Of a stretch of DNA of 50,268 nucleotides, positions 1-50,268 are shown one piece after another. Positions within the stretch are counted from its first letter, which is position 1. Every line of letters begins with the position of its first letter. Origin of the DNA: a virus. Its lineage: Duplodnaviria; Heunggongvirae; Uroviricota; Caudoviricetes. The position numbers and the translations under genes are program-made. The notes beneath the pieces were generated by a model. The model saw only the letters and a program-made list of their open reading frames with translations, searched no databases and had not been told where the DNA came from. The DNA is taken from positions 64,001 through 114,268 of IMG/VR virus record IMGVR_UViG_3300007734_000754; one strand, 5' to 3'.

Positions 1-408
1 TACCAGAAAGCAATATCAGAAGAAGTAGAATCTGAATTTGACTATAAACCATACCTTGAATCTATTATGAAATATATGGTAGATCAAGGTAAAAAGGTAG
101 AACCTTTTCCGGAAATTGAATTAAAAGATGATCCTGAACAATCAAAAAATTTCTTCGGTAAAACAGCGTATTATAGTCCAGAGGAGAAGAAGGTAGTACT
201 GTATATAAACGGAAGATTACCTAAAGACGTTTGTAGATCATTCTCTCATGAAATGATTCATCATATGCAAAATTTGGAAGGTAGAATAGGTGACGGCAGT
301 ATTACAACTACAAATACAAACGAAGACGATTACTTACAAAAAATTGAAAAAGAAGCCTACCTAGAAGGAAACATTACATTTAGAAACTGGGAAGATAGTG
401 TAAAGTAA
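1..408 (+). CDS. C-terminal part of a gene starting before the window; zincin-like (HExxH) metallopeptidase-type domain
   Basis: Frame is open from base 1 (YQKAISEEVESEF...), so the ATG at 67 is probably internal; contains SFSHEMIHHMQ with a downstream E (EKEAY). Confidence 0.6.
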   Translation, partial: YQKAISEEVESEFDYKPYLESIMKYMVDQGKKVEPFPEIELKDDPEQSKNFFGKTAYYSPEEKKVVLYINGRLPKDVCRSFSHEMIHHMQNLEGRIGDGSITTTNTNEDDYLQKIEKEAYLEGNITFRNWEDSVK

Positions 409-421
409 TAGGTTTTAATTT

Positions 422-796
422 ATGAAAAAACCCGTAGTTACAAGAAAACAGGTTATAGCATATGTAGAAAAGTATATAGAGGTAGTAGAGAAGTATTACG
501 GTGAATCAAAACATCAAAAAACTACTCCATATATTACTCTAAGTAGTATAATTGAAGATGATATAAAAGGAGAGTATTGTTATATCTTTAATGAAATCAT
601 CATATATTGGAAGAATATATGTAGTTTAGAAGAATTAATAAGAACCCTTATTCATGAATATCAACACTATTTGCAATCACCTTCTTGGATGACTAGGTAC
701 TATAGGATGGGATACAATTACAGTAATCATCCCTACGAAATAGCAGCAGATAAAGAAGAAGAAAATTGGAAAATTATATGGGAACAAGCATTGTAG
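422..796 (+). CDS. Small HExxH zinc-metallopeptidase-like protein
   Basis: TLIHEYQHYLQ plus downstream HPYEIAA (third ligand E), typical of small phage zincins. Confidence 0.65.
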   Translation: MKKPVVTRKQVIAYVEKYIEVVEKYYGESKHQKTTPYITLSSIIEDDIKGEYCYIFNEIIIYWKNICSLEELIRTLIHEYQHYLQSPSWMTRYYRMGYNYSNHPYEIAADKEEENWKIIWEQAL

Positions 797-1368
797 AATT
801 ACTAGAGGCATATCCACAATATGAAATCTATTGCGATATGGATGGAGTATTGACTGACTTTGAAGGAAGGTTTATGGATATGTTAAAAGAGGAAGGACAT
901 AAGTACTATTCAAAAGCAGAACTAGAAGGAATACTAAGACCTAAACATTTTCAAAGAGAATTTGGAGAAGGTGAATTTTGGAAATTTGTAGATAGTTTTG
1001 GAGAAGAATTCTGGTCAGGAATGAACTGGATGCCAAATGGAGAAGCATTATGGAGTTTTATTTCACCTTATAACCCTAAAATACTATCATCTCCTTCTAA
1101 AGATAATTCTTCAAGATTAGGAAAAAGGATGTGGATAAGAGAACATCTTAACCCATCTCCTGCTGAAATAATATTTGCACTATCAGAAAATAAACAAGAT
1201 TACGCAACTCCAAAATCAATCCTTATAGATGATAAGCCGTCAAATATAGAGCAATGGGAAGCACAAGGAGGTATTGCTATGAAAGTAAAAGACGGAGAAA
1301 TCCAATCAGTTATTAAAAAATTAAAAGAACTAGGTTATAATGAACAATCCATTAAAGAAAGAATTTAA
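778..1368 (+). CDS. HAD-superfamily phosphatase, 5'(3')-deoxyribonucleotidase-like
   Basis: Motif I YCDMDGVLTDF, motif II ILSSP, K of motif III (GKRMW), motif IV ILIDD. Start could be 766 or 778. Confidence 0.75.
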   Translation: MGTSIVELLEAYPQYEIYCDMDGVLTDFEGRFMDMLKEEGHKYYSKAELEGILRPKHFQREFGEGEFWKFVDSFGEEFWSGMNWMPNGEALWSFISPYNPKILSSPSKDNSSRLGKRMWIREHLNPSPAEIIFALSENKQDYATPKSILIDDKPSNIEQWEAQGGIAMKVKDGEIQSVIKKLKELGYNEQSIKERI

Positions 1369-1909
1369 GTCAAGAGATGTTAACAGAGCTAGAAACCTAA
1401 TAACAAAGGACTTCTCAGGAAAAACAGTAGAAGGAATAGGGTATCAAAAAGCACACATAGCTTATAAAGAAGGAGATGTGTGGGAGGAAAGCGGCCGTAC
1501 CTGGACTATTAAAGATGGTATAAGGCAGAATATTACCAAGCTTGATAAAGCAAAAAAAGCATTACAAACACCGTTAGCCTGCCCAAAGTGCGGAGGAACT
1601 ATGAATTACCATTTGCATGAGAAGATGTATAAGATTCATAAGATGTGCTTCGATTGTGTTATTGATTATGAAGGTAAGTTAAGAGTAACAGGATTGTACG
1701 ATAGGTATGAAAAAGCTATGGTACACGGAGGATTAAGAGCATTTGCAAAAGACTTAGAACAGTATATATTAGATGAACTAAGCTCAAGTAATGTATACGT
1801 AACAGAACAGGGAGATGTAGAGGATTGGAACGGCAACGATAAAGCTAATCAACGAATGCTGCAAAATGTAAAAGAAATAGTAGAACATATTAGAGCAAAT
1901 GTAGATTAA
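1340..1909 (+). CDS. Hypothetical protein with Zn-binding CxxC...CxxC
   Basis: CPKC and CFDC pairs; 189 aa ORF overlapping the previous gene. Confidence 0.55.
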   Translation: MNNPLKKEFKSRDVNRARNLITKDFSGKTVEGIGYQKAHIAYKEGDVWEESGRTWTIKDGIRQNITKLDKAKKALQTPLACPKCGGTMNYHLHEKMYKIHKMCFDCVIDYEGKLRVTGLYDRYEKAMVHGGLRAFAKDLEQYILDELSSSNVYVTEQGDVEDWNGNDKANQRMLQNVKEIVEHIRANVD

Positions 1910-1948
1910 TATATACTTCTACATATTTATTAAAAACAATTAACAGAT

Positions 1949-2092
1949 ATGGCAAAAGTAAAATCAGCTCCATCAGCAACTAAAGTAGAAAAAGCAAAAG
2001 TATCAAGACCAGGAGTTCACTCAAAAACAAAGACCTCTTCTTTAAAGAGTTCTAAAAACTATAGAAAGCTTTATAAAGGGCAGGGAAGATAG
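1949..2092 (+). CDS. 47-aa highly basic peptide (not in the ORF track)
   Basis: Translated by hand: MAKVKSAPSATKVEKAKVSRPGVHSKTKTSSLKSSKNYRKLYKGQGR*; TATTTAT at 1924 upstream; stop lies 1 nt before the next ATG. Confidence 0.7.
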   Translation: MAKVKSAPSATKVEKAKVSRPGVHSKTKTSSLKSSKNYRKLYKGQGR

Positions 2093-2093
2093 T

Positions 2094-2633
2094 ATGAAAC
2101 TAATAAAAGTACTTCACGAAAATGCAGATACAGAAGAACAAACTGTAGATATAAAGTATTACAAGGATGTAAACGCTATTATCGCCTCTGTAGGTGGTAA
2201 GAAGGTTGGAGCACTTAGAGTTAAACCTTACCAAGACGGCTACCAAGTAGATTCTGTTATAGTTAATCCTGATTATAGAAACTTCGGAATAGGAAAAGAG
2301 ATGTATAGAACTGCATTTGAAAGTTTAAAAACATTATACTCAGACAAGTATCAAACACCGGATGCAAAAAGAGTTTGGGATAGTTTAATAAAGTCCGGTG
2401 AAGCTACTAGAGAAGGTCAACGATTCAAAATGATAAAGGCACTTGAAGAATCAATTAGCTTAACAGGTATATTAAAGGAATTAATAGACGATCCTGTTCA
2501 ACCAGGTATATTAAAAGATAGACTAGGAAAATTAACCTGTATAAAGGTTAGAACAGCTCATTCAGCATTAGGTAACAAAGGTACCCATTACGGAAAAGCA
2601 TTACAGAGATATCTTAATTACCATTGTCAATAA
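2094..2633 (+). CDS. GNAT-family acetyltransferase with an N-terminal leader and a short C-terminal Cys/His module
   Basis: Acetyl-CoA motif A: VIVNPDYRNFGIGKEMY; SxxQTPDAKRVW motif B. Confidence 0.75.
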   Translation: MKLIKVLHENADTEEQTVDIKYYKDVNAIIASVGGKKVGALRVKPYQDGYQVDSVIVNPDYRNFGIGKEMYRTAFESLKTLYSDKYQTPDAKRVWDSLIKSGEATREGQRFKMIKALEESISLTGILKELIDDPVQPGILKDRLGKLTCIKVRTAHSALGNKGTHYGKALQRYLNYHCQ

Positions 2634-2691
2634 AAAAAACTACTATTTATTTATATAGCAAAAAGCAATTACCGTATTTATATCCTAATAA

Positions 2692-4287
2692 ATGAAAAAA
2701 TCAAAACAACTAGTAGAAACCACGCAAGGAGCAGTAGAACTTCCAGCTGGTACAAATACTAACGATATTAAGAAGATGACAGCTCAAGGGCTTAACGTAA
2801 AACTTGTAAAACCTGGACAGCAATTAGAAGAAGAAGAAGGAGTAACACCTTTTGAGTATTCAAAAACTGATTCTGAAGCTTTAGGGCAACAGGTTGAAAG
2901 AGCGTTAATAAATACTTTAAAAGCTCAAGGAGATGAAATACATAGAAAACCTGACGGAAAACCTGACGTTGATCTAAATGCAGGAATTAACCGGTTTTCA
3001 ATTGAAGTAAACTACGGGGATAATGTAACTGCTAAGAATGATATTTTTAAATTTACAATTGATCCACAGACATCAAAATTGATGTTTAAGCTAGGTAAAC
3101 ATACAGTACCGCTTATCGGAATAGTTAGAACAACAGAAGGTAATAGTGAATCATTTAATACAGAATTACTAAAAAGAAATTTAGGAATAGTATTAAAAAA
3201 ATTAAAAGCTATGCCGAAGGTTGATGATCAACAACCAGAACCAGAAGTAGCACCTGAAGCACCTCAAGACGATTCTCTAACAGAAGAAGTATTAGATGAA
3301 ATCGAATTTACAATAAACGGTTTAGGGAAATATAGCAGTATTAGCAGTGATGCAGATACAATCACAGGAAGAGATCAAGGAGGAACAGTTAGAACTTTTT
3401 CTAAAAAGAAAGTAGAATTAGATAACCCGGGAATCTTTGATAAACAGCCAAGAGAAAGAAAGCCAAGAGAGAAAAAACCTCAAGGAGTTCGTCCTTATTC
3501 AGAAGCACAGTATAGAAAAGTTCTACAAGGAGCAATTGATGATGCTGGAAGTACAGAATTTGCATACGATATAGCAGAATCTATGATATTAGATCCTCAA
3601 ATCTTAGCTAGACTTGCAAAAGACTACCCAGGAGATTCAGCTAAAAAACTACAACAAAGACTACAGTGGGATTTAGAAGCTTGTGATTCACCAGAAGATG
3701 ATTACGATGATGATCACGAAGTAGCAGAAAATCTAGACTCAGTTGGACAAGGAGATGACGGTACTAACAACGATAGAGAAGATCTAGACATAGGACATCA
3801 AGATGATGAACCAGGAATGTTATTGTCAGATCTTTACGGTATTATGCAATCGGCAAAAAGCCTATATGAATTAGTATCACAATTTGAAGGACAAGGAGAA
3901 GTTGATTTTCCTCACTGGTGGCAAGCAAAAATAATAAATGCAAAAGCAAATCTATCTGCAGCAAGACAGTATTTAGATTTTGAAGTAAACAGACCACAAC
4001 AAGTAAACATAGCTTCAGCAGCATTAGATGAGTTAGGAGTTATAGATCAGAAACCAGCAGCACCAGCTGCAAATCAAGCTAAAGTTCCATCTGATGTAGC
4101 AGCATTAAATAAAGCAGTAAGTACAACAGCAGTAGCAGCTAGACAAAAAAACATCAATACTACAACTGAACTTCCAGGAGCAGTTGATAACTTTTTTCAG
4201 GGAATAGGACTTCCACCAGATAAAATTAAAAAAGGAAGTATTCTGAATATTGTAAGTAAAGAATTGACTAAGTTAGGGTACAAATAA
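2692..4287 (+). CDS. Large acidic multi-module protein, putative internal head protein
   Basis: 531 aa; modules separated by LVE, LEE, LTE, LDE and acidic linkers. Confidence 0.5.
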   Translation: MKKSKQLVETTQGAVELPAGTNTNDIKKMTAQGLNVKLVKPGQQLEEEEGVTPFEYSKTDSEALGQQVERALINTLKAQGDEIHRKPDGKPDVDLNAGINRFSIEVNYGDNVTAKNDIFKFTIDPQTSKLMFKLGKHTVPLIGIVRTTEGNSESFNTELLKRNLGIVLKKLKAMPKVDDQQPEPEVAPEAPQDDSLTEEVLDEIEFTINGLGKYSSISSDADTITGRDQGGTVRTFSKKKVELDNPGIFDKQPRERKPREKKPQGVRPYSEAQYRKVLQGAIDDAGSTEFAYDIAESMILDPQILARLAKDYPGDSAKKLQQRLQWDLEACDSPEDDYDDDHEVAENLDSVGQGDDGTNNDREDLDIGHQDDEPGMLLSDLYGIMQSAKSLYELVSQFEGQGEVDFPHWWQAKIINAKANLSAARQYLDFEVNRPQQVNIASAALDELGVIDQKPAAPAANQAKVPSDVAALNKAVSTTAVAARQKNINTTTELPGAVDNFFQGIGLPPDKIKKGSILNIVSKELTKLGYK

Positions 4288-4323
4288 TGCCACAGTTAGA
4301 TATTACCGGTTAAAGAAAGTAAA

Positions 4324-4842
4324 ATGAAAAAATCCCAATTAAGAGATATTATAGTTGAAGCATTTGTAGAAGTATTAAGAGAAGCAGAAGCTCCTGTACT
4401 AAAAACTTCTAGTCAAGAGATATTAGGAAAATTTCCCACTGTAAAAAAGACTTTAACGCGATTATTGTCTAGTGAGTACGATCAATTTGTAGAGGAGGTA
4501 AGATGGGTAGCACCAAAACCTTCGACGTTTCAAGTTGCATTAAAAAATGGACAGTCATTCTTTTTGAAGTGGACTGGAAAGGATTTTGAAGCACAAATTG
4601 AAGGTAAAAACTACTTCTTAGGAGGAGTATCAGAATACCAGCAAGCTTTAGATAAATTGAATGATCTTCTTAAATACGGACCAGTAACCCAAGGTGAAGA
4701 ACCAGGAGCAGAAGAATTTGGAGCAGAAGCAGGAACACCACCTGCAGAACCAGGAGCAGCAGGAGCAGAAGATTTTGGAGCAGTACCTGAAACACCAGAA
4801 GCAGAAACAGGTACAGAAGAAGAAACACCAACATCGCTATAA
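4324..4842 (+). CDS. Putative head-associated protein with [12 protein letters not shown]...VLRE leader and acidic Pro/Ala/Glu tail
   Basis: Leader resembles that of 12332..12700. Confidence 0.5.
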
Positions 4843-4844
4843 CT

Positions 4845-5654
4845 ATGAAGCTTTTAGAAGTACTACAGACAGATCACTATAAAGAGAGAAAAGAAGATAG
4901 ATCTCAAATAGTAGATATTCAGGTTGATTCTAAAGCATTTCAACCATATACAAGAGAAGAAGTTATTCCAAACCTAAAGCAACTTATAGAGGAGAGATTA
5001 TTAAAAGTTTTAAGAGCTTTTGAAAACTCTTCAATAAAGCAAGCTGGGAGTATAGTAAAAGCATTACCAGTTCTTACACCATATTTACAGAATAACGGAA
5101 AACAGTACCCATTACAGCTAACAACTAAAACAAGAGATAAAGATAAAGAGAATGTAGGTAATACTTATGTTATCGTTAAAATTGGAGATAGCTTGGTAAC
5201 AGTAATGGTAGTTCCAAAAGATGCTGATCTTATAACACAGACAAGAGAACACTTAGAGAAAAAAGTTGCTGAAAAAAAAGCAGATCCAAAAGTGCTAACC
5301 TATCCAATCGATATAGGCAGAACTATCAATTCAGATTATGTTATAGATATAAAAGAAGCAGCAAATGATGTTCAAGTAGGATTACAAAAAGCAGAAGTAC
5401 CTCAAGAAGATCTTCCTTATAAAATAAGAACAGATTACAGAAAAGATGCTACATTTACTCACAATACCTACGGTACAGGTAAAATCGTAAACACATCCTC
5501 AGGAATAAAAGGAGATCCGGGCATATCAGGAAAATTAGACTGGGTAGATGTTGATTTTGGGAAACCATTTTTAAAAGCAGGAAAATTGACATCTATTAGA
5601 AGAATAGATAATGTGTACACAACTAGACATTTTGCAAATAGATCACAAGATTAG
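4845..5654 (+). CDS. Hypothetical protein; possible small RNase-like N-terminal motif and SH3-like C-terminal domain
   Basis: TDHYKERKEDR near the N terminus; FTHNTYGTGKIV...VDVDFG at the C terminus. The ORF is solid; the function is speculative. Confidence 0.4.
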   Translation: MKLLEVLQTDHYKERKEDRSQIVDIQVDSKAFQPYTREEVIPNLKQLIEERLLKVLRAFENSSIKQAGSIVKALPVLTPYLQNNGKQYPLQLTTKTRDKDKENVGNTYVIVKIGDSLVTVMVVPKDADLITQTREHLEKKVAEKKADPKVLTYPIDIGRTINSDYVIDIKEAANDVQVGLQKAEVPQEDLPYKIRTDYRKDATFTHNTYGTGKIVNTSSGIKGDPGISGKLDWVDVDFGKPFLKAGKLTSIRRIDNVYTTRHFANRSQD

Positions 5655-5697
5655 TATTTAGAAAAAGAAGTACTATTTATAATTAAATAATATACAA

Positions 5698-6387
5698 ATG
5701 ACAGATAATTTCAACTTAAAAAAATTCTTAACAGAGAATAGGTTGACTACTAATGCAAAGGCACAAGAAGTAGCAGAAGAAAAGTTCTATGCTCCTGATT
5801 ATATAGCTCAAAAATACGGGAATAAAGCTAAAGAAATAGAGCAAAACATTCATGATGCTGAAGAAGCAGAGAACAATCCTAACTTGTGGGATCATTTTAC
5901 TTCTTTAGAAACACCAGGAGAGGTAGATGATTTTATTCAAGGATTTATTGACGAAGGAGTAAATGAGAATACAGAAGTTGAAGAAGTAACTTTAGGAAAT
6001 ACTCGTTTTGCAGTAGAAGAGCCAGATCCAATAGATGATGGAACAATTTTATCAATATCTAAACATAAAAATGGGTACTTTATAATAGGTGAAGTACGGG
6101 ACCAAGATGGAGATGTAAAAGAAGCATACGGATATGGAGTAGATTTTGACGGAAATGTAATTGAAGGTGTCTACGATGAAAAAGATCTTGATGGCGATAC
6201 AGCAGTAAGTGAAGGAACAGAAACATCTTGGAAAGATTTATGGAATGCATTACAAGCAGCTTTAGATAAAAAAGATGATCAAGAATCAACTGCAGCTTTA
6301 AAAGTAATTGGAAGAGCGGTAAGTTCTAAACTAAAAGGACATGTTAAGCAAGGAGCAGATGCTCTAAAAACACATTTAGAGAAATAA
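5698..6387 (+). CDS. Acidic putative internal head protein with leader MTDNFNLKKFLTENRLT
   Basis: Leader shared with the ORFs starting at 6400 and 7278; TATTTATA at 5674. Confidence 0.55.
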   Translation: MTDNFNLKKFLTENRLTTNAKAQEVAEEKFYAPDYIAQKYGNKAKEIEQNIHDAEEAENNPNLWDHFTSLETPGEVDDFIQGFIDEGVNENTEVEEVTLGNTRFAVEEPDPIDDGTILSISKHKNGYFIIGEVRDQDGDVKEAYGYGVDFDGNVIEGVYDEKDLDGDTAVSEGTETSWKDLWNALQAALDKKDDQESTAALKVIGRAVSSKLKGHVKQGADALKTHLEK

Positions 6388-6399
6388 TATATAATAAAC

Positions 6400-6760
6400 A
6401 TGGCAGATAACTTTAATTTAAGATCATTCTTATCAGAGAATAAACTTACAAAAAACACACAACTTCTTAAAGAAGGAAGTTTCCTTAGACGGAAAACCAG
6501 TAGACATGGGTTCAATCGAAATCGATGGAATAGACATGAACGACTACCCAGACTTTGTAGATGCTTATATCGTAGCAGCAGAATTTGAAGATGGTACTCC
6601 ATTAACAGATGACGAATTACAAGAACTTGAAGATCAAAATTACGGATTGACTAGTGAATTAATTCACGATAGACAGCTTTACCTAGAAGAAAAGAAAGAA
6701 ACTTGGGAAGAAGGAGTAAAAGCAAAAGAAACAGTAAAAAGAAGCAGTAAACGAAAATAA
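6400..6760 (+). CDS. Leader-bearing protein split by a +1 frame change near 6466-6476 (MADNFNLRSFLSENKLTKNTQLLKE / EVSLDGKPVDMGSIEIDGIDMNDYPDFVDAYI...)
   Basis: The 6400 frame carries the shared leader, then turns into implausible sequence; the +1 frame is open from 6422 and gives an acidic domain ending at 6760. Confidence 0.55.
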
Positions 6761-6761
6761 A

Positions 6762-7892
6762 ATGACAGATAGAGACAAGTACTTAACAAGATTAGTAGAG
6801 AATGCTTTAGGGATTCAAAGTGAAGATTTTCAAGAAGAAGGATACGGCGACGGTAACGCAAAATTTAAAGCAGAAAAAAGAGGATTACCACCAGTACAAG
6901 GTCCTCAATATTCAGAAGCAGCTAACGAAGAAATGGTAGAAAAAGAGCCACTTCCAAAATACGAAAACATCGAAAAATTGATGCAAGAAATCGAAGAGGG
7001 AACTAACAAAGCCATGTACGAATACAAAATCAAAAGAATGGAAGAAATTGCTGATATGCTAAAAGAGAAAGTAAGCTACCTAGAAGAAGGAGAGCATGCA
7101 GAATATACCGACAAAAAAGCTATTAGCCAACTATACAAAGACATTAAGAAGTTACAAGACGGAGCAGCAAAACTAAGAAAAGAATTTGATAAAAAATTCA
7201 ATAAAAAAGGAAAAGCAGCAGCTCCAAAAGTAGAAACAGAAACAGAAAAACCAACTTTACAAGAAAACAAAAACACTATGAAAAATTTTGATTTAAAAAA
7301 GTTCTTAACAGAGAACAAATTAACTTCTAACTCTAGAATGTTATTAAAAGAAAACTCAGACATGGATGAGAAAATGCAATTCTTTATGGACTTCATGGAA
7401 CAGTATGAAGCAGGAATGCCAGAAGCAGATATCTTAGAGATATTACAAGACTCATATGACATCCCAGAAGATGTAAACATGCAGATTTTAGAAAAAGCAA
7501 CATCTGAATTAGATCTTGTAATTAACGACATCTATACAGCAATTTTTGAATCAGAAAATCTTTTCGAAAAAGCTGGAAAAGGAGTACTTACTCAAGCAAA
7601 TAATATAAGTAAGAAAGCAGGTATGACAGAAATTATCGTAATCGTTGGCGGAGGTCAAGGAGGTATTGACGATGTAAGTACAGTAACTACACCATTAAGC
7701 TTTGAAAAATATTGTCAGAAAAAAGGAGTTACAGATTTTAATGAGAGCAGAACAATGGCTTCATCAGATATTGATGAAGAAACAAGCATAGCTTATGTAG
7801 ATGCAAACAACATTGATCCACAGATTAAAGCAGTAATACTAGACGATAATTCAGATTCGAATGATGTTTATGCAGCTTTAGAAACAATATAA
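6762..7892 (+). CDS. Coiled-coil/acidic protein containing an internal copy of the leader (MKNFDLKKFLTENKLT at 7278)
   Basis: In-frame ATG at 7278 preceded by A-rich AAAACAAAAACACT. Confidence 0.55.
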   Translation: MTDRDKYLTRLVENALGIQSEDFQEEGYGDGNAKFKAEKRGLPPVQGPQYSEAANEEMVEKEPLPKYENIEKLMQEIEEGTNKAMYEYKIKRMEEIADMLKEKVSYLEEGEHAEYTDKKAISQLYKDIKKLQDGAAKLRKEFDKKFNKKGKAAAPKVETETEKPTLQENKNTMKNFDLKKFLTENKLTSNSRMLLKENSDMDEKMQFFMDFMEQYEAGMPEADILEILQDSYDIPEDVNMQILEKATSELDLVINDIYTAIFESENLFEKAGKGVLTQANNISKKAGMTEIIVIVGGGQGGIDDVSTVTTPLSFEKYCQKKGVTDFNESRTMASSDIDEETSIAYVDANNIDPQIKAVILDDNSDSNDVYAALETI

Positions 7893-7913
7893 ACTGAAAA
7901 AGTAAAAAAAAAC

Positions 7914-7942
7914 AAGCCCACCCCATAAAGGTGGGTTTTTTT
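7914..7942 (+). terminator. Intrinsic terminator
   Basis: CCCACC-CCATAAA-GGTGGG followed by a T7 run, directly after the 7892 stop. Confidence 0.8.
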
Positions 7943-7951
7943 ATATACACA

Positions 7952-7959
7952 TATTTATA
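7952..7959 (+). promoter_or_regulatory. Putative late promoter TATTTATA upstream of terL
   Basis: One of about 18 intergenic TATTTAT(A/T) copies (also 1924, 2644, 2675, 5674, 9557, 11456, 16081, 19018, 19746, 24359, 29699, 33315, 35549, 36135, 37150, 39535, 44315, 47123). Confidence 0.6.
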
Positions 7960-7976
7960 ATATATAAGTATATAAT

Positions 7977-9551
7977 ATGTCACAACAAGATATAAAACAA
8001 ATAGTTGCACAAGAGTACATAAAGTGCTCAAAAGACCCGGCTTACTTCATGAAGAAGTATTGCTATATTCAGCATCCAACAAGAGGTAGAATCTTATTTA
8101 ACCTCTACCCATTTCAGGAAGGAGTACTCCATTTATTTAGAGATGAGAAGTTTATAGTAACTCTTAAATCAAGACAGTTAGGAATCTCCACATTAGCCTC
8201 AGCATATGCTCTATGGTTAATGATTTTTCATAAAGATAAAAACGTACTAGCATTAGCAATTACTCAAGCAACAGCTAGAAACCTTGTAACCAAAACGATT
8301 TTCATGTATGAGAATCTACCAAAATGGTTACAATTACCTTTCACAGAGAAGAATAAACTATCACTTAGACTTAAAAACGGTTCCAAAATAACAGCTAAAT
8401 CATCTAATGCAGATGCTGCTCGTTCAGAAGCGGTATCATTACTATTAATAGATGAGGCTGCCTTCATTGATAATATTGAAGAAACATTTACTGCAGCACA
8501 ACAAACACTTGCAACCGGAGGACAATGTATGGCTCTTTCTACTCCAAATGGTGTAGGAAACTGGTTCCATAAAACATGGGAAAAAGCTGAAGCAGGAGAG
8601 AATGGATTTGTACCTGTTAAATTAAAATGGGATGTACATCCGGAAAGAAAACAAGACTGGAGAGATGAACAAACAAGGCAGTTAGGAGAGAAGCAAGCAG
8701 CTCAAGAGTGTGATTGTGACTTCTTATCATCAGGAGATACTGTAATAGAGGTTGAGAATATGTCCTTCTATGAAGAAACCTATGTAAAAGATCCGATAGA
8801 AAAAAGAGGTGTAGATGGAAATCTATGGATATGGGAAGCACCTGACTATCAAAAATCTTATATGGTTGTTGCCGACGTCGCTAGAGGTGACTCTACCGAC
8901 TACTCTGGCTTTCATGTCTTTGATATAGAATCAGCTACACAAGTTGCCGAATATAAAGGAAAGATATCTCCTAAAGAATACGGGAATGTATTGGTAGGAA
9001 TAGCAACAGAATACTGCGATGCACTTCTAGTAATAGAGAATGCCAATATTGGATGGTCAACCATAGAACAAGTAATATCCAGAGAATATAAAAACCTATA
9101 CTATTCATCAAGATCAGATACTGAAACAGTTGAATCATATATGGCCAAGTTCGAAAGAGATAAACTAGTACCTGGATTTACAATGTCTCTTAAGACAAGA
9201 CCACTTGTAATAGCTAAAATGACCGAATACATACGGGAAAGATCGGTTATAGTACAGTCTAAGAGGTTATTAGCTGAAATGAGGGTATTCATATGGAAGA
9301 ACGGAAAGGCACAGGCACAGACGGGATATAATGATGATTTAGTTATGGCCTTTGCTACAGCCCTATATGTTAGAGATACAGCCATTAGAATGAGACAACA
9401 AGGAATGGATCTTTCTAGAGCCACAATGTCTTCCTTTGTAAGCCTTAATCAAAGAACGCCTGGAATTTATAATGTTGCTCCTATGCAAAATAATCCGTAT
9501 CTTATGGAAACGCCTGGTGGTCAGGAGGACTTAACCTGGCTATTAGGATAA
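7977..9551 (+). CDS. terL: Terminase large subunit (T4 gp17-like)
   Basis: Walker A KSRQLGIST, Walker B LLLIDEAA, coupling STPNG, nuclease ADVARG..DYS and NDDLVMA. Confidence 0.95.
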   Translation: MSQQDIKQIVAQEYIKCSKDPAYFMKKYCYIQHPTRGRILFNLYPFQEGVLHLFRDEKFIVTLKSRQLGISTLASAYALWLMIFHKDKNVLALAITQATARNLVTKTIFMYENLPKWLQLPFTEKNKLSLRLKNGSKITAKSSNADAARSEAVSLLLIDEAAFIDNIEETFTAAQQTLATGGQCMALSTPNGVGNWFHKTWEKAEAGENGFVPVKLKWDVHPERKQDWRDEQTRQLGEKQAAQECDCDFLSSGDTVIEVENMSFYEETYVKDPIEKRGVDGNLWIWEAPDYQKSYMVVADVARGDSTDYSGFHVFDIESATQVAEYKGKISPKEYGNVLVGIATEYCDALLVIENANIGWSTIEQVISREYKNLYYSSRSDTETVESYMAKFERDKLVPGFTMSLKTRPLVIAKMTEYIRERSVIVQSKRLLAEMRVFIWKNGKAQAQTGYNDDLVMAFATALYVRDTAIRMRQQGMDLSRATMSSFVSLNQRTPGIYNVAPMQNNPYLMETPGGQEDLTWLLG

Positions 9552-9556
9552 AGTAC

Positions 9557-9568
9557 TATTTATAAATA
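9557..9568 (+). promoter_or_regulatory. Putative late promoter, palindrome TATTTATAAATA, upstream of portal
   Basis: Perfect 12-bp palindrome containing both TATTTATA and the T4 late consensus TATAAATA; the same 12-mer occurs at 19746 and 24359. Confidence 0.65.
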
Positions 9569-9582
9569 AAACATTTTAAAAA

Positions 9583-11451
9583 ATGGCAGAAAAAAATCTA
9601 TTCTCCAATTTACAAAGATTATTCTCAACAGACATCTTAGTTAGAAACGTAGGAGGAGATGAATTAAAGATTGCTGACGTAAATCAAATTCAAACAACTG
9701 GTAAATACCAGACCAATTCCTTATTAGACAGATTCTCTCGTCTATACATATACAACAATAAGAATATATTCAATCCAAATCTTAACTATCAAACGTTAAG
9801 AATACAATTATACTCTGATTATGAAGCAATGGATACAGATCCTTTAGTTGCTTCCACTTTAGATATTCTAGCAGATGAATCTTGCTTAAAAAACGATATG
9901 GGAGAGGTTCTTTCTATCAAATCATCTGATGAAAACATTCAAAGAGTTCTTTATAACCTTTATTACGATGTACTAAACATAGAGTTTAATCTTTGGTCAT
10001 GGGTTAGGAATATGTGTAAGTATGGGGATTTCTTCTTAAAATTAGAGATCTCAGAGAAATTTGGAGTCTATAACGTACTTCCTTATACGGTCTATAATAT
10101 GGTTCGATATGAAGGACAAGACCCAAAAGAACCAGCAAAAGTAGTCTTTACAATTGACCCGGACGGATTAGCTTCTTCAGCAGACCCAAATTACATCCCA
10201 AAAGCAAACAAAACAATTATTACCCTTCAGAATTACGAAGTAGCACACTTTAGGTTAATCTCAGATACAAACTACCTTCCTTATGGTAGATCTGCATTAG
10301 AACCAGCTAGAAAAATCTTTAAACAACTAACCTTAATGGAGGATGCGATGTTGATTCATAGAATCATGAGAGCTCCTGAGAAGAGAATGTTCTATATAAA
10401 TGTAGGAGCTATTCCACCAAACGAAGTGGAGCAGTTCATGCAAAAGACTATTAACAGTATCAAGAAAACTCCATATGTAGATCCTCAAACAGGAGAGTAT
10501 AATCTAAGATTCAATATGATGAATATGATGGAGGATTTTTATCTTCCAGTTCGTGGAGGTGATACTTCAACTCGTATTGATACAACTAAAGGATTAGACT
10601 ATGATGGTATTCAGGACGTTGAATACCTAAGAGATAAAATGTTTGCTGCTTTAAGAATACCAAAAGCATATTTTGGATATGAAAAAGACCTAACAGGTAA
10701 AGCAACTCTTGCAGCAGAAGATATTCGTTTTGCTAGATCAGTAGAAAGAATTCAAAGAATTATAGAAAGTGAATTGACTAAAATTGGATTGGTGCATTTA
10801 TATGCTCAAGGATTCACAGGAGAGTCTTTAACCAATTTTGAAATCAAATTAACAACTCCTTCTATTGTTTATGAGCAAGAAAAAGTAGCATTACTAAAAG
10901 AAAAAATTGACCTTGCTCGTCAAATGCAAGAAACAAAATTATTCTCTTCAGATTATATTTATGACCATATCTTCAACCTATCAGAAGACACTTATAATGA
11001 AATGAGAGATCTAGTAAGAGAAGATGCTAAACGTGACTTTAGACTTGCACAAATAGAGAATGAAGGAAACGATCCAGTTGTAACTGGGCAATCTTACGGA
11101 ACTCCTCACGATTTAGCTTCAATATACGGAGATAGAGTGATGGGAGATGTACCTGCTGGATATAGTGAAAAAGAAGGTAATCCGGAAGGAAGACCTAGAG
11201 AGAAAATGTCAATGCTAGGAACACAAAAAGATCCACTAGGAGGAAGAGATAGATTAGGGGTACATGGAATGAAAGGTGGATATCCAAGCGATAATGAAAA
11301 TGTAAAAGAAATTAGTAACACCACTCAAGTTGTTTACCTAAGAAATAAAGATTTATTTACTTCACCTGCAAAGAAGCTTATCTTTGAAAAAGTAGAGGAA
11401 GAAACCTCAGATTTGCTTAATGAAGATAATATAAGAGATTTAGATAATTAA
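9583..11451 (+). CDS. gp20: Portal protein (T4 gp20-like)
   Basis: MEDAMLIHRIMRAPEKRMFYINVG, EDFYLPVRGG..T.IDT, YLRDKMFAALRIP; follows terL. Confidence 0.95.
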   Translation: MAEKNLFSNLQRLFSTDILVRNVGGDELKIADVNQIQTTGKYQTNSLLDRFSRLYIYNNKNIFNPNLNYQTLRIQLYSDYEAMDTDPLVASTLDILADESCLKNDMGEVLSIKSSDENIQRVLYNLYYDVLNIEFNLWSWVRNMCKYGDFFLKLEISEKFGVYNVLPYTVYNMVRYEGQDPKEPAKVVFTIDPDGLASSADPNYIPKANKTIITLQNYEVAHFRLISDTNYLPYGRSALEPARKIFKQLTLMEDAMLIHRIMRAPEKRMFYINVGAIPPNEVEQFMQKTINSIKKTPYVDPQTGEYNLRFNMMNMMEDFYLPVRGGDTSTRIDTTKGLDYDGIQDVEYLRDKMFAALRIPKAYFGYEKDLTGKATLAAEDIRFARSVERIQRIIESELTKIGLVHLYAQGFTGESLTNFEIKLTTPSIVYEQEKVALLKEKIDLARQMQETKLFSSDYIYDHIFNLSEDTYNEMRDLVREDAKRDFRLAQIENEGNDPVVTGQSYGTPHDLASIYGDRVMGDVPAGYSEKEGNPEGRPREKMSMLGTQKDPLGGRDRLGVHGMKGGYPSDNENVKEISNTTQVVYLRNKDLFTSPAKKLIFEKVEEETSDLLNEDNIRDLDN

Positions 11452-11480
11452 TAGATATTTATAACAAAGATAATACAACT

Positions 11481-12335
11481 GTGAAAATTAAACATTCCAA
11501 ATACAAGAATACAGGCCTTATTTTTGAACTGCTAGTAAAACAAATAGCAGCAGATACTTTATCTAGAAAAGAATCACCAGCCGTAAAAATATTAAGAAAA
11601 TTTTATGCAGGAAATACTACTCTTGTAAAAGAGTTTAAGCTATACGATTTCGTAATAAAAAATAAGGGAGTAGGTAGTAAGAAAGCAGAAACAATACTAG
11701 GTACTATTGTAGAGATTTCAAAAAAATTAGATTTGAATTCTCTTAGAAAACAAAAGTACGAATTAATAAAAGAGTTAAAAGCACATTATGACTTAGAAGA
11801 GTTTTTCTCTATTAAAGTCGAAGCTTATAAACCTCTTGCAGCTTTATACTGCTTAATAGAAGCACAAAATACACCGGACTTAGTAGATCCTAGCGTGTTT
11901 GTAGATAATAAAACTACTATTCTTGAGCACTTAACTCAATCAAAACAATCTGAAGGAAAGGTAACTGATACTTTAATGGAAGAATATTCAAAATTTGATA
12001 AAGATTTACGATTATTATCATATAAAATATTGCTAGAAAAATTCAATAACCAATATAAAGATTTACTTCCAGAGCAAAAGAACATATTAAAAGAGTTTAT
12101 TGTATCTGCTAATTCATCTACAAGATTGAGAACAGTAGTAAATGAAGAAGTAACTAGACTAAGAGTTGTTATTTCTGAATTAAAAGAAAAAATAACAGAT
12201 AGTGTTGTAAAAATTAAACTAGAAGAGGTTTATAAAGCAATAATACCTTTAAAAAATACACAAAAGGTCGATGACAATCATTTAGTTTCTTTAATGCAAT
12301 ACTATGAACTAGTAAATGAATTAAAAAATCTATGA
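11481..12335 (+). CDS. Putative prohead core-associated protein (GTG start)
   Basis: 284 aa helical protein immediately after portal; TATTTATA at 11456. Confidence 0.5.
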   Translation: MKIKHSKYKNTGLIFELLVKQIAADTLSRKESPAVKILRKFYAGNTTLVKEFKLYDFVIKNKGVGSKKAETILGTIVEISKKLDLNSLRKQKYELIKELKAHYDLEEFFSIKVEAYKPLAALYCLIEAQNTPDLVDPSVFVDNKTTILEHLTQSKQSEGKVTDTLMEEYSKFDKDLRLLSYKILLEKFNNQYKDLLPEQKNILKEFIVSANSSTRLRTVVNEEVTRLRVVISELKEKITDSVVKIKLEEVYKAIIPLKNTQKVDDNHLVSLMQYYELVNELKNL

Positions 12336-12700
12336 AAAGATCGGTACTAGAAAGAATAATAAGAGAAGTATTATCGGAAGATGGGAGTACAACAGGTACC
12401 GGAGCATCATTCTCACCAGGACAAGGAGAGCAGTATGCAACCCCTTTTGCTTTTGCTAAACCAGGACAGAAAAAAGGTGCTGGTATAATGGCAAAGGATG
12501 GTTATAAGGAAGTTAAAAGACCAAAACATCCTTCACATTCAGACTTAGTTGATTATTTAGATGAAATGCATACTCAAACACCTCATGCTTTTGTATCGGA
12601 AGAGGAAATGATGAACAGTGAAGCAGTTAAACATACGGAAGAAATGGGTTATGAATTAGCAAACAAAACTAAAAAAGCATCAGATAAAAAGAAAAAATAG
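12332..12700 (+). CDS. Putative internal head protein, leader MKRSVLERIIREVLSE
   Basis: Leader like 4324; contains GEQYATPFAF motif; lies in the head module. Confidence 0.5.
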   Translation: MKRSVLERIIREVLSEDGSTTGTGASFSPGQGEQYATPFAFAKPGQKKGAGIMAKDGYKEVKRPKHPSHSDLVDYLDEMHTQTPHAFVSEEEMMNSEAVKHTEEMGYELANKTKKASDKKKK

Positions 12701-12701
12701 C

Positions 12702-14837
12702 ATGAGAACATTACAAGAAAAATATAACGCAATTCAAGAGGGAAAATTCTCTAAGGATCATTTCTTAGCTGAAGCTAGAATGCAACAACCACAGCTAGTA
12801 ACTCGTTTCAACGGATACGACGATGCAGTTCAGATCCTTAAAAATAAAGGAATGATTGTAGAGGCTATATCAACAGATGCAGCTTATGTTCATCAAATTA
12901 CAGGATGTGGTCAAGATGCTGCACAAAACTTTATTGACGATAATACCATAGACAGTAAAAAACTAGCTGATTATGTTAAGCAGCATAAAGATTCGAAAGA
13001 AAAATATGATGTGCGAGATATCATTGCTGGTACAGGAGTAGGAGAGAATAAAGGCTTTAAAGCTAGATTTATTAAACAGTTGAAAGAAACTGTAACAGAA
13101 GGTAAGGATGTGACTAAACTTGCAATAGAATACATACTAGGGAAAGATATTGCAAAATACCATGACGAAGCAAATAACTATGCATATCAACTTCCAGGAT
13201 CAACAACATGGAAAACTATAAGCAAAAAAGAAGTAGATAAAACAGTTGCTGACCATAAAGATAGTTTACTTAAAGAAGCAAAACTTACTAAAAAGAGTTT
13301 AACAGATTACAGATACAAGCCAACTAACGATATGGACAAATATCCATACGAACAAATACTAAGAGGATTAAGAGTTGAATTGGAAAGTATGAAAGTAACA
13401 GATACTCCAACTGCAGAAGAATATCAAAAAGCAATAGCAAAAGTTGCTAAGAATCTAGAAAAAGATTCAATCTTCTATACAAATCAATTAGCTGGATTTA
13501 ATCCAAATAAGAAACGTACAGATGTAATGACTCCTGTAGATCAGAAAAAGATATTTAAAACAAACGGTACTAAAGGAGAAAAAGCTACAGATAATAAAGA
13601 TGTTGATAACGGTATGAAAAAATTACCTGTTACAACTAATTTTACTATTGTAAAAGAAGGTATAAAAAAAGTAATTAAGTCTATACTAAAGGAAGATGAG
13701 GATTGGGACAAATCTGGTAGACATATCGAGTACGGAGTACCGGAACATGGTGATGAAGATGATTTATATGACTTATACGGAAATGATGAAGAAAACCTAG
13801 AAGAAGGTCCAGCTCAAAACAATCCAAAGATCCAAAAATTAGTAGATGGTATTAATGATTTAATTCGTCAAGCAAAGGATTCTGACGGAGATCCAATCGG
13901 AGTTGTCGAACCAGGTGGAACTTGGGAAGAACCGGAAATGTATTCTCCAATTGAATATACAAACGGAGCTTTAAAGATAACTAAAATGAGTCCTTACAAA
14001 GGTATTCCTTCGACAGATGTTATCAAAGCAGGAAATATGGAATTCGATGGACTTCCTACTCTAAGACTTATTATGAGAATGTATAAGAAAGCTGTTAAAA
14101 AAGCAGGTCAAGATGCATATCCAGATGAAAACTTAGATGAAGCATCTTATGAAGAAGAAGCAGTTGATCCATTAAGAGACTATAAACAAGCAACAGAACA
14201 AGTAACAGAGGGTAAAACTCGTGTAAATGATCTTTTTGCAGCATTAGATGCTAAAGGGTTTAGCCCAGAACAAATACAAGATACAGCTTTTTTAGCAAAA
14301 AAGATAGATAATATAATGTGGACTCTTAATGATGTAGCTGATAATCCAGAAGAATTAGCTAAAAGATATCAAGATAGAGTAAGTAATATGAATGAAGACT
14401 CAGATGGAGATTACGAACACGATAAAGACGTAGCTGGAGAAGCAGAAAGACTTTATGATGCAGGATATGCTTTTTTCTTAAAAGGAAGAGGTAAAGAAGC
14501 AGAAGCATTACGTCAAGCAGCCCTTAAAAAAGCATCTTGGTTAAGCTGGGGAGAAGATGATCTTCCTCCATATACAAAAGATGGAGAAGAAGTGGCAGAT
14601 GATATTTCACATCCAAGAGGATATGAAGAAGCTAGTGATGCAGAGACTGAAGAAGATCTTTACAAAGAAGGAAAATCAGAAAAAGAATTAAGAGCAGAAT
14701 GGGAAAAACACCAAGCAACATGTCATCCAGAAGATAAAATGTCTTATATGGAATGGAGAAGTGAAATGGGAATTAATGACGAAGAAGATCTTTACGAAAC
14801 TAGAAAAGCAAAATCGTTATCTGAATTATTAAACTAA
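12702..14837 (+). CDS. Modular acidic polyprotein-like head protein
   Basis: 711 aa; repeated [ILVM]-x-E junctions (IVE, LKE, VTE, LKE, LKE, LEE, LDE, VTE, MNE); directly upstream of the prohead protease. Confidence 0.55.
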   Translation: MRTLQEKYNAIQEGKFSKDHFLAEARMQQPQLVTRFNGYDDAVQILKNKGMIVEAISTDAAYVHQITGCGQDAAQNFIDDNTIDSKKLADYVKQHKDSKEKYDVRDIIAGTGVGENKGFKARFIKQLKETVTEGKDVTKLAIEYILGKDIAKYHDEANNYAYQLPGSTTWKTISKKEVDKTVADHKDSLLKEAKLTKKSLTDYRYKPTNDMDKYPYEQILRGLRVELESMKVTDTPTAEEYQKAIAKVAKNLEKDSIFYTNQLAGFNPNKKRTDVMTPVDQKKIFKTNGTKGEKATDNKDVDNGMKKLPVTTNFTIVKEGIKKVIKSILKEDEDWDKSGRHIEYGVPEHGDEDDLYDLYGNDEENLEEGPAQNNPKIQKLVDGINDLIRQAKDSDGDPIGVVEPGGTWEEPEMYSPIEYTNGALKITKMSPYKGIPSTDVIKAGNMEFDGLPTLRLIMRMYKKAVKKAGQDAYPDENLDEASYEEEAVDPLRDYKQATEQVTEGKTRVNDLFAALDAKGFSPEQIQDTAFLAKKIDNIMWTLNDVADNPEELAKRYQDRVSNMNEDSDGDYEHDKDVAGEAERLYDAGYAFFLKGRGKEAEALRQAALKKASWLSWGEDDLPPYTKDGEEVADDISHPRGYEEASDAETEEDLYKEGKSEKELRAEWEKHQATCHPEDKMSYMEWRSEMGINDEEDLYETRKAKSLSELLN

Positions 14838-14841
14838 GAAA

Positions 14842-15423
14842 ATGAACAATCCATTACTAATAAATGTAACTCCTTTCAAAGGACTTCTTACTGAACGAAA
14901 AGATACACCAGGTGTTTTTGAAGTAACAGGTATCATGCAAAGAGCAGGAGCTAAGAATCAAAACGGAAGAATTTACGAAAAAGATATTCTTCAAAGAGAG
15001 GTTCAAAATTATATAGAAAATTTTGTAAAGGTAGGAAATGCATACGGTGAATTAGATCATCCAGAATCAGCAATAGTATCTTTAAAAAATGCATCCCATG
15101 TCGTAAAAGAATTATGGTGGGAGGGAGAAGATTTAATGGGTAAGGTAGAACTACTAAACACACCTTCAGGAAATATTGTAAAAGAAATACTAAGAGGAGG
15201 ACATACAATTGGAATCTCTTCTAGAGGAACAGGATCAGTAACACAAACAAATGAAGGAACTTTAATGGTTCAACCAGACTTTGAATTAGTATGCTGGGAT
15301 TTCGTTTCTAATCCTTCTACACAAGGAGCTTTTATGAATCCAATTTCATTAAACGAAGGAAAACAAATAGAAGGAAAATACGATAGATTAGACTCTATTA
15401 TAAACAATATACTAAGAGCATAA
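14842..15423 (+). CDS. gp21: Prohead core scaffold protease (T4 gp21-like)
   Basis: NQNGRIY, GELDHP (His), GISSRG (Ser), WDFVSNPS (Asp). Confidence 0.93.
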   Translation: MNNPLLINVTPFKGLLTERKDTPGVFEVTGIMQRAGAKNQNGRIYEKDILQREVQNYIENFVKVGNAYGELDHPESAIVSLKNASHVVKELWWEGEDLMGKVELLNTPSGNIVKEILRGGHTIGISSRGTGSVTQTNEGTLMVQPDFELVCWDFVSNPSTQGAFMNPISLNEGKQIEGKYDRLDSIINNILRA

Positions 15424-15686
15424 TGGAAAGAGATTTTGATATACATAATTGGCAAGCAAAGTTCTTAAAAGAAAGTCAAAGAAGATTAGTAAAAGAAGAT
15501 TTACAAAGTGACCTACTATTAGCAAATGATGGACCTTTAAGTACATTTGGAGTAATACAAAGAGCTATAGAAATGGCAGAAAGTAATAGAGTATCAACAA
15601 TAGCACTATCAAATGCACTATACGAAGCATTAAAAGAAATAGGGGCACTCAAAGATATAGATATTCCTTCAAACGAATTCAGATAA
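15423..15686 (+). CDS. Small putative head protein, leader MERDFDIHNWQAKFLKE
   Basis: Leader shared with the next ORF; TAATG overlap with the protease gene. Confidence 0.55.
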   Translation: MERDFDIHNWQAKFLKESQRRLVKEDLQSDLLLANDGPLSTFGVIQRAIEMAESNRVSTIALSNALYEALKEIGALKDIDIPSNEFR

Positions 15687-15688
15687 AA

Positions 15689-16024
15689 ATGAAAGATTTC
15701 GACATACATGAGTGGCAAGCAAAGTATTTAAGAGAATCAGTAGAGTTTAAATCTATACAAGATCCTAATATGCAAGATGATGTACCGTCTATAACAATGC
15801 AGATAATAGATGATCATGAATCGGATTCACCTAAACTATTCCTTCAGATAGAGGGAATGCTAGGACACGATGGAAGTAATGGGAAGATTGCAATACTAAA
15901 AGATCACCCAGAACTACAACAAGAGGTATTACAGAAAATGCAAGTAGAGATTCAAAAAACTTTTAGAAGAGTAATACATTCTGTACTAGGACAACCATTT
16001 GGATTAGACGAAGAAAATAAATAG
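15689..16024 (+). CDS. Small putative head protein, leader MKDFDIHEWQAKYLRE
   Basis: Leader shared with the previous ORF; the bodies are unrelated. Confidence 0.55.
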   Translation: MKDFDIHEWQAKYLRESVEFKSIQDPNMQDDVPSITMQIIDDHESDSPKLFLQIEGMLGHDGSNGKIAILKDHPELQQEVLQKMQVEIQKTFRRVIHSVLGQPFGLDEENK

Positions 16025-16035
16025 AAAATAATACA

Positions 16036-16060
16036 CCCACCCCATAAAGGTGGGTTTTTT
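16036..16060 (+). terminator. Intrinsic terminator identical to the one at 7917
   Basis: CCCACC-CCATAAA-GGTGGG followed by T6. Confidence 0.8.
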
Positions 16061-16080
16061 ATGTTTTGAAAATATATGTA

Positions 16081-16188
16081 TATTTATTTAAGAATATATC
16101 ACGATCCTTATGTGATATCTACTAAAAAGTAAAACGATATTATGCCTCCATACTACAATAGGCATACGACAAACAAAAACAAATTAAA
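16081..16188 (+). promoter_or_regulatory. Late promoter plus a structured 5' leader (two hairpins) of the scaffold-capsid operon
   Basis: TATTTATTTAAGAATA 16081-16096; hairpins ATATCAC/GTGATAT (16096-16118) and TATGCCT/AGGCATA (16141-16166). Confidence 0.55.
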
Positions 16189-17235
16189 ATGTCAAACAAA
16201 GATTTATTAAAGCAAGCAATTGCCGAAGCTAAAACTATTCGTGAAGCTGCAATCGCCAACGCTAAAGAAGCTTTAGAAGAATCACTTACTCCTCATTTAA
16301 AGGAAATGCTTGCTCAAAAATTGCAAGAATTAGACGAAGTAGATGAAGAAGTAATGGATGAAACTCCTAAAAAGCCAGAACGTAAAAACGGTACAGACTC
16401 TTTAGACGGAACCACAGGCGGTGACGGAGGTAATAGAGTTATGGGCGAAGAAGACGAAGAAGCAGACGAGCCAGAAGAAGCAGAATTAGACGGTGAAGAA
16501 GAAAGTGAAGAAGGTGACGATAAAGAAATTGATCCAAACTCTCCAGACTTTACAAAAGAATTAAAAGAGTTAATTCTTCAAATTGTTCATGAAGAAGGTG
16601 AACACGAAGAAGAAGAAACACCAGGCGATGAAGCTGCTGAAGGAGAACATCAAGATGGAGAAGATAACGGAGATAGTATCGACATCGAAGAATTATTAGC
16701 AGAATTAGAAGGAATGAATGAGGATGACGGATACAAAAAACCAGGAGTAGATCCAGGAGTAAATGATCCTTATGAAAAATCAGTTAAAACAAAAACTAGA
16801 ACTGGAGGAAGATTTGAACGCGGTGAAGGACACAAACCAGGAAAACATAGCTTCTCACATTCAGCTGTAGACAAATCAGAGTTAGAAGAAGAACTTGCAG
16901 AAGCAATGAGCACTATTCAAACTCTAAGAGGACAACTTCAAGAGGTTAACTTATTGAATGCAAAATTACTTTATGTAAATAAAGTTTTTAAATCAAGTAA
17001 TCTTACAGAAGGTCAAAAAGTAAACGTTATCGCAGCTTTTGATAAAGCAGAAACAGTTAAAGAAGTAAAATTAGTTTTCGAAACAGTTTCTAAAAACGTA
17101 GTACCAAAACCAGCTACAGTAAAAGAGCATAGATCTTTCGCTTCAAAACCAGCAGGAAGTACTGCTAAACCAGAAATAATTTCTGAGGTTTCTGAAACAG
17201 TTAGAAGAATGCAAAAGTTAGCAGGAATTATTTAA
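16189..17235 (+). CDS. gp22: Prohead core scaffold protein (T4 gp22-like)
   Basis: Acidic coiled coil between protease and MCP; N-terminal DLLKQAIAEAK..REAAIANAK, C-terminal RRMQKLAGII. Confidence 0.85.
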   Translation: MSNKDLLKQAIAEAKTIREAAIANAKEALEESLTPHLKEMLAQKLQELDEVDEEVMDETPKKPERKNGTDSLDGTTGGDGGNRVMGEEDEEADEPEEAELDGEEESEEGDDKEIDPNSPDFTKELKELILQIVHEEGEHEEEETPGDEAAEGEHQDGEDNGDSIDIEELLAELEGMNEDDGYKKPGVDPGVNDPYEKSVKTKTRTGGRFERGEGHKPGKHSFSHSAVDKSELEEELAEAMSTIQTLRGQLQEVNLLNAKLLYVNKVFKSSNLTEGQKVNVIAAFDKAETVKEVKLVFETVSKNVVPKPATVKEHRSFASKPAGSTAKPEIISEVSETVRRMQKLAGII

Positions 17236-17267
17236 AAAAACAAACTAAAACCCAATTCAATTAAAAA

Positions 17268-18944
17268 ATGGAATTAAATCAATTATTAGAAAGTTCAAAT
17301 AACTATAAGACATTACAAGCTGATGCAGCTCGTCTTTCAGGTAAATGGGCTAAGTCAGGATTACTAGAGGGGATCTCTGGTGAAATCGACAGAAACAACA
17401 TGTCTATGATTCTTGAGAATCAAGCAAAACAATTAGTATCAGAAACATCTGCAACAGGTACAGGAGCATCTTTTGCTGCTGGACAAGGTGAGCAATGGGC
17501 TGGAGTAGCTTTACCGTTAGTACGTAAAGTATTCGCTCAAATTGCAACTAAAGATTTCCTTTCTGTTCAACCAATGAACTTACCGTCAGGTCTTATTTTT
17601 TACTTAGACTTTAAATACGGTTCAAACTCAGCAGGATTTACTGCAGACAGTAACATGTATGGTAACGTATCTACAGCTAACTCAAAAATTGGAGTTAACG
17701 TTGATGCAGCAGGAGGTTTATACGGAGCTGGTAGATTTGGATACTCTATGAATGACTTTACTTCATCAGCTTTATCTAACATAGGTACTGGTGTTTATAC
17801 AGCTTTATCAACATCTCAATTTGCTTCATCTTCTGTTGCTACAGATGCAGTTTTCAAATCAGCATTAAACTATGATACAGTAGTTTCTGCTTCATTAGCG
17901 TCTACAGGTACAACTGTTGCTACTTTAGTAAGAGTTTTTGTTTCTTCAAGTGCTATAGGTGCATCTCAATTTGCATCTAAATCAGTTAGATCATTTGCAA
18001 TCTCTGGATCAAATATCAATACTTACTATCCACAATTTACAACTACTACAGATGCAGGTTTAGTTACATTCCTTGTATCAGGATCTGGAACAATCAGTGG
18101 TGTAGTTGTTACCTACGACGTTCAACCAAATGATAACTCAAGAGGTGATTTTGAAGATTTACAACCTAAAGTTGGATCTGCAACTACAATTTCAATCCCA
18201 GAAATTAACGTTCAATTAGCTTCTGAAGCAATTGTTGCTAAAACAAGAAAATTAAAAGCACAATGGACTCCAGAGTTCGCACAAGACTTAAATGCTTACC
18301 ATTCAATCGATGCTGAAGCTGAATTAACTTCTTTATTATCAGAGTATATCTCTATGGAGATTGACTTAGAGTTATTAGATATGTTAATTCAAGATGCTAG
18401 AACAGTTGAATATTGGTCAGCACTTAATAACCAAGTATATAGTTCAGGAGCTGGAGCTTTTGCTGCTAATACTTCTAATTTCTATAATACTCAAGGACAA
18501 TGGTTCCAAACTTTAGGAACTAAAGTACAAAAAGTATCTAACTTAATTCACCAAAAAACTTTAAGAGGTGGAGCTAACTTCTTAGTATGTTCTCCAACTG
18601 TAGCTACAATCCTTGAATCAATTCCTGGATATGCAGCAGATACAAACGGTGATAAAATGGATTTTGCAATGGGTGTTCAAAAAGTTGGACAGTTAAACTC
18701 TCGTTTTAGAGTTTACAAAAACCCATACATGGTTGAAAACACAATTTTATTAGGATATAGAGGTTCTCAATTCTTGGAAACAGGTGCAGTTTATGCTCCA
18801 TATATTCCATTAATCATGACTCCTCTAGTATACGATCCAGCTACCTTCACTCCAAGAAAAGGTATAATGACTCGTTATGCTAAGAAAATGATCAGACCAG
18901 AATTCTATGGTAAAATATTAGTATCAGACTTAAACACTCTGTAA
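17268..18944 (+). CDS. gp23: Major capsid protein (T4 gp23-like)
   Basis: VQPMNLPSGLIFYL, AKTRKLKAQWTPEFAQDLNAYH..DAEAEL, YAPYIPL, TPRKGIMTRY. Confidence 0.96.
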   Translation: MELNQLLESSNNYKTLQADAARLSGKWAKSGLLEGISGEIDRNNMSMILENQAKQLVSETSATGTGASFAAGQGEQWAGVALPLVRKVFAQIATKDFLSVQPMNLPSGLIFYLDFKYGSNSAGFTADSNMYGNVSTANSKIGVNVDAAGGLYGAGRFGYSMNDFTSSALSNIGTGVYTALSTSQFASSSVATDAVFKSALNYDTVVSASLASTGTTVATLVRVFVSSSAIGASQFASKSVRSFAISGSNINTYYPQFTTTTDAGLVTFLVSGSGTISGVVVTYDVQPNDNSRGDFEDLQPKVGSATTISIPEINVQLASEAIVAKTRKLKAQWTPEFAQDLNAYHSIDAEAELTSLLSEYISMEIDLELLDMLIQDARTVEYWSALNNQVYSSGAGAFAANTSNFYNTQGQWFQTLGTKVQKVSNLIHQKTLRGGANFLVCSPTVATILESIPGYAADTNGDKMDFAMGVQKVGQLNSRFRVYKNPYMVENTILLGYRGSQFLETGAVYAPYIPLIMTPLVYDPATFTPRKGIMTRYAKKMIRPEFYGKILVSDLNTL

Positions 18945-18966
18945 TTAATATAAACCATTAAAAATT

Positions 18967-18994
18967 AAAGAGGACTTCGGTCCTCTTTTTTTTT
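18967..18994 (+). terminator. Strong intrinsic terminator after MCP
   Basis: AAAGAGGAC-TTCG-GTCCTCTTT (C-UUCG-G tetraloop) and a long T run. Confidence 0.92.
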
Positions 18995-19024
18995 GTTTAC
19001 TAAGCAAATATTTCGTATATTTAT
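18993..19024 (+). promoter_or_regulatory. Host-type promoter TTG-N20-TATATTTA overlapping a TATTTAT late motif, upstream of phoH
   Basis: TTG at 18993, TATATTTA at 19016; same spacing at 36110, 45739 and 47588. Confidence 0.6.
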
Positions 19025-19048
19025 TAGAAACAAATACAGTTTATATCT

Positions 19049-19735
19049 ATGGCTTCAAACCATCACACCGATGAAGTCTTCACTCCAAAGAGAAGACCGA
19101 AAAACCCAATTAAGTTCCAACTCCAACTTAATGAAGAACAAAAACAAGCAAAAGCACTTATTGTAGAAAATCCAGTAGTCGTTTTAAAAGGAATGGCAGG
19201 TTCAGGAAAGACTTTAGTAGCCGTACAAGCAGCATTAGATATGCTATTCTGTAAAGAGGTAGAAAAGATTGTTATAACAAGGCCCACTGTAGCTAAAGAA
19301 GAATTAGGATTCTTACCAGGCGATCTTAAGGAAAAAATGGATCCTTGGTTAGCACCAATATATCATAACTTATACATGCTTTATGGTAAGGAAAAGGTAG
19401 ATAAAGAATTAGAATTAGGACATATTGAAATAGTACCATTTGCTTTTATGAGAGGAAGAACGTTTGTTAATTCTTTTGTAATAGTAGATGAGGCACAGAA
19501 TGTTACTCAAGATCAAATGGAAACAGTACTGGGAAGATTAGGAAAGGGATCTAAAATGGTAATCTGTGGAGATTTAGCTCAAATTGATTTAAAAGTAAAG
19601 AAAGAAACAGGATTTTCGTTTCTTACTAGAATTGAAGAGCAAGTAAAAGGTTTTAGAGTATTTGCATTAAAAGCCAATCATAGACATGAAATTGTATCTC
19701 CTATACTAAAAGTATACCAAGACTTTAGAGATTAA
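19049..19735 (+). CDS. phoH: PhoH-family ATPase
   Basis: GMAGSGKT, ITRPTV, GFLPGDLKEKMDPW, RGRTF, DEAQN, GDLAQID. Confidence 0.95.
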   Translation: MASNHHTDEVFTPKRRPKNPIKFQLQLNEEQKQAKALIVENPVVVLKGMAGSGKTLVAVQAALDMLFCKEVEKIVITRPTVAKEELGFLPGDLKEKMDPWLAPIYHNLYMLYGKEKVDKELELGHIEIVPFAFMRGRTFVNSFVIVDEAQNVTQDQMETVLGRLGKGSKMVICGDLAQIDLKVKKETGFSFLTRIEEQVKGFRVFALKANHRHEIVSPILKVYQDFRD

Positions 19736-19767
19736 ACAATCTTGCTATTTATAAATAAAATATATTT

Positions 19768-20160
19768 ATGTCTGCAGGAATATACAATTTTACAATAGAA
19801 CAAGGTACTACAGTAGATTTTGAAATACAGTACACCGATGCTAGTGCCTCACCTATAGATCTAACAAACTACCATGGTAGAATGCAAATAAAATCTGGTT
19901 TTGCAAATGACAAACCGGTTACTTATGCATCTTTATCAAGTAGTTTAGCAACTGACGGAACAGGATTAAACTTTAACGGCAGCTCAGGAAACAACCCACC
20001 TACAAGCGGTTCCATAGGAATCTACATTTCAGCAATATCGTCGTCTGCGTTTACTTTTGCAAAAGCAAAATACGATTTAGAACTAGTATCAGGAAGTACA
20101 GTAACAAGGGTACTAGAAGGAGTAATTACTTTAAGTAAAGAAGTAACAACAATACCGTAA
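19768..20160 (+). CDS. Small beta-rich virion structural or fibre-anchoring protein
   Basis: NFTIEQG...PIDLT...MQIK...YDLEL...RVLEG pattern common in phage structural adaptors; directly upstream of the large fibre gene. Confidence 0.55.
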   Translation: MSAGIYNFTIEQGTTVDFEIQYTDASASPIDLTNYHGRMQIKSGFANDKPVTYASLSSSLATDGTGLNFNGSSGNNPPTSGSIGIYISAISSSAFTFAKAKYDLELVSGSTVTRVLEGVITLSKEVTTIP

Positions 20161-20163
20161 CAC

Positions 20164-23100
20164 ATGGCTGTAAATATAACTACCGATACAAATACCGTAA
20201 AGGTAACCTCTACTTCAACAAATACTGTTAAGATAGTAGATAGTGGAAACAATACTACGGTAAGTGTTTCACAACCTACTACAAGAGTTATTACAGTTGC
20301 AACTGTAGGACCACAGGGACCAGTTGGACCAGCAGGATTTCCATACACAGGCTCAGCACAAATAACAGGATCTTTAGGAGTAACAGGATCTGTAGCCATA
20401 CTAAACACATCAAATGACTCGGCATTAAGTATATACAACCATGACCAAGGACCTTGGTCATTTCAAATGTTTAATAATGCTTACTCTACAAGTAGTGTAT
20501 TTGAAGGAGGTAGCTTTGACTCAGGAGAATTTTTAATGGGTAATTCAACAAATAAACCTATTGAAATTTATAACAACTCCGACTATGAACATCCAACCCT
20601 AATAATATCAAGTTCAGGCGTTACAGTAACAAAATCTGCTAAAATTAATGTAGACTATTTAGGAACTTCAAGTATTGCTTTAGAAGTTAATAATAATACA
20701 TTACTAGATAATATACCTGGAAATGAATATATTGGAACAGGTATACAGGGTACTGGAGCGTACGGAGTTAGAGGAATTACTGATGAAGGAGTAGGTGTTT
20801 ACGGGTATAGTTCTGGTCAAGGCAATGGTGTTAGAGGGTATAGTACTGATGGAGGAAATGGAGTACGTGCCGAGAGTCCTAACGGTGTAGGACTGTACGC
20901 AATAGGAGATCCTGCTATTTACGCAGCAGGAGATACTGTACTAAATGGCAATTTAAGAAATATAGCATCATCCACAAACGGAGGTTATACACATGCAGAA
21001 GGTAATAATACACAAGCAAATGGAGACTATTCACACGCAGAAGGAAACTTAGCAATAGCACAAGGAGATTATTCACATGCAGAAGGTAATAATACAAGAG
21101 CAGTCGGACTCTATTCACATGCAGAAGGAGTAGATACAGTAGCATATGGAGATGCTTCACATGCCGAAGGTACAGTGTTTGAAGGAGATGTGGGTAACTT
21201 ACTTACAACAGCATATGGATACGGATCACATGCAGAAGGATTAGGTACAGTAGCATCGGGATCTTACTCACATGCTGAAGGAGCAAGCAGTGGAGATGCA
21301 GACTACAACTACATACTAACAGCAAAAGGAGTTGGCTCACATGCAGAAGGAATATCTACAACTTCAATAGGAGAATACTCACACGCAGAAGGAAACTTTA
21401 CAATAGCACAAGGAGATTATTCACATGCAGAAGGGAGGCGTGCACAGACAGTAGGGACTGGATCACATGCTGAAGGACAGTATACAATAGCATATGGAAA
21501 TTTTTCACATGCAGAAGGAAATGGTACAATCGCATCAGGTTCTTACCAACACGTACAAGGTCAGTATAACATTACATCATCAGCACAAGGTGCTTTTATT
21601 CACGGAAATGGTACAGCCGATAATGCTAGATCAAATTTAATATTTGCATCAGGTTCTGAAGTGCAGATAACAGGATCTTTAAAAGTATCAGGAAGTATAA
21701 CAGGTTCATTATTTGGAACTTCATCTTTTGCACAAACAGCATCCTATGCTCCATCATACCTTCCTCTAACAGGAGGAACTATTGCTGGAAATCTAGCAGT
21801 AGCAGGAACAGCTTCAATCGCATACCTAAACGTAACTTTTGAATCAGCTTCAGTAGTATACTCCTCAGGTTCAAATATATTTGGAGATGCAACCAACGAT
21901 ATACAGACATTAAATGGTACAGTAATTGTTTCGGGTTCACAACAGATAACAGGTTCTTTGACAGTATCATCTTCAAATAACACTCAACTTTTAGTAGGAA
22001 CTAATTCATTATTTATTTCATCAAGTGGTAATATTGGTATAGGAACAACAAGTCCGAGCACAACTTTACAAGTTTCATCAGCTACAAATCAAGGTGTTGC
22101 TATTGGTGTGGCGTCATACCCTAGTTGGATGGGTACAAATGGACTTTACGTAGATGGTGCATTTCGTGCAAATAGTTATCTTGTAGGCAGTGGCGGCGGT
22201 ATAAATTGGGGTGCAAGTCAAGCAAAAATTATAGGGTATAACCCAAGTACTGGAGCCGACACCTATCTTTCTTTCTTTACTGGTGGGATTTCTGCTAATG
22301 GTGAGCGTATCCGTATTATTGATAACGGTAACGTAGGAATAGGAACAACAACACCAACTGGAAAACTATCTGTACTGGATACAACACTAGCTTCTGGTTC
22401 TGCAAATACAGGAAGTTTATTAGATTTACAACAAACTTGGAATACAACAGGAACTCCAACTGCCATTAAGTTGAATGTTACTAATACCAATTCTAATTCT
22501 AATTCAAGACTTATAGATTTACAAATTGGTGGTGCCTCACAATTTTACGTTACCAGCTTTTCAGTATACGCAAATAGATTTTCAGCACCAGAATTTAGAG
22601 CAGCAACAGATGCCACAATGCTTTTTGGAACTGCAAACATATCTACTCAAACAAAATATGTTGATATAGCAACAGGTACTTTATCACAACCTTCAGGAAT
22701 AAACTCCGCTGTAAGTATATCTCCAATTTACAATCAAGTAACAAGTACAGCAGCCAATACAGATTTAAAAGTTAATAGAACAGAAACATCTGTGGGCTCA
22801 GGAACTCAATTGTTAATGGATTTACAAGTTGGAGGAGTAAGTAAGTTTGCAGTATCTTCTTCAGGATTAACTACAGTAGCAGGAAACATATTACCTGATA
22901 CAGACAATACTCGTTCAATAGGAACAGGAACACAGGGATTAAATTTAATATGGACTAGAACAGTTAGGTCAAATAACACATTAGGTTTTTATCCAAATGG
23001 AGTATTAGCTGCTACATTTGCAACAGGAGGTAATCTACTTTTAGGAACAGCAACAGACAACGGATACAGACTACAAGTATCAGGTTCTGGAGCAGCTTCA

Positions 23101-24348
23101 GGTTCTCTATACACAGACGGATTTGTAAACCATACAGGAACAATATCCTCATCTGTAGCACCAGCCAACAACCCTTCAGCATCCTTAATGGTGATAGGAG
23201 GAACAACTATACAAAGTGCTTCAGCGGGTCTAAACAGTTCAGCAGTACAAATTAATACAATAATGTCTGCTTCTGCTAACAGTCAAACATTGGTAGGGTT
23301 GGATATTAACCCTACTTTTGTAGGAGGAGTAGGTGCTTTTAATAACGCATTTGTTATATCTGGAGGTACAGGATATGTAGCAGGAACTTATGCTTCAGTT
23401 CCTTTAACAGGAGGAAGTGGAACAGGTGCTCAGGCTACAATAGTAGTAAATGCAAGTGGAGCAGTATCATCTGTTACTATTACAACAGCAGGTTCTAACT
23501 ATAATATAGGTGATGTTTTAAGTGCTTCTTCTGCTAATATAGGAGGAACAGGAAGTGGATTTACTTATTCAGTTACTTTATTAGCAAATAGTGTTACTTC
23601 AAATGCTTTAAGAGTAAAAGGAGATATATTACCACAAGCGGACTCTTTATACAATTTAGGAAGTTCCTCAAAAAGATTTCAACAAATATCTGCAAGACAG
23701 ATTGCTAGTCAATATTATTATGGTCAATCTGGTATAGAGAGTTATTTTGGTTCAGGAGGAAATACTGCAATTAATTTTGTAATTAACAATAGTGTATATG
23801 GTAAATTCGCGGCAACTACAGGAAACTTCCTACTAGGAACAACAACAGATTCAGGATTCAAATTAGACGTAAACGGTACATCAAGACATACTGGAGATAC
23901 AACTATTACAGGTAGTTTAAATGTAACAGGTTCAATCACATCATCAGGAAATATTGTACCATCTGCAAATGCAACTTATGATTTAGGAACACCATTACTT
24001 AATTTTACAAGAGTTAGAGCTCAAAATGTTGTTAGTAATGGCTCTCTAAGTTTATACTCGGGAGGAAGTTTAGGACTTACTGTTGCTTCCTCTGCAAATA
24101 TTTTAATAGGAACAACAACTGATGATGGAGTAAACAGACTACAAGTATCTGGTTCAGCTAGAATAACAAATGGATTAACAGTAACCGGATCTGTAAATAT
24201 AACAGGTTCCTTAATAATGTCACCTAGTAGTTCTTTTATATTACCACTATCAGCATCAGCTACCCCAGCAATAGGAAGTGCTTATTGGTCAGGATCATTA
24301 CTATTTGTATACAATGGAACAAGATATATGAGTGCTAGTTTCTTCTAG
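20164..24348 (+). CDS. Large mosaic fibre/adhesin-like virion protein (1394 aa)
   Basis: Short collagen-like GPQGPVGPAG, 12 HAEG repeats, ITGSL repeats, GNxGIGT and GNxLxGTxTD hinges; rich in G/S/T. Confidence 0.75.
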   Translation: MAVNITTDTNTVKVTSTSTNTVKIVDSGNNTTVSVSQPTTRVITVATVGPQGPVGPAGFPYTGSAQITGSLGVTGSVAILNTSNDSALSIYNHDQGPWSFQMFNNAYSTSSVFEGGSFDSGEFLMGNSTNKPIEIYNNSDYEHPTLIISSSGVTVTKSAKINVDYLGTSSIALEVNNNTLLDNIPGNEYIGTGIQGTGAYGVRGITDEGVGVYGYSSGQGNGVRGYSTDGGNGVRAESPNGVGLYAIGDPAIYAAGDTVLNGNLRNIASSTNGGYTHAEGNNTQANGDYSHAEGNLAIAQGDYSHAEGNNTRAVGLYSHAEGVDTVAYGDASHAEGTVFEGDVGNLLTTAYGYGSHAEGLGTVASGSYSHAEGASSGDADYNYILTAKGVGSHAEGISTTSIGEYSHAEGNFTIAQGDYSHAEGRRAQTVGTGSHAEGQYTIAYGNFSHAEGNGTIASGSYQHVQGQYNITSSAQGAFIHGNGTADNARSNLIFASGSEVQITGSLKVSGSITGSLFGTSSFAQTASYAPSYLPLTGGTIAGNLAVAGTASIAYLNVTFESASVVYSSGSNIFGDATNDIQTLNGTVIVSGSQQITGSLTVSSSNNTQLLVGTNSLFISSSGNIGIGTTSPSTTLQVSSATNQGVAIGVASYPSWMGTNGLYVDGAFRANSYLVGSGGGINWGASQAKIIGYNPSTGADTYLSFFTGGISANGERIRIIDNGNVGIGTTTPTGKLSVLDTTLASGSANTGSLLDLQQTWNTTGTPTAIKLNVTNTNSNSNSRLIDLQIGGASQFYVTSFSVYANRFSAPEFRAATDATMLFGTANISTQTKYVDIATGTLSQPSGINSAVSISPIYNQVTSTAANTDLKVNRTETSVGSGTQLLMDLQVGGVSKFAVSSSGLTTVAGNILPDTDNTRSIGTGTQGLNLIWTRTVRSNNTLGFYPNGVLAATFATGGNLLLGTATDNGYRLQVSGSGAASGSLYTDGFVNHTGTISSSVAPANNPSASLMVIGGTTIQSASAGLNSSAVQINTIMSASANSQTLVGLDINPTFVGGVGAFNNAFVISGGTGYVAGTYASVPLTGGSGTGAQATIVVNASGAVSSVTITTAGSNYNIGDVLSASSANIGGTGSGFTYSVTLLANSVTSNALRVKGDILPQADSLYNLGSSSKRFQQISARQIASQYYYGQSGIESYFGSGGNTAINFVINNSVYGKFAATTGNFLLGTTTDSGFKLDVNGTSRHTGDTTITGSLNVTGSITSSGNIVPSANATYDLGTPLLNFTRVRAQNVVSNGSLSLYSGGSLGLTVASSANILIGTTTDDGVNRLQVSGSARITNGLTVTGSVNITGSLIMSPSSSFILPLSASATPAIGSAYWSGSLLFVYNGTRYMSASFF
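20639..20804 (+). repeat. 166-bp near-identical direct repeat, copy 1 (copy 2 at 28511-28676)
   Basis: Hand alignment gives 9 mismatches in 166 nt; encodes KINVDYLGTSSIALEVNN...GITDEGVGVYG. Confidence 0.9.
20986..21560 (+). repeat. In-frame tandem 42-bp (14-aa) xSHAEG repeats, 12 units, YadA-head-like
   Basis: Recurrent CA(T/C)GC(A/T/C)GAAGG core at mostly 42-nt spacing, with two longer units. Confidence 0.85.
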
Positions 24349-24379
24349 GACTTATTGCTATTTATAAATAAAATAAAGT

Positions 24380-25537
24380 ATGGCTAATATTTCTATATGG
24401 AACGGAAGTTCTACCTTTGCAGCCGGACAAACCCCTTTTGGTTTTTATGATGCAGATACAACCTTTGTCGCAGAAGCAGATAAGGTAGCAAAATTCTGTG
24501 CTATCCGTTTAGGGTATCCTCTAATGGATGTAGAGCTAAACTCAGGATCTTTTTATGCTTGTTTTGAAGAAGCTGTTACCACTTATGGAAACGAAGTTTA
24601 TCAAGCACTAGCTGCACAAAATTACCTATCACTTGAAGGAGGTTCAACTTCTACAACTTTAAATGAAGCGGTATTATCTCCATCTTTACAAAATGTAATA
24701 AGAATAGCAGACGGATACGGCACAGAGGCAGGAGTAGGAGGAACAGTAACTCAATATAGCGGATCTTTATCACTTAACCCAGGGCAACAAACATATGACT
24801 TAAATGACTGGGCTGTTCAACAAGGTATTCAAGGTAGAATAGAAATTACAAAAGTATTTTACGAAGCACCACCTGCAATTTTAAGATACTTTGATCCATA
24901 TGCAGGAACAGGTACAGGTATTCAATCTCTTATGGATGCATTCGATTTTGGATCATATTCACCAGGGGTAAACTTCCTATTAATGCCAACATCGTTTGAT
25001 GTATCAAAAGTGCAGGCAATTGAGTTTAATGATCAAATAAGAAAATCGGCATACTCTTTTGCAATAGTAAATAATCATCTTAAATTATTTCCAATACCTA
25101 CAAGAGCGGGAAGACTTTGGTTTGAATACTATCAGATAAATGAAAAACAATACCTAGACGATTCAGCAAATACACCAGGAGGAGTAGGAGGATCTATTTC
25201 TAATATATCAAATGTACCTTATGAAAATCCTAGTTACGGAGCTATAAACTCTATAGGAAGACAGTGGGTTTATAGATATGCTTTAGCTTTAGCAAAAGAA
25301 TTACTAGCTTATGTAAGAGGAAAATATACAACAGTACCAGTTCCAGGTTCAGAAGCTACATTAAATCAACAGGATTTATTAGCAGATGCTAGAGCTGAAA
25401 AAGAAGCATTACTAACACATTTAAGAGAAATCTTAGAGTCAACATCAAAAGTATCACAACTGGAAAGAAAGTCTCAAGAGGCTGGATTTTTACAAGATAC
25501 ATTAAAACAGGTTCCAATGGTAATATTTGTAGGATAA
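24380..25537 (+). CDS. gp13: Neck / head-completion protein (T4 gp13-like)
   Basis: FCAIRLGYPLMDVEL; WVYRYALALAKELL..VRGKY..VP.PG....LN; position before the gp14- and gp15-like genes. Confidence 0.8.
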   Translation: MANISIWNGSSTFAAGQTPFGFYDADTTFVAEADKVAKFCAIRLGYPLMDVELNSGSFYACFEEAVTTYGNEVYQALAAQNYLSLEGGSTSTTLNEAVLSPSLQNVIRIADGYGTEAGVGGTVTQYSGSLSLNPGQQTYDLNDWAVQQGIQGRIEITKVFYEAPPAILRYFDPYAGTGTGIQSLMDAFDFGSYSPGVNFLLMPTSFDVSKVQAIEFNDQIRKSAYSFAIVNNHLKLFPIPTRAGRLWFEYYQINEKQYLDDSANTPGGVGGSISNISNVPYENPSYGAINSIGRQWVYRYALALAKELLAYVRGKYTTVPVPGSEATLNQQDLLADARAEKEALLTHLREILESTSKVSQLERKSQEAGFLQDTLKQVPMVIFVG

Positions 25538-25845
25538 TGAAAGTAAACAATACACTAAAAGAAGATAGAACGTTTAACATGTACCAGGGATTGGTACGAG
25601 TAGGTCATAAAGATCAAATAACAGCTTCCGAAGTAGCCGATTTTGTTAGAGCTATGCCGGGAGTAACTCGTGTTACTGCTATAGATTCTAATGAAGATAT
25701 TCATACAGTAGTATTAAAAGTAAAAATACTATCTACAAAACCAGGTCCGGTAGTGTTTGATAAATTAAAAAAAGATACTTTTAGACTTGTACCTAATATT
25801 AGAAAGGTAGAAGTTTCAATGAAATCAATTGAAAAAATAGAATAA
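25537..25845 (+). CDS. Small hypothetical protein between neck genes
   Basis: 102 aa, MKVNNTLKE leader; ADFVRAMPGVTRV motif; TAATG overlaps on both sides. Confidence 0.6.
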   Translation: MKVNNTLKEDRTFNMYQGLVRVGHKDQITASEVADFVRAMPGVTRVTAIDSNEDIHTVVLKVKILSTKPGPVVFDKLKKDTFRLVPNIRKVEVSMKSIEKIE

Positions 25846-27368
25846 TGATATTTGGTAGCCAAAGAGATTTTAGACTACTTGTAGGTATTAATAGAGAATT
25901 AGTATCGGATGTAGTGGAGCAAGAAATTCTCTACTATAAAATATCTTTAGAACAAACTCAAGCAAATATCTACGGAGAAGCTCCAGAAAAAGTTTATTGG
26001 AATCCTGTAAAGTTAAACTGTTTAATTGATAGAGGAGATCAACAGACAACATCTGACGATTTTGGAGCAGATTCAATAAGAGATGTAAAATTTGCATTTA
26101 TAAGACAGGATCTTAAAGATGTAAATACCTTCCCTGAGGTAGGAGATATTATACAGTGGCAAGAAGATTACTACGAAGTAGATAACACAACAGAGAACCA
26201 GTTATTACTAGGGAAAGACGAGAATTACGCATTGACCAACTATGGACCAGATTACGGAGGAACACTTTCTATTATATGTATCTGTCACTTAACAAGAGCA
26301 GATAAAGTTGGAATAGCTTCAAGATACGAAATAACAGTAACAGACCCAGCTTCAATAGCAGCAGCATCTTTAATAAAAGGTGGAGGACTTAATCCACCAC
26401 CAGCAGGAATAGTAGGAACAAATGCTGGAAATACTACAACAACACCGAGTCCGGGATACAATATAGGTGGTGTACAGTATACACCGGTTAAGGTATCAAC
26501 GTTGAGTTGGGAACCCCACCATAGGGTACCTCAATATATGAAGGGCTTGAATCCAGTTATTATTGCATTTTACTGGGAAGATATTTATTGGAAGTTTATG
26601 AATTTAACTTTCTATAGAGAAGCATCAGCTAATTATCAACCAGAAATATTATATAATATAGTTGAAATAGATGGAGTACCTACTTTAAATCCATACGGAC
26701 CACCACCAGACGGTAATTATATAATAAATTGGAATAATTTTAGTTTATCTCCAAACAGAGGGTCAGGGTACAGCACTGTTGATAATCCAGCAATTATGGT
26801 TCTCGTAGACTCAGTACCAGTTGCTATAAATTTATTTGATAACGGTCACGGAACAATGAGTAGTGGAAATCCAATAATAACAACCCCTACCTCAGGAGGT
26901 ACTACTGACGGCGGATTATATACTAAAACTTTTTTTGCAACTAACGTGTATTACAATAGTAATTCATCTCTTCCAAGTTATAATTTTAGTAGCCTATCAG
27001 CAATGTCAAATCATGATATTAAAGCTCAAGTGCTTTCAACTTTAACCGTTCCCAATGCTAATAATCAATTTGCAAACTGGCAAGCATTTCACATATACGT
27101 AAATGGGCCTATACAAGTAGGAACTAAGGTAAGAATGGATGAATATGGAATAGGCGGTTTTAATTTTGCAGGTAGTTTGAATGATGCTGTATACCTAACG
27201 ATAACTGAAGATCCTAATGAACCTCAACATAATTTATATTTAGATAAACTTGAATTAAACGGCTTTGGCAGTGTGTATTGGAACCCTTACCACAATCCAT
27301 CATTCCAATTAGTAAGAGCTATAAGTGGATCTATAACAGAAGTAGTAGCATTTAACGACATAACCTAA
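25845..27368 (+). CDS. Neck protein (gp14-like, about 157 aa) with an approximately 350-aa C-terminal extension
   Basis: N terminus has ANIYGEA, PEVGDII.W...YYEV; after ADKVGI the sequence becomes P/N/G/T-rich and beta-like. Confidence 0.7.
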   Translation: MIFGSQRDFRLLVGINRELVSDVVEQEILYYKISLEQTQANIYGEAPEKVYWNPVKLNCLIDRGDQQTTSDDFGADSIRDVKFAFIRQDLKDVNTFPEVGDIIQWQEDYYEVDNTTENQLLLGKDENYALTNYGPDYGGTLSIICICHLTRADKVGIASRYEITVTDPASIAAASLIKGGGLNPPPAGIVGTNAGNTTTTPSPGYNIGGVQYTPVKVSTLSWEPHHRVPQYMKGLNPVIIAFYWEDIYWKFMNLTFYREASANYQPEILYNIVEIDGVPTLNPYGPPPDGNYIINWNNFSLSPNRGSGYSTVDNPAIMVLVDSVPVAINLFDNGHGTMSSGNPIITTPTSGGTTDGGLYTKTFFATNVYYNSNSSLPSYNFSSLSAMSNHDIKAQVLSTLTVPNANNQFANWQAFHIYVNGPIQVGTKVRMDEYGIGGFNFAGSLNDAVYLTITEDPNEPQHNLYLDKLELNGFGSVYWNPYHNPSFQLVRAISGSITEVVAFNDIT

Positions 27369-27370
27369 CC

Positions 27371-28282
27371 ATGGACCCAATAAGAAAACCTATACCAAAA
27401 TCACAAGTAGAGCTTTCTCAAGAGCTTATTATACCTTATCTAGGCCAAGGTAAAGTTGATACCCCTGATCTTAAAAAGAGAGAACATCAAAAATCTGTTA
27501 AAGAGGATGATGTAAAACTCTTTGCAGTAGGTCTTCAAGATTTTGACCAAGCAATTATTTACTACTTTAACAATGTTATACGTCCATCAGTGATTCAAAA
27601 CGGAACAAGAATTAACGTTCCTTTCATTTACGGATCACCAGAAAAGTGGGCTTCTGTTCAAAGAGATGGATACTATAGAGATAATAACGGTAAGATTCAA
27701 ACACCTCTTATTATGTTTAAGAGAGATTCTCTTGAAAAAAATAGAAACTTGGGTAATAAATTAGATGCAAATCTACCAAGCAATTTTGGTATTTTTGAGA
27801 AAAAATATTCAAGAAAAAATCAATATGATCAATTCTCAGTACTAACAAATAGAATTCCTGTTAAAGAATACTTTGGAGTAATTATTCCAGATTATGTAAA
27901 CATAGTCTATTCGTGTACTATTTTTACAGAGTATGTAGAACAAATGAATAAGATAGTTGAATCAATTAATTTTGCTTCTGATTCATATTGGGGAGATCCT
28001 GAGAGATTCAAATTTAGAGCTGATATTGATTCATATACAAATATAGTAGAACAAACTCAAGGAGAGGATCGTGTTGTTAAAACATCCTTCCAAATAAAAT
28101 TAGCAGGACATATAGTTTCTGAAGCAATAAATACAGCAATTGCCAGACCAAGTAAATTTTTTGCTAAAGCATCAATAAATTTCGGAATAGAAACAGTAGC
28201 TCCAGCTGAAGTATTAAATACAGCATTAGGTGCATCGTTAGTAGCTCCATTAAAAGTTAAAAAAGGAGCAAACTTCTATTAA
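27371..28282 (+). CDS. gp15: Tail terminator / sheath stabiliser (T4 gp15-like)
   Basis: INVPFIYGSPEKW, TPLIMFKR, PDYVNIVYS, QMNKIVESI. Confidence 0.8.
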   Translation: MDPIRKPIPKSQVELSQELIIPYLGQGKVDTPDLKKREHQKSVKEDDVKLFAVGLQDFDQAIIYYFNNVIRPSVIQNGTRINVPFIYGSPEKWASVQRDGYYRDNNGKIQTPLIMFKRDSLEKNRNLGNKLDANLPSNFGIFEKKYSRKNQYDQFSVLTNRIPVKEYFGVIIPDYVNIVYSCTIFTEYVEQMNKIVESINFASDSYWGDPERFKFRADIDSYTNIVEQTQGEDRVVKTSFQIKLAGHIVSEAINTAIARPSKFFAKASINFGIETVAPAEVLNTALGASLVAPLKVKKGANFY

Positions 28283-28305
28283 AAAGTTATATATAAGAAT
28301 AAATA

Positions 28306-29682
28306 ATGGCTCAAATACTATTAAAAAATATTGCAGATCCGGGGAGTATTCCAACCAATTTAGCACAAGGAGAAGTAGCTATTAATACAGCTGATGGTAT
28401 ACTTTTTTACAGTGATAATGCTGTTGATAATATAAAACAAATAAAAGGAAACCCTTTCCCATATACAGGATCAGTTATAATAACAGGATCGTTAACAGTA
28501 ACAGGGTCTACTAAAATTAATGTAGATTATTTAGGAACTTCAAGCATTGCTTTAGAAGTTAATAACACTACACTAGTAGACAATATACCTGGAAATGAAT
28601 ATATTGGAACAGGTATACAGGGTACTGGACAGTACGGAGTTAGAGGAATTACTGATGAAGGAGTAGGTGTTTACGGAGAAGCTACTGATTCTGGTTATGG
28701 AGTACAAGCATTAGGTAATAATAGTGCAGGACTTTATGCTAATGGTAATCCTGCTATTCAAGCAGCAGGAGATGTAAGAGTAGTAGGATCTTTATCACAG
28801 GGTATACAAGTCACTACATCAGGAAACTACTCACATGCAGAAGGGTATTATACAACAGCATCAGGAGACTACTCACACGCAGAAGGAGTACAGACACATG
28901 CATTTGGTAATTACTCACATGCTGAAGGATACTTTACAACAGCATCAGGATCTTACTCACATGCTGAAGGAGCTAGTACAGTAGCATCAGGTGATTGGGC
29001 ACATGCTGAAGGAGCTAATACAGTAGCACAGGGAAACTATCAACACGTTCAAGGTCAATTTAACCTGTCTTCATCAGTTCAATCAGCATTTATACACGGA
29101 AATGGAACATCCGATGCTAATAGATCAAATCTTATCTACGCAGCAGGAACAGCAGTTGAAATAACAGGATCACTAAAAGTAACAGGTTCTTACTATTTAA
29201 ACAATAATAAATTATTTAATTACGGACAATTTTCAAGTGCAGAAACACAATCAGGTTCAGCTAATACTGCGTATGCAATGAAACTTGGCACGACTGATAT
29301 CACATCAGGGGTAACTGTAACAAGCAACGGAACTTTCCCAACAAGAATAACAGTAGCAAATACAGGAATATACAATTTACAATTTTCTTCTCAACTAGGA
29401 AATACTGCAAACAGTACTATTGATTTTGATATATGGTTTGCATATACTGGAAGTAATGTAGCAAATTCAAATACACAAATGACTATAAATAAAGTAGCAG
29501 GTTCAGTAGGTAGACTAGTGGCAGCTTGGAACTTTATGACACCAATTCAAGCAAATGATTATATAGAGATTATGTGGAACTGTACTGCAGCAACAGGTCA
29601 GCTACAAGCAGCTGGAACTCAAACAACACCAACTCGACCAGCAATACCATCAGTAATAGCAACACTAACACAAATAGCATAG
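28306..29682 (+). CDS. Fibre/adhesin-like protein, partial paralogue of 20164..24348
   Basis: LAQGEVAINTADG N terminus, shared 166-bp patch, 5 HAEG repeats, C-terminal beta-sandwich (GIYNLQFSSQL...DYIEIMW...PSVIATLTQI). Confidence 0.75.
   Translation: MAQILLKNIADPGSIPTNLAQGEVAINTADGILFYSDNAVDNIKQIKGNPFPYTGSVIITGSLTVTGSTKINVDYLGTSSIALEVNNTTLVDNIPGNEYIGTGIQGTGQYGVRGITDEGVGVYGEATDSGYGVQALGNNSAGLYANGNPAIQAAGDVRVVGSLSQGIQVTTSGNYSHAEGYYTTASGDYSHAEGVQTHAFGNYSHAEGYFTTASGSYSHAEGASTVASGDWAHAEGANTVAQGNYQHVQGQFNLSSSVQSAFIHGNGTSDANRSNLIYAAGTAVEITGSLKVTGSYYLNNNKLFNYGQFSSAETQSGSANTAYAMKLGTTDITSGVTVTSNGTFPTRITVANTGIYNLQFSSQLGNTANSTIDFDIWFAYTGSNVANSNTQMTINKVAGSVGRLVAAWNFMTPIQANDYIEIMWNCTAATGQLQAAGTQTTPTRPAIPSVIATLTQIA
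28511..28676 (+). repeat. 166-bp near-identical direct repeat, copy 2
   Basis: Matches 20639-20804 at an offset of 7872. Confidence 0.9.
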
Positions 29683-29759
29683 AACTGTATCTTTCCAATA
29701 TTTATATTAAACCATCCTTGGTTTGATCCAAAGAAACAATTCACTATATTAATAAGTAA

Positions 29760-30083
29760 ATGATTAAAACACCTTTTACATGGAATAGTGCAAATTTTGC
29801 TTGGGATTCAAATCCGTTTGGTACCTCGCAAAGTACAAATCCATTTATATGGGATGATGTAGCTCTAATACAAGGAGCAGCAGCAGCATTAGCAGGAGGT
29901 AAATCTCATGTAGATAAATATTTTAAAGATGAAGAAAAAAGAAAGAAATTTCGAAAAATCATCTGCATGGTACAGGGAACAGAGTACAAAGAAACAAGAG
30001 AAATAATTGACAGAAAGATAACAATCTCAGAAGTCAAACTAGTAATAAAAGAAGCCACTAGCACAGTTAAATTGATATTATAA
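29760..30083 (+). CDS. Hypothetical protein
   Basis: 107 aa; N-terminal FTW/FAW/FIW repeats, basic C terminus. Confidence 0.55.
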   Translation: MIKTPFTWNSANFAWDSNPFGTSQSTNPFIWDDVALIQGAAAALAGGKSHVDKYFKDEEKRKKFRKIICMVQGTEYKETREIIDRKITISEVKLVIKEATSTVKLIL

Positions 30084-30664
30084 TGTATAAACTATTTACA
30101 GACAAAACCGAAATATTCGAATGTAATGTCCAAATTGAAGGAGCATCTTTAGAAAAAAGTATAGCTAGAATTGTAGTTGAATCAGAAGAATTAAATCTAA
30201 TGTTCAACGGAACAATTGACAAGAATGGAAAATGTCAAATTCCAATTAAAAAATTAAGAGGAATTTTAGGAGAGAATATTAAAGGAAATCTTAAATTAGA
30301 AGTAATAGCTGAAGATGCTTATTTTGTACCTTGGTCATCTGCTTTTACAGTAGAGGCTGCAAAAAAGGTTACTGTTGAAGTAAAATCTCAAAATGCAAAT
30401 GCTATAGTAGAAAGTGCTCCAAGGGTGGCAGTAACAGGTATTCCTGTTAAGAACCAACCTAAACAGTCAGTAGCAATTCCAATTCAAGAACATATTGCAA
30501 AATTGGTATCAATTTTAATCAAAGAAGACTTTGATTTATACAATTTAAAAATTAAAAAAGATAAATTGAATAACATTATTGGAACATATTTTCAAAAAAA
30601 TTCAATAAAAGAAAATCAAAAACCTGAATTAATTCAAGGAATAATTAATAAGTTACCAAAATAA
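30083..30664 (+). CDS. Hypothetical protein (beta-rich N domain)
   Basis: 193 aa ORF coupled to the previous gene by TAATG. Confidence 0.6.
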   Translation: MYKLFTDKTEIFECNVQIEGASLEKSIARIVVESEELNLMFNGTIDKNGKCQIPIKKLRGILGENIKGNLKLEVIAEDAYFVPWSSAFTVEAAKKVTVEVKSQNANAIVESAPRVAVTGIPVKNQPKQSVAIPIQEHIAKLVSILIKEDFDLYNLKIKKDKLNNIIGTYFQKNSIKENQKPELIQGIINKLPK

Positions 30665-30670
30665 TAAGTT

Positions 30671-32401
30671 ATGGCATTACCTGATTTAACAGGCCTCAAT
30701 ATACAAGACTCCTATCAAAGAGTTGTTCACACAGATGGTACCAATTATTACAATGGAACTGGATCTTTATTAAATATAGGAGGTGGAGGATCAACTTTTC
30801 CATACACCGGTGACGCAGTTATAACTGGGTCTCTTCTTGTATCAAGTTCTCTTATGGTAACAGGTTCACTAGATGTATCGGGATCTATAACTGCTGTAAC
30901 TGGATACTTACTAGGAGTTAGTGGTGCAGGAATTTTTCCTACTAGTAGCATTAGTAGTCCTAGTAGTGTTAATAATCCTGGAATATATATCCGTAGTAGC
31001 ACTCTTCCAACCGCTTACTCTTCTTTGATTAGTGACTGTACAATAGCCCCTCTACTACCTGCAGCAAATTCGCAATTAACAAGAGTAACTTTAAACCTTC
31101 CAAGTGGATTTGCACCAGCAAATGGAACTGGGCAATGGCGAGCAATACAACTTCAACATACTATTAATCAGGCAGGTGGAGCTAGTGGAGTAACACACGG
31201 TATATTTATTAATCCGACTCTAACATCGGCATATGATTATAGAGCACTAGGGCTAAATAACTCATCAGGTACAGGAATTTACCAATTCTTCTCAGGTGTA
31301 AAAAACTTTTTTGGAGGAAATGTTGGTATAGGTACAGGAAAAGCTTCACCATTAGTGTCTTTAGATATAAATGGTGATGCACTGATAACAGGATCTTTAA
31401 CTGTAACAAATGGAATAACAGGTTCTTTATTTGGAACTGCTTCTTTTGCAGTATCCTCTTCAAGAGCAGTATCAAGCTCATTCGCAACTACAGCATCATA
31501 TGCAGTAAACGGTGGTGTAACTAAAATAATAGCAGGTACAAATGTTACAATTTCTCCAACAAACGGATTAGGAATTGTTACAATTAATTCATCTGGGGGT
31601 GGGGGTGGATCAACTTTTCCATACACAGGTTCAGCTTTAATAACAGGATCTTTAGGAATAACAGGTTCACTATCAACACTAGACTTCGATGCTATAATAA
31701 ACGGAGTAACTGTTGGTAGAGGGCAAGGTAATATAGTAAATAATACAGCAGTAGGTAATAGTGCACTTATATCAAATACAGCAGGAAGAGGTAATGTAGC
31801 TTTAGGAACGGATACTTTAAGGCACAACAGTATAGGAGAGAATAATATAGCAGTTGGGTTTTCCGCTGGATTAGAAATTACTGAAGGATCTAATAACCTA
31901 CTTATAGGAACTAGTGCCGGAAACAGCATTACTATCGGAACTAAGAATATACTAATAGGAGATGATAATAGTACTTATCCGGACCTTAGTACAGCATTTG
32001 ACGGTCAAAGTACTTTAAGCATATCTAAAAGTGATACCGATTTAGGAACAGGACTACCCCACATATGGGCACCAGATACCTTTAGAATTGATTCAAACAC
32101 CGGGGAATCATTACTTACAGTAAGTTCTGCCAATTATAGTTCAATGTTTGTTGAATATACTATTGAAGATACAAATGGAAGTTTACGAGCAGGGTATATA
32201 AAAGGTGTTTGGAATAGAGATCTTTCTAAAATAAAATGGACAGAAGATGCGACAGACAGTATTGGGGATACTTCAAAGTACGTATTTGATATAATTACTC
32301 CTGGAAGTAACATTGTATTAAGATTATCAAACACTGATAACTACTCAGTGTATTGTAACGTAACATCAAGATTGTTAGCAAGACCTTATAATCCTGCTTA
32401 A
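30671..32401 (+). CDS. Fibre-like virion protein
   Basis: Two GGGGSTFPYTG-ITGSL units; NTAVG..AL..NT.G..N.A.G repeats; GNVGIGT hinge. Confidence 0.7.
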   Translation: MALPDLTGLNIQDSYQRVVHTDGTNYYNGTGSLLNIGGGGSTFPYTGDAVITGSLLVSSSLMVTGSLDVSGSITAVTGYLLGVSGAGIFPTSSISSPSSVNNPGIYIRSSTLPTAYSSLISDCTIAPLLPAANSQLTRVTLNLPSGFAPANGTGQWRAIQLQHTINQAGGASGVTHGIFINPTLTSAYDYRALGLNNSSGTGIYQFFSGVKNFFGGNVGIGTGKASPLVSLDINGDALITGSLTVTNGITGSLFGTASFAVSSSRAVSSSFATTASYAVNGGVTKIIAGTNVTISPTNGLGIVTINSSGGGGGSTFPYTGSALITGSLGITGSLSTLDFDAIINGVTVGRGQGNIVNNTAVGNSALISNTAGRGNVALGTDTLRHNSIGENNIAVGFSAGLEITEGSNNLLIGTSAGNSITIGTKNILIGDDNSTYPDLSTAFDGQSTLSISKSDTDLGTGLPHIWAPDTFRIDSNTGESLLTVSSANYSSMFVEYTIEDTNGSLRAGYIKGVWNRDLSKIKWTEDATDSIGDTSKYVFDIITPGSNIVLRLSNTDNYSVYCNVTSRLLARPYNPA

Positions 32402-32430
32402 TAACCCTTAACAATTTAAAAATATAAAAT

Positions 32431-33033
32431 ATGCCAACAAGTCCTAATACACCATGGAAAGCAACTCCAAATAAAACAGACCATTTAACAAAAGGGTTTA
32501 CAAGTAAAGTGATATACAACTTCCAATATCAAACAGGAGTGCATGTTGGAGACACCGAGGATGTTTTCGGTGCTTTACACGGTTTTAGTAACAATATAAA
32601 AGGTGACTATCACCTTCCAGACAGCTATTTTGCAGGAGATGATGGTCAAGGACTTAAAATAACTATGTATTTTTTAAAACTAGTAGATGCTAACAATATG
32701 TCACTCGATCAGTCACTTTGGGATAGGCTAGGGAGTAGTGAAGTTCTAATAGCATCACCAATTTATACAACCTCAATAGGAGGAGCTGGGGGAGAAACAT
32801 TAGCCAAATACGAATGCTACCTTACTAAATTTACGGTACCGGGAGATGCGACATACATACAAGCTACAGGAAATATTATATATTCTGAAAAAGGAAATGG
32901 ACAAAATGTAGCTATGACCCCTTTCAACAACTATGCAGCTATAGTTCCAAACAGAGGATATGATTTGTATATAAAAAATGGATGTGCAGATCTAATTACA
33001 GTACTAAGTTTAATGGTAGAAGAAATAAGTTAA
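32431..33033 (+). CDS. Hypothetical beta-rich protein, probably virion-associated
   Basis: 200 aa ORF within the fibre cluster. Confidence 0.5.
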   Translation: MPTSPNTPWKATPNKTDHLTKGFTSKVIYNFQYQTGVHVGDTEDVFGALHGFSNNIKGDYHLPDSYFAGDDGQGLKITMYFLKLVDANNMSLDQSLWDRLGSSEVLIASPIYTTSIGGAGGETLAKYECYLTKFTVPGDATYIQATGNIIYSEKGNGQNVAMTPFNNYAAIVPNRGYDLYIKNGCADLITVLSLMVEEIS

Positions 33034-33035
33034 CA

Positions 33036-33287
33036 ATGGAAACAAAACAGTTATCACAACAAGAGTTACAACAAGTAAAAACAATTCAACAAAACAACCA
33101 AGCAATCACCATTGAATTTGGACAAATTGAATTAGCAAAAATAGATCTAGAAGATCGAATACAAAATGCAAAAACATTTCTAACAGATCTAAAAGAGGAA
33201 GAAAAAACACTATCTCAATTTTTAGAACAAAAATACGGAAAAGGAACTCTAAATATAGAAACAGGGCAGTTTACTCCGCTACAATAA
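33036..33287 (+). CDS. Small coiled-coil protein (possible fibre/tail chaperone)
   Basis: Likely start ATG 33036 (METKQLSQQELQQ...); FGQIEL and KYGKGTLNIETG motifs. Confidence 0.6.
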   Translation: METKQLSQQELQQVKTIQQNNQAITIEFGQIELAKIDLEDRIQNAKTFLTDLKEEEKTLSQFLEQKYGKGTLNIETGQFTPLQ

Positions 33288-33314
33288 TTAAAAGGTGTTT
33301 TGACTCTTTATTCC

Positions 33315-33330
33315 TATTTATTTAAGAATA
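33315..33330 (+). promoter_or_regulatory. Late promoter of the sheath gene, 16 bp identical to the scaffold/MCP promoter
   Basis: TATTTATTTAAGAATA at both 16081 and 33315. Confidence 0.65.
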
Positions 33331-33406
33331 GAGAACCTTCCTGTACTGTGAATGGTTTTATCAAAAGAAAAAAGCATTTAAACAAATTAAAAATTAATTT
33401 AAACAC

Positions 33407-35533
33407 ATGGCAGAATCAATTATCTCTCCAGGAGTATACACAAGAGAAAATGATACCTCTTACATTACACCAGCACCTATTGCAGCCGGAGCAGCCTTTA
33501 TTGGACCAACAGTAAAAGGACCAGATAACCAGCCTCTTATCGTTACATCTTATAGTGACTATGTAAGAAAGTTTGGTGAAACAGTAATTTCAGGATCTAA
33601 ACAATACGAATTTCTTACCTCAGTAGCAGTTAAAAACTACTTTCAAAATGGTGGACAAACAGCGTTAGTAACAAGAGTTGTATCTGGATCATATACTAGA
33701 GCAACTAACACTAACCTATTTGGAACGACAGGTGTAAATAAAGCAGTAGGTTCAGGAACAATAGTAGCTACAGCAATAGATGGACAAAGATACGATATAG
33801 TATACGGATCAAATACCTACGCTTTTATTGCAAGCTCAACCCCAATACCAGTAGATATACCAGGTGCTAAAGTATTTTTCTTTTCAACAGGTTCTTCTGC
33901 AGCTATGACAGTACAGAACTTAGTTCAAGAAATTAATACGCAAACTGCATATGTACCATTTAGTGCATCATATAATGGAGCAGTCTTTGCACTATCAGGA
34001 TCTACAGCAGGAACAACCTACAACGGAGTTACTTTTTTAACAGGATCTATTTTAGGAGAAGCACCAGCTTCACTACTATTTACTTTAGCTGGAGGTACAA
34101 CAGGTCCATCAGCAACATCTCCATTCGCAATTCAAACACTAGGAAAAGGTGTAATATATAACAACTCTACAGGGTCAGGTGATGCAGGAGTTCAAAACTC
34201 AGATGGTTCACTAGTATCAGGTTCAATGGATAACATTAGATGGGAAATTTCAAATGTTAATAGTTCATTAGGTACTTTTACTTTAGTTATCAGACAAGGT
34301 GATGATAGTACTAATAATAAGACAATATTAGAAACATTTAATAACCTATCATTAGATCCAAACTCAGATAATTATATTGAGCAAGTAATTGGTAATCAAT
34401 ATATAGCAGTAGGTACAGATGGATCAACATCTTTTAACTACCCAGTAGGTGAATTTCCAAACGGATCAAATTATATAAGAGTATCTGCAGTAAACACTCC
34501 GACACTAAATTATTTAGCAAACGACGGTATAACAGTTAATACAGACAGTGCGGGAGTATCTTTTACAACATACCTACCTACAGCATCATCTGGTTCATTT
34601 TATGGAGCAGCTGGTTCAGTAGGAGCACCTGCAACGTTTTTTGGAGCTATTACAACAACAACAACAACTGCACAAGGAATACTGGCATCTAATTATACAA
34701 CAGCAATATCATTACTTTCAAATAGAGACGATTACCAATTCAATATTATATCAGCACCAGGTTTAATCTACAAAAATAGTAACTTTACTTCTACAGTAAG
34801 TTCTCTTATCTCTTTAGCAGAACAAAGAGGAGATTGTATTGCAGTAGTAGATTTAGTAGCACAGGGAGATACAGTAACAAGTGTAACAGCACAAGCAACT
34901 ACGTTGAATAGTTCATACGCAGCAACTTACTGGCCTTGGTTACAAATTAAATCAGCTACAGGTAGAAACGAATGGACTCCAGCAGGAGCAGTAATTCCAG
35001 GAGTTTATGCATTTACAGATGCATCTTCAGCACCATGGTTTGCACCAGCAGGTTTAATAAGAGGTGGAATTGGTGGAGTAATTCAAGCAGAAAGAAAATT
35101 AACTAAAGGTGACAGAGATACTCTTTATGCAGCTAAAGTTAATCCAATTGCTACATTCCCAGGTTCAGGTATTTCAATTATGGGACAAAAGACATTACAA
35201 TCAAAAGCATCAGCTTTAGATAGAGTAAATGTAAGAAGACTACTAATTGCACTTAAGAAATTTATTGGTGATCAAGCTAGAAATTTAGTATTCGAACAAA
35301 ATACTGGAACAACTAGAACTAAGTTCTTATCAATAGTAACTCCATACTTAGAGTCAGTAGTACAAAGACAAGGTCTTTATGCTTTTAAAGTAGTAATGGA
35401 CGATACTAACAACACAGCAGACGTAATTGACAGAAATCAATTAGTAGGTCAAATTCTTATTCAACCAACTAAAACAGTTGAGTATGTAGTATTAGACTTT
35501 ACAATTGAACCAACTGGAGCAACATTTGCATAA
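33407..35533 (+). CDS. gp18: Contractile tail sheath protein (T4 gp18-like)
   Basis: SPGVYTREND, GPTVKGP, WFAPAG..RGG, VNPIATFPG, DRVNVRRL, FEQN. Confidence 0.95.
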   Translation: MAESIISPGVYTRENDTSYITPAPIAAGAAFIGPTVKGPDNQPLIVTSYSDYVRKFGETVISGSKQYEFLTSVAVKNYFQNGGQTALVTRVVSGSYTRATNTNLFGTTGVNKAVGSGTIVATAIDGQRYDIVYGSNTYAFIASSTPIPVDIPGAKVFFFSTGSSAAMTVQNLVQEINTQTAYVPFSASYNGAVFALSGSTAGTTYNGVTFLTGSILGEAPASLLFTLAGGTTGPSATSPFAIQTLGKGVIYNNSTGSGDAGVQNSDGSLVSGSMDNIRWEISNVNSSLGTFTLVIRQGDDSTNNKTILETFNNLSLDPNSDNYIEQVIGNQYIAVGTDGSTSFNYPVGEFPNGSNYIRVSAVNTPTLNYLANDGITVNTDSAGVSFTTYLPTASSGSFYGAAGSVGAPATFFGAITTTTTTAQGILASNYTTAISLLSNRDDYQFNIISAPGLIYKNSNFTSTVSSLISLAEQRGDCIAVVDLVAQGDTVTSVTAQATTLNSSYAATYWPWLQIKSATGRNEWTPAGAVIPGVYAFTDASSAPWFAPAGLIRGGIGGVIQAERKLTKGDRDTLYAAKVNPIATFPGSGISIMGQKTLQSKASALDRVNVRRLLIALKKFIGDQARNLVFEQNTGTTRTKFLSIVTPYLESVVQRQGLYAFKVVMDDTNNTADVIDRNQLVGQILIQPTKTVEYVVLDFTIEPTGATFA

Positions 35534-35575
35534 TTTATTAACAAGGTATATTTATAATAAAGTAAATAAAATAAG

Positions 35576-36064
35576 ATGGCAATATTAGATCCAATAGAAA
35601 TGCTCCAAACCGCATTTGAACCAATGGTTCAACATAGGTTTAAGATGAAAATAGATGGAATCCCAGCATTCATGGTTAAGAATGTAAAAGCTCCTAACTT
35701 TACAGATAGTATGATTAAACTTGATCATATTAACTCATATAGAAAAATTAGAGGTAAAAGAGAATGGCAAGATATGGACATGGTTCTATATTCTCCAATC
35801 ACACCTTCAGGTGCTCAAGCAGTAATGGAATGGGCACGTTTAGAGTATGAGTCAGTAACAGGTAGAGCTGGTTACTCCGATTTCTACAAAAAAGACCTTT
35901 ACTTAGAGGTTTTAGGACCAGTAGGGGACGTTGTAGGAGAGTGGATTATCAAAGGAGCATTCTTAGTAAAAGGAGACTTTGGACAGTTCGACTGGACTTC
36001 AAATGACGGATTAGTAGATATAGCAATTACAGTTGCAATGGATTATTGCATCTTGAATTACTAA
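35576..36064 (+). CDS. gp19: Tail tube protein (T4 gp19-like)
   Basis: Follows sheath; FEPM..HRF, EW.IKGAF, I.IT.A.DY; 162 aa. Confidence 0.9.
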   Translation: MAILDPIEMLQTAFEPMVQHRFKMKIDGIPAFMVKNVKAPNFTDSMIKLDHINSYRKIRGKREWQDMDMVLYSPITPSGAQAVMEWARLEYESVTGRAGYSDFYKKDLYLEVLGPVGDVVGEWIIKGAFLVKGDFGQFDWTSNDGLVDIAITVAMDYCILNY

Positions 36065-36085
36065 TACAATTCAAATAAAATTAAC

Positions 36086-36112
36086 AAGCCTGGCAGTCGT
36101 CAGGCTTTGTTG
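36086..36112 (+). terminator. Intrinsic terminator after the tube gene
   Basis: AAGCCTG-GCAGTCGT-CAGGCTT followed by TGTTGTTTT. Confidence 0.75.
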
Positions 36113-36142
36113 TTTTAAAAAGTTTTTTTTCGTATATTTATA
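36110..36142 (+). promoter_or_regulatory. Host-type promoter TTG-N20-TATATTTA overlapping TATTTATA
   Basis: TTG at 36110, TATATTTA at 36133; TTTCGTATATTTAT is identical to 19011-19024. Confidence 0.6.
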
Positions 36143-36172
36143 TATAGAAAATGTTACTAACAAATAAAATTT

Positions 36173-36916
36173 ATGGAATCAAAATTTAGTTTACCTACCG
36201 AAATGGTAGAACTTCCTTCAAAAGGATTACTTTATCCAAAAGACTCGCCTTTATCATCAGGAAAAATTGAAATGAAGTATATGACTGCCAAAGAGGAAGA
36301 TATACTTACAAACATTAACTTCATTAAAAACGGAACAGTTATTGATAAATTGCTTCAGTCTTTAATTATTACTCCAATTGACTATAACGAATTATTAGTA
36401 GGAGATAAGAACGCTATAATGGTAGCTGCTCGTATTCTTGCTTATGGAAAAGATTACCAAATAGAGTATAGAGGAGAGCCTGTAACGATTGACTTATCTG
36501 CTTTAGAGAATAAAGAAATAGATGAGACTAACTACACTAAAGGCAAAAATGAATTTACATTTCAATTACCAAATACCGATAACGTAGTTACGTTTAAAGT
36601 ACTTACTCACGGAGATGAAAAATTAATAGATCAAGAAGTAAAAGGATTACAAAGAATTCATAAAGATAACCTAGCTGAAGTAACAACCAGATTAAAGAGA
36701 ATGATCACATCAGTAAATGGGTTAGCAGATACAAAAGATATCAGAGAGTTTATTGATAAGTATTTACTGTCAAAAGATGCAAGAGCATTAAGAGAGGAGT
36801 ATAGTAAAGTAAGCCCAGATGTAGACCTTAAGTTCATATATACAGACGGAAATGGCGATGAGGAGGTAGCCGACCTGCCTATAGGCATTAGCTTTTTTTG
36901 GCCTGACTCCAAGTAG
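36173..36916 (+). CDS. Tail/baseplate-hub assembly chaperone (T4 gp26-like)
   Basis: VELPSKG..YP, YMTAKEEDIL; located between tube and tape measure; ends SFFWPDSK followed by TAG TAA. Confidence 0.75.
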   Translation: MESKFSLPTEMVELPSKGLLYPKDSPLSSGKIEMKYMTAKEEDILTNINFIKNGTVIDKLLQSLIITPIDYNELLVGDKNAIMVAARILAYGKDYQIEYRGEPVTIDLSALENKEIDETNYTKGKNEFTFQLPNTDNVVTFKVLTHGDEKLIDQEVKGLQRIHKDNLAEVTTRLKRMITSVNGLADTKDIREFIDKYLLSKDARALREEYSKVSPDVDLKFIYTDGNGDEEVADLPIGISFFWPDSK

Positions 36917-37139
36917 TAAGGTAGGTATTTATACACAACTACATGAAATTTGTTTTCATGGAAGAGGTGGTTATAGTTGGTGGGATGTTTACCATATGCC
37001 GATTGGTATTAGAAATTTTGTATTTAATAGAATAAGAGAATTTCATCAAGAAAAAGAACCAACCGATGTAAAACAAAGCCCTATCATAAATCGACCAGAT
37101 ATACCAACTACTTATACAACAAGAGCCTCTAGAAAGTAG
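36894..37139 (+). CDS. Start-less ORF in the +1 frame of the chaperone gene; putative frameshift extension (gp51/G-T-like)
   Basis: Reads FFGLTPSSKVGIYTQLHEICFHGRGGYSWWDVYHMPIGIRNFVFNRIREFHQEK...ASRK*; frame closed by TAG at 36882; T7 run at 36893-36899. Confidence 0.75.
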   Translation, partial: FFGLTPSSKVGIYTQLHEICFHGRGGYSWWDVYHMPIGIRNFVFNRIREFHQEKEPTDVKQSPIINRPDIPTTYTTRASRK

Positions 37140-37147
37140 AGGCTTTT
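37123..37147 (+). terminator. Hairpin terminator overlapping the stop of the frameshift ORF
   Basis: AGCCTCTA-GAAAG-TAGAGGCT followed by TTT; TATTTATA follows at 37150. Confidence 0.7.
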
Positions 37148-37173
37148 ACTATTTATAATTATATAATACATAC

Positions 37174-39519
37174 ATGGCAACTAATAATTTTGAAGGGTTA
37201 GGAGACGAAACGTTACATAGTGCACAAAGCATTAAAAGAACTATGGACGAAATTCGTGATAGTGTAACTAGAACGAATAGAGCATTACAGGGATTAGGAG
37301 ACTCTACAGGGAAATACTCTGATGAAATAAAAGCTGTAGCTAATTCTGCAAAAAAAGTTGCAGATATACAAGAAAGTGCATTAAAGACAAGCAAAGCAAC
37401 TGCTAAAGCTTTAGAAGAACAGTCAAAGCAAGGTAGTGTAATTCGTACACTAACCCGTGAAATTGACGAACTTTATGCTAGATCATCGAGACAGACCGGA
37501 GAACTTCGAGAGAGGTTAAAGCAACAAGCTCAACACTTATCAAATGCTAGAGATAATGCAAGAGAACTATCTAGCCTATATGGAAGCATTGCAAGAGATG
37601 CATCAAAACTAAACAGTCAAACTAAATTTTTTAGTAAACTATCAGAAATTGCAAAATCAATACCCGCTTTAAATAAGTTTGCTACTCCTTTTGAAAAAGC
37701 AGCAGAAGCAGCTAAAAAAGTAGCATTAAATAATGCTAAAGTAGTTGAACAGCAAAGGCTCCTAGATAAGTTAGGAAAAAACTCAATAAAGACTGGAAAA
37801 GGTTTAACCAAAGAAAAACTAGAAGCAGCAGGAGTAACACACATTACAGGAGATTTAACAGGAACAGCCGCTGCACAAAGGTTACGAGAACATCAAGAAG
37901 ATTTAAAACAGCAAAAGAAAAGTCCTTTTATGGAAGGAGCAAAGGTTGCAGGAGGTGAAATGGTCGGCACCCTAACAAGTATGGCAAGTATAACAGGAAT
38001 TATATCTGCTATACTTAAATTTATTTTAGATATATTCTTAGGAGTAAACCGTCAAGTTGTACAAATTGCTCAAAACTTAAACATATCGACACAGTACGCA
38101 GAACAAATGCGTGATCACTATGCATATATAGCAACACATGGTAACAGTATCTTAATGGATACTCAGTCGCTTATTGATGCTCAAATTGCCTTAGTAGATT
38201 CATTAGGAGTTTATAGCAAACTGCAAGATTCAACATTAAGAAACCAGGTATTTTTTACTAAGAATCTAAATATGTCTGCAGAAGCAGCAGCTGGCTTAAA
38301 TTTAATGCTTGATGCTCAAGGTCAAAATGCAGAAACAGTAACAAACCAAATAGTAAATACTAATAACAAAGCTTCTAAGACAACCGGAATACTTCTTCCT
38401 ACAAATAAACTAATGTCTCAAATTGGTAAAACAAGTAAAGAGATTGCAGGATATTTTGGATTTAATGCCAAAGCAATGGCCGAAGGAGTTCGTCAAGTTG
38501 CAAAATTTGGATTAGAATTAGAAAATGCAAAAAGTGTGGCTAGTGCACTGTTAGATTTTGAATCATCTATAGGCAATGAGTTACAGTTAGAGTTACTTAC
38601 AGGTAAGGAGCTTAGTATGGAAAAAGCTAGAGTAATGTCAGTAACTGGAGACATTGCAGGGGCTACCGAAGAGGTTATGAAGCAAATGCAAAACATAACT
38701 GAAGAGCAGAGAAAAAATCCATTAATCATGGAAGCTATGGCTGCTTCATCAGGTCTTACAGCAGATCAGATAAATAGAGCATATTTAGTAAATAAAAAGC
38801 TTAATAAAGAACAGAAAGATTATGTAAAGCAGCTACAAGATGCAGGTAGAGAAAAAGAAGCTAACGCAGCAACAGATGCTGCATTACATGGACAGTCTGT
38901 AGAACAAATTAAAGCTACAGTAACTGCCGAAGACGCTTTTGCAGCAGCTTTAACCAAGGTAAAAGATAAGTTAGCAACAATGGTAGATAACGGGGTATTA
39001 GATAAATTTACTCAGATTATAGAAGCATTTGTAAATACCGTTTCTAAATCAGGAATAATGGGACTCTTTAACGGAGACTTTTCTGATGAGTTAGTTAGAG
39101 TTAAGACAGCTGAAATTACACAAGGGCATGTTACAGCATCAAGAGGAATGACCACATCAGCACAAAAAGGTAAGCTTGCTGAAATTGAGGATCGTGCATC
39201 TGGAGCACATGAAGGTAATGTCTTCGGAGGCGATAGGTATCATTATGGAGCACAGGCATTTAACACAGGTAAAACTGTAACTGATGTTGCACAAGAAGAT
39301 CAAGAAAGAAATACCCGATTATTAAATTCTATTAAATCAGGAGAAATTAAGGTAGATAAAAATGGAAATTTACAATCAGAGATGTGGGATAAATTAATGA
39401 GTATACAACAGCAGCATTTAGACCTTGCAAAAGGTCAACAGCATACTAGTATTTATATAGGAGCAAATTCTTTAGCAGAATCATTAGGAGTCTATTCAAA
39501 CAAGGTAGGAAGTAAATAA
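37174..39519 (+). CDS. Tail tape measure protein
   Basis: 781 aa, helical and Ala/Lys/Gln-rich; LLDFESSIGNELQLELLTGK..M EKAR; follows the chaperone. Confidence 0.85.
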   Translation: MATNNFEGLGDETLHSAQSIKRTMDEIRDSVTRTNRALQGLGDSTGKYSDEIKAVANSAKKVADIQESALKTSKATAKALEEQSKQGSVIRTLTREIDELYARSSRQTGELRERLKQQAQHLSNARDNARELSSLYGSIARDASKLNSQTKFFSKLSEIAKSIPALNKFATPFEKAAEAAKKVALNNAKVVEQQRLLDKLGKNSIKTGKGLTKEKLEAAGVTHITGDLTGTAAAQRLREHQEDLKQQKKSPFMEGAKVAGGEMVGTLTSMASITGIISAILKFILDIFLGVNRQVVQIAQNLNISTQYAEQMRDHYAYIATHGNSILMDTQSLIDAQIALVDSLGVYSKLQDSTLRNQVFFTKNLNMSAEAAAGLNLMLDAQGQNAETVTNQIVNTNNKASKTTGILLPTNKLMSQIGKTSKEIAGYFGFNAKAMAEGVRQVAKFGLELENAKSVASALLDFESSIGNELQLELLTGKELSMEKARVMSVTGDIAGATEEVMKQMQNITEEQRKNPLIMEAMAASSGLTADQINRAYLVNKKLNKEQKDYVKQLQDAGREKEANAATDAALHGQSVEQIKATVTAEDAFAAALTKVKDKLATMVDNGVLDKFTQIIEAFVNTVSKSGIMGLFNGDFSDELVRVKTAEITQGHVTASRGMTTSAQKGKLAEIEDRASGAHEGNVFGGDRYHYGAQAFNTGKTVTDVAQEDQERNTRLLNSIKSGEIKVDKNGNLQSEMWDKLMSIQQQHLDLAKGQQHTSIYIGANSLAESLGVYSNKVGSK

Positions 39520-39563
39520 ACCGAACAATACAGATATTTATTATAAATTAAAACATAAACACT

Positions 39564-39809
39564 ATGGGACTTTTAGATTTATTAACATCACAGGGATCAC
39601 CGATGAGCTACAATGGAGCAATACCGCCACCAAGCCCTTTCAATAGCCCACAATCAACCCTACACTACCAGTACTCTATTACAGGTAATCCATCAAATGT
39701 TAACGTACCACCACCATCTCACTTGGACTTAGATGCAACAATACCTCCAATTTCAACAAATCCAGGATCTGCACAATTGCTACCTTATACAGCACACCAA
39801 CCAGGATAA
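39564..39809 (+). CDS. Small Pro-rich hypothetical protein of the tail/baseplate module
   Basis: 81 aa; MGLLDL start resembles the next gene (MGLIDL). Confidence 0.55.
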   Translation: MGLLDLLTSQGSPMSYNGAIPPPSPFNSPQSTLHYQYSITGNPSNVNVPPPSHLDLDATIPPISTNPGSAQLLPYTAHQPG

Positions 39810-39822
39810 AAAGTAAAAGGAC

Positions 39823-41418
39823 ATGGGACTAATTGATCTCCAAACAAACTTAAAAAGTCTTACGTATGGAGGGAACGGACCCTACGTAACTAAGAACATA
39901 AATAATCCACCCTCTGACAATCGTTTTGTACATGAGGCAACTAGTCGTATAGACGATGTTAGTCGAATTGCTCAAATGCTAGTTGATAAGCCGGGGATAA
40001 AATACTTATTTCATAACACTATTCTTAGAGCAGCTACGTTGCAGTATAAGATAGATGATCAAAAAAATAAAGTAAGCCCTAAGCCAGTATCAATTTTACA
40101 GGAAGCAAAACGTGCTGGTATAGATACTATAGCAACAGTAGCCAGTACACTAGCACAAGTAGCTATTGACGGAACTGGAGTACATTTTGTAAAAGGATTT
40201 GGTAGAGGAATAAAACCCTATATACCAAGTACAGACTTAAATGGATTATCCCTTGCAGGAACTAATCTTGTAATTAATGTAAGAACACAACCATCAGAAC
40301 TAGTAGACATCGCTCCAGATGGAACTATATCAATTGCTAGAAAATCAGATAGTGCAGTTGAAGATGATGAAAATTTTTACAGAGCAGGGCAGTATAAAAT
40401 TCGAGTAAATAACGACTATAATGATCAGTACGAATACCAGTATACTCAAAGAATAAGTCCTACAAAAAATGGAAGCATTAGAAAAGAGACTCGTGTTAGG
40501 TTAGGAGATCAAGGAGCTAGAGTAGATAGTTTTAAAACAGCTAATATTTACTGGTCAGGATCAATAGGGATAGACGGAAAACCAACCTACGATGAAGTAG
40601 ATAAAATAAATGTACTCCCAGCACAGACAGGAAAAGTAGAGGCCGGTACAGGTACCTATGAACAAAAAGTATTACTTGGAGGTCAAACTATAGGAAGAGA
40701 TTTTGCAAAATTTAGGTTTCATATAATAACACCAGAAGAAGAAAAGGTATTATATTTTAGAGCATTTATAGAGTCATTTACGGACAACTATGCTGGAGCT
40801 TGGAATGATGTTAAGTACTTAGGTAGGGGTGAAGCTTTTTACGTGTATAGTGGCTTTAGTAGAAAAATTTCCGTATCTTTTAAAATAGCAGCTGCAACAA
40901 GAACAGAGCTTTTACCACTTTATCAAAAAATGATATATTTAGCTTCTTCAACAGCTCCTACATATGGAAGTGCAGGGCAGTTTATGAGAGGTACTATAGC
41001 AAAAATGACAATCGGAGATTATGTATATGAATTACCGGGAATAATAAATAGTGTGACCTATGCATGGTCTACGGAATATCCATGGGAGATAGCTGTTGAT
41101 GAACCAGAAGGTGGTGGAGATAAGCTTATGCAGGAATTACCTGTAGTATTAGATTGTAATATAGAGTTTACTCCAATTCATAACTTTACTCCAACAGCAG
41201 GATATAATAAGTATATAACAACAGGAATAAATGATGCACAAGCTACAGCATTCTTTGATAACGATATACAGACAACAAAAACAGCAGCAAATCCAGCAGA
41301 TGATATTATAACTCCATCACCAAATACAATGAAAGGAACAAATGATGTTACAATTCTTGGAGGAACAGCAGGTAAAGCAGCAAATAGTTTTGGAAGATAT
41401 TTAGAAAGACCGGTATAG
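39823..41418 (+). CDS. Baseplate / tail-tube initiator-like protein
   Basis: C-terminal tube-fold-like segment FRAFIESFTDNY...W..VKYLGR.E.FY.YSGF.R.IS.SF.I; follows the TMP. Confidence 0.65.
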   Translation: MGLIDLQTNLKSLTYGGNGPYVTKNINNPPSDNRFVHEATSRIDDVSRIAQMLVDKPGIKYLFHNTILRAATLQYKIDDQKNKVSPKPVSILQEAKRAGIDTIATVASTLAQVAIDGTGVHFVKGFGRGIKPYIPSTDLNGLSLAGTNLVINVRTQPSELVDIAPDGTISIARKSDSAVEDDENFYRAGQYKIRVNNDYNDQYEYQYTQRISPTKNGSIRKETRVRLGDQGARVDSFKTANIYWSGSIGIDGKPTYDEVDKINVLPAQTGKVEAGTGTYEQKVLLGGQTIGRDFAKFRFHIITPEEEKVLYFRAFIESFTDNYAGAWNDVKYLGRGEAFYVYSGFSRKISVSFKIAAATRTELLPLYQKMIYLASSTAPTYGSAGQFMRGTIAKMTIGDYVYELPGIINSVTYAWSTEYPWEIAVDEPEGGGDKLMQELPVVLDCNIEFTPIHNFTPTAGYNKYITTGINDAQATAFFDNDIQTTKTAANPADDIITPSPNTMKGTNDVTILGGTAGKAANSFGRYLERPV

Positions 41419-41421
41419 TAA

Positions 41422-41718
41422 ATGAATAGATATAGTAACATAAAGACAACTAAAACATTAAATGGAGCTGACTACTTAATGTCAACTACCTATCCAAATA
41501 TTCCTAGAAGTGAAAATGATTATTATGTTATCACAGCTGCAGGAGATAGGTATGATAAATTAGCACAACAGTTCTATCAAGATAGTACTCTTTGGTGGGT
41601 TATAGCTTGTGCTAATAACGCACAACAAGCTTCTTTAGTAGTACAGACTGGAATTCAATTAAGAATACCAGGAAGTATAAATACTATTTTAGAGAATTTT
41701 AAAGCAGTCAATAAATAA
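41422..41718 (+). CDS. LysM-like baseplate wedge protein (tail X / gp53-like)
   Basis: GDRYDKLAQQFYQDSTLWWVIACAN...G.QLRIP. Confidence 0.8.
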   Translation: MNRYSNIKTTKTLNGADYLMSTTYPNIPRSENDYYVITAAGDRYDKLAQQFYQDSTLWWVIACANNAQQASLVVQTGIQLRIPGSINTILENFKAVNK

Positions 41719-41719
41719 G

Positions 41720-44305
41720 ATGGCAGAAAAAGTTATAGGAGGACCTATTAATGCAGCAGTAAGATCTCAGTTAGCTGTAAGAAGTAAGATTATGTCCAAG
41801 GGAGAAAGAACCAACGAAGACCTAATGTACCTTACTTCAAAAACAGGTTGGGCTAAACTCTCATCAGGTGTAAATGTAAAGGGCAGTAATAAACTTGCAA
41901 AACAGTATGTACTAATTGCAGGACAGAAAGGAAAACATGGATCAAATAGTTATAGTAACTATACAGATGTTATGGGATTCAGACCAATGCCAGGTATAAC
42001 AGGTGTTGAAGTTAGGTCAATAAATAGGTTCGGGGTATTAAAAGAAGCAACAATTACCTTTAATTGCTGGAGTGTACAGCAGTTAACAGATCTGGAAATG
42101 CTATACATGAGACCAGGATTTACATTACTATTGGAATGGGGACATAGCATATACTCAAAGGATGGAAAAGTACCATATGACCATAAAGTAGAAACATTCC
42201 CAGACTTTTTTGATAAAAAAGACTTATCTAAAAAAACAGTTTACGCTGAAATTGAAAGATTAAAAACACAGAGTCATTATAATTACGATGCAATTCTAGG
42301 TTTTTGTAAAAACTTTACATGGAGTTTTAGAGCTGACGGAGGTTACGATTGTACAACAACTGTAATATCTATTGGCGAAATTGTAGAATCTCTACAAGTA
42401 CTTCTAGATTCAGCCTCTCATAACCCTTCATCTCCAACAGCAGGAGGAACAACAACCGGTACTACTAAAGATGAAGATGCTCAAGCAACAGTACTTCAGG
42501 GGGTATTAACCTTCATTAAAAGTTGGGCAACAAAAGATGCTTGGGAACAGACAAAATTAAAATACCCTGATTTTGCAAAACACTATGAAGAGAGAAATGG
42601 AATAACTGGCTATGAAATGTCCCAGGTAGGAACTGTTACTATAGTAGACGGCAAAGATAAAACAAATAGTAACTTTGTATATATACCTTTTTCAACTTTC
42701 TGTAAAATAATAAACGGATTAACGATAGTAGATCAGACAAATGAACCTCTTGCTAGAATTAATACAAGTCATACATTAACCAGCGAAATTAATACTTTTA
42801 AGTTTCACGAATCAATAGATCCATCTACATGTCTAATAGTATCCCCTAATGCTAGTTATTTATATACTTATGCACCGGATTTATATGATATATTAAAATC
42901 AGGTATTACAGAAGGTTCAACAACTGATGCTTTAAATATATTGTTAAATATAGATATGTTACTAAGCATTATGGAAGAGATGCTTCAAAAACCAGTTGAA
43001 GATAGAAGCTTATTTGATATATTTGATACAATTTTTGCAAAAGTAAACTCTGCACTAGGAGGTATAAATGAGCTAGCGCTACACTACGATGAAGCTACAT
43101 CTACATATTATGTTGTAGATAGACAAATTCAAGTTGAAAAAAGTGATTTACATGTATTAAATATTACAGGATTAAAATCTACAGTAACTAAATTCGACTT
43201 TACCACAAAACTATCACCTGCACTTACTACTATGATTGCCATTTCTGCACAGGGAGGCGGATCAGATGTAGGGGTAGATGCTTCAGCACTACTTAGGTGG
43301 AATGAAGGATTATCGGATAGAATTATGACAACTAAAGGTCAAGATAAAGATCCAACAAATACTGAAACTGCAGCAGATAGAATAAAAAATCAACAACAGC
43401 AAAGATTAACTGTATATGAATCTTTTTTAAGTGCTTTTTATAAAAGCAAACAATTTGATTTGCAAAAATTAGATGAAGCAAAAGCAAATTATTCACAATA
43501 TGCTAAGACTTATAAAAATAATTACGACGAATCAGCAGGAAAAGCTGGCCCAGCAGGTATTGTACCTTTTGAAGTAGGTATTGAAATGGACGGTATTTCT
43601 GGACTTAAGATTGGTGAAGCTTTCATAATAAACGAAGCTATTATGCCTGATAAGTATAATGGAGTAATCGGATTTATTATAACAGGATTAAGTCATAAAA
43701 TAACAGGTAATAAGTGGACAACAATACTAAAAGCTCAAACAATAACACTTTCGGGAGGTTTATCTAAAAAACAATCATCAGGAAATAGAGAAAGAGTTAA
43801 TAATGGATTTACCCCAACTGGTGATGCACCAGCAACAAATTTTATTGCAACTACTAGTGATGCTAAAACCGCAGCAGAGAAGTACTTAGGAAGGGCTATG
43901 ACAGATACTGAATGGAGTCAATTAGTAGCAGCAACATTTGCAGAAGCTGGACATAGTCAAATAGAAAGAGCATATATTATGGGAGTAATGTTAAATAGAG
44001 TTAGATCTGGTAAATGGGGAGGTACAGTTACAAGTGTACTTACTGCTAAATCTCAATTTCAATCAGTAACAGGTACTAAAGCTAATGGACATGCACCTAG
44101 TGCAAATTATAGAAATGGACCTAATGGAGCAAATAGAGAAAGTATTTACGGAGCAGCAACAAACTTTTTGCAACAAGTTCCTAAAAATTATATATACTTT
44201 ACCTCTAACATAACAGCAGCTTATGGAAAAGGTACAAATATTGGATTTAGAGATCAGTTAAGAAAATCAGGTACTATAATAGGAGACTCAGTATTTTCAG
44301 CATAA
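41720..44305 (+). CDS. Baseplate hub protein with C-terminal SleB-like (Hydrolase_2) cell-wall hydrolase
   Basis: Hub-like N region (RPMPGIT, LYMRPGFTLLLEWG); C terminus LVAATFAEAG...VMLNRV...TVTSVL...QFQSV. Confidence 0.75.
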   Translation: MAEKVIGGPINAAVRSQLAVRSKIMSKGERTNEDLMYLTSKTGWAKLSSGVNVKGSNKLAKQYVLIAGQKGKHGSNSYSNYTDVMGFRPMPGITGVEVRSINRFGVLKEATITFNCWSVQQLTDLEMLYMRPGFTLLLEWGHSIYSKDGKVPYDHKVETFPDFFDKKDLSKKTVYAEIERLKTQSHYNYDAILGFCKNFTWSFRADGGYDCTTTVISIGEIVESLQVLLDSASHNPSSPTAGGTTTGTTKDEDAQATVLQGVLTFIKSWATKDAWEQTKLKYPDFAKHYEERNGITGYEMSQVGTVTIVDGKDKTNSNFVYIPFSTFCKIINGLTIVDQTNEPLARINTSHTLTSEINTFKFHESIDPSTCLIVSPNASYLYTYAPDLYDILKSGITEGSTTDALNILLNIDMLLSIMEEMLQKPVEDRSLFDIFDTIFAKVNSALGGINELALHYDEATSTYYVVDRQIQVEKSDLHVLNITGLKSTVTKFDFTTKLSPALTTMIAISAQGGGSDVGVDASALLRWNEGLSDRIMTTKGQDKDPTNTETAADRIKNQQQQRLTVYESFLSAFYKSKQFDLQKLDEAKANYSQYAKTYKNNYDESAGKAGPAGIVPFEVGIEMDGISGLKIGEAFIINEAIMPDKYNGVIGFIITGLSHKITGNKWTTILKAQTITLSGGLSKKQSSGNRERVNNGFTPTGDAPATNFIATTSDAKTAAEKYLGRAMTDTEWSQLVAATFAEAGHSQIERAYIMGVMLNRVRSGKWGGTVTSVLTAKSQFQSVTGTKANGHAPSANYRNGPNGANRESIYGAATNFLQQVPKNYIYFTSNITAAYGKGTNIGFRDQLRKSGTIIGDSVFSA

Positions 44306-44325
44306 TTTATAAAATATTTATAAAC

Positions 44326-45723
44326 ATGAGTAGTGGATACATAGCAGAAGGATCATATAAAAAACCAAAATTTACCCCAGGACTTACCTATGTGGTAATG
44401 GATACTCGTAAACGTTATATAGGATTTTACATAGAAGATTCAAGAGGCAGATTTTACTCAGGTAAAGCACCTGGTGATAAAAGTGTACGATTGGAAAAGG
44501 TAGAATTAAAGGTACCAGAAGGATTAAAAGCAGGATTAAAAAAAGCAGCAATGGCACTTGCAGCTGGATTAGCTGCTAAGGTTATTAGCAATCTTGAAAG
44601 ACAAAAAGGAAAAACTAAGAGGTATTTTGTACAAAATAAAACTACACAAAAAATTTCGGAAACAGATAAAGCTACGTATGAACAAGCAAAAACTGATTTA
44701 CCGGACAGTACTTTTATGGAAGTAGATTGGGAATTAACAGGACCGGCAGAAGATCAAATGTTTGGAGATTATAAATATGTTGGAGCAGCAACTAAAAATA
44801 AAGCAACTATAAAAGCAGCAGAGTCACAGATGAAAGGAATTTCTACTTTTATAACTGACTATTCTTATTTAGTTGAAGATCCTGCAGATACTCAAAAACC
44901 GCAAGTAGATTCAAATACCGTAGTAACTATGGATCCGGAATTAGAACTAGAAGAAAGTAGAAAAGCAAGATTTGATAAAAGAAATGATATAATATTTGCA
45001 AGTGCTAGTATTTGGGCAAAAGAGGCACAAGTAGCACCTTTATTAATTCAAGAAGGATTAATAAGTTATTTCGATGCATCAAACCCTTACTGGTTCTCAC
45101 AAGAAAGTCCTGCATATTGGTGGAACCTGATACCAGGAAGTGGAGGTGGTACCTTTCCGGCAGACTCGGGTGTATTTAACACAGCTAACGGAGGAAATTT
45201 CTTAATTACTCCGCAATTCGGTTTAAGCTATGGGAACCTAACCCTGGAAAATGGATTTACACCAGGCTTTCCAGCTGATATGTTTTCAATCTCATATGCA
45301 ATTAAAATAGCAGAGATACCAACACCAGGTATATACGAGATAGATCATGATGTAAATTTATTTACACAAATAAACACAAATACTGATAACTTTGAAATAA
45401 AGTTTAATAGAACATCACCTAGTGCAACAGCAACTTTCTCTATGCCTTTTAATAGGAGTGAAATTTTAAATAACATAATAAACATAGTATGGACATTTAA
45501 CGGGACAGTAGTAACTGGATACTTAAACGGCATACCAAAAATCATACAGGTAGTGCCATTTACTGTAACTTTATCTCATGCTACTTTGAATGATCAGTTT
45601 GCATTTACAACATTTCAGTTTAACGGAAACGTGTACGACCTACTAAGATACAGCAGACCACTCTCACCAGCAGAAGTATTACAAAACTGGGAGGCAATAA
45701 AACTCAAATGTCTTATAGAATAA
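44326..45723 (+). CDS. Virion protein with C-terminal LamG/concanavalin-like domain
   Basis: From about 45040: GLISYFDASN...W.NL, IVWTFNG...YLNG, Y.RPLS.AEV.QNW. Confidence 0.65.
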   Translation: MSSGYIAEGSYKKPKFTPGLTYVVMDTRKRYIGFYIEDSRGRFYSGKAPGDKSVRLEKVELKVPEGLKAGLKKAAMALAAGLAAKVISNLERQKGKTKRYFVQNKTTQKISETDKATYEQAKTDLPDSTFMEVDWELTGPAEDQMFGDYKYVGAATKNKATIKAAESQMKGISTFITDYSYLVEDPADTQKPQVDSNTVVTMDPELELEESRKARFDKRNDIIFASASIWAKEAQVAPLLIQEGLISYFDASNPYWFSQESPAYWWNLIPGSGGGTFPADSGVFNTANGGNFLITPQFGLSYGNLTLENGFTPGFPADMFSISYAIKIAEIPTPGIYEIDHDVNLFTQINTNTDNFEIKFNRTSPSATATFSMPFNRSEILNNIINIVWTFNGTVVTGYLNGIPKIIQVVPFTVTLSHATLNDQFAFTTFQFNGNVYDLLRYSRPLSPAEVLQNWEAIKLKCLIE

Positions 45724-45738
45724 AAAAAGCAACTATGC

Positions 45739-45770
45739 TTGCCTATAAGTAATTTTTTTCTTATATTATA
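45739..45770 (+). promoter_or_regulatory. Host-type (early/middle) promoter of the polymerase gene
   Basis: TTG at 45739, N20, TATATTAT at 45762. Confidence 0.6.
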
Positions 45771-45786
45771 AAAAAGGTTATAAGAA

Positions 45787-47112
45787 ATGTTTTATATAAT
45801 AGAGACAGAGGAGCAAATACAGCTTCTAAAAAATTTAGGAAGGAAAGGAGGGTATATAGAAGTCATTTCTTCAAATGATAATTATCATCCATTACTCACA
45901 TCTACAGTAGCAGTCTACCTAAGACCTTTAAATCACCCAGAAGGATATATTATTCCAATAAGCCATGATGAAGGATTAAATTTATCAAAAGACTGTGTCT
46001 CCGGTATCTTAAAAGAATATACAGCACTTTATACATTTGACAAGAAAGAGTTAATGTACCACTTTGTATTACCGTCAGTTATAGATCTCTCTTTACTTTA
46101 TTCAATGACTTCTTATAATAGGCTTGAATTACCAAGATCTAACTCAACTTGCAATTGGTATTATAACCGCTTTCATGATTTTAAGGAAATAAATGCTATT
46201 ATTCCAATATCAAAGTTATTTGAAAAATGTGAAGAGAATTATAAAGCTTTAGATTGCATATTGCAATACGCAATACCAAATGGATTTGATTTCTATAATA
46301 AAACAGCTACCTCAGTATTCTTTATGATTGAGAGAGCTGGATTGAGAATAACTTATCAATCTTTCTTAGAATTATTCAAACCAAGTAATCCTATTTACAG
46401 TATTGATAATAATATTATTTATACTTCGTATAATCTCTATAATACAACCTCTCGACCAACAAATGCTTTTAATTCAGTAAATTTTGCTGCTATTCCAAAA
46501 GCACCTGAATTTAGAAAAGCTATTATTCCTCAGAACGATGTATTTGTAGAGATGGACTTTGATGGATATCATTTAAGACTATTATGCGAGCAAATTGGAT
46601 ATGAATTAACAGATGAATCTGCACACGCTCAATTAGCAAGACTTTACTTCGGTAAAGATGAAATAGCAGAAGATGAATATGTAAAAGCAAAGCAAATTAA
46701 TTTTCATGCCATTTATGGAAAGATTCCACCTGAGTATGCATTTCTTAAAGTATTTATCAAAATAGATGAATACATAAAAATGCTTTGGAAACAATTCAAT
46801 GAACTTGGATATGTAGAAGATCCGATATCAGGTAAAAGATTCACACAAGATCTTCCAGATATGCATCCGCAGAAGCTAATGAATTATATGATGCAGAGCT
46901 TGGAAACCTCAAGAAATATTCTTATCTTAAAAGATGTGCTTATGTTTCTTCAAGATAAGAAAAGTAAGTTAGCACTTTACACCTACGATGCTTTTGTATT
47001 TGATTTTGATAAATCAGACGGAAAAGAAACATTAGAGTCTTTAGAAAAAATAATGAATCAGGGAGGAAAATATCCTATAAAATTCAAATATAGTAGTAAC
47101 CTAGTTTTGTAA
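45787..47112 (+). CDS. Compact family A DNA polymerase lacking a 5'-3' exonuclease domain
   Basis: Motif A VEMDFDGYHLRLL, motif B AKQINFHAIYG, motif C YTYDAFVFD, YNTTSRP (GR-like). Confidence 0.8.
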   Translation: MFYIIETEEQIQLLKNLGRKGGYIEVISSNDNYHPLLTSTVAVYLRPLNHPEGYIIPISHDEGLNLSKDCVSGILKEYTALYTFDKKELMYHFVLPSVIDLSLLYSMTSYNRLELPRSNSTCNWYYNRFHDFKEINAIIPISKLFEKCEENYKALDCILQYAIPNGFDFYNKTATSVFFMIERAGLRITYQSFLELFKPSNPIYSIDNNIIYTSYNLYNTTSRPTNAFNSVNFAAIPKAPEFRKAIIPQNDVFVEMDFDGYHLRLLCEQIGYELTDESAHAQLARLYFGKDEIAEDEYVKAKQINFHAIYGKIPPEYAFLKVFIKIDEYIKMLWKQFNELGYVEDPISGKRFTQDLPDMHPQKLMNYMMQSLETSRNILILKDVLMFLQDKKSKLALYTYDAFVFDFDKSDGKETLESLEKIMNQGGKYPIKFKYSSNLVL

Positions 47113-47131
47113 AATAAAAACATATTTATAA

Positions 47132-47587
47132 ATGATACAAATTAATGTAGCGCCAACAGTGTTCGATTATGACATCGAATATAATTTTAATGCAGCCGAC
47201 ATGAGCAACAAGTTATTTTGTACATTCTCCTCAGAACAACAACTAGACGAGATTTTAAGTACAATTCAGACTAAATACAAGATCATTTATAATAAAATTT
47301 TCGTTCTTTATTCAAAGAGTCAAGATGAATATATCTGTACATATAATGTAGAATTTGGAAACGTTTCTAATTTTTTAGAGAATACTATTTTAGTTCATAG
47401 AAAAAAAGAATCAAATACACTATACACAATCAATTCACTAAACCGTCTAATCGAATCCTTAAACGGAGGAGTATTAGATATAAACTTCAGAGTGGAATGG
47501 AATGACTATCAAAACTGTATATTATTAACAAAAGGAGCAGAATTAAAGAGAGTCAATACAAAATTATTTAGAATAATAGAATTATAG
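47132..47587 (+). CDS. Hypothetical protein in the replication module
   Basis: 151 aa ORF; alternative start at MSNKLFCTFS. Confidence 0.6.
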   Translation: MIQINVAPTVFDYDIEYNFNAADMSNKLFCTFSSEQQLDEILSTIQTKYKIIYNKIFVLYSKSQDEYICTYNVEFGNVSNFLENTILVHRKKESNTLYTINSLNRLIESLNGGVLDINFRVEWNDYQNCILLTKGAELKRVNTKLFRIIEL

Positions 47588-47619
47588 TTGGAATATTAAA
47601 CTATTTTTCTTATCTTATA
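47588..47619 (+). promoter_or_regulatory. Host-type promoter of the SSB-recA-exonuclease operon
   Basis: TTG at 47588, N20, TATCTTAT at 47611. Confidence 0.6.
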
Positions 47620-47653
47620 TAAATAAAAGTTTTAATTAAAAATCAGTTACATT

Positions 47654-48505
47654 ATGGATTTAAACGCTATCAAGAATAAGCTAGCAGCTTTAAACAGCAC
47701 CGGAAATCAAGACCGTGAAAAAGTAGACTTTGATAAGATCTACTGGAAACCAGCAAACGGAAAATCAACAATTCGTATCGTTCCTTCAGCATTCAATGCT
47801 GCAGATCCTTTCACAGAATTGAAACTACACTACAACATCGGGAAGTTCCCTATGATGTCATTGTCGAATTACGGCAAACAAGATCCAATTGAAGAATTCG
47901 TAAAAGAATTAAGAAAGACTTCTGACAAAGACAATTGGTCTTTATCTGGAAAGTTATCACCTAAATCTAGATTCTTTGCTCCTGTTATTGTAAGAGGAGA
48001 GGAAGAAAAAGGAGTTCGTCTTTGGTCATTCGGAGTTAATATTTACAAAGCATTACTTGCTTTAGCAGAAGATGAAGACATTGGAGATTTTACAGACGTA
48101 ATGAGTGGATGGGATATGGTTGTAGAAAATACACCAGCTGCAGGACCAGGTCAATTTCCAACTACAACGGTTCGTATCAAACCAAAACAAACAGTATTAT
48201 CAGATGATGATAGTAAAGTAAACTCTTGGTTAAAAGATCAACCAAACGCACTAGAAGTACAAACTCAGTACGACTATGAATATATCAAGAAAAAACTACA
48301 AGAGTATTTAAACCCAGGAGAAGAAGTAGCAACAGCAGCTCCAGTAGCAGCAGAATCAATTGCACCAGTATCTGCTCCAACAGCAGTAGCTGAACCAACT
48401 GATTTAACAGCAGCTTTAGGAAGCCATAAAACAGACTTTACTTTAGAAACTGCAGTTGAGGGTAACAAAAGTACAGTAAATAAATTCGACGATTTATTTA
48501 GCTAA
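47654..48505 (+). CDS. gp32: Single-stranded DNA-binding protein (T4 gp32-like)
   Basis: WKP..GKSTIRIVP, GVRLWSFG, D.TD...G.D; acidic C terminus ending DDLFS. Confidence 0.85.
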   Translation: MDLNAIKNKLAALNSTGNQDREKVDFDKIYWKPANGKSTIRIVPSAFNAADPFTELKLHYNIGKFPMMSLSNYGKQDPIEEFVKELRKTSDKDNWSLSGKLSPKSRFFAPVIVRGEEEKGVRLWSFGVNIYKALLALAEDEDIGDFTDVMSGWDMVVENTPAAGPGQFPTTTVRIKPKQTVLSDDDSKVNSWLKDQPNALEVQTQYDYEYIKKKLQEYLNPGEEVATAAPVAAESIAPVSAPTAVAEPTDLTAALGSHKTDFTLETAVEGNKSTVNKFDDLFS

Positions 48506-48508
48506 GAA

Positions 48509-49588
48509 ATGGCAGGTAAAAAAACAACCCCTAGAACCGCTAGCGAAATAATCAAAGGCGGTTTTAGTCTTGATAACTTTAAGAAAAATAAAGGATTTAG
48601 TAATTCTTCTGTAAAATTTAAAGAACAAGACTGGATTAAAGTCTCAGATGCTTTTACCGAAGTAACATCTCTCAAAGGAATTCCTATGGGACATATTACT
48701 CTCTTAAGAGGACATTCCGATACAGGTAAAACAACACTACTACTAGAGGCAGCAGTTGAAGCTCAGAAAAGACAAGTATTACCAGTATTCATTATTACTG
48801 AGATGAAATGGTCATGGCCACATGCTCAAATGATGGGTCTTGAAGTTGAAGAAGTAATAGATGAGGATACAGGAGAAATAACTGACTATAGAGGATTTTT
48901 CTTATATGCAGATAGAGGAACTCTAAACACGATAGAAGACGTAGCAGTTTATATCCTAGACTTAATTGACGAGCAGAAAAAAGGAAATCTTCCTTACGAC
49001 TTATGCTTCTTCTGGGATTCAGTTGGATCAGTACCAAGTGATTTATCTGTAAGATCAAATAAGAATAATAACGAATGGAATGCTGGAGCAATGTCTACTC
49101 AATTTGGAAATAACGTAAATCAAAAAATTATGTTATCAAGAAAAGAAGCAAGCAAGTACACAAATACTTTAGTAGCTATTAATAAAGTTTGGACTGCAAA
49201 ACCTGAACATCCAATGGGGCAACCTAGATTGGAAAATAAGGGAGGAAAAACTATGTGGTATGATGCTACAGTTATTATTACTTTTGGGAATATAACAAAC
49301 TCAGGAACTAGTAAAATTAAAGCAATTGCAAAAGGTAAAGAGTTTGAATTTGCTAAAAGAACTAAAGTTCAGATAGAGAAAAACCATATCGATGGAATTC
49401 AATCAAGAGGAGCAATTATTATGACTAGTCATGGATTTATTGCAGATGATAAAAAAGCAATCGATACATACAAAGATACTCACAAAGGATCTTGGGCAAA
49501 CACTTTAGGGTCAACAGACTTTACAGTAACAATAGAAGCCGAAGTAGGAGAAGATGTAAGAACTGATATGGAAATGCTCGATGAATAA
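48509..49588 (+). CDS. recA: RecA/UvsX-like recombinase
   Basis: Walker A GHSDTGKTT, Walker B FFWDSVG, INKVW, GG.T..YDA. Confidence 0.88.
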   Translation: MAGKKTTPRTASEIIKGGFSLDNFKKNKGFSNSSVKFKEQDWIKVSDAFTEVTSLKGIPMGHITLLRGHSDTGKTTLLLEAAVEAQKRQVLPVFIITEMKWSWPHAQMMGLEVEEVIDEDTGEITDYRGFFLYADRGTLNTIEDVAVYILDLIDEQKKGNLPYDLCFFWDSVGSVPSDLSVRSNKNNNEWNAGAMSTQFGNNVNQKIMLSRKEASKYTNTLVAINKVWTAKPEHPMGQPRLENKGGKTMWYDATVIITFGNITNSGTSKIKAIAKGKEFEFAKRTKVQIEKNHIDGIQSRGAIIMTSHGFIADDKKAIDTYKDTHKGSWANTLGSTDFTVTIEAEVGEDVRTDMEMLDE

Positions 49589-50268
49589 TTATTTAGACAT
49601 ACTAAATAAAATCGAGCAAAAACCAGACAGAAAATTAAACGACCATGTTTTAATTGTAGATAGCATGAATACCTTTATAAGGTCTTTTGCAATGCTACAA
49701 TCAATGAATCCCCAAGGCCATCACACCGGTGGTCTTGTTGGTTTCTTGAGATCGTTGGGATTCTTGATGAGAACAATTGATCCTACTAGAATTATTTGTG
49801 TGTTTGACGGACAAGCTTCTTCCTCAAGTAGGAAGAATATTGATCCTGAATACAAAGCAAATAGAAATATTAAGAGGATTACCAATTGGGAAATATTCGA
49901 TGATAAAGATGATGAATTCCAAAGCATGACAATGCAAATGGGACGATTGGTTGAGTACCTACAGTGCTTACCTCTAACTCTAATCTCTATTGATAAGATA
50001 GAAGCAGATGATACCATATCTTACCTAGCTCAGAAATTTGGAGCTAATAATAAGAAAGTAACAATTGTTTCTTCTGATAAAGATTTTCTTCAGATAGTAG
50101 ATGAAAACATTGAAGTTTATTCCCCTATCAAGAAAAAAACCTATGGAAAAAAAGAGGTACAGGAAGAGATAGGGTTACTTCCTGAGAATTATTTAGTTAT
50201 GAAAGCATTACTAGGTGATAACTCAGACAACCTTACAGGGATAAAAGGATTAGGACCTAAAACACTTT
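49581..50268 (+). CDS. 5'-3' exonuclease / flap endonuclease (T4 RNase H, Pol I 5' nuclease-like), truncated by the window end (not in the ORF track)
   Basis: Translated by hand from ATG 49581: LIVDSMN, VFDG, EYKANR, EADD, SSDKDF.Q, GDNSDNL.GIKGLGPKT. Confidence 0.92.
   Translation, partial: MNNYLDILNKIEQKPDRKLNDHVLIVDSMNTFIRSFAMLQSMNPQGHHTGGLVGFLRSLGFLMRTIDPTRIICVFDGQASSSSRKNIDPEYKANRNIKRITNWEIFDDKDDEFQSMTMQMGRLVEYLQCLPLTLISIDKIEADDTISYLAQKFGANNKKVTIVSSDKDFLQIVDENIEVYSPIKKKTYGKKEVQEEIGLLPENYLVMKALLGDNSDNLTGIKGLGPKTL

What the first reader, a model, noticed from the sequence alone, without database searches (positions are those of the whole stretch)
2094..16024. Family of otherwise unrelated proteins sharing [LIV]-x-E-terminated leaders: a candidate capsid cargo-loading system
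Seen in sequence: leader A [DK]NF[ND]L[KR][KS]FL[TS]EN[KR]LT at 5698, 6400 and 7278; leader B DFDIH[NE]WQAK[FY]L[KR]E at 15423 and 15689; leader C MKxSxLxxII-x-E...VL-x-E at 4324 and 12332; and MKLIKVLHE at 2094. The bodies behind the leaders are unrelated. The genes cluster around terL, portal and protease, and several have TATTTAT late motifs. Established: T4 internal proteins carry a short capsid-targeting sequence and gp21 cleaves after [LI]-x-E. The MCP here (MELNQLLE) and the protease (LLTE, LNE) carry the same motif. Inference: portable leaders recruit interchangeable cargo into the prohead for cleavage and ejection into the host. Several leader classes serving about ten cargo genes would be a larger modular system than T4's IPI-III.
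Basis: partly seen in the sequence, partly recalled or inferred. Interest (0 to 1): 0.82.

Follow-up and report, generated by a model that had tools for sequence, protein, structure and literature searches.

The report
Capsid-loading leader tags on phage proteins
This T4-like Flavobacterium phage and its many uncultured relatives put a few conserved short leaders, each ending in the cut motif of the head-maturation protease, on many unrelated small proteins; this most likely loads them into the phage head as T4's capsid-targeting sequence does, but no experiment has tested it.

Summary
The window is the head module of a T4-like Flavobacterium myophage (terL 96% identical to vB_FspM_immuto).

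- **Leader A** is a sharply bounded 25-residue unit, M-x-x-NF[DN]L[KR]xFLxENKLTxNSxLLxE. It sits on at least 1,462 protein clusters, mostly at residue 1, with unrelated, Pfam-less, acidic bodies.
- **Leader B** is an A-like variant. It occupies the slot just after the S77 prohead protease, on at least 11 unrelated bodies.
- **Leaders C and D** are weak as pairs inside the window but recur across the clade.
- **Leader C of gene 12332** is homologous to the end of the capsid protein's propeptide.
- **A fifth leader**, seen in the sister phage, copies the scaffold-like protein's C-terminal peptide.

All leaders end in [LIV]xE, the gp21-type motif. T4 gp23 is cut at FLTE|A, and leader A has an invariant FLxE.

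Best reading: these are T4-type capsid-targeting propeptides removed by the head protease (about 0.6). Whether the proteins are injected cargo or expendable core filler is open, because the bodies are acidic and T4's internal proteins are basic.

Packaging and cleavage are unmeasured. This scan has noted similar leaders in at least 33 other T4-like genomes. I class it as a new variant of a known kind.

The parts
5698..5772 (+). Leader A, copy 1 (MTDNFNLKKFLTENRLTTNAKAQEV), N-terminus of the 229-aa protein 5698-6387. It has FLTE at residues 10-13 and lacks the canonical second LLxE site.
   Evidence: TATTTAT 24 nt upstream; body pI 4.3
6400..6474 (+). Leader A, copy 2 (MADNFNLRSFLSENKLTKNTQLLKE), head of a gene that is one ORF in relatives (e.g. 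P0007, 413 aa). Here it is broken by an extra G near 6475 and a second frame change near 6745.
6478..7892 (+). Remainder of the broken leader A gene: frame +1 piece up to 6760, then ORF 6762-7892. It includes the conserved Lys-rich coiled-coil linker that precedes the internal leader.
7278..7352 (+). Leader A, copy 3 (MKNFDLKKFLTENKLTSNSRMLLKE), internal to ORF 6762-7892 and preceded by TLQE. It is followed by two cargo modules, X and Y, each of which occurs alone behind a leader in other genomes.
15423..15473 (+). Leader B, copy 1 (MERDFDIHNWQAKFLKE), on the 87-aa protein 15423-15686 directly after the protease.
15689..15736 (+). Leader B, copy 2 (MKDFDIHEWQAKYLRE), on the 111-aa protein 15689-16024.
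12332..12439 (+). Leader C of the conserved 122-aa head-operon protein. Its residues 5-36 are homologous to MCP residues 48-78, that is, the end of the propeptide with both cut motifs plus the start of the mature N-arm.
   Evidence: E 9e-10; conserved in 31 of 80 loci
4324..4383 (+). Leader C-type N-terminus ([20 protein letters not shown]) of the 172-aa protein 4324-4842.
2094..2120 (+). Leader D-type N-terminus (MKLIKVLHE) of a 179-aa protein with a GNAT acetyltransferase domain. Its C-terminal module sits behind leader C in relatives.
14842..15423 (+). Prohead protease, Peptidase_S77 (T4 gp21 family). It has a conserved [LI]xE at residues 16-18 and LNE near the C-terminus.
   Evidence: E 5e-34; T4 gp21 structure 5JBL, E 3.5e-23
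16189..17235 (+). Scaffold-like acidic protein, the positional analogue of T4 gp22. It has 4.0 [LI]xE per 100 aa against a genome mean of 1.25. No sequence similarity to gp22.
17203..17232 (+). C-terminal peptide RRMQKLAGII of the scaffold-like protein. It is conserved across the clade and reused as an N-terminal leader ('leader E') in immuto gp083 and gp230 and in 73 IMG/VR loci.
17268..17444 (+). Predicted MCP (gp23-type) propeptide with four clade-conserved [LIV]xE sites: LLE8, LLE34, ILE50 and VSE59. The mature N-terminus of T4 gp23* aligns to about residue 52.
7977..11451 (+). terL (7977-9551) and gp20-type portal (9583-11451). Apart from the broken-gene fragment 6506-6760, these are the only head-region proteins without an N-terminal [LI]xE.

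Best explanation
The leaders are capsid-targeting propeptides of a T4-type head-assembly system. Each is a short N-terminal peptide (12-25 residues), and occasionally an internal or C-terminal one. The inferred mechanism is that the peptide binds the assembling prohead core or shell and so carries whatever is fused to it into the prohead. After assembly, the S77 (gp21-family) prohead protease would cut after the [LIV]xE at the end of the leader, releasing the body inside the head. For leader A the likely cuts are after FLxE (E13) and after LLxE (E25). Because only the leader is needed, it has been joined to many unrelated, fast-evolving, mostly acidic orphan proteins.

Shown here: the leaders, their portability, their sharp boundary at the cut motif, their link to T4-type head modules, and the sequence identity of two leader classes with parts of head-assembly proteins.

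Inferred: binding to the prohead, cleavage, presence in the virion, and any delivery into the host.
For: 1. **T4-type head module.** terL is 96% identical to immuto and 34% to T4-like cyanophages. The portal is annotated gp20. The protease matches PF03420 at E 5e-34 and the T4 gp21 structure at E 3.5e-23. The MCP matches gp23 at E 2e-30.

2. **Leader A has a sharp boundary.** In 144 N-terminal copies, counting from the F of NF[DN]L, conservation is F0 100%, L2 99%, F5 96%, L6 100%, E8 100%, N9 100%, T12 99% and E20 89%. It then falls to 28% or less. 141 of 144 copies have a second [LIVM]xE, and in 126 it ends exactly at +20.

3. **The invariant FLxE matches T4 cut sites.** FLxE equals the sequence context of T4 gp23 (SFLTE|A, cut after residue 65) and resembles gp67 NFLIE|G. 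The L/I-x-E specificity and the 65-residue gp23 propeptide are from PMC9026906.

4. **Portability.**
   - 1,462 clusters match the leader A profile, nearly all from residue 1.
   - 198 bodies fall into 72 clusters, 52 of them singletons.
   - The own-genome bodies show no pairwise similarity.
   - Almost no Pfam domains (8 weak hits, at most 2 of 143 members each).
   - Cargo modules are swapped behind the leader.

5. **Selection acts on the peptide, not the DNA.** The same-codon fraction is 0.61 against 0.51 expected from codon usage.

6. **Association with T4-type heads.**
   - 52 of 80 IMG/VR loci have terL within 6 kb.
   - In a more divergent subclade, leader A genes lie directly beside the protease, between protease and scaffold.
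   - 5 of 5 long contigs with leader A encode PF03420.
   - Leader A is virtually absent from 185,579 cellular genomes: 3 loci on 2 MAG contigs.

7. **Leader B.** It always lies right after the protease, on at least 11 unrelated bodies. A hybrid, FNIHKWNKERYLAENK, links B to A.

8. **Mimicry of assembly proteins.**
   - Residues 5-36 of protein 12332 match the MCP propeptide-to-mature junction (E 9e-10).
   - Leader E matches the scaffold-like C-terminus (E 8e-7) and is followed by ITE.

9. **N-terminal [LI]xE is enriched in the head region.** It occurs in the first 30 residues of 14 of 17 head-region proteins against 46 of 135 elsewhere (p 3e-4). The figures for immuto are 14 of 19 against 60 of 206 (p 2e-4). 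terL and portal lack it.

10. **Internal leader copies look like polyprotein joints.** 74 of 81 are preceded by [LIVM]xE within 14 residues, against a background of 0.33.

11. **Precedent.** T4 internal proteins share only a capsid-targeting sequence (PMC3012670, PMC9026906). T4 IPII and IPIII start MKTYQEFIAE|A.
Against: - No virion proteome, N-terminal data or packaging experiment exists for this phage or for immuto (one search found no such paper).
- The bodies are strongly acidic: median pI 4.7 for leader A and 4.3 for leader B. T4 IPI-III are basic, pI 8.9-9.5.
- Some leader A genes sit among replication or lysis genes.
- [LIV]xE is a short motif that occurs in about a third of random 30-residue windows.
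- One leader B variant lacks the Glu (KYLKNS in L016).
- The region boundaries used for the enrichment tests were chosen after seeing the data.
- Leaders A and B show no similarity to any other head protein, so their binding partner is unknown.
Confidence: 0.6

Rival explanations
1. The leaders do target the prohead and are cut there, but the proteins are not injected cargo. They are expendable, hypervariable core or scaffold accessory proteins, like T4 gp67, gp68 and gp22. They would be degraded and expelled before DNA packaging and never reach the host.
For: The bodies are as acidic as T4 gp22 (pI 4.6) and gp67 (pI 4.1), and unlike the basic IPs. Leader B genes occupy a slot beside the protease, inside the portal-to-MCP head operon, much as genes 67 and 68 do in T4. 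Leader A bodies carry more internal [LI]xE than the genome average, 1.98 against 1.25 per 100 aa.
Against: A structural helper would not be expected to have unrelated bodies in every relative (72 clusters among 198 bodies; 11 leader B bodies in one slot). Such turnover is typical of arms-race proteins. Many bodies are long (300-800 aa).
Confidence: 0.2
2. The leaders are docking peptides for a target other than the capsid, such as a host factor, a phage replication or transcription hub, or a chaperonin. The terminal [LIV]xE is then a by-product of an amphipathic helix rich in L, I, K and E.
For: Four of nine leader A genes in the two genomes lie away from the head genes. No partner has been identified. 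[LIV]xE is common in these AT-rich proteomes.
Against: Leader genes sit inside the protease-scaffold-MCP operon. Leader E is identical to the scaffold-like C-terminus, and leader C of 12332 is homologous to the MCP propeptide end. Conservation stops exactly at the second cut motif. Leader A was found only in T4-type contexts.
Confidence: 0.13
3. The leaders are nucleic-acid-level cassettes, either translation-initiation enhancers for a host without Shine-Dalgarno sequences or recombination joints for gene shuffling. On this view the peptide itself has no function.
For: The leaders are built from A/T-rich codons, start with MKK or MxN, and flank a hyperplastic region upstream of terL.
Against: Synonymous codons vary freely while the residues are kept (0.61 against 0.51 expected). 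81 of 225 copies are internal or C-terminal, in frame within long ORFs. The conserved residues follow a hydrophobic and aromatic pattern rather than a base pattern.
Confidence: 0.05

Closest known systems
Capsid-targeting sequence (CTS) of T4 internal proteins IPI, IPII, IPIII and Alt, removed by gp21 (Mullaney and Black 1996, as reviewed in PMC9026906 and PMC3012670)
   Same: A T4-type head module with an S77 protease. A short N-terminal leader is shared by otherwise unrelated proteins. The leader ends in L/I-x-E, with an aromatic residue a few positions before F-[IL]-x-E (T4 MKTYQEFIAE; leader A NFDLKKFLTE). Cargo genes are scattered and polymorphic between relatives. T4 Alt is processed at both ends, which parallels proteins here that carry a leader at both ends.
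   Different: There is no sequence homology to the T4 CTS. Leader A is 25 residues with two cut motifs, against 10 in T4. There are at least four or five leader classes in one clade. Internal and C-terminal copies exist. The scale is thousands of body clusters. The bodies are acidic rather than basic. Nothing has been shown experimentally.
T4 prohead core proteins gp67, gp68 and scaffold gp22
   Same: The genes lie beside the protease in the portal-to-MCP operon. The proteins are small, acidic and rich in L/I-x-E. T4 gp67 contains NFLIE|G.
   Different: T4 has fixed genes with conserved bodies. Here the same slot holds unrelated bodies behind a constant leader. The scaffold-like protein has no sequence similarity to gp22.
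Phage P1 DarB N-terminal capsid-targeting signal (PMC9024508)
   Same: An N-terminal signal of about 30 residues is sufficient to load a protein, including a reporter, into the head. The cargo is anti-restriction.
   Different: P1 has one known cargo per signal, a different head-assembly system, and no shared leader family on many bodies.
Propeptides of inner-body and ejection proteins of phiKZ, 201phi2-1 and SPN3US, cut by a gp21-related protease (PMC9026906, PMC5694885)
   Same: Many head-internal proteins are processed after Glu at short motifs, with redundant sites within the propeptides.
   Different: Those propeptides are not a single portable conserved leader, and those are jumbo phages with an inner body.
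Encapsulin cargo-loading peptides, and the phage P22 scaffold C-terminal coat-binding helix used to load cargo (from my own knowledge, not checked here)
   Same: A short terminal peptide that binds the shell interior is enough to load a protein. Leader E, being the scaffold-like C-terminal peptide, follows the same logic.
   Different: Those peptides are not removed by a maturation protease, and there is no homology.

Membership tests
T4-type CTS / internal-protein system | The phage encodes a T4-type head module with a gp21-family (Peptidase_S77) prohead protease | tested here: met
   PF03420 E 5e-34; T4 gp21 structure 5JBL E 3.5e-23; gp20-type portal and gp23-type MCP
T4-type CTS / internal-protein system | A short N-terminal leader is shared by proteins whose bodies are unrelated | tested here: met
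T4-type CTS / internal-protein system | The leader ends in the protease consensus L/I-x-E | tested here: met
   FLxE is invariant, and a second [LIVM]xE is present in 141 of 144 copies exactly where conservation ends. Leader B ends in [FY]L[KR]E in all but one variant (exception).
T4-type CTS / internal-protein system | Sequence homology of the leader to the T4 CTS (MKTYQEFIAE) | tested here: inconclusive
   Only the pattern of an aromatic residue followed by F-[IL]-x-E is shared, compared by eye. The peptides are too short for a homology test.
T4-type CTS / internal-protein system | The mature proteins are small, basic and DNA-associated | tested here: not met
   Median pI is 4.7 for leader A bodies and 4.3 for leader B bodies, against 8.9-9.5 for T4 IPI-III.
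T4-type CTS / internal-protein system | The proteins are present in proheads or virions and the leader is removed by the protease | not testable with these tools
   No proteome was found for this clade.
T4-type CTS / internal-protein system | The leader alone suffices to load a foreign protein | not testable with these tools
   This needs a reporter fusion in the cultured host of immuto.
Substrates of the S77 prohead protease in this clade | The bona fide substrates (MCP propeptide, protease termini, scaffold) carry conserved [LI]xE at the positions expected from T4 | tested here: met
   The MCP sites LLE8, LLE34, ILE50 and V[SA]E59 are conserved in 20 MCPs, and T4 gp23* residue 1 aligns to about residue 52. 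The protease has a conserved [LI]xE at residues 16-18. The scaffold-like protein has 4.0 sites per 100 aa.

The most novel reading that the evidence does not exclude
Capsid-targeting leaders arise as copies of the terminal peptides that head-assembly proteins themselves use. Leader E is the C-terminal peptide of the scaffold-like protein. Leader C of gene 12332 is the end of the MCP propeptide. T4's own CTS resembles the gp22 N-terminus (MKTYQEFIAE|A against MLKEQLIAE|A). Any protein fused to such a mimic would be co-assembled into the prohead and released by the maturation protease. If so, this is a general rule for predicting packaged proteins in any phage. In this clade the rule would have produced an unusually large set of cargo (at least 1,462 clusters for one leader), including multi-cargo polyproteins with leaders as joints.
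Probability: 0.35. Interest if true: 0.8.

Novelty: new variant of a known kind. Interest (0 to 1): 0.62.

Why it matters
Proteins that phages carry in the head and deliver with their DNA are the first phage factors to meet host defences. Outside T4, P1 and the phiKZ group, very few are known. If these leaders are loading tags, simple profiles of leaders A, B, C, D and E would list thousands of candidate packaged proteins of abundant aquatic Bacteroidota phages directly from metagenomes.

A cultured member of the clade exists, vB_FspM_immuto on Flavobacterium sp. LMO8, so the prediction can be tested by virion mass spectrometry. The tags would also be ready-made handles for loading foreign proteins into these capsids.

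The identity between one leader and the scaffold-like C-terminus, and between another leader and the MCP propeptide end, suggests how such tags originate.

Tried and rejected
- **Complex prediction, protease with leader A.** I used alignments A5 and A6. The result was 'no answer' with score 0.00. This is evidence neither for nor against binding.
- **Structure of the 7278 protein.** Predicted from a 5-row alignment, it gave mean pLDDT 46, with the leader region below 50. This was too poor for a fold search, so none was run.
- **ESM Atlas search with the 5698 body.** There were no usable feature hits, and all structural matches had TM below 0.5 on a poor model.
- **Family scans of the window's leader proteins.** Pfam found only a GNAT domain in 2094 and S77 in the protease. 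PHROGs gave only two weak matches to families of unknown function, both for 2094. A Pfam scan of 143 leader A proteins found nothing meaningful.
- **Scaffold-like protein against T4 gp22.** No significant similarity, so its scaffold role rests on position and composition.
- **The gene upstream of terL as a small terminase.** I rejected this because its body varies between relatives and there are no terminase Pfam hits.
- **Full-text search for the leader peptides.** Zero papers.
- **Single-linkage clustering of bodies.** It merged 99 bodies, probably through shared modules. The figure of 72 clusters is therefore a lower bound on body diversity.
- **First-site versus second-site cleavage.** This cannot be decided from sequence.

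Full report
**What the window is.** All long ORFs lie on the + strand. terL (7977-9551) is 96% identical to that of Flavobacterium phage vB_FspM_immuto and about 34% identical to T4-like cyanophage gp17. The head operon reads as follows:
- terL, then a gp20-type portal (9583-11451);
- a 284-aa protein, a 122-aa protein (12332) and a 711-aa protein;
- a Peptidase_S77 prohead protease (14842-15423; PF03420 E 5e-34; T4 gp21 structure 5JBL E 3.5e-23);
- two small proteins (15423, 15689);
- an acidic scaffold-like protein (16189-17235);
- a gp23-type MCP (17268-18944).

The window is bases 64001-114268 of a 114-kb viral contig. I also loaded the complete 160-kb immuto genome for comparison.

**Check of the observation.** There are two corrections. 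The leader at 7278 is an in-frame internal ATG of ORF 6762-7892. The leader at 6400 heads a gene that is a single ORF in relatives such as P0007 (413 aa). In the window that gene is broken by an extra G near 6475 and a second frame change near 6745.

I compared all N-termini of the own and immuto genomes and excluded pairs whose bodies are BLAST-related. The null maximum was 34. Bodies behind the window's leaders show no pairwise similarity.

The in-window pairs for leader C and for MKLIKVLHE/MKLLEVLQ are not significant by themselves. As motifs they recur at N-termini across about 1.5 Mb of related loci, where I estimated by hand from residue frequencies that about 0.15 and 0.015 matches would occur by chance:
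- MKKS[EQ]Lxx[LI][IV]xE: 94 of 95 matches start at the first ATG of the ORF, on 13 unrelated body clusters.
- M(I)KLLxLLKE: 13 distinct proteins.

**Anatomy of leader A.** A profile built from the five own-genome copies found 1,462 cluster representatives at E<=1e-3 among 1.84 billion proteins. Nearly all matches start at residue 1. IMG/VR gave more than 595 pattern matches, of which 252 were confirmed.

Counting from the F of NF[DN]L, conservation in 144 N-terminal copies is as follows:

| Position | Residue | Conservation |
|---|---|---|
| -4 | M | 100% |
| 0 | F | 100% |
| 2 | L | 99% |
| 5 | F | 96% |
| 6 | L | 100% |
| 8 | E | 100% |
| 9 | N | 100% |
| 10 | K | 90% |
| 11 | L | 93% |
| 12 | T | 99% |
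| 14 | N | 93% |
| 20 | E | 89% |
| beyond 20 | any | 28% or less |

So the unit is 25 residues. It has an invariant FLxE in the middle and a [LIVM]xE at its very end. That second site is present in 141 of 144 copies, and in 126 it ends exactly at +20.

Synonymous codons vary nearly as freely as codon usage predicts (0.61 against 0.51). The peptide is therefore under selection, not the DNA.

Bodies are diverse:
- 198 bodies form 72 clusters, 52 of them singletons.
- They have essentially no Pfam domains.
- They are modular. The body after 7278 is module X plus module Y, and each module occurs alone behind a leader elsewhere.

**Internal and C-terminal copies.** Of 225 leader A copies in the top 150 proteins, 81 are internal or C-terminal. 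Of these, 74 are preceded by [LIVM]xE within 14 residues, typically ...ALQE-G, against a background of 0.33. Twenty-five are C-terminal remnants such as ...ALQEGTFDLRKFLAENRK*.

In many relatives the gene just upstream of terL has this structure: leader A, a variable body, a Lys-rich coiled coil, then LQE and a second leader A. These look like polyproteins with leaders as joints. T4 Alt is likewise processed at both ends (PMC9026906).

**Link to the head machinery.**
1. 52 of 80 leader A loci have terL within 6 kb.
2. In a more divergent subclade (protease about 75% identical), leader A genes lie directly before or after the protease, inside the protease-scaffold-MCP operon. An independent example, P0055, follows a Peptidase_S77 gene by 5 bases. 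P0022 lies about 5 kb upstream of Terminase_6N and Portal_T4 genes.
3. All five long contigs with leader A encode PF03420, with 1-4 leader A hits each.
4. One genome from each of 185,579 bacterial and archaeal species yielded only three loci on two MAG contigs. Among 50,697 phage records, only the immuto phages matched.
5. Leader B (M-x-x-[DN]F[DN]IHxWQAK[FY]L[KR]E) occurs in 24 IMG/VR loci. It is always right after the protease, on at least 11 unrelated small bodies. A hybrid, MKDTFNIHKWNKERYLAENK, shows that B is A with an insertion.

**The cut motif.** T4 gp21 cuts after L/I-x-E (PMC9026906). In the T4 genome, gp23 reads ...GSFLTE|AEIGG, gp67 ...NFLIE|G, gp24 MAKINELLRE|S, and IPII/IPIII MKTYQEFIAE|A. 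The invariant KFLTE|N of leader A is the same tetrapeptide as the gp23 site.

The window's MCP has four [LIV]xE sites, LLE8, LLE34, ILE50 and VSE59, conserved in 20 clade MCPs. The mature N-terminus of T4 gp23* aligns to about residue 52.

The protease keeps [LI]xE at residues 16-18 across the clade. The scaffold-like protein has 4.0 [LI]xE per 100 aa against a genome mean of 1.25.

An [LI]xE within the first 30 residues is found in 14 of 17 head-region proteins against 46 of 135 elsewhere (p 3e-4). The three exceptions are terL, portal and a fragment of the broken gene. Immuto gives 14 of 19 against 60 of 206 (p 2e-4). A sliding count along both genomes peaks over this region. The region limits were chosen after seeing the data, so these p-values are optimistic.

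**Leaders that copy assembly proteins.**
- Residues 5-36 of protein 12332 (VLERIIREVLSEDGSTTGTGASFSPGQGEQYA) align to MCP residues 48-78 (ILENQAKQLVSET-SATGTGASFAAGQGEQWA) at E 9e-10. This 'leader C' is therefore the end of the MCP propeptide, with both cut motifs, plus the start of the mature N-arm.
- The scaffold-like protein ends in RRMQKLAGII(K)* throughout the clade.
- Immuto gp083 and gp230 begin MKKQILSEQF[RK]RMQ[KF]LAGIITE|S on unrelated bodies.
- This 'leader E' occurs in 73 IMG/VR loci, often in tandem arrays of up to five genes with different bodies.
- Leader E matches the window's scaffold-like C-terminus at E 8e-7.
- T4's CTS similarly resembles the gp22 N-terminus (MLKEQLIAE|A).

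This is the strongest mechanistic clue. At least two leader classes are literally pieces of proteins that must enter the prohead.

**Interpretation.** The best reading is a T4-type capsid-targeting and processing system (confidence about 0.6). [quoted passage not shown] It has an analogue in P1 DarB (PMC9024508).

Several features differ from T4:
- The leaders are unrelated in sequence to the T4 CTS.
- Leader A is longer and has two cut motifs.
- There are several leader classes.
- Internal and C-terminal copies exist.
- The scale is far larger.
- The bodies are acidic (median pI 4.7 for A and 4.3 for B, against a genome median of 5.7), whereas T4 IPI-III are basic.

The acidity leaves open whether the bodies are injected cargo or expendable core filler like gp67 and gp22. 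It fits either. DNA-mimic anti-restriction proteins are also acidic (from my own knowledge, not checked here). Rapid body turnover favours an arms-race role, which is inference.

Nothing here shows packaging, cleavage or ejection. A complex prediction of protease with leader gave no verdict, and a structure model was too poor to use.

**Earlier notes of this scan.** A word search returned 33 notes on CTS-like leaders in other T4-like genomes. One related window lists MKKSQLKKIIKE and MKLLQLLKEA. These agree with my reading but are unchecked AI notes, and they did not set my scores.

**Verdict.** This is a new variant of a known kind, and it is testable in the cultured sister phage.

Noticed in passing
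window 6400-7892: The leader A gene upstream of terL is broken in the window by an extra G near 6475 (GAAG[G]AAGTT) and a second frame change near 6745, relative to the intact orthologue P0007. It could be a natural pseudogene, recoding, or an assembly error.
   Followed up: partly
window 12332-12439 and 17409-17501: The small conserved head-operon protein 12332 shares the MCP's propeptide end and N-arm start (TGTGASFxxGQGEQ[YW]A), at E 9e-10. It may occupy an MCP N-arm site or be a minor capsid component processed like the MCP.
   Followed up: partly
window 17203-17232; immuto gp083 and gp230; L118-L190: The scaffold-like C-terminal peptide RRMQKLAGII is reused as an N-terminal leader (MKKQILSEQFRRMQKLAGIITE) on dozens of unrelated bodies in 73 IMG/VR loci, often in tandem arrays. 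There is no N-terminal copy in the 114-kb own contig.
   Followed up: yes
window 1924, 2644-2681, 5674, 7952, 9557, 11456, 19018, 24359, 35549, 37150, 44315, 47123: TATTTAT lies about 20-30 nt upstream of many structural-gene start codons (47 matches against 32.7 expected in the window). It is a candidate late-promoter or initiation motif of this phage group.
   Followed up: partly
window 2094-2633: This GNAT acetyltransferase-domain protein has a C-terminal module (...ALQRYLNYHCQ) that sits behind leader C and different middle parts in relatives. This is module swapping within one genomic slot. If loaded into the head, it would be an enzyme cargo, as T4 Alt is.
   Followed up: partly
window 12702-14837: The 711-aa protein between portal and protease has a conserved N-terminus (MRTLQEKYNAIQEGKFSKDHFLAE, three [LI]xE) but a variable remainder. 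Thirty loci match it, none over more than half its length.
   Followed up: no
window 3910-3945 (protein 2692-4287, residues 405-416): There is an internal DFPHWWQAKII segment resembling leader B (DFDIHNWQAKFL). The match is not significant (E about 2).
   Followed up: no
L117 1449-5351: A related phage has a 1,300-aa Portal_T4 gene interrupted by intein and LAGLIDADG domains.
   Followed up: no
L192 and L194 (CALMEO010000055.1, 104.6 kb): A contig binned into an 'uncultured bacterium' MAG carries two leader A genes. It is probably a phage contig of this clade that was mis-binned.
   Followed up: no
L004 (immuto gp077 and gp067): The GenBank names 'cob(I)alamin adenosyltransferase PduO' for gp077 and 'DNA polymerase phi-like' for gp067 look like over-annotations. 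gp077 is a leader A protein. gp067 is the scaffold-like protein, ending in ...WQKLAGIIK.
   Followed up: partly

Follow-up and report, generated by a model that had tools for sequence, protein, structure and literature searches.

A strongly conserved recoding site appears near the 3' end of a gp26-like gene from an uncultured, Flavobacterium-type phage, and it is highly probable that a +1 ribosomal frameshift at this site yields two versions of a tail or hub assembly chaperone, one resembling gp26 and the other gp51. Comparison with related loci indicates that the recoding site is real, and a single gene here very probably covers the task that T4 seems to share out between genes 26 and 51. The stretch analysed (hereafter the window, 50,268 nucleotides) was taken from IMG/VR record IMGVR_UViG_3300007734_000754 (positions 64,001 to 114,268), which comprises 114 kb at 33% G+C and is estimated to be ~70% complete.

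Gene order and the two reading frames

The gene is located between the tail tube and tape measure genes in the window, a placement also seen in the annotation of the phages immuto, HSE3 and LIS04. The features of the locus are as follows.

33407–35533, + strand: tail sheath gene (708-aa ORF; the homologous gene in phage immuto is annotated as tail sheath)
35576–36064, + strand: tail tube gene (phrog_4542 tail tube protein, E 8e-19; Pfam Phage_T4_gp19, E 2e-5)
36086–36107, + strand: terminator-like hairpin 3' of the tube gene
36173–36916, + strand: ORF1, the short form of 247 aa, a gp26-like PF12322 protein (Pfam PF12322, phrog_150)
36885–36916, + strand: zone open in both the 0 and +1 frames, to which the shift is confined (0-frame stop 36914–36916)
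36893–36907, + strand: nearly invariant 15-nt block TTTTTTTGGCCTGAC with the shift site (near-zero column entropy, 72 distinct sequences)
36893–36895 or 36896–36898, + strand: candidate P-site codons
36894–37139, + strand: +1-frame extension, 81 codons plus TAG (C-terminal tail of the predicted 321-aa long form)
37121–37147, + strand: terminator-like hairpin enclosing the +1-frame stop codon
37174–39519, + strand: tape measure gene, 781 aa (immuto, HSE3 and LIS04 have a gene annotated as tail tape measure protein at the homologous position)

ORF1 matched Pfam PF12322 T4_baseplate (gp26/gp51) at 29.3 bits, with a cut-off of 24.5 (E 8.4e-7, profile positions 9–200 of 219), and was recovered at 27.9 bits when the six-frame-translated genome record was searched with PF12322; it also matched the baseplate hub family phrog_150 (E 1.6e-11). 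The own sequence of the tape measure gene gave only a sub-threshold match to tape_meas_nterm. Between this gene and a 531-codon gene at 39823 lies an 81-codon proline-rich ORF (39564–39809).

The 3' end of ORF1 reads AGC TTT TTT TGG CCT GAC TCC AAG TAG and contains a run of seven T residues (T7, 36893–36899). The -1 frame meets a TGA at 36904–36906, while the +1 frame is closed by TAG at 36882–36884 and then open from 36885 to the TAG at 37137–37139. The initial annotation of the window had given the positions of the T7 run, the -1 TGA, the +1 TAG and the +1 end, all of which were correct on re-reading. It had also described the +1 frame as running for about 80 codons with no early ATG and with a terminator at its end, in good agreement with the 81 codons counted from the Phe-Phe at 36894, the position of the earliest ATG, GTG or TTG (the ATG at 36996, extension codon 35) and the hairpin at 37121–37147. 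With ~7.5% stops among random codons at 33% G+C, the chance of 81 open codons is ~0.002 by our own arithmetic; as this probability is low and the open frame is kept in 83 of 83 related loci, it is beyond chance.

Since the hairpin at 37121–37147 encloses the +1 stop, the unit ends with the extension and not at the 0-frame stop. Terminator-like hairpins within 36086–36107 and 37121–37159 flank the two-product gene, which may form a transcription unit of its own; a promoter-like TAGAAA-18-TATAAT, just 5' of the tape measure gene, overlaps the second hairpin.

Conservation of both frames across related loci

The locus set consisted of 80 loci retrieved from IMG/VR, with ORF1 homologues 59–71% identical, together with Flavobacterium phage immuto, Microcystis phage Mel-JY01, a 484-kb uncultured phage and the window. 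A homologue of the extension was found in the +1 frame relative to the PF12322 gene in every locus reaching far enough (83/83). The nearest cultured relative was immuto (75% DNA identity), in which both frames are present around the site AGC TTT CTT TGG CCT, which holds no homopolymer; in Mel-JY01 and the 484-kb phage the extension homologue likewise lies in +1.

The block conforms to the nearly invariant consensus TTT YTN TGG CCT GAC, and a 0-frame stop follows one to three codons 3' of it in every aligned sequence. Among 72 distinct sequences, the site reads TTT TTT TGG in 54, TTT CTT TGG in 15, and TTT CTA TGG, TTT CTT TAC and TTT CTA TTC in one each. The initial annotation had advised aligning related phages to look for a conserved T run; the T7 is uninterrupted in 54/72 and broken by TTT CTT or TTT CTA in 18/72.

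The column entropy of the 72 distinct sequences changes register across the block: on its 5' side the variable position is the 0-frame wobble, and from +15 it is the +1-frame wobble, a pattern starting before the 0-frame stop. The block encodes Phe-(Phe/Leu)-aromatic-Pro-Asp in the 0 frame and Phe-(Phe/Tyr)-Gly-Leu-Thr in the +1 frame. Its invariance is as expected from such dual coding, in which every wobble position of one frame coincides with a constrained position of the other. Several relatives have a +1 frame that becomes open just 2 nt 5' of the first TTT, and the interval available for the shift is AAC TTT YTN TGG CCT NNN, bounded by +1 stops and 0-frame stops.

No ATG, GTG or TTG occurs in the +1 frame before +45 in 27 of 75 distinct loci, the window among them, and no start position for the extension is conserved among the 75; the common 'start' at +103 is the Met of a conserved MPIW motif. 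Given the 27 loci with no start and the absence of a conserved start position among the 75, separate initiation cannot explain the extension. Of the features that the initial annotation had proposed to look for, the lack of a start was seen in these 27 of 75 loci and the FFW/FFG-type dual coding in the 15-nt block of the aligned relatives. Taken as a comparison of sequences, the data demonstrate a two-frame architecture, a bounded shift interval and purifying selection on both frames. The central proposal of that annotation, a +1 frameshift joining the chaperone to a start-less ORF, appears well supported by the +1 placement in 83/83 loci, the entropy switch and the missing starts.

At the protein level, ORF1 had more than 8000 homologues among 5.8 billion proteins, nearly all of 244–249 aa. 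When the extension profile was compared with longer proteins, only three in-frame fusions were found, representing either real fusions or T6 errors, two with the junction FFGLT and one with VFGLT, the last of which carries a deletion. A representative library contained 196 extension homologues, and searches of the extension alone against Pfam, PHROGs and NCBIfam returned no match. In four further proteins (P0371, P0372, P0373 and P0374) the extension domain is fused to unrelated sequence, in one case with UDP-glucose dehydrogenase Pfam domains; these are probably chimeric contigs or run-on gene calls and not real fusions.

Proposed mechanism of the +1 shift

In the proposed mechanism, most ribosomes would stay in frame and stop at 36914–36916, giving the 247-residue short form ending in SFFWPDSK. 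A minority would slip +1 with tRNA-Phe in the P site on the U run, the tRNA re-pairing from UUU to UUU in the window and from UUU to UUC in relatives, and would run on to 37139, so that the long form would have 321 residues and SFFGLTPSSK at its junction. These nested products would have the roles of lambda gpG and gpGT, which T4 would split between gene 26 (short) and gene 51 (long). We infer the ribosomal nature of the shift, the slipping codon, the relative amounts of the two products and their function as chaperones.

A P-site +1 slip on UUU_Y is the best reading of the site. A 0-frame UUU followed by a pyrimidine is found within the doubly open interval in 83/83 loci, as well as in HSE3 (TTT C) and LIS04 (TTT T), and a slip of tRNA-Phe from the first UUU onto UUU or UUC is the sole re-pairing possible in all 83 loci. 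Alternatively, with UGG occupying the A site, the second codon, YUU (UUU or CUU), could slip onto UUU, an arrangement that fits 69/72 distinct sequences and resembles the prfB site CUU_UGA, but fits the CUA variants poorly. From the sequence alone, either the first UUU or YUU would be suitable as the P-site codon. The initial annotation had suggested slippage of a P-site tRNA-Phe with TGG in the A site, or else a -2 shift; the tRNA and the +1 direction have stood, whereas TGG in the A site suits 69 of the 72 sequences and the -2 variant appears unlikely. None of the possible A-site codons (UUU/CUU, or UGG) stands out as a slow one. In bacteria, UUU_Ynn has been called 'especially prone to +1 frameshifting', and the shift of YopN-TyeA has been proposed to take place there; the +1 site of influenza virus is UCC_UUU_CGU (PMC5009743).

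Folding of the RNA at 36893–36992 and 36900–36950 gave z-scores of 0.33 and -0.16, respectively, with no stable structure, and RNAalifold found zero consensus pairs 5' or 3' of the site across 73 loci. No tRNA genes were found in the 114-kb record, and immuto (Ser, Glu, Gln) and Mel-JY01 (Leu) carry only ordinary tRNAs, with no odd anticodon loop; a phage-encoded tRNA that reads four bases is thus unsupported. A GAGGAGG motif ~30 nt 5' of the site was considered as a +1 stimulator and rejected, the distance being too great; the likely hosts make little use of Shine-Dalgarno pairing. No stimulator emerged from these analyses of RNA structure and tRNAs; candidates for this role are the UGG codon and a conserved stretch of the nascent peptide, Asp/Glu-x-Pro-Ile-Gly-x-x-Phe-Phe.

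Alternative explanations

Two of the alternatives would operate on the T run itself. A -2 ribosomal frameshift, with the P-site tRNA moving back two bases, would land in the same frame as +1 and produce SFFFGLT, with one extra Phe; the T7 run permits the UUU to UUU re-pairing needed for this, and phage Mu reportedly uses a -2 shift in its tail chaperone gene. We nevertheless find it quite unlikely here, as a slip on the second codon would put tRNA-Leu on UUC in the 18/72 sequences with TTT CTT or TTT CTA, and two in-frame fusions show FFG and not FFFG. More unlikely still is transcriptional slippage, in which RNA polymerase omits one U on the T7 run and part of the mRNA pool comes to encode the fusion. 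Bacteria and phages offer known cases of slippage at T/A runs (PMC5009743), and 54/72 distinct sequences offer the uninterrupted T7, but the architecture persists with TTTCTTT, with TTTCTAT and with the TTC TTT CGT of HSE3. Seven bases are, moreover, a short run for efficient slippage. The interrupted-run variants thus disfavor both of these explanations.

The remaining two alternatives dispense with recoding. If the locus held two separate genes, the downstream frame would have to start non-canonically or by termination-reinitiation. Gene callers do place small stand-alone ORFs at the extension, and 44/75 loci have an upstream ATG, GTG or TTG in +1, mostly a TTG from 0-frame Ile-Gly codons. 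However, the start positions are not conserved and 27/75 loci have none before +45; the first start in the window, at codon 35, lies past the conserved FFGLT...GGYSW core; the +1 frame is already under selection 5' of the 0-frame stop; and the conserved Met at +103 belongs to the MPIW motif. This explanation is even less probable than slippage by the polymerase. Least credible, with a negligible probability, is a homopolymer sequencing error concealing a T6 run and a single 321-codon gene, despite the error-prone nature of T7 runs and the three fused forms in databases. Independent assemblies with 84–96% identity all give 247–248 aa, both frames are kept where the run is interrupted, the 0-frame tail is itself conserved (aromatic-Pro-Asp, with a stop one to three codons on), and ~3 fusions stand against >8000 short forms. 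For the architecture as such, an error is ruled out by the 83/83 loci, the interrupted runs, the lengths of the homologues and the scarcity of fusions.

Relation to T4 gp26 and gp51

T4 gp26 (208 aa) and gp51 (249 aa) each match PF12322 end to end. Along the 282 positions of the phrog_150 profile, gp26 ends at 235 and gp51 reaches 280, while ORF1 of the window, HSE3 and LIS04 ends at 233–236; the shift therefore sits where gp26 stops and the gp51-specific tail, labelled PF28602 Gp51_C in database matches, begins. By this measure the short form would be gp26-like and the long form gp51-like. T4 has two PF12322 genes, and one each was counted in HSE3, in LIS04 and in the ~70%-complete record studied here. 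The initial annotation had envisaged a gp26-gp51-like fusion, which needs correction in that the long form is not gp26 fused to gp51, both of these being full-length PF12322 proteins; the extension would correspond only to the ~48-residue tail by which gp51 exceeds gp26. We regard it as likely that the extension is the equivalent of this tail.

The AlphaFold model of a fused relative (P0084; pLDDT 92.7, pTM 0.84) shows the extension as high-confidence helices packed on the N-domain, and a gp51 homologue was modelled with similar scores (pLDDT 92.1, pTM 0.87). After the last beta hairpin, both modelled tails consist of a short helix, a helix of 14–17 residues, a 5-residue helix and a long helix (H241-244, H248-264, H271-275 and H279-317 in P0084; H196-203, H208-221, H226-230 and H234-249 in the gp51 homologue), and the helix-loop-helix PDB chains 8fje_B and 6g6j_A are matched by both. 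An HHpred-type comparison of the extension with gp51, as the initial annotation had advised, gave a mixed result: hhalign aligned the extension collinearly with the C-terminal tail of gp51, but weakly (P about 0.02–0.04), with 11 of 300 permuted-column decoys scoring as high and another stretch of gp51 scoring higher. BLASTP of the fused protein with gp51 and gp26 found nothing significant, and hhalign of the full-length profiles (E 0.26) left the known-homologous N-domains unaligned, which indicates that these narrow profile alignments have little power. Using language-model features, the nearest named cluster with a Pfam family carries PF28602 Gp51_C (rank 4, score 0.81), a result to be taken as a lead only.

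ORF1 (36173–36913) is without any cysteine, and paired Cys motifs are retained in T4 gp26, gp51, the 484-kb uncultured phage and HSE3. The paired motifs (CxxC-type) are probably a zinc ribbon, a metal site apparently lost in the Flavobacterium-type clade.

Resemblance to tail assembly chaperones of solved structure

Sequence searches, and Foldseek against the PDB, found no solved structure. A structure search was also made against ~48,000 PDB representatives, in which Z values in the range 3.8–5.1 can, according to the tool's own warning, reflect a common arrangement. The best three matches to the N-terminal 100 residues of P0084 were 3fgx_B (Z 5.1, rmsd 4.7, 85 aligned), 3klu_A (YqbN; Z 4.8, rmsd 5.5, 89 aligned) and 2ob9_B (the HK97 tail assembly chaperone; Z 4.1, rmsd 5.4, 82 aligned). 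We take YqbN to be an XkdN-type chaperone of a PBSX-like element. The N-domain of the gp51-like model matched 2ob9_B (Z 3.9, rmsd 3.0, 64 aligned) and 3fgx_B (Z 3.8, rmsd 2.9, 64 aligned) at ranks 29 and 42, among few N-domain matches. The modelled N-domain would thus resemble solved tail assembly chaperones, though these matches are suggestive only.

Wider distribution and annotation

The order sheath, tube, PF12322 gene, +1 extension and tape measure also occurs in Bacillus phage HSE3, Listeria phage LIS04 and Bacillus phage SP-15. The sites in these Firmicutes phages include TTC TTT CGT (HSE3) and TTT TTT AGT (LIS04), and an HMM built from the extension family of the window matched the HSE3 extension (E 1e-6). 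As the same layout is found in Firmicutes phages, the arrangement is older than the divergence of these widely differing groups of phages. We lean towards a broader reading in which the UUU_Y +1 shift would be an ancient fixed trait of PF12322 across phages of Bacteroidota, cyanobacteria and Firmicutes, the PF12322 proteins would be the tail assembly chaperones of this large set of phages with contractile tails, and in T4 a duplication would have given the short and the long form a gene each (26 and 51). Under this reading the shift would need no RNA structure and would perhaps be helped by the nascent peptide or the UGG codon.

The extension has been annotated in various ways in GenBank. In LIS04 (L091:2708-2939) it is missing, and a 230-bp gap holds no CDS; in immuto (L001:2526-2749) and HSE3 (L090:2723-2916) it is truncated to a short ORF from an internal ATG; and in Mel-JY01 (L002:2489-2725) it is given as an overlapping ORF from an arbitrary upstream start. 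The present finding corrects the annotation of the extension in these four phages.

Comparison with known systems

The tail assembly chaperone frameshift that yields gpG and gpGT in lambda is conserved (Levin 1993; Xu, Hendrix, Duda 2004; reviewed in PMC5009743), and the G-T frameshift has been described as conserved in long-tailed phages 'except T4' (PMC5009743). For T4, Table 2 of Leiman et al. 2010 (PMC3004832) places gp26 and gp51 among the hub assembly chaperones; gp51 is an essential hub-assembly protein, needed for assembly and absent from the virion, with a function given as unknown (PMC3004832). We found no report of a frameshift in the gp26/gp51 (PF12322) family in the searchable literature. 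A one-gene, two-product version of gp26/gp51 at the chaperone position makes both the 'except T4' statement and the role of gp51 testable, with the prediction that the tape measure protein is the client of gp26 and gp51 as chaperones and that the ratio between the two is important. The locus family also adds a large natural set of +1 sites with neither stop codon nor RNA structure, carried by thousands of environmental phages, and its two main site variants are useful for studying how the shift is tuned.

Like lambda G/GT, the gene studied here would give nested products with a common N-terminus, the long form arising by a shift near the 3' end, for which the evidence in the window is comparative; in both systems the fused form is almost never encoded in frame. 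The suggestion in the initial annotation that gp26 and gp51 are functionally the G/G-T pair is upheld as an analogy by the comparative data, namely gene position and two nested frames. The systems differ in that lambda shifts -1 on an X XXY YYZ heptamer, whereas the shift here would be +1 in all loci, with the -1 frame closed at 36904–36906, and in that the proteins belong to different families and the fold likeness to solved chaperones is weak (Z 4.1–5.1). There is a precedent in another protein family for the replacement of a G/GT frameshift by two domain-sharing genes, as T4 26 and 51 appear to be; it is the reverse of the situation in the window, where the frameshift is kept.

The site itself is akin to other UUU_Y sites (UUU_Ynn in E. 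coli, YopN-TyeA in Yersinia and PA-X in influenza A; PMC5009743), in which tRNA-Phe re-pairs one base forward and neither a stop codon nor RNA structure is needed. Unlike these, the site in the window is fixed in a family of phage morphogenesis genes and embedded in a 15-nt dual-coding block.

With T4 gp26 and gp51, the products share the Pfam family PF12322, a short form ending where gp26 does (gp51 adding ~45 profile positions) and predicted tail helices in the same order, although the similarity of the extension to the gp51 tail is not significant from sequence alone. T4 gene 26 is also annotated with an internal in-frame product, 26' (95 aa; L084:5803-6090), so T4 also makes nested PF12322-family products, by another route. 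In contrast to the window, T4 has two divergently transcribed genes with no frameshift, neither of which adjoins the tube gene, and its two proteins carry Cys pairs where the protein of the window has no cysteines.
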